Counted from the first letter of the stretch, positions 1 through 32,000 are shown. The stretch: 32,000 nt of DNA from Variovorax sp. PBS-H4 (GCF_901827205.1 NZ_LR594675.1:3173915-3205914); one strand, 5' to 3'. A program made the numbers and translations. The notes: generated from the sequence alone by a model not told the origin.

Positions 1-1991
1 TCTGGAACAACGTGTTCATGCAGTTCGACATGCAGCCCGACGGCAGCGTCAAGCCGCTGCCCGCCCCCTGCGTCGACACCGGCATGGGCCTGGAGCGCCT
101 GGCCGCGATCCTGCAGCACGTGCACAGCAACTACGAAATCGACCTGTTCGACCGGCTGGTCAAGGCCGCTTCGCGCGAGACCGGCGAGAAGGACCTCGGC
201 AACAAGAGCCTGCGCGTGATCGCCGACCACATCCGCGCGACCGCCTTCCTGGTGGCCGACGGCGTGATCCCCTCCAACGAAGGCCGCGGCTACGTACAGC
301 GCCGCATCGTGCGGCGTGCCATCCGCCACGGTTACAAGCTGGGGCAGAAGAAGCCCTTCTTCCACAAGCTGGTGCCCGACCTCGTGGCGCTCATGGGCGA
401 GGCCTACCCCAAGCTGGTGGCCGACGAACAGCGCATCACCGAGACGCTGAAGGCCGAGGAAGAGCGCTTCTTCGAGACGCTCGCCAATGGCATGGAGATC
501 CTGGATGCCGCCCTGGCCGGCGGCGCCAAGGTGCTGCCCGGCGACGTGGCGTTCAAGCTGCACGACACCTACGGCTTTCCGCTGGACCTGTCGGCCGACG
601 TCTGCCGCGAGCGCGGCGTCGAGGTCGATGCCGCCGGCTTCGATGCCGCGATGGAAAAGCAGAAGGCCGCCGGCCGCGCTGCCGGCAAGTTCAAGATGGA
701 CCGTGCCGTCGAGTACGCAGGCGGGGCCAATGCCTTCACCGGGTACGAGCACCTGGAGGAACAGGCCCGCGTGCTGGCGCTCTACGTCGAAGGCGCGCCG
801 GTGCAGGAACTGAAAGAAGGCCAGCCCGGCATCGTGGTGCTCGACACCACGCCCTTCTATGCGGAGAGCGGCGGCCAGGTCGGCGACCAGGGCGTGCTGG
901 TGGCCGAAGGCCTGCAGTTCGGCGTCGACGACACGCAGAAGATCAAGGCCGACGTCTTCGGGCACCACGGCACGCAGACGCAGGGCACGCTGAAGGTCGG
1001 CGACACGGTCACGGCCCGCGTCGACACGTCCCTGCGCGCCGCCACCATGCGCAACCACAGCGTGACCCACCTGATGCACAAGGCGCTGCGCGAGGTGCTC
1101 GGCGGGCACGTGCAGCAGAAGGGTTCCCTGGTCGATGCCGACAAGACCCGCTTCGACTTCGCGCACAACGCGCCGGTCACGGCAGCGCAGGTGCTCGAGA
1201 TCGAGCGCCGCGTCAACGCCGAGATCCTGGCGAACCAGGCCACGCAGGCGCGCGTGATGGACATGGAGGCGGCCCAGAAGACCGGCGCCGTCATGCTCTT
1301 CGGCGAGAAGTACGGCGAGACCGTGCGCGTGCTCGACATCGGCACCAGCCGCGAGCTGTGCGGCGGCACGCACGTGGCGCGCACCGGTGACATCGGCCTT
1401 TTCAAGATCGTGAGCGAAGGCGGCGTGGCGGCCGGCGTGCGCCGCATCGAGGCGGTGACCGGCGCGAATGCGCTGGCGTACCTGCAGGGCCTCGAGGCCA
1501 CGGTCAACAGCGTCGCGGCCACGCTCAAGACGCCGGTGCCCGAGGTGCAGCCACGCCTGGTGCAGGTCCTGGAGCAAGTGCGTGCGCTCGAGCGCGAGGT
1601 CGGCGCGCTCAAGGGCAAGCTGGCGTCCTCGAAGGGCGACGAGCTGCTGGCGCAGGCCGTCGAGGTCAAGGGCATCAAGGTGCTGTCCGCCAAGCTCGAC
1701 GGCGCCGATGCCAGGACGCTGCGCGACACCATGGACAAGCTCAAGGACAAGCTCAAGACCGCGGCCATCGTGCTGGCGGCGGTGGATGGCGACAAGGTGC
1801 AGATCGCGGCCGGCGTCACCGCCGACAGCGTGGGCAAGGTCAAGGCCGGCGAGCTGGTCAACTTCGTGGCGCAGCAGGTGGGCGGCAAGGGCGGCGGCAA
1901 GGCCGACATGGCAATGGCCGGCGGCACCGATGCGGCCGGACTTCCCAAGGCGCTCGCCTCTGTGCAGGACTGGGTCGCGCAACGGGTCTGA
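1..1991 (+). CDS. alaS: Alanine--tRNA ligase, 5'-truncated by the window edge (C-terminal ~660 aa)
   Basis: The frame is open from the window edge (codons from nt 3: WNNVFMQF...) to TGA at 1989-1991. The translation shows the AlaRS tRNA-recognition region, editing-domain metal motifs HSVTHLMH (HxxxH) and CGGTHV, and a C-terminal C-Ala/DHHA1-like tail. Confidence 0.95.
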
Positions 1992-2097
1992 ACACCTGCC
2001 ACAGCCGCGCCCGTCCGTGCCATAGTCGCGCGGATGCAAGGGGCTCTCCGGATCGCTTTCCACTTTCTCGCGCCGCCATGGGCGGCCGCTTCCGAAC

Positions 2098-3117
2098 ATG
2101 GCTGAAGTTCCGCCCGTCGACGTGCTGGTGATGGGGGCAGGCGCCATCGGATGCTACGTTGGCGGCAGCCTGGCGTCCGAGGGCGTTCGGGTGTTCTTCG
2201 TCGGCCGCCCCCGTGTGCTCGAGGCGTTGGAGCGGCACGGCCTGCGCGTCAGCGACCTGGACGGCGGCGAACGCTACGTGCCGCCCGGCAGCCTGCGCGC
2301 AGCCGAGCGAATTCCGCGCGGCGTGCACCCGGGCCTGGTGCTGCTGACAGTGAAGAGCAGCGACACTGCGGCAGCCGCGGCCGAGCTGGGCGAGGTGCTG
2401 CCGCCGGGCACGCCCGTGGTCTCGCTGCAGAACGGCATCTCGAACGCCGCCACGGCGGCGCGGGTGGCGCCCGGCTTGCGGGTGCTTGCGGGCATGGTGC
2501 CGTACAACGTCGCGGAGATCGATCGCGGCGCGTTTCACAGGGGCACGACCGGCCGCCTGGCCGTGCAGGACCATGCGCTGCTGCGGCCCTGGCTGGCCGT
2601 GTTCGACAGCGCCGGCGTGCCGATCGACCGCCACGCCAACATGCTGCCGGTGCAGTGGGGCAAGCTCCTGCTCAATCTCAACAACCCGGTCAACGCGTTG
2701 TCGGGGCTGCCGCTGCGCCAGCAGCTGATGGACCGCGGCTACCGCCGCTGCCTTGCGGCCCTGATGGACGAGGCGCTGGAGGCACTTGCGTGGGCCCACA
2801 TCAAGCCAGCGCAACTTGCGGCCGTGTCGCCGCGCCGGATGCCCACGATCCTGCGCTTGCCCGATCCGCTGTTCAAGGTGATCGCGGCGCGCATGCTGCG
2901 CATCGACGACAAGGCGCGCTCCAGCATGGCGGACGATCTGGCGCTGGGCCGCCGCACCGAGATCAACGAGCTGTGCGGCGAGGTGGTGCGGCTCGCGCGT
3001 TCCAACGGCGCCCGCGCGCCGCTGAGCGCCAAGATGGTGGCGCTGATCGAAGCGTGGCCCGCCCGGCCGCAGCCGCTCTCGGCGCAGGAACTGCTGTCGG
3101 CGCTCGGGCTGGGGTAG
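2098..3117 (+). CDS. 2-dehydropantoate 2-reductase family protein (ApbA/PanE-like ketopantoate reductase)
   Basis: 339-aa ORF. It has an N-terminal Rossmann GxGxxG ([12 protein letters not shown]) plus the family motifs [28 protein letters not shown] and [19 protein letters not shown]. Confidence 0.8.
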
Positions 3118-3151
3118 GGCAGGGAACCCCTTCGAAACAAGGCAAAGCTGC

Positions 3152-4405
3152 ATGAATGTCCTGATCCTCGGCAGCGGCGTCATCGGCACCACGGTCGCCT
3201 ACTACCTTGCGAAGGACGGCCACGAGGTCACGGTGCTGGAGCGCCAGGACGGCCCGGCACTGGAGACCAGCTACGCCAATGCGGGCGAGGTCTCGCCCGG
3301 GTACTCGGCGCCCTGGGCCGGGCCCGGCGTGCCGGCGAAGGCTGTCAAATGGCTGCTGATGCGCCACAGCCCGCTGGTGATCCGGCCCATGCTCGATCCC
3401 GCCATGTGGCGCTGGGGCATCGCGCTGCTGCGCAACTGCACGCAGGCGCGCTATGAGATCAACAAGAGCCGGATGGTGCGGCTGGCCGAGTACAGCCGCG
3501 ATTGCCTGCGGCAACTGCGCGCCGAGACGGGCATCCGCTACGACGAGCGTTCGCTGGGCACGCTGCAGCTGTTCCGCACGCAGGAGCAGCTCGACGGCAC
3601 GGCCAAGGACATCGAGATCCTCAAGGCCTATGGCGTGCCCTACCAACTGCTCGACCGCGAGGGCTGCGTGCAGTACGAGCCGGCGCTGGCCGTCGTGCGG
3701 CACAAGTTCGTGGGCGGGCTGCGCCTCCCGGACGACGAGACCGGCGACTGCTTCAAGTTCACCCAGGGCCTGGCGCGGCTGGCCGAGGCCGCCGGAGTGC
3801 GCTTCCGGTTCGGCGTGACCATCACCGACGTGGCGCGCAGTGCCGAGGGCGTCGTCGCGGTCCATACCGATGCCGGCCCCTTCCATGCCGACCGCTATGT
3901 GGTCGCGCTGGGCAGCCATTCGCCGCTTCTCCTGAGACCGCTGGGCATCCGCATGCCGGTGTATCCCGTCAAGGGCTTCTCGATCACGCTGCCGATCACC
4001 GATGCCGCCATGGCGCCGGAGTCGACGGTGATGGACGAGACCTTCAAGGTCGCGGTGACGCGCCTGGGCGCGCGCATTCGTGCCGGCGGCACGGCGCAGC
4101 TCTCGGGCTATGACCTGCGCCTGAACGACCGGCGGCGCGACACCCTCGAGCATGTGGTCACCGACCTGTTCCCGGAAGGCGGGAGCGTCGAAGGGGCGGA
4201 GTTCTGGACCGGCCTGCGCCCGATGACGCCCGACGGCACGCCGCTGCTGGGCGCGACGCAGATTCCCGGCCTGCTGCTGGCGACCGGGCACGGCACCCTG
4301 GGCTGGACCATGGCGGCGGGCACCGGGAGGGTCATGGCCGACCTGATCGCGGGCCGTTCACCCGAGATCGACATGGAAGGCCTGGGCCTCGAACGCTATG
4401 CCTGA
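3152..4405 (+). CDS. dadA: D-amino acid dehydrogenase (FAD-dependent, DadA type)
   Basis: 417-aa ORF. It has an FAD dinucleotide-binding N-terminus ([28 protein letters not shown]), shows full-length DAO/DadA-like layout, and has [14 protein letters not shown] near the C-terminus. Confidence 0.9.
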
Positions 4406-4455
4406 AAAGCCTGACGCACCTGCCGGCGCCACGCCCGCGTCTCCCTTGACCTCTT

Positions 4456-4505
4456 GTTTGATCCGGTTGACATAGATCGGTAGAATCAGGTCAAACGGAT
4501 CAAAC
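4456..4505 (+). promoter_or_regulatory. Promoter plus operator-like inverted repeat of the Xre-RES toxin-antitoxin operon
   Basis: A 16-bp inverted repeat, GTTTGATCCGGTTGAC (4456-4471) and GTCAAACGGATCAAAC (4490-4505), is 15/16 complementary. It brackets a sigma70-like promoter: -35 TTGATC (4458-4463), 17-bp spacer, -10 TAGAAT (4481-4486). The -10 ends 29 nt upstream of the antitoxin ATG. Confidence 0.5.
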
Positions 4506-4515
4506 CAAGACGTCC

Positions 4516-5193
4516 ATGAGCACATCCGATCTCACCGCCAAGTTGCACGGCGACCTGCTGTCGCTGGAGCCCTATACCTCCGCGCGGGCCGCCCGAAAGA
4601 CCAGCGCACGCAAGTTCCTGCTGGAGATCAAGGACGAGGCGATCTCGAAGGTGCTGCTGGCCTCGTTCCCGATGCTCGAACGCGCCTTGCTCGAAAAGAC
4701 GGCGCAGGCCCGCGAGCGCCGCATCGAGGCCGTGGTCGACTTCATGGCGGGGCAGATGGTGCAGCCCAGCGAAATCGACAGGGAGATGGCCCAGCGGCTC
4801 GCCCGGCGGCATGCCCGCGTGCTGAACGATTTCGGGTACTTCACGGCCGAGCAGCTGGCCGACGCCAACCGCTCGCAGGCCAGCAGCCGCAGTGCCTTGG
4901 TGGACAACTGGCGCAAGCGGCGCCAGGTATTCGCGGTGCCGCATCCCGACAAGAGCGCGCGCGAGCGCGACGTCTATCCCGCCTTCCAGTTCGAGGACCA
5001 CAAGCCGATCAAGGCGGTGCAGGCCGTGCTGGAAGCCTTCGGCGACCGCCGGGCGCCCTGGAAGCTCGCGCTGTGGTTCACCTCGAACAACGGCTGGTTG
5101 CCCGACAGTGCGCGGCCGGTCGATCTCCTGGCATCGAATCCGCAAGCTGTCATCGAGGCGGCACGCCGCGATGCGGAAGGGAGCGCGGCTTGA
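4516..5193 (+). CDS. Type II antitoxin, Xre/MbcA/ParS-like with C-terminal DUF2384 toxin-binding domain
   Basis: 225-aa ORF immediately upstream of a RES-domain gene, and its stop overlaps that gene's start. The C-terminal ~60 aa (KPIKAVQAVLEAFGDRRAPWKLALWFTSNNGWLPDSARPVDLLASNPQAVIEAARR) matches the DUF2384 pattern. An HTH-like stretch (YFTAEQLADANRSQASSRSALVDNWRKRRQVF) precedes it. Confidence 0.75.
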   Translation: MSTSDLTAKLHGDLLSLEPYTSARAARKTSARKFLLEIKDEAISKVLLASFPMLERALLEKTAQARERRIEAVVDFMAGQMVQPSEIDREMAQRLARRHARVLNDFGYFTAEQLADANRSQASSRSALVDNWRKRRQVFAVPHPDKSARERDVYPAFQFEDHKPIKAVQAVLEAFGDRRAPWKLALWFTSNNGWLPDSARPVDLLASNPQAVIEAARRDAEGSAA

Positions 5194-5837
5194 GTTGCCG
5201 CGCACCGGCGCCGCTTCTCGACCCTCTCTTCGATCGCTGGCCGGCCGGCGCGCTGATCCACGTCATCCACGACACGGCCTTTGCCCCGGAGAGCTTCAAT
5301 CCCGGCATCGATGGCGCCGGCACGCTGTGCAAGTCCACCCGCTTCGCGCCCATCCGCGACGCCAAGGGCCGGGTCGTGCCCTACCTCTACGGCGGTGCGA
5401 CCTTGGACTGTGCGATCTTCGAGACGGTCTTCCACGACGTGCCGATCGACGCACCCGACAAGTTCGTCGCCCTCGACGATTTCGCGCACCGCGGCCACGG
5501 CCAGCTCGTGCCCAACCGCGAACTCCTGCTGGTGGACCTGACGAGCGAAGGGCTGCACCGCCTGAAGGTCCCCAAGGAAGAGCTCATCGCCAGCCCGGCA
5601 CGCGACTACGTGGACACGGCCAGATGGGCCGAGGCATTGCACCGCCAGTGCAAGGACGCCGATGGGCTGGTCTGGATGTCGCGCCAGCGCGATCGCGACA
5701 GGGCGATGCTGCTGTTCGGCGACCGTGTGAAGGGCGTTCTTTCCGGGACGCGCATCGGCGGGCCGTTGGCTCGCAACGATGCGCTGCGCCAGGCCATCCT
5801 GGCCGCAGCGCTGCGTGCCGGCATCGATGCGTCCTGA
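5190..5837 (+). CDS. RES-domain toxin (NAD+-targeting RES family)
   Basis: The Arg-Glu-Ser signature appears in the expected order: STRFAP, CAIFETVFHD, VWMSRQRD. I prefer the TTG start at 5190 (215 aa). It is preceded by a strong SD, GGAAGGGAG (5175-5183), with a 6-nt spacer, and it overlaps the antitoxin stop as TTGA. The ATG at 5073 in the ORF track would overlap the antitoxin by 120 nt. Confidence 0.85.
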   Translation: MSCRAPAPLLDPLFDRWPAGALIHVIHDTAFAPESFNPGIDGAGTLCKSTRFAPIRDAKGRVVPYLYGGATLDCAIFETVFHDVPIDAPDKFVALDDFAHRGHGQLVPNRELLLVDLTSEGLHRLKVPKEELIASPARDYVDTARWAEALHRQCKDADGLVWMSRQRDRDRAMLLFGDRVKGVLSGTRIGGPLARNDALRQAILAAALRAGIDAS

Positions 5838-6117
5838 CGTTCAGGGCTTGGCCGCTGCCGGCTCCAGCCCGCTCTCGATGACCGGCGCTGCCTGCGGCGG
5901 ATTGAAGTAGCCGATCCACCGCCCGCCGCCTCGGGCTGGCGTGCAGTGCTCGACGCGCCTGAACCTGGCGCTCAGCCGGGTGTCTTCGGGAAATGATCCC
6001 ACCCATCCACGCAGGCCTAGCTGCCGGTTCGCGTTCACGCGGGCGTGGGCAAACGCGTTCGGACCAGGGTTTATGGCTAGACAACCTGAGCCTTTCAGGA
6101 TTATTCTTCGCCTGTCC

Positions 6118-6152
6118 GTTCCATTAATAAATCAACGTTTTACTAATGGAAC
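6118..6152. promoter_or_regulatory. Perfect 9-bp inverted repeat, candidate operator upstream of the catabolic supercluster
   Basis: GTTCCATTA (6118-6126) and TAATGGAAC (6144-6152) are separated by a 17-bp AT-rich spacer. The repeat lies in the only clearly AT-rich patch of the window, 37 nt upstream of the Bug-family ATG at 6190. The TTCC/GGAA half-sites resemble IclR-type boxes. Confidence 0.4.
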
Positions 6153-6189
6153 AAAAACCCACTCACCCAGTCCACGGATCGACACCACG

Positions 6190-7167
6190 ATGATGAAGCC
6201 CACCCGTCGCCAGGCGCTCGCGCTGGCCGTTTCCATTGCCGCCGCCAGCGCCGCTTTCCCCACGTGGGCGCAAGGCTATCCGGCCAAGCCGATCACCCTC
6301 GTGGTTGCCTACCCGGCCGGTGGCGACACCGACGCGCTCGCGCGCCTCTTCGCCGAAAAGCTGGCCACGCGTACGGGCCAGCCGGTGGTGGTGGACAACC
6401 GGCCCGGTGCCAGCGGCGTGATCGGCAGCAGCTTCGTCGCCAAGGCCCCGGCCGACGGCTACACGCTGCTGCTGGCCCCCAGCACCTTCTCGATCGCGCA
6501 ACTGGTGCTCAAGACCGGCGGCAGCTCCAGCTACGACGTGCTCAACGGCTTCACCCCCATCATCGAGACCGGCACGCTGCCGCTGTTCCTGGTGGCGGGT
6601 TCGGGCGCCGGCCTGAAGAGCTTGAAGGACGTGCAGGCCAAGGGCCAGTCGCTCTCCTATGCCAGCCCGGGCAGCGGTTCGCCGATGCACATCCTGGGTG
6701 AGATGGTCAACAAGGCCGCGGGCATGAGCCTCGGCCACGTGCCCTACAAAGGCGTGGCCCCCGCGGTCAACGACGTGCTGGGCGGCCATGTGCCGCTGAC
6801 CTACATCACCTACGGCCCGATCGCGCCCCACCTGGCCGCCGGCAAGATGCTGCCGCTCGCCGTCGCCGACCGCGCCCGCTCGGCACTCGCACCCAGCGTG
6901 CCCACGTTTGCGGAACTGGGCTACAAGAACGTCGAAGTGACGGCCTGGCATGGCTTGTTCGGTCCCAAGGGACTGCCGCCCGAGATCGTGAAGACGCTGA
7001 ACGGCCACATGAACGAGATCCTCAAGATGCCCGACGTGGTGTCGAAGATGGCGGTCCTGGGCGCCTTGCCGCTGGGCGGCGCGCCGGACGTGCTGGCAAA
7101 GACCAACGCCGCCGACTTCGAGCGCTTCGGAAAGATCATCAAAGAACTCGGCATTCAAGCGGATTGA
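6190..7167 (+). CDS. Bug-family (TctC-like) tripartite tricarboxylate transporter substrate-binding protein
   Basis: 325 aa counted from the internal ATG at 6190. It has a Tat/Sec-like signal (MMKPTRRQALALAVSIAAASAAFPTWAQ). Bug-family motifs are present: YPAKPITLVVAYPAGGDTD, NRPGASG, SYASPGSGSPMH, VPYKGVAPAVNDVLGGHV. The upstream part of the 5941 ORF lacks coding character. Confidence 0.9.
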   Translation: MMKPTRRQALALAVSIAAASAAFPTWAQGYPAKPITLVVAYPAGGDTDALARLFAEKLATRTGQPVVVDNRPGASGVIGSSFVAKAPADGYTLLLAPSTFSIAQLVLKTGGSSSYDVLNGFTPIIETGTLPLFLVAGSGAGLKSLKDVQAKGQSLSYASPGSGSPMHILGEMVNKAAGMSLGHVPYKGVAPAVNDVLGGHVPLTYITYGPIAPHLAAGKMLPLAVADRARSALAPSVPTFAELGYKNVEVTAWHGLFGPKGLPPEIVKTLNGHMNEILKMPDVVSKMAVLGALPLGGAPDVLAKTNAADFERFGKIIKELGIQAD

Positions 7168-7174
7168 GGCAGGC

Positions 7175-7990
7175 ATGACCGACATCAAGGCCATCCCCGA
7201 TCCCGACAGCCTGCAGAGCCTGCTGGCCGAGCTGCCGGCCAACCTGCTCGCCGGACGCCGAGTGCTGGTGACCGGCGCCGCGCGCGGTCTCGGGCTGGCG
7301 TTCGCCAAATGCATTGCCGCCGCGGGTGCGTCCGTGGTGCTGGCCGATATTCTTTCGGATCTCGCACAGACCGAGGCCCAGGCCCTGCGCGATGCCGGCT
7401 TCAAGGCGCATGCGCTGGCGCTGGACCTGTGCGACCCGGGCTCGATCGAGGCCGGCGCCGCCGCCGCGGTGCGGGCGCTCGGCGGCCTCGACGGCCTGGT
7501 CAACAACGCCGCAATCACGAACTCGGGCGGCCGCGACGCCCATGCGCTGGACATCGAGACGTGGGACCGCGTGATGGACGTCAACGTGCGCGGCACCTGG
7601 CTCATGAGCCGCGCCTGCCAACCGGCGCTTGCACAGGGCGGCCGCGGCGCGATCGTCAACCTCGCGTCGGACACCGCACTCTGGGGCGCACCCAAGCTGC
7701 TGGCCTACGCATCGAGCAAAGGCGCCGTGATCTCGATGACCCGCTCGCTCGCCCGCGAGTGGGGGGAGGCCGGCATCACCGTCAACGCCGTCGCGCCGGG
7801 GCTCACGCTGGTCGAGGCCACCGAATACGTGCCGCTGGCGCGCCACCAGAAGTACCTCGAGGGCCGCGCCCTCCCGCGCGAACAGCAGGCGGTGGACGTC
7901 TGCGGCGCGGTACTGTTTTCCCTCTCCGGCCTGGCGCGCTTCGTGACCGGCCAACTGCTTGCCGTCAACGGCGGCTTCGTCATGCACTGA
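7175..7990 (+). CDS. SDR-family oxidoreductase (classical)
   Basis: 271 aa. It has TGAARGLG (TGxxxGxG), NNAAI, and the catalytic YASSK (YxxxK) with an upstream Ser. The start lies 7 nt after the preceding gene, with a GAGGCAGG SD. Confidence 0.9.
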   Translation: MTDIKAIPDPDSLQSLLAELPANLLAGRRVLVTGAARGLGLAFAKCIAAAGASVVLADILSDLAQTEAQALRDAGFKAHALALDLCDPGSIEAGAAAAVRALGGLDGLVNNAAITNSGGRDAHALDIETWDRVMDVNVRGTWLMSRACQPALAQGGRGAIVNLASDTALWGAPKLLAYASSKGAVISMTRSLAREWGEAGITVNAVAPGLTLVEATEYVPLARHQKYLEGRALPREQQAVDVCGAVLFSLSGLARFVTGQLLAVNGGFVMH

Positions 7991-8009
7991 TTTCCCCAAG
8001 GAGTTTTCG

Positions 8010-8564
8010 ATGAGCGATTTGTCCGAGCAAAAGAAATTCGACGACAGCAAGGTGGGCGAGACCCTGCGCCGCCCCGAAGGCGCGAGCCTCGAAGCGTGGA
8101 TGAACACCCGCATTGCCCGCTACTCGACACGCAAGTACGACTGGGATGCGCTGAAGTTCCAGGCTGATTTCGACCCCAAGTTCCGCCGCGCGCAGATGCG
8201 CTACGTGGGAACCGGCGGCACCGGCGTGGCGAGCGACGTCAATACGATCCCCGCCGAGAGCTTCACCTTCTCGACCATGGTGATCCCGGCCGGCCACGAA
8301 GGCCCGCCGCACCTGCACGTCGATGTGGAAGAAGTCTTCTTCCTGCTGCGCGGGAAACTCAAGGTGGTGCTGACCACGCCCGAGGGCGAGCGCTACGAGA
8401 CCGTGCTGACCGACCGCGACCTGATCTCCGTGCCTCCGGGCGTGTACCGCGAAGAGATCAACATCGGCGACGAAGACGCGCTGATGTGCGTGATGCTCGG
8501 CGCGAAGAAGCCGGTGACGCCGACGTACCCCGCCGACCATCCCCTGGCCAAGATCAAGCGTTGA
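8010..8564 (+). CDS. Cupin-domain protein
   Basis: 184 aa from the ATG at 8010, with an AAGGAG SD at 7998-8003. Cupin motif 1 is intact: GHEGPPHLHVDVEEVFFLLRG, i.e. G-x5-HxH-x4-E-x6-G. Motif 2 reads PPGVYREEIN, so the usual His is Arg. Confidence 0.8.
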   Translation: MSDLSEQKKFDDSKVGETLRRPEGASLEAWMNTRIARYSTRKYDWDALKFQADFDPKFRRAQMRYVGTGGTGVASDVNTIPAESFTFSTMVIPAGHEGPPHLHVDVEEVFFLLRGKLKVVLTTPEGERYETVLTDRDLISVPPGVYREEINIGDEDALMCVMLGAKKPVTPTYPADHPLAKIKR

Positions 8565-8583
8565 CCGTGCAGGACCACGCAGC

Positions 8584-9456
8584 ATGAGCGATTCGACCGT
8601 GACCGATGTCCAGCGCCTGCCGGTCAACGAACTGGCGCGCCTCGAAGCACGCTTTCCGGCGCGCAGCGTGCCGGTGCAGGGCGGCGCCTTCGTCTCGGTG
8701 CGCGAATGCGGAGTGGGCCCGGCCATCGTGTGCCTGCATGGCATCGGCTCGGGCTCGGCCTCGTGGCTGGACACGGCCCTGCTGCTCGAAAGCGAGGCGC
8801 GCCTGATCGCCTGGGATGCGCCTGGCTACGGCGAGTCGACGCCGCTGGCCGCCCAGGCGCCCACCGCGCACGCGTACGCGCAGCGGCTGCACGGGCTGCT
8901 CGATGCACTCGACGTTCGGTCCTGCGTGCTGGTCGGTCATTCGCTCGGCGCGCTGATGGCCGCATCCGCGGCGCGTGAAGGCTCGCCGCTGGCGCCGCGC
9001 ATCTCGAACTTGCTGCTGATCAGCCCCGCCGCCGGCTACGGTGCGGCGAGCCGCGCGCAGGCGCAGGCCCGCGTGCGCGCCGAACGCCTCGGCACGCTCG
9101 ATGCGCTGGGCATCGCCGGCATGGCCGCCGAGCGCTCGGGCCGGCTGGTCTCCGACCACGCGAGCGAGACCGCACGCCAATGGGTGCGCTGGAACATGGC
9201 ACGCCTGCACGCCACAGGCTACCGCCAGGCCGTGGATTTGCTGTGCGGTGCCGACCTGATGGCCGACCTGCCGCCTGCCGTGCCGGTGCGCGTGGCCTGC
9301 GGCGCGCTGGACGTGGTCACCACGCCCGACGCTTGCGCCGAAGTGGCGAAGCGATGCGGAGTGCCACTCGAACTGCTGCCCGAAGCAGGCCATGCCTGCT
9401 ATGTGGAACGACCCGCCGCCGTGGCTGCGCTGCTGCGCCAGGCGCTCGCCGCCTGA
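8584..9456 (+). CDS. Alpha/beta-fold hydrolase
   Basis: 290 aa. It has the oxyanion-region HG motif (VCLHGIGSGSASW), the nucleophile elbow GHSLGA, and a C-terminal catalytic His context (PEAGHACYVERP). Confidence 0.85.
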   Translation: MSDSTVTDVQRLPVNELARLEARFPARSVPVQGGAFVSVRECGVGPAIVCLHGIGSGSASWLDTALLLESEARLIAWDAPGYGESTPLAAQAPTAHAYAQRLHGLLDALDVRSCVLVGHSLGALMAASAAREGSPLAPRISNLLLISPAAGYGAASRAQAQARVRAERLGTLDALGIAGMAAERSGRLVSDHASETARQWVRWNMARLHATGYRQAVDLLCGADLMADLPPAVPVRVACGALDVVTTPDACAEVAKRCGVPLELLPEAGHACYVERPAAVAALLRQALAA

Positions 9457-9481
9457 ACAACCGAAACAAGAACGAGAGACC

Positions 9482-10309
9482 ATGAGCAACGACCTGATCG
9501 AAGAGGGCGCCGAGCGCTACAACGTGCCTGCCCTGGAACGCGGGCTGCGCATGCTGTGCGAATTCAGCCGCGAGAGCCGCACCTTGTCGGCGCCCGAGCT
9601 GGCGCGCCGCTTCGACCTGCCGCGCTCCACCGTGTTCCGCCTGCTCAGCACGCTGGAGAACATGGGCTTCCTGGAGCGCGCCGAAGGCGGACGCGACTAC
9701 CGCCTGGGCCTGGCCGTGCTACGCCTGGGCTTCGAGTACCTCGCTTCGCTGGAGCTCACGCAGCTGGGCACGCCGCTGCTCAATCGCCTGTGCGAGGAGC
9801 TGCGCACGCCCTGCAACCTGGTGGTCCGCGACGGCCGCTCCATCGTCTACGTGGCCAAGGTCGCGCCACCCACGCCCTTTGCGAGCTCGGTCAGCGTCGG
9901 CACGCGCCTGCCGGCCCATGCGACCGTGCTGGGCCGCATCCTGCTGGAAGACCTGACGCTGCCGCAACTGCGCGCACTCTATCCGGAAGACAAGCTCGAG
10001 ACCTTCTCGCCGAGCACGCCCAAGACCGTCAACGAGCTCTTCGACATGGTCCAGGCCGACCGCGAGCGCGGCTACGTGCTGGGCGAGGGCTTCTTCGAGT
10101 CGAACATTTCCACCATTGCCGCGCCGGTGCGCGACCACAGCGGCCACATCGCCGCCGCGCTGGGTGCGACCATCACCTCGGGCCACATCGACGAGAACCG
10201 GATGGACGAGATGGTGCGCCGCGTGCGTGAGACGGCGGACGAGATCTCGGGCCTGCTGAACTACGCACCCGCCAGCAAGGCCAAGGTGGTTCCGCTGCGC
10301 AGCGCCTGA
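9482..10309 (+). CDS. IclR-family transcriptional regulator
   Basis: 275 aa from the ATG at 9482. The N-terminal winged HTH reads ALERGLRMLCEF...LSAPELARRFDLPRSTVFRLLSTLENMGFLER. A C-terminal IclR effector domain follows. The longer 9392 start would overlap the hydrolase gene. Confidence 0.9.
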   Translation: MSNDLIEEGAERYNVPALERGLRMLCEFSRESRTLSAPELARRFDLPRSTVFRLLSTLENMGFLERAEGGRDYRLGLAVLRLGFEYLASLELTQLGTPLLNRLCEELRTPCNLVVRDGRSIVYVAKVAPPTPFASSVSVGTRLPAHATVLGRILLEDLTLPQLRALYPEDKLETFSPSTPKTVNELFDMVQADRERGYVLGEGFFESNISTIAAPVRDHSGHIAAALGATITSGHIDENRMDEMVRRVRETADEISGLLNYAPASKAKVVPLRSA

Positions 10310-10319
10310 GGGCGACGAC

Positions 10320-11156
10320 ATGACTGCACCCACTTCTTCTTCCTTCTTCGCCGCAGACGCGCTGGCCGGCCGCGTGGCCGTGGTGACCGGCGGCTCGTCG
10401 GGCATCGGCCTTGCGACCGTCGAAGCCCTGCTCGGCTGTGGCGCCGCGGTGGCGCTGTGCGGCCGCAATGCAGAGCGGCTGGACCGCGCGGTGGCGGGCC
10501 TGCGGGAAGCACGCCCCGATGCCAGGCTCTTCGCGCAGACCTGCGACGTGCTGGACCCCTCGTCGGTGATGGCCTTCGCCGCGGCCAGCGAGGCGGCGCT
10601 CGGCCCGGCCTCGATGCTCGTCAACAACGCCGGGCAGGGACGCGTTTCCACCTTCTCCGACACGACGGATGCGGCCTGGACCGAGGAGCTGCACCTCAAG
10701 TTCTTCTCCGTCATCCATCCCACCCGCGCATTCCTGCCTCAGCTCGCGGCACAGCGCGCCGTGTGGGGGGATGCCGCCATCGTCTGCGCCAACTCGCTGC
10801 TCGCGCGCCAGCCCGAGCCGCACATGGTCGCGACCTCGGCCGCCCGCGCAGGCCTGCTCAACCTGGTGCGCTCCATGGCCACCGAGTTCGCGCCGCAGGG
10901 CGTGCGCGTCAACGGCATCCTGATCGGCCTGGTCGAGTCGGGCCAGTGGCGCCGCCGCTTCGAGGCGCGCGAAGACAAGTCGCTCGAGTGGTCCGCCTGG
11001 AGCGGCCAACTCGCGCACAGCAAACACATCCCGCTGGGTCGCCTGGGACTTCCGGCCGAAGCCGCACGCGCGATTCTTTTCCTGGCATCGCCCCTCGCGT
11101 CGTACACGACGGGCAGCCACATCGACATTTCCGGAGGCCTGTCCCGCCATGCATAA
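10320..11156 (+). CDS. SDR-family protein with non-canonical active-site motif
   Basis: 278 aa. It has VTGGSSGIGLA and NNAG. At the position of the YxxxK catalytic motif it has T-S-A-A-R (codons 10833-10847), followed by the usual VRVNGI segment. Confidence 0.85.
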   Translation: MTAPTSSSFFAADALAGRVAVVTGGSSGIGLATVEALLGCGAAVALCGRNAERLDRAVAGLREARPDARLFAQTCDVLDPSSVMAFAAASEAALGPASMLVNNAGQGRVSTFSDTTDAAWTEELHLKFFSVIHPTRAFLPQLAAQRAVWGDAAIVCANSLLARQPEPHMVATSAARAGLLNLVRSMATEFAPQGVRVNGILIGLVESGQWRRRFEAREDKSLEWSAWSGQLAHSKHIPLGRLGLPAEAARAILFLASPLASYTTGSHIDISGGLSRHA

Positions 11157-12846
11157 CCCATCCATCCCCGCGCAGGTCACGGTCGGCGCCGTGGTCGCCG
11201 CCTTCCTCGAGCAGTGCAACGTCAAGGCCGCCTTCGGCGTGATCTCGATCCACAACATGCCGATCCTGGACGCCTTCGCGCAGCGCGGGCAGATCCGCTT
11301 CATCTCCGCGCGCGGCGAGGCCGGCGCGGGCAACATGGCCGACGCCTACGCACGCTCCACGGCCAGCCTGGGCGTGTGCGTGACCAGCACCGGCCCGGCT
11401 GCAGGCAACATCGCCGGCAGCATGGTGGAAGCCCTCACCGCCGGGGCCCCCGTGTTGCACATCACCGGCCAGATCGAGACGCCTTACCTGGACAAGGGCA
11501 TGTCCTATATCCACGAGGCCCCGGATCAGCTCGCCATGCTCAAGGCGGTCTCCAAGGCCGCCTTCCGCGTGCGCAGCGTCGACAACGTGCTCGGCACGCT
11601 CAAGCGGGCGGTGCAGGTCGCGCTGACCGCGCCCACCGGCCCGGTCAGCGTGGAGATCCCGATCGACATCCAGTCGGCACTGACCACGATGCCGGCCGAC
11701 CTCTCGCCGCTGCCCATCGAGGCACCCGTGCCTTCGAAGGCCGGGCTCGACGCGCTGGCCGAACGCCTCGCGGCGGCCAGGCGCCCGATACTGTGGGTTG
11801 GTGGCGGAGCACGCCGCGCCGGGGCCGCGATCCAGCGCCTGCAGAAGCTCGGCTTCGGCGTCGTGACCACCACCCAGGGCCGCGGCATCGTGCCCGAGGA
11901 CGACCCGGGCTCGCTCGGCGCCTACAACATCCAGAAGCCCGTCGAGGCCTTCTACCAGACCTGCGACGCGATGCTGGTGGTCGGCTCGCGCCTGCGCGGC
12001 AACGAGACGCTCAAGTACGAGCTGAAGCTGCCGCGCCCGCTGTACCGCATCGATGCCGACGCGGCCGCCGAAGGCCGCTGCTATGCGACCGACGCCTTCG
12101 TCTGCGGCGATGCGGCGCTCGCGCTCGAAGGGCTGGCCGACCGCCTCGAAGCGCTGCAGTACAAGGCTGACGCGGCGCTGCTCGCCGACTTGCGCGCCGC
12201 CCACGAGCAAGCGGTCGCCACGCTGCGCGATGGCCTCGGCCCCTACGCCGAACTCGTGCGCCAGATCCAGTCCGTGGCCGGACGCAACTTCAACTGGGTG
12301 CGCGACGTGACGGTCTCCAACAGCACCTGGGGCAACCGCGAGCTGCGCATCTTCGAGCCGAGCGCGGGTGTCCACGCCACGGGCGGCGGCATCGGCCAGG
12401 GCATGCCCATGGCGATCGGCGCGGCCATCGGCGCGGCGGTCACCGGCTCGGGCCGCAAGACTTTCTGCCTGGCCGGCGACGGCGGCTTCATCCTCAACCT
12501 GGGCGAGCTCGCCTGCATGGTGCAGGAAGAGGCCCCCATGGTGATCGTGCTCATGAACGACAAGAGCTACGGCGTCATCAAGAACATCCAGGACGCACAG
12601 TACGGCGGCCGCCGCTGCTACGCGGAGCTGCACACGCCCGACTACGCGCTCTTGTGCAAGTCGATCGCGCTGCCGCACGCGCGCGTCTCGCGGCTGGAGG
12701 AGCTGAAGGGCCAGCTCGACGAAGCCCTGGCTGCGCGCGGTCCCTTCCTGCTGGAGATCGACATGCTGTCGATCGGCGGCTTCAAGAGCACTTTCGCGGG
12801 CCCGCCGACCAATGCCGTGACGCAGATCCCGGCGTTGGCCAAGTGA
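11149..12846 (+). CDS. Thiamine-diphosphate-dependent enzyme (acetolactate-synthase/benzoylformate-decarboxylase superfamily)
   Basis: 565 aa with a three-domain layout. The Pyr domain reads RGEAGAGNMADAYAR...TSTGPAAGN. The ThDP-binding motif is GDGGF-x23-ND (LAGDGGFILNLGELACMVQEEAPMVIVLMNDKSYG). The ATG overlaps the previous stop by 8 nt. Confidence 0.9.
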   Translation: MHNPSIPAQVTVGAVVAAFLEQCNVKAAFGVISIHNMPILDAFAQRGQIRFISARGEAGAGNMADAYARSTASLGVCVTSTGPAAGNIAGSMVEALTAGAPVLHITGQIETPYLDKGMSYIHEAPDQLAMLKAVSKAAFRVRSVDNVLGTLKRAVQVALTAPTGPVSVEIPIDIQSALTTMPADLSPLPIEAPVPSKAGLDALAERLAAARRPILWVGGGARRAGAAIQRLQKLGFGVVTTTQGRGIVPEDDPGSLGAYNIQKPVEAFYQTCDAMLVVGSRLRGNETLKYELKLPRPLYRIDADAAAEGRCYATDAFVCGDAALALEGLADRLEALQYKADAALLADLRAAHEQAVATLRDGLGPYAELVRQIQSVAGRNFNWVRDVTVSNSTWGNRELRIFEPSAGVHATGGGIGQGMPMAIGAAIGAAVTGSGRKTFCLAGDGGFILNLGELACMVQEEAPMVIVLMNDKSYGVIKNIQDAQYGGRRCYAELHTPDYALLCKSIALPHARVSRLEELKGQLDEALAARGPFLLEIDMLSIGGFKSTFAGPPTNAVTQIPALAK

Positions 12847-12855
12847 GGCACTGAC

Positions 12856-13656
12856 ATGCTGCGCGTGGCACTCATCGGTTGCGGCGCCATCGGCAGCTCG
12901 GTGATCGAGTTGTTGAAGGGCGATGCATCGCTTGCGGTTGTGGTGGTGGTGGTTCCGCAGGAGGGCATGGCCACCGCGCAAGCTGCGCTGCAGACGCTGG
13001 CGCCCGGCGTGCAGGTCGGGACCGCCGTGCCTGCGTCGGGGGTCGACCTGGTGGTCGAGACCGCCGGCCATGCCGCGATCGAGGAACACGTGCTGCCGGC
13101 GCTGCGGCGCGGCACGCCCTGCGTGGTCGCCTCGGTGGGTGCGCTGTCGGCGCAGGGCCTGGCGGAAAAGCTCGAGATCGCGGCCATCACCGGAGGGACG
13201 CAGGTGCAGCTGATCGCCGGCGCGATCGGCGGCATCGATGCACTGGCGGCGGCCCGCATCGGTGGGCTCGACAGCGTGCGCTACACCGGCCGCAAGCCCC
13301 CGCGCGCCTGGAAGGGCACGCCGGCGGAGCAGGGGCGCGACCTCGACGCGCTGACCGCCGAATGCGTGATCTTCGAAGGCAGCGCCCGCGAGGCCGCCGC
13401 GCTCTACCCCAAGAACGCCAACGTGGCGGCCACGGTGTCGCTCGCGGGTCTGGGCCTGGACCGCACGCAGGTGCGCCTGGTTGCCGACCCGGCCGTCGAC
13501 GAGAACGTGCACACGGTCGAGGCCGAGGGTGCCTTCGGCAGCTTCGAGCTGAGCATGCGCAACAAGCCGCTGGCTGCCAATCCCAAGACTTCCGCGCTGA
13601 CGGTCTACAGCGCCGTCCGCGCCCTGCGCAACCGCGCCGCGGCCCTTGCCATTTAA
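12856..13656 (+). CDS. Aspartate dehydrogenase-family protein (NadX-like)
   Basis: 266 aa. It has the Rossmann motif LIGCGAIGSSV plus GAIGGIDAL, YPKNANVAATVSLAGLG, NVHTVEAEGAFGSF and NPKTSALTVYS. These follow the L-aspartate dehydrogenase family pattern. Confidence 0.85.
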   Translation: MLRVALIGCGAIGSSVIELLKGDASLAVVVVVVPQEGMATAQAALQTLAPGVQVGTAVPASGVDLVVETAGHAAIEEHVLPALRRGTPCVVASVGALSAQGLAEKLEIAAITGGTQVQLIAGAIGGIDALAAARIGGLDSVRYTGRKPPRAWKGTPAEQGRDLDALTAECVIFEGSAREAAALYPKNANVAATVSLAGLGLDRTQVRLVADPAVDENVHTVEAEGAFGSFELSMRNKPLAANPKTSALTVYSAVRALRNRAAALAI

Positions 13657-13663
13657 AGAAGCC

Positions 13664-15145
13664 ATGATGATCTCCACCGAACTTCTTCCCATCAACGTGG
13701 CCGGCGAGTGGCGCCAGGGCGGCGGCGACGCCTACGAGAGCCTTTATCCCGCCACCGGCGAACCCATCGCCCGCCTCAAGGCTGCGAGCCTGGCCGACGT
13801 CGAGGAAGCCATCGTGCGTGCCGACCAGGCCTTTCGCACCAGCGGCTGGGCGCAGAAGCTGCCGCACGAGCGCGCTGCGGTGCTGCACCGCGTGGCACAG
13901 CTGATCCGAGACGAGGCCGAGCCGCTGGCTCAGAAGCAGCGCCTGGACAACGGCAAGCCGATCAACGAGACGCGCGCACTGGTCGCGAGCGCGGCCGGCA
14001 CCTTCCAGTTCTTCGCGGCAGCCCTGGAGACCCTGGAAGAAACCCTGACGCCCTCGCGCGGCCCCTTCGTCACGATGAGCGTGCACGAGCCCATGGGCGT
14101 GGTCGCTGCCATCACGCCGTGGAACTCGCCGATCGCGAGCGAGGCCCAGAAGCTCGCGCCCGCCCTGGCTGCGGGCAATGCGGTGATCGTCAAGCCGGCC
14201 GAGGTCACGCCACTGATGGCGCTGGAGCTGGCCCGCCTCTGCGAGGCGGCCGGCGTGCCGAAGGGCATCGTGAGCGTGCTGCCGGGCAAGGGTTCGGTGA
14301 TCGGCGACGCGATCACCAAGCATCCGCTGGTCAAGCGCGTGTCCTTCACCGGCGGCACGACAACGGGCAAGCACATCGCCCACATCGCGGCCGACAAGAT
14401 GATGCCGGTATCGCTGGAACTCGGCGGCAAGTCGCCCACGATGGTGCTGGAGGATGCCGACCTGGACCACGCCGTCAACGGCGTGCTCTACGGCATCTTC
14501 AGTTCCTCGGGCGAGTCGTGCATCGCCGGTTCGCGCCTCTTCGTTGCGCGCAGCATCTACGACGAGTTCGTCACGCGCCTGGCCGATGCCGCCAAGGCGC
14601 TGCGGGTGGGAGACCCGGCCTCGGAGCGCACGCAGATGGGCCCGCTGATCACCGCGAAGCACCGCGAAAGCATCGAGCGCTATGTGGAGCTCGGCGTCTC
14701 CGAAGGCGGGCAGATCCGCACCGGTGGCGTGCGCCCGCATGGCGCGGAGTTCGAGCGCGGCTACTACTACGCGCCCACCCTCCTGGAAGGGCTCACCAAC
14801 GGCGCACGCATCAGCCAGGAAGAGGTGTTCGGCCCGGTGCTGGTGGCGATGCCCTTCGACAACGAGCAGGAACTCATCAAACAGGCCAACGACAGCGTCT
14901 ACGCGCTCGCCGCGGGCGTGTGGAGCCGCGACTTCAAGCGCGCCTGGCGCCTGGGGCGCGCGGTGCAGGCGGGCACGGTCTGGGTCAACACCTACAAGCA
15001 GTTCTCCGTCTCCACGCCGTTCGGCGGCTGGCGCGACAGCGGCCTGGGCCGCGAGAAGGGACGCGAGGGCATCTTCCAGTACATGGAGCAGAAAAGCATG
15101 TACTGGGGCACCAACGAGCAACCACTACCTTGGGCACAGCAATGA
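13664..15145 (+). CDS. NAD(P)-dependent aldehyde dehydrogenase
   Basis: About 493 aa from the ATG at 13664; the track start at 13646 is a TTG inside the previous gene's end. ALDH motifs are present: ITPWNSP, FTGGTTTGK, the catalytic Glu in LELGGKSP, the catalytic Cys in GESCIAGSR, and EEVFGPV. Confidence 0.9.
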   Translation: MMISTELLPINVAGEWRQGGGDAYESLYPATGEPIARLKAASLADVEEAIVRADQAFRTSGWAQKLPHERAAVLHRVAQLIRDEAEPLAQKQRLDNGKPINETRALVASAAGTFQFFAAALETLEETLTPSRGPFVTMSVHEPMGVVAAITPWNSPIASEAQKLAPALAAGNAVIVKPAEVTPLMALELARLCEAAGVPKGIVSVLPGKGSVIGDAITKHPLVKRVSFTGGTTTGKHIAHIAADKMMPVSLELGGKSPTMVLEDADLDHAVNGVLYGIFSSSGESCIAGSRLFVARSIYDEFVTRLADAAKALRVGDPASERTQMGPLITAKHRESIERYVELGVSEGGQIRTGGVRPHGAEFERGYYYAPTLLEGLTNGARISQEEVFGPVLVAMPFDNEQELIKQANDSVYALAAGVWSRDFKRAWRLGRAVQAGTVWVNTYKQFSVSTPFGGWRDSGLGREKGREGIFQYMEQKSMYWGTNEQPLPWAQQ

Positions 15146-15257
15146 AACCTGTCTTGTTCCAGAAACACCACGGAACCGGCTTTGCCGGGCCGTCGGTGTT
15201 GCCCCCGGTGAGGGGGTGGGCGGCTACACGAAGTGAGCCAACCTGGGGGAGAGCCAT

Positions 15258-16229
15258 ATGACCATTCTTGGAATCGACCAGATCACTTACGCGGCAGACG
15301 ACCTGCCGACCTGCCGCCGCTTCTTCTCCGACTGGGGCCTGGCGCTGAAGTCGGAGACGGCGGACGAGCTCGTCTTCGAGTGCCTGAACGGCTGCCGCGT
15401 GGTGGTCGCCGAAATGAACAGGCCGGGGCTGCCGCCGGCCATGGAAGAGGGCCCGACCTTGCGCGAGGTGGTGTGGGGCGTCGAAAGCGACGCCGACCTT
15501 GCCCGCTACGCGCAGGCCATTGCACAGGACGCCGGCTTCGTGGACGTGGAAGTGGAGGGCGTACGCCGCATCGGCTGCACGGATCCGAACGGCCTGGCAG
15601 TGCGCCTGCAGGTCAGCCGCAAGCGCAGCATCGAGGTCGATTGCGGCGCCATGAACACCTGGAACGCCAAGCCCCGTGTGAACCAGGCTGCGCCGATATA
15701 CGAGCGCGCCACGCCGATCGAAGTGGGCCATGTGGTGTTCTTCGTCGCCGACGTGAAGGCCACCGCCGACTTCTATGCGCAGCGCTTCGGCTTCGTCGGG
15801 TCCGACAGCTATCCCGATCGGGGCGCCTTCCTGCGCTGCGCGCCCGAGGGCGGGCATCACGACCTGTTCCTGCTGCAACTGCCCTCGGGCAAGCGGGGAC
15901 TCAACCACGTCGCCTTTACCGTGCGCGACATCCACGAGGTCTTCGGCGGCGGGCTGCACTTTTCGCGTTGCGGCTGGGAAACCCAGCTCGGCCCCGGCCG
16001 GCACCCGATCTCCTCCGCGTATTTCTGGTACTTCAAGAACCCGGCCGGCGGGCTGATCGAGTACTACGCCGACGAGGACCAGCTCACAGCCGAGTGGCAG
16101 CCGCGCGAGTTCGAGCCGGGCCCGACTGTATTCGCCGAGTGGGCGGTCGACGGCGGGCTCGACGGCCATACGCGCCGGCAGAGGAACGCCGAAGGCCCGC
16201 AAGGGAAATTCCTGACCGAGAAGAAGTGA
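15258..16229 (+). CDS. Two-domain VOC-family protein (type I extradiol-dioxygenase-like)
   Basis: 323 aa with a GGGGGAGAG SD. It has two glyoxalase/VOC modules: IDQITYAADDL...FFSDWGL, and VGHVVFFVADVKATADFYAQRFGF followed by LNHVAFTVRD. The size and layout are typical of ring-cleavage extradiol dioxygenases. Confidence 0.75.
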   Translation: MTILGIDQITYAADDLPTCRRFFSDWGLALKSETADELVFECLNGCRVVVAEMNRPGLPPAMEEGPTLREVVWGVESDADLARYAQAIAQDAGFVDVEVEGVRRIGCTDPNGLAVRLQVSRKRSIEVDCGAMNTWNAKPRVNQAAPIYERATPIEVGHVVFFVADVKATADFYAQRFGFVGSDSYPDRGAFLRCAPEGGHHDLFLLQLPSGKRGLNHVAFTVRDIHEVFGGGLHFSRCGWETQLGPGRHPISSAYFWYFKNPAGGLIEYYADEDQLTAEWQPREFEPGPTVFAEWAVDGGLDGHTRRQRNAEGPQGKFLTEKK

Positions 16230-16240
16230 CTGTGACCACC

Positions 16241-17236
16241 ATGCAACGACGTACCACCTTGTTGACCCTTGCCGGCGCCGCCTGGATGGCGCTGGCCGCC
16301 GTCGCGCCGGCGAATGCGCAGAACGCGGTCGAAAAGCAGCTCGCGAGCGACCGCTTCACCATCGTCTCGCCGTTCCCGCCCGGAGGCCCGGTCGACACGC
16401 TCGCACGCGTGCTCTCCGACGGCCTCGCCAAGCGCTACGGCCAGCCCGCAGTGGTGGAGAACATGCCCGGCGCGGCCGGCAACATCGGCATCGACAAGGT
16501 CAAGCGTGCGAAGGGCGACGGCCACACGCTGCTGGTAGTGCCTGCCGGCAACCTGACCATCAACCCGACGCTGATGCCGAACTTTCCCTTCGACATCGAG
16601 AAGGACTTCGTGCCCGTCACCATGCTGGCCAAGGCGCCGAACGTGCTGGTGGCCTCGCCCTCCGCCGGCATCAAGACGGCGAAGGAGCTGGTCGCCCAGG
16701 CGAAGGCGAAGCCGGGCACGCTGTCCTACGCCTCGCCGGGCGTGGGCAGCGGCCTGCACCTGGCGGGCGAGCTCTTCAAGCAGCAGGCCGGCATCGACCT
16801 CCTGCACGTGCCGTACAAGGGCACCACGCCCGCACTCAACGACGTGCTGGGCGGCGTGGTGCCGCTGATGTTCAGCAACCTGCCCGCAACGCTGCCCTTC
16901 ATCAAGAGCGGCAAGCTGGTCGCGCTCGGCGTGACCGAAGCCAGGCGCAGCCCGGCGGCGCCGGACATTCCGACGCTGGCGGAGCAGGGCATCCAGGGCG
17001 TGGCCGTGACCTCGTGGTATGGCCTGCTCGCGCCGGCCGGCACGCCGCCGGCGGTGGCCGAGCAGTTGGCCAAGGATGCGGCTCAGATGCTGGCCGAGCC
17101 GGGCGTACGCGAGCGGCTGAAGGCGCAGGGCATGACCGACGCCACGATGAAGCCGGGTGAATTCACCGTTTACATGCGCGACGAGACCGCCATGTGGGCC
17201 AAGATCATCAAGGCCCGCAACATCGTGGCCGAGTGA
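16241..17236 (+). CDS. Bug-family (TctC-like) substrate-binding protein
   Basis: 331 aa from the internal ATG at 16241. It has a signal peptide (MQRRTTLLTLAGAAWMALAAVAPANAQ) and Bug motifs (SPFPPGGPVD, NMPGAAG, SYASPGVGSGLH, VPYKGTTPALNDVLGGVV). The 15233 extension overlaps the VOC gene and is Arg/Gly/Pro-rich noise. Confidence 0.9.
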   Translation: MQRRTTLLTLAGAAWMALAAVAPANAQNAVEKQLASDRFTIVSPFPPGGPVDTLARVLSDGLAKRYGQPAVVENMPGAAGNIGIDKVKRAKGDGHTLLVVPAGNLTINPTLMPNFPFDIEKDFVPVTMLAKAPNVLVASPSAGIKTAKELVAQAKAKPGTLSYASPGVGSGLHLAGELFKQQAGIDLLHVPYKGTTPALNDVLGGVVPLMFSNLPATLPFIKSGKLVALGVTEARRSPAAPDIPTLAEQGIQGVAVTSWYGLLAPAGTPPAVAEQLAKDAAQMLAEPGVRERLKAQGMTDATMKPGEFTVYMRDETAMWAKIIKARNIVAE

Positions 17237-17257
17237 AGGCAGAGGGACGCAGACAGC

Positions 17258-18412
17258 ATGAAGACGAATGAATCCACCATCGGCATCGTCGGCGCGGGCA
17301 TCGGCGGACTGGCCGCCGCCATTGCCCTTTCGCGTGCGGGCCACGAGGTCGTGGTGTTCGAACAGGCAAGGCAGTTCGCCCGTGTCGGCGCCGACATCAA
17401 CCTCACGCCCAACGCGGTACGTGCACTCGATGGCCTGGGTGCCGGCGAGGCCGCGCGGGTGACCGCGGCGCGGCCGACGCATCGCATCAGCCGCAACTAC
17501 GACACCGGTGAGGAGACCTCGCGCCTGGAAATGGCCGAGACCGCCGAGCAGAAGTACGGTGCGCCTCAGCTCACCATCCACCGCGCCGACCTTCTTGCGG
17601 CGCTCGCGAACATGGTCCCGGCCGAGCGCGTGGCGCTCGGCAAGCGGGCCTCGAACATCGCGGCGGACGAGGAGGGCGTGAGCCTCTCGTTCGAGGACGG
17701 CAGCAGCGCCCGCGTGGGCGCGCTGCTGGGCGCCGACGGCATCCACTCCGCCGTGCGCGGCGCCATGTTCGGCGCCGAGAGCCCGCGCTTCACCGGCATC
17801 GTGGCGTACCGCGCCGTGGTGCCGTCCGACCGCGTTGCCGGCTTGCCGAACCTGGGCGCCTTCACCAAGTGGTGGGGGCCGAATCCGCAAAGCCAGATCG
17901 TTACCTTCCCGCTCAACCGCGGCAAGGACATCTTCATCTTCGCGACCACGCCGCAGGACAGCTGGCAGCTCGAATCCTGGACCGCCCCGGGGAGCGTGGA
18001 CGAGCTGCGCCAGCAGTACACCGCCTACCACCCCGAGGCGCGTGCGCTGCTCGATGCCTGCGACACGGTGCTCAAGACCGCCCTGTACGAGCGCGATCCG
18101 ATGCCGGCCTGGGCCGCGGGCCGCATGGCGCTGCTGGGCGATGCGGCGCATCCGATGCTCCCGTTCATGGCGCAGGGTGCGGGCATGGCCATCGAGGACG
18201 CTGTCGTGCTCGCGCGCCATCTCGACGGCGTGGCAATGCGCGACATCGCCGGCGCGCTGCAGCGCTACGAGCGCGCGCGCATCGAGCGCACGAGCCAGAT
18301 CCAGCTCGGATCGCGCGGAAACAACTGGCTGCGCGAGGGCGGCAATGCGGACTGGGTCTATGGCTACGACGCCTGGACCGTGCCGCTCGCCGACGCTGCC
18401 GCCATTGCCTGA
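17258..18412 (+). CDS. FAD-dependent aromatic monooxygenase (salicylate/3-hydroxybenzoate/6-hydroxynicotinate hydroxylase class A type)
   Basis: 384 aa. It has GxGxxG (IVGAGIGGLAAAIAL...VVFEQ), the DG motif GADGIHSAVR, and GDAAHPMLPFMAQGAGMAIEDAVVLA. Confidence 0.9.
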   Translation: MKTNESTIGIVGAGIGGLAAAIALSRAGHEVVVFEQARQFARVGADINLTPNAVRALDGLGAGEAARVTAARPTHRISRNYDTGEETSRLEMAETAEQKYGAPQLTIHRADLLAALANMVPAERVALGKRASNIAADEEGVSLSFEDGSSARVGALLGADGIHSAVRGAMFGAESPRFTGIVAYRAVVPSDRVAGLPNLGAFTKWWGPNPQSQIVTFPLNRGKDIFIFATTPQDSWQLESWTAPGSVDELRQQYTAYHPEARALLDACDTVLKTALYERDPMPAWAAGRMALLGDAAHPMLPFMAQGAGMAIEDAVVLARHLDGVAMRDIAGALQRYERARIERTSQIQLGSRGNNWLREGGNADWVYGYDAWTVPLADAAAIA

Positions 18413-18438
18413 ACTCATCTCTTCCCACGGAGGCCACG

Positions 18439-18660
18439 ATGCAACAAGACCGCTACCTGCAACCCCACCAGGCGCGCCAGCGCCCGGCAACCACCTACGA
18501 AGACCTGCTGGGCGATGCCATCGAGCGCGCCTTCGGCGACGGCGTGCACGACCTCGCCGGGCTGGTCGAACGGCTCAACGACAGCGGCCTGGCCACGCCC
18601 GGCGGCCAGCGCTGGACCGAGGACCTGTACGCCCGGGAAATGGCGAAGCTCGGCGCCTGA
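18439..18660 (+). CDS. 73-aa hypothetical protein with recombinase-domain-like helix-turn-helix motif
   Basis: The ATG at 18439 follows an ACGGAGG SD. The ORF fits exactly between the monooxygenase (26-nt gap) and Rieske (12-nt gap) genes, and its GC3 is high. The segment LVERLNDSGLATPGGQRWTEDLYAREMAKL resembles the LNxxGxxTxxGxxWT helix of serine-recombinase 'recombinase' domains. Confidence 0.6.
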   Translation: MQQDRYLQPHQARQRPATTYEDLLGDAIERAFGDGVHDLAGLVERLNDSGLATPGGQRWTEDLYAREMAKLGA

Positions 18661-18672
18661 GGAGAACATCAC

Positions 18673-19710
18673 ATGAACACGATCGCCATCCAACCCGTTG
18701 CGCAAGACCCGGTGGACCGACTGCTCGAGATCGGCCTGAAGAATCTCTGGTACCCGATCTGCCCCTCGCATTTCATTCGCGAGAACCCCGTCTCGCTGCG
18801 CCGGCTGGGCCGCAAGCTGGCCCTCTGGCGCGACGGCGAAGGCAAGTTGCATGCACTGGAAGACCGCTGCCCGCATCGCGGCGCGCCGCTGTCGCAGGGC
18901 GTGATCCTGGGCGACCGGCTGTCGTGCCCCTACCACGGCGTTGAAGTGCGCCATGACGGCGTGGTGACGCGCGTGCCAGGCAGCCCCGGCTGCAAGCTCG
19001 AGGGCTCGCAGGCCACGCGCCACTTCCACGTGGAAGAGCGCGCAGGCGCGGTGTTCCTCTACAACGCCAAGGAGTCGGTGGACGTCCCGCCGCCGCTGGT
19101 GCTGCCCGAGCAGCTCTCGGACGACGCGCAGTACGCGTCCTTCCTCTGCTACACCGAGTGGAAGGGCGACTATCGCTACGTGCTGGACAACGTGATGGAC
19201 CCGATGCACGGCACCTTCCTGCACAAGCAGTCGCACTCGATGGCCGAGGGCGAGTCGCAGGCGAAGTTCGGCATCCGCGCGACCGACCACGGCTTCGTGT
19301 TCGAGAAGGAAGGCCAGCGCAACGTGAACTTCGACTGGACGGAATGGGCCGACACCGGCATGCACTGGATGCGCCTGGAGATCCCGTACCCGCGCACCGG
19401 GGGGCCGGGCGGCAACTTCATCATCATCGGCGCCTTCTCGCCCATGCCCAACGGCATGACCGCGACCTTCTTCTGGCGCGTGCGCAAGCTGGCGCCCGGA
19501 TGGGAACGCGATACCTGGCGCTTTCTCTACAAGAACCGGCTGGAGGCGCGCCACTGGCACGTGCTGGAGCAGGACCGCGTGATGCTGGAGGACATGGAGC
19601 CGGACGCCAATCAGCACGAGAACCTGTACCAGCACGACCTCGGCATCGTGCGCCTGCGCCGCCACATGCGCAACCTGGCCCAGGCGCAGCTCGAGCAGGC
19701 CGCAGCCTGA
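18673..19710 (+). CDS. Rieske [2Fe-2S] non-haem-iron oxygenase, alpha-only phthalate/VanA-type family
   Basis: 345 aa with a GAGGAG SD. The Rieske motif is CPHRG-x-CPYHG (CxH-x16-CxxH). The mononuclear iron motif is DNVMDPMHGTFLH (DxxHxxxxH). There is no beta-subunit gene, and a PDR-type reductase is encoded next. Confidence 0.9.
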   Translation: MNTIAIQPVAQDPVDRLLEIGLKNLWYPICPSHFIRENPVSLRRLGRKLALWRDGEGKLHALEDRCPHRGAPLSQGVILGDRLSCPYHGVEVRHDGVVTRVPGSPGCKLEGSQATRHFHVEERAGAVFLYNAKESVDVPPPLVLPEQLSDDAQYASFLCYTEWKGDYRYVLDNVMDPMHGTFLHKQSHSMAEGESQAKFGIRATDHGFVFEKEGQRNVNFDWTEWADTGMHWMRLEIPYPRTGGPGGNFIIIGAFSPMPNGMTATFFWRVRKLAPGWERDTWRFLYKNRLEARHWHVLEQDRVMLEDMEPDANQHENLYQHDLGIVRLRRHMRNLAQAQLEQAAA

Positions 19711-19743
19711 GGTTGCCAACGCTATTTCCAGAGGTCCACGCCC

Positions 19744-20715
19744 ATGTCTTCTCCCACGCTCAATGCGCTCGTGCACACCATGCGCTACGAGGCCGAGGGC
19801 ATCGTCAGCGTCGAATTCCGGCCGGCTTCGCCCGACGTGGAGTTCCCCGCCTTCGAAGCCGGTTCGCACATCGACCTGCACCTGCCCAACGGCCTGGTGC
19901 GCAGCTACTCGCTGTGCAACCCGGCCAGCGACCGGCAGCGCTACGTGGTCGGCGTGGCCAACGACCGCAAGAGCCGCGGCGGCTCGCGCTACGTGCACCA
20001 GCAGCTGCGCGTGGGCATGACGCTGCCGATCTCGGCCCCGCGCAACAACTTCCACCTGGAGGAGGGCGCCCAGCACTCGGTGCTGGTGGCCGGCGGCATC
20101 GGCGTCACGCCCATCTGGTGCATGCTGCAGCGCCTCGTCGCCATCGGCAAGCCGGTGGAAATGATCTATTGCGCGCGCACGCGGAAGGAAGCCGCCTTCT
20201 GCGACGGCATCGACGCACTGGCGCGCGAGAACAAGGTCGCGCTGACCTGGCATTTCGATGCCGACAAGGGCGCACCGCCGGATCTCGCGACGCTCCTGGC
20301 CGGCAAGAGCGCGGACAGCCACTTCTACTGCTGTGGTCCGGCGCCGATGCTCGATGCCTTCGAGAAGACTTGCGAGCAGCTGGGCTACGCGCATTCGCAC
20401 ATCGAGCGCTTCTCGGCCGCGCATGTCGAGGCGCCCAGCGCGACCGAGACCTACGTCGTCGAATGCGCGAAGAGCGGCAAGAGCGTCGAGGTGCCCCCGG
20501 GCAAGTCGATCCTCGACAGCCTGATCGATGCCGGCCTCAACCCTGACCACAGCTGCAAGGAGGGCGTGTGCGGCGCTTGCGAGACGAAGATCATCTCGGC
20601 GGGCGAGATCGAGCACCGCGACGGCATTCTCACCAAGGCCGAACAGGCGGCGAACAAGACCATGTTCATCTGCGTCTCGCAATGCAAGCGCGGGCCCTTG
20701 GTGCTGGACATCTGA
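19744..20715 (+). CDS. PDR/VanB-family oxidoreductase (FMN/NAD-binding reductase with C-terminal plant-type [2Fe-2S] ferredoxin)
   Basis: 323 aa. It has the RSYSL flavin motif, the GGIGVTP NAD(H) motif, and the C-terminal cluster motif CKEGVCGACETKI...FICVSQC. Confidence 0.9.
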   Translation: MSSPTLNALVHTMRYEAEGIVSVEFRPASPDVEFPAFEAGSHIDLHLPNGLVRSYSLCNPASDRQRYVVGVANDRKSRGGSRYVHQQLRVGMTLPISAPRNNFHLEEGAQHSVLVAGGIGVTPIWCMLQRLVAIGKPVEMIYCARTRKEAAFCDGIDALARENKVALTWHFDADKGAPPDLATLLAGKSADSHFYCCGPAPMLDAFEKTCEQLGYAHSHIERFSAAHVEAPSATETYVVECAKSGKSVEVPPGKSILDSLIDAGLNPDHSCKEGVCGACETKIISAGEIEHRDGILTKAEQAANKTMFICVSQCKRGPLVLDI

Positions 20716-20742
20716 TTTCCCAACTCCCTTTCTAGAACTCCA

Positions 20743-21849
20743 ATGAAGAAATCCCTTGTGGCCGCGGCCGCATGCGTGGCTGCGGCCGGCGCCTGCGCGC
20801 AATCCTCTTCCGTGCAGGTCTTCGGCATCGTCGATGCTGCCGTCACCTACACCACGGGCTCGGGCTATGGCTCATCCGGCAAATGGCAGCTGACCAACAG
20901 CGGCAACAGCTTCAGCCGGCTTGGCTTTCGGGGCACTGAAGACCTTGGCGGTGGCCTCGCTGCCAGCTTCTGGCTGGAAGCCGGCTTGCAGAACGACAAC
21001 GGCACAGGCTTCAACTCCAACCCCAACAACCAAGCCAGCGGTGCCGCCGGCCCCGGCCTGCTGACTTTCAACCGGCGCTCGACCGTGAGCTTTTCCGGCG
21101 GCTTCGGCGAACTGCGCCTGGGCCGCGACTACACGCCGACTTTCTGGAACACGGCGCTGTACGACCCCTTCGGAACCGGCGGTGGCATCGGCGCCAACCA
21201 GCTCTACTTCTCGGGCCTGGGCGGCCTCACCGCGCCGACCGGCACGCGCGCCTCCAACAGCATCGGCTACTTCCTGCCGCCGAACCTGGGCGGCTTCTAC
21301 GGGCAGGCGATGGTCGCGATGGGCGAGAACGACAACCGCTCGGTGCTGCCGGACACGCTGATCTCCAATCGCCACGACGGCGACTACGCCGGGATTCGGG
21401 TCGGCTACCTGAACGGACCGTTCAACGTGACACTCGCCACCGGCCGGACGCGCTACGCGACGGGCAACCTGCGCGTGTCGAACATCGGTGCTTCCTACGT
21501 CTTCGAGTCGCTGATGAGCCTCAAGCTGATGGGCGAGATCTACAGCGAATCGCTGGGCGCAGTGGACGGGAAGGGCGCGCTGCTGGGCTTCAGCCTGCCG
21601 GTGGGCGTTGGCGAGATCAAGGGTTCGTACGCACGCTACAAGCGCGAGCCGCTGGGCAATGTGCCGGAGCCCACGACCTCGAAGCTCGCGCTGGGCTATG
21701 TCTACAACCTGTCGAAGCGCACGGCGCTGTACGGCACCCTGGCCTACCTGCGCAACCGCAATGGGGCGACGCAGTCGCTCGCCGGTTCGACCACCGCGCC
21801 CAACCGAGCCTCCAGGGGGACGGAGTTCGGCATTCGCCACGCGTTCTGA
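20743..21849 (+). CDS. Outer-membrane porin (Gram-negative general porin, beta-proteobacterial type)
   Basis: 368 aa. The signal peptide ends AGACAQ and the N-terminal strand is SSVQVFGIVDAAVTY. Gly/Tyr/Asn-rich amphipathic beta strands alternate through the sequence. The C-terminus is RGTEFGIRHAF, ending in Phe. Confidence 0.9.
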   Translation: MKKSLVAAAACVAAAGACAQSSSVQVFGIVDAAVTYTTGSGYGSSGKWQLTNSGNSFSRLGFRGTEDLGGGLAASFWLEAGLQNDNGTGFNSNPNNQASGAAGPGLLTFNRRSTVSFSGGFGELRLGRDYTPTFWNTALYDPFGTGGGIGANQLYFSGLGGLTAPTGTRASNSIGYFLPPNLGGFYGQAMVAMGENDNRSVLPDTLISNRHDGDYAGIRVGYLNGPFNVTLATGRTRYATGNLRVSNIGASYVFESLMSLKLMGEIYSESLGAVDGKGALLGFSLPVGVGEIKGSYARYKREPLGNVPEPTTSKLALGYVYNLSKRTALYGTLAYLRNRNGATQSLAGSTTAPNRASRGTEFGIRHAF

Positions 21850-21856
21850 GCGCGCA

Positions 21857-22267
21857 ATGTCGGACCAGCCCCTTCACGGCCATCACAGGGCGAGCGCAGA
21901 GATATCGTCCTCGGAGCGAGATCGAGCCACGCCGTTCTGCGATGCCAGTGCGGGCGGTCAAGTTGTGAGCGGCTGGCTGCTTGATACCAACGTGATCTCC
22001 GAGTTGAGTCGACCGCGCCTCAGCGCGCGGGTCCGAAGATTCATCGCGGGCCAACGGCTCGAGGACCTGTTCGTCAGCACCGTCACTCTGGCCGAGATCC
22101 GCTTCGGCATCGAGGCCGTCGGCGATCCAACGCGCCGCGCCGAACTGAGTGACTGGCTCATCGCTGCAACCGCTCTGCAGCACGGGCAGACCGTTGTGAC
22201 CCGCGATACCGGAGACTACAAGCTCACGCGAGTCCCGGATTTGAATCCGTGGGTCGCCGACTCTTGA
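21857..22267 (+). pseudogene. Degenerate PIN-domain toxin (VapC-like) with internal in-frame deletion and no intact antitoxin
   Basis: The PIN core starts at GTG 21965 (WLLDTNVISEL...VTLAEIRFGIE...RRAELSDWL) and then jumps directly to IAATALQHGQTVVTRDTGDY...LNPW. About 35 aa normally lie between these segments, including the third conserved acidic residue, and they are missing. The 36 upstream in-frame codons (from ATG 21857) have no PIN counterpart. The -1 frame ends ...MPVRAVKL-TGA and overlaps the GTG as GTGA, like the 3' end of a lost vapB. Confidence 0.55.
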
Positions 22268-22350
22268 TGGCTTCGGTCTGCGAGACCAGCCTATTTTCAG
22301 GACAGTAAATTCGCCCTCGCTGCGGGGTTGCCGGCGTGTGTCGCCGGTGC

Positions 22351-23241
22351 CTATCTGCCCTTGCGCGACGCCGTAGACAGGAATGCGGGGATCGTCGGGT
22401 TCTGGTTCTGCGAGTCGTAGGCCAGCGCCACGGGGTAGCGCAGCCTGGCGCGGTTGTGGGTGATCGACATGTACTTCACGCGTGGTATCGCGACACCTTG
22501 CATCGATGCCGGTACCAGTGCAATGCCGACGCCCGCGCTGACGAGCGAGAGCACCGTCAGCATCTGGGGCGCGCTTTGCTCCACATGTGGCAGGAAGCCA
22601 CTGTTGCGGCATGCGGTGACCACGAAGGTCTCGAAGGCCGGGCCCTCGCGCGAACGAAAGCTCACGAAGCCTTCGTGCGACAGCGTCTTCAGCTCGACGC
22701 TCTTCTGCCCCGCGAGCGGATGCGATGCGGGCACGGCCAGCGCCAGGTCTTCGTCCGCGAGCGCGAGCAGCTTGAGGCTGCCGGAACCCGGCAAGGGGGG
22801 CACGACGATGGCGATGTCGATCGAATGGCGCAACAGATCCCGGCTTTGCTGTGAGCTGGCTTCGGCATTGAGCATGATCTTGACGTCGGGATAGTTCTGC
22901 CTGAAGCGCGAGAGCAGCTCAGGCACCAGCTGATAGGCCGCGCTCGGAAAGAACGACAGCCGCAAGGTGCCCAGCATGCCCGCCGCTGCGTGCCGCACCA
23001 GCTCGCGCGACTGCGCGGCCTGCGCGAGCAGCCGTCGCGCTTCGACGAGCAGTGCCGAGCCGGCCGGCGTGAGTGCCACACCCTGCCGGTCTCGCAGGAA
23101 CAACGCGACACCGAGATCTTCCTCGAGCCGCTGAATCGCGATGCTCAGCGGCGGTTGCGACATGTGCAGGCGCTCCGCCGCCCGGCGAAAGTTGAGTTCT
23201 TCCGCGACGGCGATGAACTGCCGCATGCTTCGTAAGTCCAT
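22351..23241 (-). CDS. LysR-family transcriptional regulator
   Basis: 297 aa from the ATG at 23241, with a GGAGAT SD. The N-terminal HTH reads MDLRSMRQFIAVAEELNFRRAAERLHMSQPPLSIAIQRLEEDLGVALFLR. A LysR substrate-binding domain follows. The gene is divergent from the TauD-family gene. Confidence 0.9.
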   Translation of the reverse strand: MDLRSMRQFIAVAEELNFRRAAERLHMSQPPLSIAIQRLEEDLGVALFLRDRQGVALTPAGSALLVEARRLLAQAAQSRELVRHAAAGMLGTLRLSFFPSAAYQLVPELLSRFRQNYPDVKIMLNAEASSQQSRDLLRHSIDIAIVVPPLPGSGSLKLLALADEDLALAVPASHPLAGQKSVELKTLSHEGFVSFRSREGPAFETFVVTACRNSGFLPHVEQSAPQMLTVLSLVSAGVGIALVPASMQGVAIPRVKYMSITHNRARLRYPVALAYDSQNQNPTIPAFLSTASRKGR

Positions 23242-23265
23242 GGGGGATCTCCGGCCGGTCAGCTG

Positions 23266-23280
23266 ATTCGACAATCGAAT
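23266..23280. promoter_or_regulatory. LysR-type T-N11-A palindrome in the divergent intergenic region
   Basis: ATTCG-ACAAT-CGAAT is a perfect 5-bp dyad fitting T-N11-A. It lies 24 nt upstream of the LysR start codon and 77 nt upstream of the TauD-family ATG. Confidence 0.35.
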
Positions 23281-23357
23281 CATGAACCATCCAAATCAGT
23301 ATTGGCTGGATCGGACAAGGCTGCCTACGATTCATTTCAAACAACCCTCGCGACACG

Positions 23358-24206
23358 ATGAACAGCCAGCAGACCCCACTGGAAATCCGCCCCTGCACCC
23401 CGACAATCGGGGCCGAAGTCTCAGGCTTCGACCTCGACCATGTGAGCGACGCCACTGCAGCGCGGTTGCGCGACGCACTGGTTCGCCATGAAGTGCTCTT
23501 CCTGCGCGACCAGAAGCTGACGCCCGCGCAGCACGTGTGCCTCGCCGAGGTCTTCGGCCAGACCCTCGCCGCCAAGTCGATCGTCTTTCCGTCGCCCGAG
23601 GGGTTCCCGGCGATCGAGGTCGTCGAGTACGGCGGCGGGCGCGTGCCGCAGACTGACATCTGGCACACCGACATCATCTGGCAGCAGCGGCCCGCGCTGG
23701 GCGCCGTGCTGTGCGCCGAGGTGTTGCCGGAGACGGGCGGCGACACGCTGTGGGCCAGCATGACTGCGGCGTACGAAGCGCTGTCGCCGCGGATGCAGGC
23801 CTATCTCGAAGGCCTCACGGGCGTGAACACCTGGGAAATCTCGTCACAGAAAAAGGACGCGCTGGCACAGCGCGGCTACGACGGGCTGCTCGCGCTGATG
23901 CAGAAGTACCCGCCGGTCGAGCATCCGATCGTGCGCACGCATCCGGTCTCGGGCAGGAAGATCCTCTACTGCACGCGTTCTTTCACCTCGGAGATCAAGG
24001 AACTGCCCGAAGACGAGGGCCGCGCCGTGCTGGAGTTTCTCTTCGAGCATGTGAAGCGGCCCGAATTCCATGTGCGCTTCCAGTGGCGCGCGGGCTCCGT
24101 CGCGATCTGGGACAACCGCTCGACCCAGCACTACGCCGTCAACGACTACATGCCGAACCGTCGCCGCATGCATCGCGTGGCGGTGGCGGGCGATGTTCCG
24201 TTCTGA
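23358..24206 (+). CDS. TauD/TfdA-family Fe(II)/2-oxoglutarate-dependent dioxygenase
   Basis: 282 aa. It has IGAEVSGFDL, the facial-triad HxD in IWHTDIIW, GGDTLWASM, the distal His in DNRSTQHYAVNDY, and RRMHRV, which is typical of TauD-like enzymes. Confidence 0.9.
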   Translation: MNSQQTPLEIRPCTPTIGAEVSGFDLDHVSDATAARLRDALVRHEVLFLRDQKLTPAQHVCLAEVFGQTLAAKSIVFPSPEGFPAIEVVEYGGGRVPQTDIWHTDIIWQQRPALGAVLCAEVLPETGGDTLWASMTAAYEALSPRMQAYLEGLTGVNTWEISSQKKDALAQRGYDGLLALMQKYPPVEHPIVRTHPVSGRKILYCTRSFTSEIKELPEDEGRAVLEFLFEHVKRPEFHVRFQWRAGSVAIWDNRSTQHYAVNDYMPNRRRMHRVAVAGDVPF

Positions 24207-24242
24207 CCACTTCTCGAGACCCACGATCGAAGCGTACGCACC

Positions 24243-25217
24243 ATGTTCGACAAGTCATTCATCGCCGGGCTCCTGGCCGGCGTCCTTCTCTTGCCGTTCG
24301 GCGCCGGCCTGGCACGCGCCGAGACGCCGACGCGCATCCTGGTCGGCTTCCCGCCGGGCGGCACCACCGACGGCGTTGCCCGTCTTTACAGCGAGGGTTT
24401 GTCGAAGGCGCTGGGCCGTACCGTGCTGGTCGAGAACAAGCCCGGCGCCGGCGGCGCGATCGCGGCGGCGGCGCTCAAGGCCGCGCCGCATGATGCGAGC
24501 ACGCTCATGCTGGCCGCGATCGTGAACATCAGCGTCTATCCGAGCACGGCCAATCCGCCGGCCTACGACCCCTTCAAGGACTTCGTCGCCGTATCGATGG
24601 TCGGACGCTACGACCTGGCGCTGGCCGTCAGCGCGGCGAGCGGCATCGAGACGGTCCCGGCGTACGTCGCCTGGGCCAAGGCCCGCCACGACAAGGCGAA
24701 CTTCGGCTCCCCCGGCAACGGCAGCCTGCCGCATCTCTTCGGTGCTCAGTTTTCACAAGCCGCGGGCCTGGACCTGGTTCACGTGCCTTTCCAGGGCGCG
24801 ACGCCATCGATCGTGAATCTGCTCGGCGGCCAGATCGGCGCCGTGATCCAGCCGGTGAGCGACCTGGTCGCGCAGCATGACGCCGGCAAGGTCCGCATCC
24901 TGGCGACCACCGGTTCGCAGCGCAACGCACGGCTGCCCGGCGTGCCGACCTTCAAGGAGCTCGGCTATCCCGGCATGGAAGGCGGCGGCTGGATCGGCTT
25001 CTTTGCGCCGGCCGGTACGCCCGAAAAGGCGACGCAGGCGATCTGGGAGGCCGTGCAATCCATCCAGGCGACGCCTGCCGTGGTCTCGCGCATGCAGGCT
25101 CTTGGCTTCGACGTGACGCCCATGACCCGTGCCGAGTTCGCCGAGCTGACCCGCAAGGATGCGGCGCGCTGGGGCGATGTCGTGCGCAGCGGCAACATCC
25201 TGGTCAAGACACCATGA
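24243..25217 (+). CDS. Bug-family (TctC-like) substrate-binding protein
   Basis: 324 aa. It has a signal peptide (…LLLPFGAGLARAE) and Bug motifs (ILVGFPPGGTTD, NKPGAGG, NFGSPGNGSLPH, VPFQGATPSIVNLLGGQI). Confidence 0.9.
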   Translation: MFDKSFIAGLLAGVLLLPFGAGLARAETPTRILVGFPPGGTTDGVARLYSEGLSKALGRTVLVENKPGAGGAIAAAALKAAPHDASTLMLAAIVNISVYPSTANPPAYDPFKDFVAVSMVGRYDLALAVSAASGIETVPAYVAWAKARHDKANFGSPGNGSLPHLFGAQFSQAAGLDLVHVPFQGATPSIVNLLGGQIGAVIQPVSDLVAQHDAGKVRILATTGSQRNARLPGVPTFKELGYPGMEGGGWIGFFAPAGTPEKATQAIWEAVQSIQATPAVVSRMQALGFDVTPMTRAEFAELTRKDAARWGDVVRSGNILVKTP

Positions 25218-26707
25218 CCAGCACCGCTGCCACCACCGTAATCACCCTGCATTCGGCGGCCGAATATGCCGGCCTGCTTCGTGCCGTGCCCGAGGGCTCG
25301 ATCTACGTTGACGGGCGCTATGTCGGCGCGCATGACCGGCATCGTGTATTCGCAAAAGCAGACGGTGCATTCATCGCGGAGATCGGATATGCGTCAACCG
25401 GCGATGTGAATGCAGCAGTGGAAGCCGCCGATGCGGCGTTCCCGGCCTGGGCCGCGCGCGCTCCCTCCGACAGGTCGACCATGCTGTCGCGCCTGGCCGA
25501 CGCGCTGGAGAGGCGTTCGCATGAATTCGCCATGCTGGAGGCGCACCATGCCGGCAAGCTCATCACGGATGCCGAGCTCGAGATCCGCTCGGGCGTGCAG
25601 ACTTTGCGATGGTTCGCGAGCTGCGCCCTGCACATCGATGGACGCATGCCCGCGGGAACGCCTGCGCAGCTGCGCTACGTGCGGCGCGAGCCGCTGGGCG
25701 TCTGCAGCCTGATCCTGCCATGGAACTTCCCGTTGCTGCTCATGCTGTGGAAGCTTGGCCCCGCCTTGGCGGCCGGCAACACCGTCGTCGCCAAGCCGGC
25801 GAGCGAAACGCCGCTGACGGCGCTGGCGTTCGGGCTCCTGTGCGACGAGGCCGGCTTGCCGCACGGCGTCTACAACGTGGTGCCGGGCAGCGGACGCGAG
25901 GCCGGCATGGCGCTGGCGACACACGACAGGATTGCGAAGGTGTCCTTCACCGGCTCGACCTCGGTCGGCCTTCAGGTTGCGGCCGCAGCGGCGCGGACCG
26001 TCAAGCGCGTCACGCTCGAACTGGGCGGCAAGTCGCCGAACATCGTGTGCGACGACGCCGATCTGGACCGTGCCGCGGCCGGCATCGCCGGCATCTTCGG
26101 GCATGCCGGGCAAAAGTGCGCCGCGCGCACGCGCTGTTTCGTGCAGGAATCGGTGGCCGACCGGCTGGTTGAAAAGGTCGCCGCACGCGCGAGCGCGCTG
26201 CGCATCGGCGACCCGCTCGATCGAGCTGCCACGCTCGGTCCGGTCATCAACAGCGAGGCACAGGAAACGATCCTCGGCTACTGCCGCTCGGCTACGGAAG
26301 AGGGCGCGCGGCTGGTCTGCGGCGGCAAGGCGCCCGTCGGACGGCGCGGGCCCTACGTCGAGCCCACGGTCTTCGACCATGCACGCAACGACATGACCTT
26401 TGCGCGCGAAGAAATCTTCGGGCCGGTGCTGGCCGTGATTCGCATCAAGGACATCGACGAGGCGATCCTCCTCGCAAACGATTCCGTCTTCGGCCTCGCG
26501 GCTTCAGTGTGGACCGGTTCGTTGTCGAAGGCGCACACCATCGCGGCAAGGCTCGAAGCGGGCAGTGTCTCGGTCAACACGCCCGCGGTGATCGGCATTG
26601 AAACGCCGTTCGGCGGCTACAAGCAGAGCGGGCTCGGGCGCGAACTGGGCGTCGAGGGGCTGGATGCGTATCTGCAGCACAAGAGCGTGATCGTGGACCT
26701 CGGCTGA
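25214..26707 (+). CDS. NAD(P)-dependent aldehyde dehydrogenase
   Basis: 497 aa. The ATG overlaps the Bug stop as ATGA. It has ILPWNFP, FTGSTSVG, LELGGKSPNIV (catalytic Glu), GQKCAARTR (catalytic Cys) and EEIFGPV. Confidence 0.9.
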   Translation: MTSTAATTVITLHSAAEYAGLLRAVPEGSIYVDGRYVGAHDRHRVFAKADGAFIAEIGYASTGDVNAAVEAADAAFPAWAARAPSDRSTMLSRLADALERRSHEFAMLEAHHAGKLITDAELEIRSGVQTLRWFASCALHIDGRMPAGTPAQLRYVRREPLGVCSLILPWNFPLLLMLWKLGPALAAGNTVVAKPASETPLTALAFGLLCDEAGLPHGVYNVVPGSGREAGMALATHDRIAKVSFTGSTSVGLQVAAAAARTVKRVTLELGGKSPNIVCDDADLDRAAAGIAGIFGHAGQKCAARTRCFVQESVADRLVEKVAARASALRIGDPLDRAATLGPVINSEAQETILGYCRSATEEGARLVCGGKAPVGRRGPYVEPTVFDHARNDMTFAREEIFGPVLAVIRIKDIDEAILLANDSVFGLAASVWTGSLSKAHTIAARLEAGSVSVNTPAVIGIETPFGGYKQSGLGRELGVEGLDAYLQHKSVIVDLG

Positions 26708-26775
26708 CGCGAGAGAGGTCTCGGCAGCAGGCCGCGCCGAAAGTCGAAGCGCCGAACCTTCCAGCGCGGTCGCTT

Positions 26776-29499
26776 TCAGGCCACGAACTTGCAGAGCGAC
26801 GCGACGGTGCGCGTGTCCATGTTGCGGCCGCGGTTGAGGTGGTCGTCGATCTCGGCGGCACAGCCCAGCATGCGCGGGTAGAGGAAGATCGTGAACGCGG
26901 CCGTTTCGAGCTCGCGCTCGCCAATCTCCCCGGACTGCAGCGGCTTCCACAGCATCTTGAGCAGCAGCGCGGCGATCACCGCGTCCACGTTCACGCAATA
27001 GACGTTGCGCGACACGCCGGCATCGAAGAGCTGCCGCACCAGCGCACGGTAGAAATCGTGGAACACGTTGTGGTCGCCGCGCGCCTCGCGCAGCCTTGCG
27101 ATGAAGACCTCGCGCGGATCAAGATTGACCGGCTTGTCCTTGAAGACCGGGTGGTTCACGCCCGGCAACTTGGCGATGTCCAGGCTGCCCGCGCTCTTCT
27201 TCCGGGTCTTGTACTGCGCGTATCGGTCCACCGCCTTTGCGGCGAGGGCCTGGAGATCCACGCCGTGGTTCGGGGCGCCCGGGTCGTCGAGGCCGGTGCC
27301 CTTGAACTGCTCGATCAGGTAGGCGATCCCCTCGTAGCCATTGCCGCCGTGGGCATAGCCGGTGTGCGTGAGGAAACCGATCAGCGCCTTGTTGAGCTGC
27401 ACTCGCTCAGGCTGCTCGGGCCCGTCCGCCGACACCGCGCCCTTGGCGCCCTGGGCCGAAATCGCGCCGGGGCCGTTGGTCAGCAACAGGCCGACCAGGG
27501 TCTGGAAGGCGAACAGGTCGGCCTCGGCCGGCGTGCGGCCGAGGAGGGCGGCGAAGGCGACCTCGCCGAGGCTCGCGCTCTCCAGCAACTGCTGCTGCGC
27601 GATGCCGCAGAAGCGGCCTTCCTCATGCCGCGCGGCATCCGCCGAGGCGCCGATCAGCGTGCCGAAGAGCTGCAGCCACCAGGGGAAGTTCTGCGCCGTC
27701 AGCAGCGAGATGCGTTTGCGGGACAGCGGCCCCCAGGCCAGCGTGGCCGAGATCGCGGCCAGCACGGCCGCCTCGGTCGGGTGGCCGGCGAGGCTTTGCA
27801 GCCAGCGCAGGAACACCGAGCGCCCGCCGCGTGCCTGCACGCCGGCCAGCAGGGCCTGGGCACGGCCGTCGGGCGTGTCGCCGGTGAGCGTTGGCGCTCC
27901 GGTCATGTCGATCTGCCCGATATCGAAGCTGTCGCTGAGCGAGGCGCCGAATTCGTTGCCTAGCGCGGCGGCATGGAAGCGTTCGAGCATGAAGCCCAAC
28001 GCCTCGCGGGCCGCCTGCTGCCGCTTCGGCCCGACGATGGCGGCTGCTGCTGCCAGCACCGAGTTGGGCGCATTGCCGGCTTCGCGGCTGGCTTGCGCGG
28101 CCGCGAGTTCAGGGCGGCCGTGCAGGTTGACGTAGGCAGCGATCGCGGGCGCGATGAGTCGCCGGTCGTTGTCCCCGCCGGCATCGTGCAGCAGGGCGAG
28201 TGCCACGTTGGATTCCAGCGGGAGGGTGGCTGCGTCCAGCATGCTGGTGCCGTGCAGGCTGCTGACCTGCGTCTTCGCGTCCATCTGCGAGGCGCCCGAG
28301 GCGTCCTTCATCGCCTGGCGCGGCACCACGCCGCCGATCTGCGTGTTGAGCAGCGCCACCTGCTCGTCGTAGGGTGCGAGCGCCTGTACCACGGGCAGGC
28401 GCAGTTCCTGCGGAAGGTCGAGGCCCTCGTCGGAGCCGAACCACGGCTTGAGCGCCAGCGTGCCTTCGGGCGCGAAGTCCGGCAGGGTCGCGTTCGCGCG
28501 CATCACCGCGGTGAGCGCGGCCGGGATATGGGCGATGTTGGTGACCAGCGCACCCTTGGCTGAGAACACGGGGTTGTCGGGCGTGAAGATCGCGTCGACC
28601 CCGAACTTGTCCATGAACCAGCGTTCCTTGGCCAGCGCATCGTCCGAGCCGCCGGCCATTGCGCCGGCATGACCGACCGCCCGCGTGAGCTTGCTTTTCC
28701 AGCGCCCGACCACGCACGCGACCACCGGCTTGGTGAACTTCGCATCGAGCTCGTAGTAGCCGCCTGGTTCGCAGTAGAGCACCGCCGCCTTGCTGCGTGC
28801 ATCGTTGGCCAGCGCAAAGGCGAATTCGGGCGCGGCGTAGTGGATGTAGACGTCCTTGCCCGACGAGATCACCGTGGTCGTGCCCCAGCCCGCCATGCGC
28901 AGATACTGGGCAATGGTGGTGGAGAAGCCGCCCGAGTTGGAGAAGATCGCGATCGAGCCCGGCCGCAGCGAGTCGCCGGGCTTGTCGCCGCCCAGCGCAC
29001 CGCCGACGCGGACCTGGTTCCACGAGTCGGCCACGCCCAGGCCATTGGCGCCGAAGATGTCGATGCCGTTCTGCTGGCCCATGGCGCGGATCTCGCGTGC
29101 ATCGTGCACCGCGATCTTCTCGGTGATGATGAAGATCTTGCGCAGCTCCGGGTTCACGCGGATCAATTCGGCCACGCCGTCGCGCGCGGCCGATGGCGGC
29201 AGGTACACCACGCCGCAGTTGAAGCGGTGGCCCGCCGCCAGCCCGTCGCGCACGTTGTTGAAGACGGGAATCTCGCCGATGGGCGTCTCGAGCACCGCGC
29301 CGCCCTTGCCGGGCGCGGTGCCGAAGACGACGTTGCCGCCCGAGTAGGCATGGCTCACCGGCGTGACCTCGCTCGACTCGCCGCCCAGGATGTTGAGCAC
29401 GCAGACGCGGTCTTCGCGCGAGGCGACCTGCGTGAGCGAGCTGATGCCGACGTGGTACTTGAAGTCGCCCACGCCTGTCTTCTGCCAGCTGGATTGCAT
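26776..29499 (-). CDS. ATP-citrate-lyase alpha-subunit-like protein, expanded (SucD-like CoA-binding/phosphohistidine half plus two citrate-synthase/citryl-CoA-lyase-like modules)
   Basis: 907 aa from the ATG at 29499, with a GGAAGGAAG SD 17 nt after the upstream gene's stop. The N-half is SucD-like: GTAPGKGG, IITEKIAVHD, IFSNSGGFS, VGHAGAM (His277, nt 28669-28671). The C-terminal module carries YAHGG (His717), GVNHPVF (His783), DPR and VNVD (Asp839), and parallels the ACLY/AclA C-terminal domain. The 220-codon upstream extension in the ORF track overlaps the beta-like gene and is rejected. Confidence 0.85.
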   Translation of the reverse strand: MQSSWQKTGVGDFKYHVGISSLTQVASREDRVCVLNILGGESSEVTPVSHAYSGGNVVFGTAPGKGGAVLETPIGEIPVFNNVRDGLAAGHRFNCGVVYLPPSAARDGVAELIRVNPELRKIFIITEKIAVHDAREIRAMGQQNGIDIFGANGLGVADSWNQVRVGGALGGDKPGDSLRPGSIAIFSNSGGFSTTIAQYLRMAGWGTTTVISSGKDVYIHYAAPEFAFALANDARSKAAVLYCEPGGYYELDAKFTKPVVACVVGRWKSKLTRAVGHAGAMAGGSDDALAKERWFMDKFGVDAIFTPDNPVFSAKGALVTNIAHIPAALTAVMRANATLPDFAPEGTLALKPWFGSDEGLDLPQELRLPVVQALAPYDEQVALLNTQIGGVVPRQAMKDASGASQMDAKTQVSSLHGTSMLDAATLPLESNVALALLHDAGGDNDRRLIAPAIAAYVNLHGRPELAAAQASREAGNAPNSVLAAAAAIVGPKRQQAAREALGFMLERFHAAALGNEFGASLSDSFDIGQIDMTGAPTLTGDTPDGRAQALLAGVQARGGRSVFLRWLQSLAGHPTEAAVLAAISATLAWGPLSRKRISLLTAQNFPWWLQLFGTLIGASADAARHEEGRFCGIAQQQLLESASLGEVAFAALLGRTPAEADLFAFQTLVGLLLTNGPGAISAQGAKGAVSADGPEQPERVQLNKALIGFLTHTGYAHGGNGYEGIAYLIEQFKGTGLDDPGAPNHGVDLQALAAKAVDRYAQYKTRKKSAGSLDIAKLPGVNHPVFKDKPVNLDPREVFIARLREARGDHNVFHDFYRALVRQLFDAGVSRNVYCVNVDAVIAALLLKMLWKPLQSGEIGERELETAAFTIFLYPRMLGCAAEIDDHLNRGRNMDTRTVASLCKFVA

Positions 29500-29516
29500 G
29501 ATGTCTTCCTTCCCTT

Positions 29517-30803
29517 TCAAGCGGCCGCTGCGGCCTGGATGCCAAGGCGCGCCGCGACCTGCTCGCGGCCGCCGTCCTTCATCCACGCGTTGACCTTGCG
29601 GGCGAACTGGATCACCTCGCTCATGTCGGAGTCGAAGCCGAAGAGGCGGTAGGGCAGGCCCAGGGCATCGCAGGTGTCGCGCAGCGCGCCCATGCCGCGC
29701 ACCAGGTTCGGCCCGCCACGGCCCACCACCACGTAGAGAGGCGTTGGTCCATGCTGGCTGAAGTGCTCGCGCAGCGCGTCGGCCATCGCGCGCAGGGTCT
29801 CGAAGATGTCGGTGTTGTTGCTCTTGCCGCCGATGATGAAGAGCACGTTGGCCTGCTTGAGCCAGTGCCTGAAGCAGATGCGCGCCACCTCCTTCATCTT
29901 CTCGTAGGGCGGGTTGCCGCCGAAGTCGGAACTGATGATCGCGTCGTCGCCCAGCATCTCGGTCACCAGCGAGTTGGCGCCACCGCCGAAGGTAGGGGCG
30001 AGCACCGTGCCGTTCTCGTTGATCACGTACACGTCGCTCTGCCCCTGGTGCGTGCGCAGGGTGTTGATCTCTTGCTCGAAGTCCGAGTAGTCGGCCGCGA
30101 ACAGATGGGGCGGCAGACCCAGGCGCAGCCAGCGCGGGTCGTCGCGGTCGAAGCCGCACTTGAAGTCGCAGGCGACCGGCGTGAGCCGGCCCTTCTTGTC
30201 CTCGCGCATGCGGATCGGGTTGAGCTCCAGCGTGGTCATCCCGAAGTCATGGAACAGTTCCCACAGCTTGGGCAACTGCTGGACCAGCGGCGAGATGATC
30301 TCCTTCGGCGCGCCGATCTCGGTGAGCGCGTTCGCCACCACGAAGGCCTTCAGGCCGGTCAGGGGGTCGAAGGGCACCGTCGCGACCTGGGTCTTGTCCA
30401 GCTCCTCGATGTCCATGCCGCCCATGTGCGTGAGCGTCATGGTCGGCGCGCGGAAGCGGGTGGAGTCGCTGATGGAAAAGTAGACCTCGTGCTTGGCCGG
30501 CACGCCGGCCTCGAAGGTCACGCCGTTTGCCTTGGCCTTGACATGGCCGACCGTGTGCTCGGCGAAGTAGAGGCGTTCCTTTTCGGCGAGTGCGGTCTTC
30601 AGGTCGGTGGCCCGGCCCAGCAGGCCGGCCTTGCCCTTCTTGCCGATGCCGCCCTTGAAAACGGGCTTGACGAAGATGAGCCCGTACTTGTCGATCAGCG
30701 CCTTGATTTCCTCTTCGCTGGCCGCGGGGCCCAGCACCTCGGTGGCCGGAAAGCCCGCGAATTGCAGCAGGCGTGCGCCGTGCAACATGCCGGTGATCTG
30801 CAT
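29517..30803 (-). CDS. ATP-citrate-lyase beta-subunit-like protein (ATP-grasp, SucC-related)
   Basis: 428 aa with an AGGAGA SD. It has an ATP-grasp N-half (IFVKPVFKGGIGKKGKAGLL). Its C-half has the ACL-type pattern FGGGANSLVTE, FIIGGKSNNTDIFETL, VVVGRGGPNLVRGM and GLPYRLFG. These parallel the ACLY segments IIGGSIANFTNV, VRRGGPNYQEGL and GIPIHVFG. Confidence 0.85.
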   Translation of the reverse strand: MQITGMLHGARLLQFAGFPATEVLGPAASEEEIKALIDKYGLIFVKPVFKGGIGKKGKAGLLGRATDLKTALAEKERLYFAEHTVGHVKAKANGVTFEAGVPAKHEVYFSISDSTRFRAPTMTLTHMGGMDIEELDKTQVATVPFDPLTGLKAFVVANALTEIGAPKEIISPLVQQLPKLWELFHDFGMTTLELNPIRMREDKKGRLTPVACDFKCGFDRDDPRWLRLGLPPHLFAADYSDFEQEINTLRTHQGQSDVYVINENGTVLAPTFGGGANSLVTEMLGDDAIISSDFGGNPPYEKMKEVARICFRHWLKQANVLFIIGGKSNNTDIFETLRAMADALREHFSQHGPTPLYVVVGRGGPNLVRGMGALRDTCDALGLPYRLFGFDSDMSEVIQFARKVNAWMKDGGREQVAARLGIQAAAAA

Positions 30804-30953
30804 GGTCGATGTCTCCTGTAGTGCGCGAACTGCGCCGTGGGCGGCCCGCGTCTCGGGCGGCCTCGGAGAAATCGTAGGAATCGAAGCTGTCGATCCGCCG
30901 TCAGTGCGCTGAGGGTAAGTACGGGTAGCGAGACTGCCGGCCGCGGCCCGCTA

Positions 30954-31721
30954 CTAGTTCTTGTAGGTCGAGTCGATCCGGTCGAGCCTGCGGATCAACG
31001 CAGGCCAGACGAAGGCCCCGCCCAAGCCACCGGTCTGCACCTTCAGCGCCTGCCCCACGCCTTCGATGATGCGCGGATCGACATGGGTGAGTTCGCCGCC
31101 GCCTGCCTGTGCGGCGATCTGGATCTGGCAGGTGTTTTCGAAGGTGTACATCGACAGGAACGCGTCGGCGATGGTCTTGCCCACGGTCAGCAAGCCATGG
31201 TTGCGCAGCATCAGGAAGTTGGCTTCGCCCATGTCGGCCTGCAGCCGCGGCTTCTCGTCGTCGCGGAAGGCCACGCCCTCGTAGTCGTGGTAGGCCAGCG
31301 AGGCCAGCACGAAGGTGGATTGCTGGCTGATCGGCAGCACGCCGTCTTTTTGCGCGCTGACGGCGATGCCCGCACGCGTGTGGGTGTGCAGCACGCACTG
31401 GATGTCCGGCCGGGCCGCATGGATGGCGCTATGAATGACGAAGCCCGCGGGATTGACGGGGTAGGGCGAGGTGATCACCTTGCTGCAGTCCTGGTCCACC
31501 TTGACCAGGCTCGAGGCGGTGATCTCGTCGAACATCAGCCCGTAGGGATTGATCAGGAAATGGTGATCGGGCCCCGGCACGCGCGCACTGATGTGGGTGA
31601 AGACGAGGTCGCTCCAGCCGTGGAGGGCGACGAGCCGGTAGCAGGCCGCGAGGTCCACGCGCAATTGCCATTCCTCGGCGGAGACGAGCTTCTGGATTTC
31701 GGAATGCGTGGTGGTGTTCAT
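30954..31721 (-). CDS. Class II aldolase/adducin-family protein
   Basis: 255 aa. It has FTHISARVPG, the metal-binding cluster AIHAARPDIQCVLHTHT, and RNHGLLTVG, all typical of the class II (FucA/AraD/adducin-head) fold. It lies 150 nt upstream of the ACL-like pair on the same strand. Confidence 0.9.
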   Translation of the reverse strand: MNTTTHSEIQKLVSAEEWQLRVDLAACYRLVALHGWSDLVFTHISARVPGPDHHFLINPYGLMFDEITASSLVKVDQDCSKVITSPYPVNPAGFVIHSAIHAARPDIQCVLHTHTRAGIAVSAQKDGVLPISQQSTFVLASLAYHDYEGVAFRDDEKPRLQADMGEANFLMLRNHGLLTVGKTIADAFLSMYTFENTCQIQIAAQAGGGELTHVDPRIIEGVGQALKVQTGGLGGAFVWPALIRRLDRIDSTYKN

Positions 31722-31834
31722 GGCGATGCGCGGTCCTGCGCGTTGGATGGCCGAAGGTTGATTGTCAAGATACCGCGGCAGGTTTCAACGCGGGAAAACG
31801 CCGGGTCGACGCTCAAGGTGCGCAGGCGCGGGCG

Positions 31835-31921
31835 TCAGGGCATCTCCACCTTCGAGACGAGGATGTAGCCCGCGCCCTGGACCGTGCTCACCGGCGCCAT
31901 GTCAGCGCCAAGCAGAACGCG
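31835..31921 (-). pseudogene. Possible remnant of a winged-helix (OmpR/PhoB-type) regulator C-terminus
   Basis: The minus-strand reading RVLLGADMAPVSTVQGAGYILVSKVEMP-stop has about 89% GC3. It resembles the ...RxKLGxD...P..I.TVRGxGYxL tail of response regulators. It is preceded by an in-frame TGA (31922-31924). The upstream in-frame codons (LAHKEGPARPALERYVSQLGPVRGH) have low GC3. No ORF of 60 aa or more is listed here. Confidence 0.25.
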
Positions 31922-32000
31922 TCAATGTCCGCGTACGGGCCCCAGTTGTGAGACATAGCGCTCGAGCGCTGGCCGTGCCGGGCCCTCTTTGTGGGCCAGC

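Follow-up and report, generated by a model that had tools for sequence, protein, structure and literature searches.

ATP-citrate lyase (ACL) genes serve as markers of the reductive TCA (rTCA) cycle in genome and metagenome surveys. The form known as type II ACL was reportedly proposed by Hugler and Sievert in 2011, and we take its hosts to be Magnetococcus marinus, 'Ca. Endoriftia persephone', other tubeworm symbionts and Thioflavicoccus. The published proposals date from 2009-2011 and concern Magnetococcus and Endoriftia (PMC3522073, PMC6783814); in Magnetococcus marinus, Mmc1_3638/3639 is the postulated type II ACL (PMC6783814). The literature searched yielded neither a purified type II ACL nor an enzyme assay of any type II member. 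The gene arrangement of this type, in which a gene for an ATP-grasp/citrate-binding protein of ~420-430 aa is followed by a ~900-aa CoA-binding gene, is present in the window, the stretch of 32,000 nucleotides from Variovorax sp. PBS-H4 that was analysed here (Table 1). Type II ACL (~425 aa, then ~905 aa) and the window pair have the same architecture, gene order and catalytic residues, the likeness to Magnetococcus resting on the description in the literature.

Table 1. Features of the gene pair and its upstream region (positions counted from the first letter of the window)
Feature	Position	Strand	Basis or content
Small-subunit gene, 428 aa	29517..30803	(-)	ATP-grasp and citrate-binding domain
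Large-subunit gene, 907 aa	26776..29499	(-)	SucD-like part fused to CCL-like part
Intergenic spacer, 17 nt, AAGGGAAGGAAGACATC	29500..29516	(-)	Read from sequence
SucD/CcsB-like CoA-binding and phosphohistidine domains, residues 1 to about 340	28480..29499	(-)	Pfam, PDB, Foldseek
Degenerate (predicted) CCL-module duplicate, residues about 402-620	27640..28296	(-)	hhalign and AF2 model matches
Catalytic (putative) CCL (citrate-synthase-like) module, residues about 621-907 and stop codon	26776..27639	(-)	His717, His783, Asp839
Upstream element ATCGACAGCTTCGAT, 5-bp inverted repeat ATCGA..TCGAT	30880..30894	(-)	Conserved motif

The genes of the two subunits form a tightly coupled pair. Open reading frames and spacer agree with a preliminary description of this DNA, which had reported two coupled minus-strand genes 17 nt apart with a Shine-Dalgarno sequence between them; the spacer reads as holding the purine-rich, Shine-Dalgarno-like AAGGGAAGGAAG, and every motif quoted for the two subunits is in place. 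The mechanical reading frame of the large subunit extends to a GTG at 30159, and we chose the ATG at 29499 as its start because homologues are 906-911 aa long with 100% coverage from that ATG. Of 86 loci, 85 have the small gene immediately before the large one, some 17-140 nt apart, and L086-L089 also have this order. Homologues with 82-96% identity occur in many genera. This degree of conservation far exceeds chance.

Published type II ACL primers, acl2F1 and acl2R1, target the tubeworm-symbiont gene (PMC3522073), and the metagenome contig L089 contains exact matches to both, about 1.3 kb apart. Its pair of 423 and 905 aa is 68% (small subunit) and 58% (large subunit, 906 aa aligned) identical to the window pair, and the peptides that the primers encode, VAKEEWF and NGFEAIA, have LAKERWF (289) and NGYEGIA (720) as their counterparts in the window protein. 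ORFs and domain matches bear out the unusually long alpha subunit that had been described for an ACL-like two-subunit enzyme of an aerobic heterotroph. Its supposed novelty did not hold, since the ~900-aa form is that of type II ACL (PMC3522073, PMC6783814), and relatives of this length with 41-45% identity are also found in Desulfobacter postgatei, D. hydrogenophilus, Nitrospinota and Geobacter metallireducens, where the pair adjoins PEP carboxylase and a fumarate-reductase-like operon. Close type II homologues with conserved catalytic residues occur in the genomes of at least 218 species, among which Burkholderiales, rhizobia and other aerobic heterotrophs are numerous, and carry the label 'CoA-binding protein' only. 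Sequences of the heterotroph clade form a distinct, tight group, 71-96% identical to one another and 57-59% identical to the symbiont type.

The small subunit is the beta subunit, AclB/CcsA-like. It had been described as an ATP-grasp protein with an ACL-type C-terminal half, in accordance with its Pfam matches to ATP-grasp_2 (48 bits), Citrate_bind (56 bits, cut-off 26.8 bits) and Citrate_synth_N and with the motifs IIGGKSNNTDI at 323, VGRGGPN at 360 and GLPYRLFG at 382. The top PDB match is 6hxq_B, the large subunit of Hydrogenobacter citryl-CoA synthetase (CCS), with E 3e-31, or 2e-42 when the family profile is used. G296, N329, T331 and R362, invariant across the family, align with G309, N346, T348 and R379 of human ACLY, which we take to be the residues that hold citrate there (list as in Sun et al. 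2010).

Pfam, PDB and motif alignments likewise support the view that the large subunit joins a SucD-like half with His277 to a citryl-CoA lyase (CCL)-like module with His/His/Asp. The N-terminal part matches CoA_binding and Succ_CoA_lig of Pfam as well as 6hxq_A, the small subunit of CCS, both by sequence (E 2e-33) and in Foldseek (E 2e-18, TM 0.80 on target). His277 (codon at 28669-28671), in VGHAGAM at 275, aligns with GHAGA of CCS and SCS and is invariant in 32 diverse family members, as are H717, H783, D839, R796, R876, H887 and R890; the three catalytic residues are located in YAHGG at 715 (His717), GVNHPV at 780 (His783) and VNVD at 836 (Asp839). HMM searches, too, identify the C-terminal module as citrate-synthase/CCL-like, though each sequence signal is weak (E 1e-3 to 1e-5): the module matches NCBIfam citryl-CoA lyase with E 3e-4, the C-terminal fragment matches PF00285 with E 0.002, and the family profile matches the CCL structure 6hxp with E 5e-5, with ahGG (HGG), GH and NVD aligned. 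In Foldseek, ~640 columns of the model align with AclA (6hxj) and with ACLY.

Alignment and modelling indicate that the extra ~300 aa of the large subunit is a degenerate copy of the CCL module, without any of the three catalytic residues and predicted to be dead. In hhalign the middle region matches the C-terminal module over 224 columns (probability 98.3%, E 2.4e-14), with Val489 aligned to His717, the His783 loop deleted and Ala577 aligned to Asp839. For the AF2 model of residues 385-628 (pLDDT 81), the first 41 PDB matches are without exception to CCL or to the CCL modules of ACL/ACLY, with citrate synthases next; the match to 6hxp has E 7e-4 and a TM of about 0.5. The middle domain has diverged to 20-25% identity between clades. 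The enigmatic 300-residue 'insert' can be explained as a copy of the lyase module turned pseudo-enzyme; most likely it supports the active copy as scaffold or structural partner.

Among solved structures, the best matches for the parts of the window proteins are CcsAB and Ccl of Hydrogenobacter thermophilus (6hxq, 6hxp): the small subunit matches 6hxq_B, the alpha N-terminus matches 6hxq_A, and the C-terminal and middle modules both match 6hxp. The 'NNT' citrate loop is common to the small subunit and CCS. Unlike in Hydrogenobacter, the CcsB-like and Ccl-like parts appear in one chain, the Ccl-like part twice with one copy presumably inactive. Type I AclBA of Chlorobium limicola (6hxj) and ACLY have the same domain logic and the same catalytic and citrate-binding residues as the window pair, but identity of the window protein to type I AclA/ACLY is merely 11-16% in structural alignments. 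AclA, of about 610 aa, has one CCL module, whereas the window protein adds the predicted dead CCL-like module (~220 aa) and a linker, and the 907-aa protein falls below the Pfam and NCBIfam cut-offs of ACL-specific models. SucCD has in common with the pair the ATP-grasp beta subunit, the CoA-binding/phosphohistidine alpha fold and the GHAGA histidine. An identity as SucCD was nevertheless rejected, since the scores are far under the NCBIfam equivalog cut-offs (alpha 109 vs 336 bits, beta 57.5 vs 370 bits) and since SucCD is without the citrate-binding domain and the two CCL-like modules of the pair, in which ~600 extra residues are present.

With a probability of about 60%, the pair encodes a heteromeric type II ATP-citrate lyase for tricarboxylate catabolism in aerobic heterotrophs. 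By homology to SCS, CCS, CCL and ACLY, the ATP-grasp beta subunit would use ATP to phosphorylate the alpha subunit at His277, on a mobile GHAGA loop, and the phosphoryl group would then pass to citrate held by the beta subunit (Gly296, Asn329, Thr331, Arg362), giving citryl phosphate. CoA bound to the alpha N-terminal domain would attack this intermediate, and the C-terminal CCL module (His717, His783, Asp839) would cleave the resulting citryl-CoA into acetyl-CoA and oxaloacetate. In Variovorax and the related Beta-/Alphaproteobacterial clade, gene neighbourhoods suggest that the enzyme works outside the rTCA cycle on imported tricarboxylates; citrate would be used directly and tricarballylate or aconitate would first be converted to citrate, with one ATP spent to yield acetyl-CoA and oxaloacetate. 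The benefit of ACL is not obvious here, since an aerobe with both citrate synthase and ACL risks a futile cycle. In cit operons, the citrate lyase genes adjoin citrate carriers. CitDEF would be a functional analogue only: provided that the catabolic interpretation holds, the two enzymes cleave imported citrate first and are encoded beside citrate carriers, but CitDEF consists of unrelated proteins with unrelated chemistry, an acyl-carrier prosthetic group, no ATP and acetate as product, where acetyl-CoA is proposed for the window enzyme.

The immediate same-strand downstream gene encodes a citrate/tricarboxylate transporter in 37 of the 74 loci with downstream sequence. These transporters are from five unrelated families (TcuC-type symporter in 28 loci, CitMHS in 5, DASS in 3, TctC in 1 and, in 1, a 2-HCT-like carrier that scores below its own NCBIfam cut-off). 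TcuA/TcuB genes are located upstream of the pair in several loci; in Skermanella the pair is followed by tctCBA, and in Gemmobacter it lies beside tcuBA and tctA. The hosts of the window clade are aerobic heterotrophs with the pair by tricarboxylate transporters and tcuAB, whereas on L089 the genes after it are those for monomeric IDH, aconitase, PntAB and MDH. About half of the related loci (e.g. Cupriavidus, Aminobacter) have no such transporter next to the pair, and in another group of loci PBP_like_2 proteins, a TonB-dependent receptor and a two-component system are found there. The window itself has no tricarboxylate transporter downstream of the pair. Its Pfam matches comprise class II aldolase, ALDH, TauD, TctC, LysR and porin, so that the neighbours named earlier (class II aldolase, ALDH, TauD and Bug) are present; the ALDH/TauD/Bug genes, however, lose the meaning that had been given to them, belonging to a strain-specific 4.9-kb cassette that has displaced the segment which, in the nearest Variovorax relatives, puts tcuC directly downstream of the pair.

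The preliminary description had considered a substrate other than citrate. The same chemistry in the heterotroph clade might act on 2-methylcitrate, hydroxycitrate, homocitrate, citramalate or malate, which we regard as unlikely. The clade differs from rTCA-associated sequences by 15 fixed differences (4 in the small subunit, 11 in the large), four of which adjoin substrate or catalytic loops (A->S328 by Asn329; F->Y722 and A->G724, which follow His717; C->G780, which precedes His783) and could alter specificity; TcuC-type carriers, going by the family name, also move other tricarboxylates, and the middle domain is strongly diverged between clades. However, these substitutions are conservative, there is no change at any residue aligned to the ACLY/CCS citrate site or the CCL triad, carriers of five unrelated families with names referring to citrate or tricarboxylates recur by the pair, and so does tcuAB, whose product cis-aconitate feeds into citrate. 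Citrate is favoured over another hydroxy acid because of these unchanged residues, because the 15 fixed differences are conservative throughout and because of the recurrent transporters and tcuAB.

An ATP-forming citrate synthase was reportedly proposed for Desulfobacter postgatei by Moller et al. in 1987, and this species has a homologue of ~906 aa. The ACL reaction is reversible, and the window enzyme might normally run in the reverse direction, from acetyl-CoA, oxaloacetate, ADP and Pi to citrate, ATP and CoA. This is very unlikely, as the hosts are aerobes with ordinary respiration and the links to citrate and tricarballylate uptake carriers and to tcuAB point to citrate consumption. That the pair marks a cryptic rTCA cycle for CO2 fixation in these Burkholderiales is barely credible. 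Neither 2-oxoglutarate:ferredoxin oxidoreductase nor fumarate reductase was found within the 32-kb window, in line with the earlier remark that it holds no rTCA partners; the hosts are aerobic heterotrophs with uptake and catabolic genes beside the pair, and those that are autotrophs, such as Cupriavidus necator, fix CO2 by the CBB cycle. For C. metallidurans, the genome paper reports no key enzymes of the rTCA cycle (PMC2864759).

An aldolase-family gene (NCBIfam PRK07044, 395 bits) is located 150 nt upstream of the pair on the same strand, with no terminator detected between them and a promoter-like site upstream of the aldolase gene, and 7 related Variovorax loci retain the two side by side. 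Pair and class II aldolase-family protein might form a Variovorax-specific pathway, for example with cleavage or decarboxylation of a CoA-ester product or precursor. We consider this highly improbable: the aldolase is a partner in 8 of 82 loci, the other 74 have none within 10 kb of the pair, and in other Variovorax it lies several kb off with genes in between, so that the working partnership suggested earlier reduces to adjacency in close Variovorax relatives. Furthermore, the 150-nt gap holds ATCGACAGCTTCGAT, 77-91 nt before the small-subunit start codon, as an exact match with a chance expectation of 0.04 in the window. With up to 3 mismatches, 25 of 76 loci have it on the same strand 60-104 nt ahead of the start, and 27 of 76 have it within the 250-nt upstream stretch (background 0.02 per 250 nt); among them are loci with an unrelated or divergent gene upstream. 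The element is a candidate for the pair's own promoter or operator, and with this conserved sequence before it the pair seems to constitute a separate regulated unit.

A wider proposal, which we put at somewhat short of even odds, is that the large, tightly conserved and partly plasmid-borne type II ACL clade of aerobic Beta-/Alphaproteobacteria is a dedicated catabolic ATP-citrate lyase, an unrecognised aerobic entry of exogenous citrate, tricarballylate and aconitate that leads directly to acetyl-CoA and oxaloacetate. Dead and active CCL modules would here pair within one chain as a citrate-synthase-like pseudo-dimer, in place of the homo-oligomeric CCL core that classical ACL has. The duplicated lyase module bears on the evolution of ACL and of the citrate synthase core by fusion and duplication. 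If the proposal is true, type II ACL genes would not be a reliable rTCA marker in metagenomes; with a homologue in so many species of aerobic heterotrophs, the marker can therefore mislead. Because of the uninformative labels of these homologues, an apparently widespread citrate/tricarboxylate route of soil and rhizosphere bacteria would be unannotated. In addition, type II ACL gains genetically tractable hosts in Variovorax, Cupriavidus necator and Paraburkholderia.

The two minus-strand genes of Variovorax sp. PBS-H4 for a small (beta) and a large (alpha) subunit resembling ATP-citrate lyase (ACL) were confirmed as an ACL-like pair. The small protein carries the Pfam domains ATP-grasp_2 and Citrate_bind, residues 54-284 of the large protein match CoA_binding and Succ_CoA_lig, and its residues 631-898 give a weak NCBIfam match to citryl-CoA lyase (CCL). 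The motifs quoted in the preliminary description were each found where it had placed them, and the neighbouring genes (class II aldolase, aldehyde dehydrogenase, TauD, TctC, LysR and a porin) are genuine according to Pfam; the remaining genes of the window are the usual catabolic mixture. The mechanically called open reading frame of the large gene reaches back to a GTG at 30159. Since the large-subunit homologues are 906-911 aa long and their alignment begins at the ATG at 29499, this ATG is the start of the gene. In 85 of 86 loci, the small gene directly precedes the large one. Paralogues of SucCD or of a malate-CoA ligase were considered and rejected, because the NCBIfam matches of the pair to SucD and SucC are far under the equivalog cut-offs and extra domains are present.

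The preliminary description knew of no characterised function for an ACL homologue with such a long large subunit. This architecture has been published as type II ACL, postulated for Magnetococcus marinus (Mmc1_3638/3639) and for the Riftia/Tevnia endosymbiont (PMC6783814, PMC3522073, PMC6315080). In the phylogeny of one study, it falls between the citryl-CoA synthetase (CCS)/CCL of Aquificae and type I ACL (PMC5459899). Translation of the published type II primers gives VAKEEWF and NGFEAIA; at these sites, the large protein of the window reads LAKERWF (289) and NGYEGIA (720). Scanning for exact matches of primer acl2F1 yielded one metagenome contig (L089), which also carries acl2R1 about 1.3 kb downstream. 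Its pair (423 and 905 aa) is 68% and 58% identical to that of the window and is followed by genes for monomeric isocitrate dehydrogenase, aconitase, PntAB and malate dehydrogenase, a gene cluster of the TCA or reductive TCA (rTCA) cycle. Less similar relatives (41-45% identity), likewise about 900 aa long, are present in Geobacter metallireducens, the metabolic model of which contains an ACL (PMC3998878), in Desulfobacter postgatei, D. curvatus and D. hydrogenophilus, in Nitrospinota, and also in Desulfosarcina, Spirochaetia, KSB1 and others. The Geobacter pair adjoins PEP carboxylase and a fumarate-reductase-like operon; its protein P0123 was the sole useful distant full-length match in a search of representative sequences that returned mainly fragments. 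For Desulfobacter species, ACL activity was reportedly found by Moller et al. and by Schauder et al. in 1987, at the level of the species. By every sequence-level test of membership, the pair of the window appears to belong to the type II ACL family. In open-access text, no relevant description of its function in heterotrophs was found.

The best matches among solved structures were the subunits of the Hydrogenobacter CCS, with 6hxq_A for residues 29-295 of the large protein and 6hxq_B for the small one. An AlphaFold2 model of the full large chain (pLDDT 80) has an N-terminus resembling the folds of succinyl-CoA synthetase alpha and CCS, and aligns with Chlorobium AclA and human ACLY over about 640 columns. 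A family profile of residues 610-907 matches the Hydrogenobacter CCL 6hxp (E 5e-5), pairing ..AHGGNG.. with ..aHGGal.., ..NHPVFK.. with ..GHryYk.. and ..VNVDAVIAA.. with ..NVDgaIAA.., which assigns His717, His783 and Asp839 to the His/His/Asp triad of citrate synthase. In 32 diverse family members, these three residues are all conserved without change, as are His277, Arg796, Arg876, His887 and Arg890.

The residues between these parts turned out to be a second copy of the CCL module. In a profile-profile comparison, residues ~402-620 were homologous to the C-terminal module (probability 98.3%, E 2.4e-14, 224 columns), and a second, independent comparison found the same homology. When residues 385-628 were modelled separately (pLDDT 81), the top 41 PDB matches were all CCL or CCL modules of ACL/ACLY, followed by citrate synthases, with modest Foldseek scores (TM about 0.5). 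In the middle copy, Val489 stands in place of His717 and Ala577 in place of Asp839, and the loop with His783 is missing; with the triad lost, this copy is catalytically dead. Judged by these alignments, the approximately 300 residues that lengthen the subunit are a dead CCL duplicate and no novel domain, an explanation of the insert that is new from this analysis. The middle domain is the least conserved part between clades (20-25% identity vs about 42% overall). It probably serves as a structural partner of the live module.

The window protein had no exact match in the assembly index, and close homologues were used in its place. Homologues 82-96% identical to the large protein occur in Variovorax, Cupriavidus necator, Polaromonas, Acidovorax, Ralstonia, Roseateles and others, and their sole database name is "CoA-binding protein". 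A scan with one genome per species revealed a relative in at least 218 species, the nearest being Variovorax sp. DT-64 (96% identity). Paraburkholderia, Caballeronia, Methylibium, Rhizobacter and Casimicrobiaceae as well as the alphaproteobacterial Microvirga and Methylobacterium also have members. Delineation of this large heterotroph clade of type II ACL is new; the relationships among the clades were read from an identity matrix. Plasmids or chromids carry the pair in Paraburkholderia, Caballeronia, Microvirga, Skermanella, Sinorhizobium, Gemmobacter, Aminobacter (a conjugative plasmid) and Polymorphobacter. On the 97-kb conjugative plasmid pUSP3 of Aminobacter sp. MSH1 (L091), it lies downstream of several oxidoreductase genes in a row, with a CBASS phospholipase gene beside it. 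Carriage on pUSP3 shows that the pair is horizontally mobile, which fits the 71-96% identity across Beta- and Alphaproteobacteria.

Features of the window discussed in the text (window coordinates)
Feature	Position	Strand	Basis or remark
Small-subunit gene, 428 aa	29517..30803	-	ORF call
Large-subunit gene, 907 aa	26776..29499	-	ORF call; start = ATG at 29499
Spacer between the two subunit genes	17 nt	-	contains AAGGGAAGGAAG
Conserved upstream element ATCGACAGCTTCGAT	30880-30894	-	in the 150-nt gap between aldolase and small-subunit genes
One-mismatch copy of the upstream element	27922-27936	-	inside the large-subunit gene
Class II aldolase-family gene	30954-31721	-	NCBIfam PRK07044, 395 bits
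Sigma-70-like site just upstream of the aldolase gene	31761-31788		consensus scan
Strain-specific cassette, 4.9 kb	21855-26774		PIN-domain ORF, LysR, TauD-family dioxygenase, TctC/Bug, aldehyde dehydrogenase
PIN (VapC-like) ORF	21608-22267	+	Pfam E 4e-10

To assess the neighbourhood, flanking genes were called with the pair masked and clustered in 82 non-redundant loci; the counts of neighbours are not independent phylogenetically. The aldolase had been proposed as a possible partner of the pair. Within six genes of the pair, a class II aldolase was found in only 8 of the 82 loci, all from Variovorax; the window and seven close relatives have it immediately beside the pair. PRK07044 is an uncharacterised subfamily, the relatives of which include decarboxylases and dehydratases. 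The aldehyde dehydrogenase, TauD and Bug genes, taken earlier as a clue to function, are part of a cassette that breaks the otherwise conserved Variovorax synteny; in its place, the pair of the nearest relatives (L006-L008) is directly followed by the gene of a TcuC-type transporter, and other genes are found there as well. Thus, the catabolic neighbourhood behind the earlier hypothesis is a strain-specific replacement. The PIN domain at the cassette edge is matched in two stretches from residue 124 onwards and is preceded by a long N-terminal extension rich in arginine; the ORF could be a toxin gene that is degraded or was called from the wrong start.

The upstream element has a chance expectation of 0.04 in the window. 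Allowing up to three mismatches, 25 of 76 loci have it on the same strand, 60-104 nt before the start codon, and 27 have it anywhere in the 250-nt upstream stretch (background rate 0.02 per 250 nt). Since it is kept at loci with unrelated or divergent upstream genes, its conservation argues that the pair is a regulated unit of its own. A consensus scan detected no terminator between aldolase and pair, and read-through from the aldolase, that is co-transcription, is therefore possible. The copy of the element inside the large gene was rejected as a regulatory site; it encodes the conserved peptide SDSFD, look-alikes in coding sequence occur at residue 146 in other loci, and it is most likely a coding coincidence. 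A sigma-54-like GG..GC spacing, seen by eye in the upstream block, matches the consensus poorly and no claim is made for it.

The neighbours that recur across genera are genes for tricarboxylate uptake and utilisation, and the linkage of the clade to them is likewise new. Downstream sequence was available for 74 loci, and in 37 of them the very next gene, on the same strand, encodes a tricarboxylate carrier or receptor: a TcuC-type tricarballylate/citrate symporter (28 loci; NCBIfam 758 bits), a CitMHS citrate symporter (5 loci; 582 bits), a DASS carrier (3 loci), a protein best matching 2-HCT citrate:cation symporters, under the NCBIfam cut-off (1 locus), or TctC (1 locus). TcuA and TcuB (tricarballylate dehydrogenase) are encoded upstream of the pair at several loci. 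The order in Paraburkholderia/Caballeronia is pair, TcuC, ModA-like binding protein, DctA and LysR; Skermanella has the pair and then tctCBA, and Gemmobacter the pair, a thioesterase, convergent tcuBA, GntR, a PrpF-family isomerase and tctA. In Cupriavidus, the gene directly after the pair encodes none of these carriers.

The ModA-like protein (268 aa, secreted; cluster c3, 17 loci, e.g. 11192-11974 of the Paraburkholderia aromaticivorans locus L090) always follows the TcuC gene, and its modA match is weak (36 bits, under the cut-off). For Pseudomonas sp. WU-0701, Yuhara (2015) reportedly described a periplasmic aconitate isomerase with a ModA-like fold; by analogy, the 268-aa protein may convert trans- to cis-aconitate. 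In Cupriavidus necator (L001, 12864-16272) and in a locus titled Ralstonia pickettii (L019), a stand-alone 260-aa Citrate_synt/CCL-like protein (PF00285, 83 bits), a TctC receptor and an AMP-binding CoA ligase are encoded convergently with the pair; they seem to form another, unrelated system of CoA ligase and lyase that acts on a carboxylate. Polaromonas (L003/L026), Ralstonia holmesii (L004/L005), Roseateles (L034) and Polymorphobacter (L094) loci have several PBP_like_2 (PstS-like) paralogues around the pair, with a TonB-dependent receptor and an OmpR-type two-component system nearby; no tricarboxylate carrier was found near the pair in these loci, and metal-citrate uptake would be one guess.

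The earlier interpretation is supported in part. An ACL homologue in an apparently non-rTCA organism was described correctly; the architecture has a precedent, and the links to aldolase, aldehyde dehydrogenase, TauD and Bug are not kept across relatives. Gly309, Asn346, Thr348 and Arg379 of human ACLY, reportedly its citrate ligands (Sun et al. 2010), align with Gly296, Asn329, Thr331 and Arg362 of the small subunit, and these four do not vary from Variovorax to Geobacter, Desulfobacter and Nitrospinota. Between the heterotroph clade (n=8) and rTCA-associated members (n=4), 4 differences are fixed in the small and 11 in the large subunit, all of them conservative; those beside active-site loops are A->S328, F->Y722, A->G724 and C->G780. 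Nothing in these sequences indicates a change of chemistry in the heterotroph clade; a shift in specificity is possible, and citrate is still most likely the substrate of the pair. The main argument is the recurrent linkage, in Alpha- and Betaproteobacteria, to non-homologous carriers for one substrate class, which suggests citrate, or a tricarboxylate convertible to it, as the physiological substrate.

Follow-up and report, generated by a model that had tools for sequence, protein, structure and literature searches.

ATP-citrate lyase (ACL), citryl-CoA synthetase with citryl-CoA lyase (CCS/CCL) and citrate synthase make up the textbook case of a central metabolic enzyme assembled by fusion, and the solved ACLs all have, to our knowledge, a CCL tetramer as their structural core. 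In the canonical enzymes (Chlorobium limicola AclAB, Methanothrix ACL and human ACLY) this core of CCL/citrate synthase homology is a D2 tetramer (PMC11365397). A short-form fused AclA of ~690 aa has been described as a ccsB-ccl fusion (PMC5459899), and a 'type II' ACL was postulated by Hugler & Sievert 2011; papers citing that work (PMC3522073, PMC6783814, PMC6315080) give as examples Mmc1_3638/3639 of Magnetococcus marinus, the Riftia/Tevnia and other tubeworm symbionts, and Thioflavicoccus. No characterised enzyme of the family to which the large subunit described below belongs was found in the searchable literature.

The window analysed here, 32,000 nucleotides of Variovorax sp. PBS-H4 (NZ_LR594675.1:3173915-3205914), carries a gene pair (30803..26776, minus strand) whose product is probably a two-subunit enzyme of the CCS/CCL lineage resembling ATP-citrate lyase, with an internally duplicated, dead and probably structural CCL module in its alpha subunit. 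The features are as follows.

29517..30803, minus strand: beta (small) subunit gene, 428 aa, ATP-grasp and ACL-type citrate-binding domain (Pfam)
26776..29499, minus strand: alpha (large) subunit gene, 907 aa and stop (ORF and start codon)
28570..29442, minus strand: CoA-binding and phosphohistidine domains of alpha, aa 20-310 (Pfam, PDB sequence search, Foldseek)
28660..28674, minus strand: GHAGA loop, aa 276-280, with the putative phosphohistidine H277 (translation checked)
28291..28569, minus strand: linker/leader, aa 311-403 (alignment of long and short forms)
27610..28290, minus strand: copy 1, dead CCL-like module, aa 404-630 (hhalign, AF2, Foldseek)
28018..28035, minus strand: VGPKRQ, aa 489-494, degenerate counterpart of the YAHGGN catalytic-His motif (column counts, hhalign)
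26779..27609, minus strand: copy 2, intact CCL/citrate-synthase-homology module, aa 631-907 (NCBIfam, hhalign, invariance)
27343..27357, minus strand: YAHGG, aa 715-719 (H717, G718 and G719 invariant, 75/75)
27142..27156, minus strand: NHPVF, aa 782-786, followed by the DPR motif D794-R796 (H783, P784, F786, D794 and R796 invariant)
26983..26994, minus strand: VNVD, aa 836-839 (C835, V836, N837 and D839 invariant)
26803..26817, minus strand: C-terminal tail DTRTV, aa 895-899 (D895, R897 and T898 invariant)

The alpha reading frame starts with an ATG at 29499 (MQSSWQK), 17 nt past the beta stop, and runs to 26776, and homologues of the same 907 aa in Variovorax, Cupriavidus and Polaromonas are 82-96% identical to it. 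Its order is thus a CcsB/SucD-like domain (aa 20-310), the linker (311-403), the dead CCL copy (404-630) and the intact one (631-907); the correspondence of aa 395-630 with nt 27610-28317 and of aa 631-907 with nt 26779-27609, as given in a preliminary description of this DNA, agrees with the translation. An AlphaFold model of the full-length chain has a pLDDT of 86.3, and an Rfam scan of the whole window gave no match. Over aa 20-310 both Pfam CoA_binding and Succ_CoA_lig score above cutoff, and the nearest relative is the citryl-CoA synthetase small subunit CcsB (6hxq_A, E=2.4e-33 by PDB sequence search; TMt 0.80 by Foldseek). G276, H277, A278, G279 and A280 are invariant in 75 sequences, and H277 may, by analogy with what is known of SCS and ACLY, be the phosphohistidine. 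The linker holds the conserved motifs PDF..G.L.LKPWF and R..M+..SGAS, is also present in single-module relatives according to the alignment of long and short forms, and is modelled at lower pLDDT (54-83). Beta scores above cutoff for Pfam ATP-grasp_2 (48.3 bits against 29.5, E=1.2e-12) and for Citrate_bind PF16114 (56.3 bits against 26.8, E=3.9e-15), and in 78 of the 83 loci fetched, the three of Geobacter type included, its gene stands immediately upstream of alpha.

Copy 2 is the intact module. Its match to the NCBIfam citryl-CoA lyase model NF004869 is weak (E=3.2e-4; 20 bits, where the curated cutoff is 212) and PF00285 is precomputed for many homologues; more than 50 of its residues are invariant across 75 sequences. 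The YAHGG, NHPV and VNVD motifs had been read as retained in this copy, and rightly so, with H717, H783 and D839 each invariant in 75/75; we take these to be the counterparts of citrate synthase His274, His320 and Asp375 respectively. Also invariant are R796, R876, H887 and R897. In citrate synthase Arg421 acts in trans, completing the active site of the other subunit, and R897 is its likely counterpart, with a putative corresponding role; aa 896-900 fall below pLDDT 50 in the monomer model. In the enzyme as proposed, beta (ATP-grasp and citrate-binding) and the first third of alpha, with its CoA-binding domain and H277, would make citryl-CoA, and the C-terminal CCL module, through H717, H783 and D839, would split it into acetyl-CoA and oxaloacetate, with citrate as the probable substrate on domain homology only.

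A tandem CCL repeat matching segment by segment had been proposed by eye, and it stands well above chance. BLASTP of aa 330-630 against 631-907 gives a single HSP (117 aa, 23% identity, E=3e-4), and hhalign of aa 405-630 against 631-907, with family profiles from alignment A1 of 75 sequences, gives a probability of 98.0% and E=2.7e-13 over 200 aligned columns at 17% identity. The match is collinear, aa 421-625 onto aa 636-887, with head (aa 405-500, E=5.4e-5) and tail (aa 540-630, E=7.2e-12) each found separately, and the head and tail pairings are those that had been picked out by eye. In none of fourteen control comparisons (2 reversed profiles, 10 column-permuted ones, and the two modules each set against the profile of the SucD-like N-terminal part) did E fall below 0.2, and no alignment there exceeded 37 columns. 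Two details of the earlier account shift. The first module is present but begins at a beta-hairpin at about aa 404-414 rather than at aa 395, and the duplication does add residues, but ~225 of them and not ~300, the remainder being the longer linker (aa 311-403).

Sequence models alone are blind to the homology of copy 1, since no meaningful match was obtained with aa 330-630 against Pfam and NCBIfam, with 24 copy-1 sequences against Pfam, or with a copy-1 HMM against all PDB sequences. The homology rests instead on the within-family profile comparison and on predicted structure. Modelled alone as aa 400-632 by template-free AF2, copy 1 is predicted to be a beta-hairpin and about 10-11 helices (pLDDT 84.1, pTM 0.84), and the top 38 PDB matches of this model in Foldseek are all CCL or ACL/ACLY core modules (probability 0.99-1.00, 230-249 aligned columns), citrate synthases and methylcitrate synthases coming after them. 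The best is 6hxp, Hydrogenobacter CCL (E=6.6e-4, probability 1.00, TM 0.57/0.52, 246 columns); the TM-scores of copy 1 against solved CCL modules are moderate, at 0.48-0.57 with an rmsd of 7-9 A. In the full-length model the helices of the two modules pair approximately one for one. The full-length model was uninformative as a Foldseek query for copy 1, its SucD-like domain dominating the results. The citrate-synthase-like helical fold foreseen for copy 1 is thus the one predicted here, with the pTM of 0.84 and the CCL/ACL matches behind it, and neither a different fold nor an unsupported repeat was encountered: the repeat is significant and the predicted fold is CCL-like.

As to catalysis, copy 1 has at the positions equivalent to H717, H783 and D839 the VGPKRQ motif, a variable loop and an Ala, and in VGPKRQ the G490 is invariant with no His among 75 sequences. 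In those 75 no His, Asp or Arg is conserved at its aligned catalytic or substrate positions, nor does aa 404-630 as a whole contain any conserved Arg, His, Lys or Asp; only P478, N479 and G490 are invariant, with G417, L421, W589 and I597 nearly so, and none of these is charged. The counterparts of R796, R876, H887 and R897 are all lost, and the loop equivalent to the NHPVF region is shortened (pLDDT 63-77). The catalytic degeneracy claimed for copy 1 is therefore borne out at the level of residues, 0/3 catalytic positions being kept and none conserved family-wide, and copy 1 is, as read from its residues, a homologue of the CCL/citrate-synthase fold and not an active member of it. Still it is maintained and not decaying: across 60 Burkholderiales pairs copy 1 has a dN/dS of 0.149, compared with 0.101 in copy 2 and 0.046 in the SucD-like part, and copy 1 is under purifying selection.

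A module without catalytic residues, having kept its fold and being under purifying selection, points to a pseudo-enzyme domain of structural role. Catalytic and substrate-binding residues are all gone from this older-looking CCL copy, as are the loop region of NHPVF and the Arg tail at the C terminus; the helical fold is kept. Having probably arisen by internal duplication of the module, copy 1 would most likely be part of the helical core where CCL modules oligomerise, positioning the synthetase half against the lyase half. The structural role is argued mainly from the absence of conserved polar or charged residues, which suggests it, and the packing of the CCL modules in alpha is likewise put forward conditionally. 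In the alternative that fares best, which we regard as possible but doubtful, copies 1 and 2 of a single chain would pack on each other as citrate-synthase/CCL protomers do, an intramolecular pseudo-dimer, as suggested in the preliminary description, giving one live and one dead site per alpha and a lower oligomeric state, alpha4beta4 going to alpha2beta2 for instance, or perhaps an altered substrate pocket. Essentially no linker separates the modules, the tail helix of copy 1 ending at ~aa 618-625 and copy 2 opening with its first hairpin at aa 624-633; a second module in cis would be a natural partner given that the CCL modules of all solved ACLY structures form a D2 core (PMC11365397), and purifying selection without a conserved polar residue is what a packing partner would show. 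However the copy 2 tail (D895, R897, T898) is invariant, disordered though it is in the monomer model, and this speaks mildly against such packing: a dead partner would give no reason for the invariance of R897, and copy 1, having no Arg tail of its own, would be unable to complete the copy 2 site. With R897 invariant at the position of the trans-acting Arg421, we infer that the catalytic modules, if anything, still pair across chains.

A regulatory role has also to be weighed, copy 1 then being a ligand-binding domain whose allosteric site (for CoA, acetyl-CoA, citrate or a nucleotide, say) survives from the old active-site cleft. Ligand binding is often preserved in pseudo-enzyme domains, P478-N479 and G490 are invariant around the former catalytic-His loop, and copy 1 is conserved across phyla; but with no Arg, His, Lys or Asp conserved in aa 404-630, the citrate- and CoA-binding counterparts of R796, R876, H887 and R897 gone, and the loop of the NHPVF region both shortened and of low confidence, this reading is improbable, and the structural one is kept.

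The preliminary description had proposed a survey of homologues. Among the homologues examined here the ~900-aa form spans several phyla, and the ~690-aa sister family is single-module. Copy 1 is found in every homologue of ~901-916 aa from Geobacter, Desulfobacter, Desulfosarcina, Spirochaetia, KSB1, Melioribacteraceae and Burkholderiales; the ~690-aa short forms, with one CCL module, come from Spirochaetes, Planctomycetes/Phycisphaerae, Desulfomonilia and Fibrobacteria. The short-form module is matched end to end by copy 1 (hhalign E=2.8e-12, 215 columns, 19% identity) and by copy 2 at E=1.5e-71. In the joint alignment the short-form leader and first helices match the start of copy 1 and the rest matches copy 2, with a gap of ~225 residues, a pattern that is the signature of an internal duplication. 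That the CCL module is tandemly duplicated in alpha, with a catalytically degenerate first copy, is supported, three independent lines agreeing: the significant profile-profile repeat, the predicted fold of copy 1 and its end-to-end match to the short-form module. Against an in-gene duplication it may be held that ccsB and ccl were fused with a separate CCL-like paralogue, divergent from the outset, between them. Copy 1 lies about as far from copy 2 (E=2.7e-13, 17%) as from the short-form module (E=2.8e-12, 19%), so sequence distance is no pointer to a recent in-gene event. Yet the leader (R..MRN.S.AS and first hairpin) that precedes the short-form module precedes copy 1 in the long forms, where copy 2 opens with the hairpin in the way that tandem internal duplication predicts, and, a weaker point, no free-standing copy-1-only protein occurs among 150 representatives, mostly contig fragments. 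Such a fusion seems unlikely and tandem duplication the more probable, though both would give the same present-day layout. A chance or compositional likeness of Ala/Leu-rich helices in a 68% G+C genome, for which the weak single-sequence signal (23% identity, E=3e-4 in one pairwise comparison) and the failure of any public HMM to recognise aa 404-630 might be cited, is rejected as scarcely credible, the signal persisting with homologues of lower-G+C lineages only 22-25% identical in the copy 1 region, the reversed, column-permuted and unrelated-domain controls reaching only E>=0.2 against 2.7e-13, and an independent structure prediction retrieving only CCL, ACL and citrate-synthase folds.

Genomic surroundings say little of the pathway. 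The pair's neighbours in the window are a class II aldolase, an aldehyde dehydrogenase, TctC, TauD and LysR, and among the window gene neighbours there are no reductive TCA (rTCA) cycle genes (kor, tfr, acn, idh, mdh). A conserved aldolase-ACL pathway was considered and rejected, the class II aldolase being a neighbour only in close Variovorax relatives (7 loci). Across 80 loci of Burkholderiales and Alphaproteobacteria only beta is constant, subsets carrying TcuC-like, DctA or CitS-family transporters, and an rTCA-type neighbourhood is seen only at a distant Geobacter-type homologue, where PEP carboxylase and a TfrAB-like fumarate reductase adjoin. A bolder and frankly tentative proposal, which we think less likely to hold than to fail, is that the dead copy is an obligatory architectural element rebuilding the ACL core and that the heterotroph version is an unrecognised, non-rTCA, ATP-dependent route from citrate or another tricarboxylate to acetyl-CoA. 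If so, two alpha chains would give a pseudo-D2 core of four modules (two live, two dead), or four chains one of eight, with an oligomeric state and a geometry of hand-over from synthetase to lyase unlike any solved ACL, and imported citrate or another tricarboxylate would be turned to acetyl-CoA in hundreds of aerobic heterotrophs (Variovorax, Paraburkholderia, Thauera, Methylobacterium).

What follows from the duplication itself is that a whole, phylum-spanning branch of the ACL family carries a second, dead CCL module invisible to domain databases, which adds a step to ACL history, from fusion to duplication to pseudo-enzyme formation, and predicts a core architecture not yet seen experimentally. 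Present annotation gives the ~900-aa proteins the name 'CoA-binding protein' or 'succinyl-CoA synthetase alpha subunit', and these labels hide a probable citrate-cleaving enzyme in the genomes of at least 500 species, many of them ordinary soil heterotrophs. Carbon-fixation surveys that look for rTCA markers by way of Chlorobium AclA or Hydrogenobacter Ccl may score the class wrongly, and the dead module gives enzyme design a defined target on which deletions and interfaces can be studied.

Among known systems, alpha may be likened to other tandem pairs of an active and a dead catalytic domain in which the inactive duplicate is kept as a structural or regulatory partner, and we know of no such pair for the citrate synthase/CCL fold. 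No description of a duplicated CCL module was found in the searchable literature, which does not prove its absence there. The alpha/beta pair probably belongs to the type II ACL class, being like it a two-gene beta-alpha unit in which alpha joins CcsB-like and CCL parts, with Geobacter-type homologues (about 41-46% identity) beside the TfrAB-like fumarate reductase and PEP carboxylase, a context that agrees with the rTCA cluster described for type II ACL (PMC6315080). The published type II primer peptides AKEEWF and NGFEAIA (primers in PMC3522073) are both found in P0287, a homologue of 916 aa, where they lie 430 aa from each other and so span copy 1; the ~900-aa form probably corresponds to the type II ACL of the literature, an equivalence drawn indirectly, through primer peptides and Geobacter-type neighbours. 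Unlike the type II accounts in those papers, which treat the large subunit simply as a ccsB-ccl fusion and make no mention of a second, dead CCL module, the chain has two modules, and its host is an aerobic heterotroph of Variovorax type with no rTCA neighbours. With the short-form AclA it shares the CcsB-like N-terminal domain, the long linker with its leader motif and the catalytic CCL module, but the short form has a single CCL module and the ~225 extra residues of alpha are copy 1. With canonical ACL it shares the ATP-grasp and citrate-binding domain, the CoA-binding domain with phosphohistidine and the CCL core; the canonical AclA, in contrast, is of ~616 aa (6hxj_B, 6hxi_B) with one CCL module and a short linker, and is detectably similar in sequence to alpha only in the CoA-ligase part (E=4e-11). 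A further relative is the system of Hydrogenobacter thermophilus. Among solved proteins its CcsAB (6hxq) comes nearest to alpha in the N-terminal part, its Ccl (6hxp) gives copy 1 its top structural match, and the two together presumably share their chemistry with the Variovorax enzyme; but where Hydrogenobacter has separate proteins and a single CCL module, the Variovorax alpha fuses the synthetase small subunit with two lyase modules, one of them dead.

The large (alpha) subunit of the ATP-citrate-lyase (ACL)-like enzyme is encoded next to the small (beta) subunit, and the two genes and the long linker within alpha lie as follows.

26776..29499, minus strand: alpha gene, start ATG at 29499 (MQSSWQKTG...), 907 aa
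28291-28569, minus strand: alpha linker, aa 311-403, between the CoA-ligase part and the first citryl-CoA-lyase (CCL) module
29517..30803, minus strand: beta gene, 428 aa, directly upstream of alpha

The alpha start lies 17 nt past the beta stop codon and is preceded by a ribosome-binding stretch, GGAAGGAAG. A 1127-codon ORF (26776..30159, minus strand) was rejected as the alpha gene, 220 of its codons being a spurious upstream extension, read in a different frame across the end of beta. Many long overlapping ORFs are listed on both strands across 26776-30159; such ORFs are typical of DNA with 68% G+C and are no evidence of genes. Beta has an ATP-grasp domain and an ACL-type citrate-binding domain, both over the Pfam cutoffs, and residues 28-307 of alpha are SucD-like by Pfam and NCBIfam, their nearest solved relative being the small subunit of Hydrogenobacter citryl-CoA synthetase (6hxq_A, E=2.4e-33). 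The linker carries well-conserved motifs (PDF..G.L.LKPWF and R..M+..SGAS), is modelled with low pLDDT (54-83) and may serve as a docking arm or swing arm. Beyond it, residues 631-898 match the NCBIfam citryl-CoA lyase weakly (E=3.2e-4), and residues 330-630 have no match in Pfam or NCBIfam.

Those unmatched residues nevertheless include a second CCL module, copy 1 (aa 404-630), directly before the intact copy 2 (aa 631-907). With single sequences BLASTP of residues 330-630 against 631-907 gives one HSP of 117 aa at 23% identity (E=3e-4). For profile comparison, segments 405-630 and 631-907 were cut from a 75-sequence alpha alignment (A1), built from close homologues of 907 aa (82-95% identical; Variovorax, Cupriavidus necator, Polaromonas, Ralstonia, Acidovorax) and diverse ones of 901-916 aa, which share 41-46% identity with the window protein and come from Geobacter, Desulfobacter, Desulfosarcina, Malonomonas, Spirochaetia, KSB1, Melioribacteraceae and Leptospirales. 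The hhalign match between them has 98.0% probability and E=2.7e-13 over 200 aligned columns, is collinear (aa 421-625 against aa 636-887) and persists when the head (E=5.4e-5) or the tail (E=7.2e-12) of copy 1 is used alone; in the controls, for which the two profiles were reversed, columns were permuted ten times and either module was set against the SucD-like profile, E was always >=0.2 and no alignment exceeded 37 columns. At the level of sequence profiles the repeat is thus real. The segment pairs picked out by eye in the preliminary description are exactly those that hhalign pairs, and its mapping of residues to nucleotides (aa 395-630 to 27610-28317, aa 631-907 to 26779-27609) is exact.

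Copy 2 looks catalytically complete, in that H717 (YAHGG), H783 (NHPVF), D839 (VNVD), the DPR arginine R796, R876, H887 and R897 are invariant in 75 of 75 sequences; we take the first three to be citrate synthase His274, His320 and Asp375, and the arginines presumably correspond to those that bind oxaloacetate and citrate in that enzyme. In copy 1 the catalytic-His motif is replaced by VGPKRQ, the loop at the NHPVF position is shortened and of low confidence, the catalytic Asp position holds Ala or variable residues, and the C-terminal Arg tail is missing, so that the degeneracy of the first module noticed earlier holds at the aligned positions. What is conserved in residues 404-630 is of another kind: only P478, N479 and G490 are invariant and G417, L421, W589 and I597 nearly so, none of the seven being charged. 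Selection was gauged from 79 alpha sequences (78 Burkholderiales and alphaproteobacterial loci plus the window) by the Nei-Gojobori method over 60 close pairs, which gave a median dN/dS of 0.046 for the SucD-like part, 0.087 for the linker, 0.101 for copy 2 and 0.149 for copy 1. Judged by these patterns copy 1 is degenerate yet maintained, with no decay.

The predicted fold of copy 1 is that of a CCL module. Template-free AlphaFold2 modelling of whole alpha gave a mean pLDDT of 86.3, with residues 410-510 and 530-630 mostly above 90, and in this model each module opens with a short beta-hairpin and continues with about 10-11 helices, the elements of the two copies pairing approximately one for one. 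A separate model of residues 400-632 (alignment A2; pLDDT 84.1, pTM 0.84) was compared with the PDB by Foldseek, where the top match was Hydrogenobacter citryl-CoA lyase 6hxp (E=6.6e-4, probability 1.00, TM 0.57/0.52 over 246 columns), ranks 2-38 were all CCL-core or holo-ACL/ACLY entries, and citrate and methylcitrate synthases came after these; the TM-scores are moderate and the rmsd values are 7-9 Å. The citrate-synthase-like helical fold on which the duplication proposal was staked is therefore what the model predicts. Sequence methods do not see it: an HMM of copy 1 found no chain among PDB sequences, and no Pfam model recognised any of 24 copy-1 sequences. Because sequence models miss copy 1, annotation pipelines label these proteins merely 'CoA-binding protein'. 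A PDB sequence search found the two-module architecture in no entry.

The origin of the second module is best approached through a sister family of short forms (about 688-700 aa), recovered by exhaustive representative search from Spirochaetes, Desulfomonilia, Chitinivibrionales, Fibrobacteria, Phycisphaerae and Brocadiia, which have the N-terminal domain and long linker of the two-module long form but a single CCL module. Copy 2 is the long-form orthologue of that module (hhalign E=1.5e-71). Copy 1 too can be aligned with it over almost its whole length (E=2.8e-12, 215 columns), AGNAPNSVLAAAAAIVGPKRQ pairing with AGNRPHTAMIATLAGIGTVHGG for instance; phmmer with copy 1 as a single sequence likewise finds the catalytic module of the short forms. 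When both families are aligned jointly, the start of copy 1 lies opposite the leader (R..MRN.S.AS), the hairpin and the first helices of the short form, whose remaining part falls on copy 2, and about 225 long-form residues face a gap; such a pattern is expected from an internal tandem duplication. Fusion of a separate CCL paralogue would be a less probable, though admissible, origin; copy 1 being as far from copy 2 as from the short-form module speaks for it, and the joint-alignment pattern speaks against it. If the duplication occurred within the gene, the same equidistance makes it an old event. Duplication with degeneration, as first proposed, is supported by the hhalign repeat, the model fold and the short-form comparison together. 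The 'roughly 300' extra residues ascribed to it need dividing: lengths run from about 616 aa in canonical AclA (6hxj_B, 6hxi_B) through about 690 in the short form to about 907 in the long form, and the duplication does add length, though just some 225 residues, the other 75-90 or so coming from the longer linker, which both the ~690-aa and ~900-aa families possess and canonical AclA lacks.

How a dead module might serve the enzyme is suggested by all solved ACLY structures, in which the CCL domains form a D2 core with the synthetase halves outside (PMC11365397). Since copy 1 is conserved, has (N479 apart) no conserved polar residue and lies directly before the live module, the simplest reading is that it would be a structural part of the CCL helical core. 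The preliminary description had instead imagined the two modules of one chain pairing as an intramolecular pseudo-dimer, which seems rather unlikely. One feature speaks against a citrate-synthase-type dimer made in cis. The copy 2 tail residues D895, R897 and T898 are invariant and are disordered in the monomer model. In citrate synthase Arg421 completes the active site of the other subunit, and R897 is presumably its equivalent; the invariance of the tail would then be sensible only if live modules pair with live modules, and copy 1 has no tail to donate.

The locus is about 96% identical to that of Variovorax sp. DT-64, and relatives of the pair are encoded in at least 501 species genomes. 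The best 80 of these belong to Variovorax, Paraburkholderia, Caballeronia, Thauera, Rhizobacter, Methylobacterium, Microvirga and Skermanella, all heterotrophs, and the beta-alpha pair turns up widely among aerobic heterotrophs not expected to run the reductive TCA cycle. Beta is directly upstream of alpha in 78 of 83 fetched loci, three Geobacter-type loci included, and no other neighbour is constant across the 83. Near the pair are a TcuC-type tricarballylate/citrate symporter in 25 loci (763 bits), DctA in 17, a CitS-family citrate symporter in nine and a LysR regulator in 19. Carboxylate transporters in subsets of loci hint at the use of imported tri- or dicarboxylates rather than CO2 fixation, and suggest a catabolic or acetyl-CoA-supplying role. 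The surroundings in the window are these.

within 15258-21849, plus strand: glyoxalase/extradiol-dioxygenase-family protein and FAD monooxygenase
within 15258-21849, plus strand: Rieske/VanA-like oxygenase with ferredoxin-NAD reductase partner, and Gram-negative porin
22351-23283, minus strand: LysR regulator, divergent from the next cluster
23358-26707, plus strand: tight cluster of TauD/TfdA-family dioxygenase, TctC (Bug-family) periplasmic receptor and aldehyde dehydrogenase
30954-31721, minus strand: class II aldolase/adducin-family gene, directly upstream of beta
31788-31761, minus strand: promoter-like site before the aldolase gene, the region's only sigma-70-like match

The aldolase gene may be in an operon with the ACL-like genes; it is confined as a neighbour to close Variovorax relatives (seven of the fetched loci). 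The TctC and aldehyde dehydrogenase genes overlap by 4 nt (25214-25217), and their cluster converges on alpha across a gap of 68 nt. Aldolase, aldehyde dehydrogenase, TctC and TauD are not conserved as neighbours past close Variovorax relatives. The plus-strand genes at 15258-21849 form a run resembling aromatic catabolism.

The alpha/beta architecture belongs to the CCS/CCL-to-ACL lineage, in which Planctomycetes and Spirochaetes have a fused ccsB-ccl large subunit that falls between Aquificae CCS/CCL and 'ACL type II' (PMC5459899). Type II ACL has been postulated in Magnetococcus (Mmc1_3638/3639), tubeworm symbionts and Thioflavicoccus, where it clusters with tfrAB, korABCD and other TCA genes (PMC6783814, PMC3522073, PMC6315080). 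A distant Geobacter-type long-form homologue, P0127, has PEP carboxylase on one side and a TfrAB-like fumarate reductase on the other. This locus (L001, 3355-14893) also holds a CBS-domain protein, its TfrAB/CCG-type fumarate reductase comprises three genes, and it is an rTCA-like cluster on a Geobacter-related metagenome contig. Published type II primers encode the peptides VAKEEWF and NGFEAIA (PMC3522073); the 916-aa long-form homologue P0287 has AKEEWF and the full NGFEAIA 430 residues apart, and all full-length carriers of either motif are of the ~900-aa class, the sole exception being one fragment of about 250 aa. The searchable literature yielded no mention of a second CCL module. In the neighbours of P0127, in the presence of both primer peptides in P0287 and in the confinement of these motifs to the ~900-aa class the long form is like type II ACL, and we infer that it belongs to that class, the two-module alpha being a widespread, unannotated and, as far as searched, undescribed architectural variant of a known enzyme.
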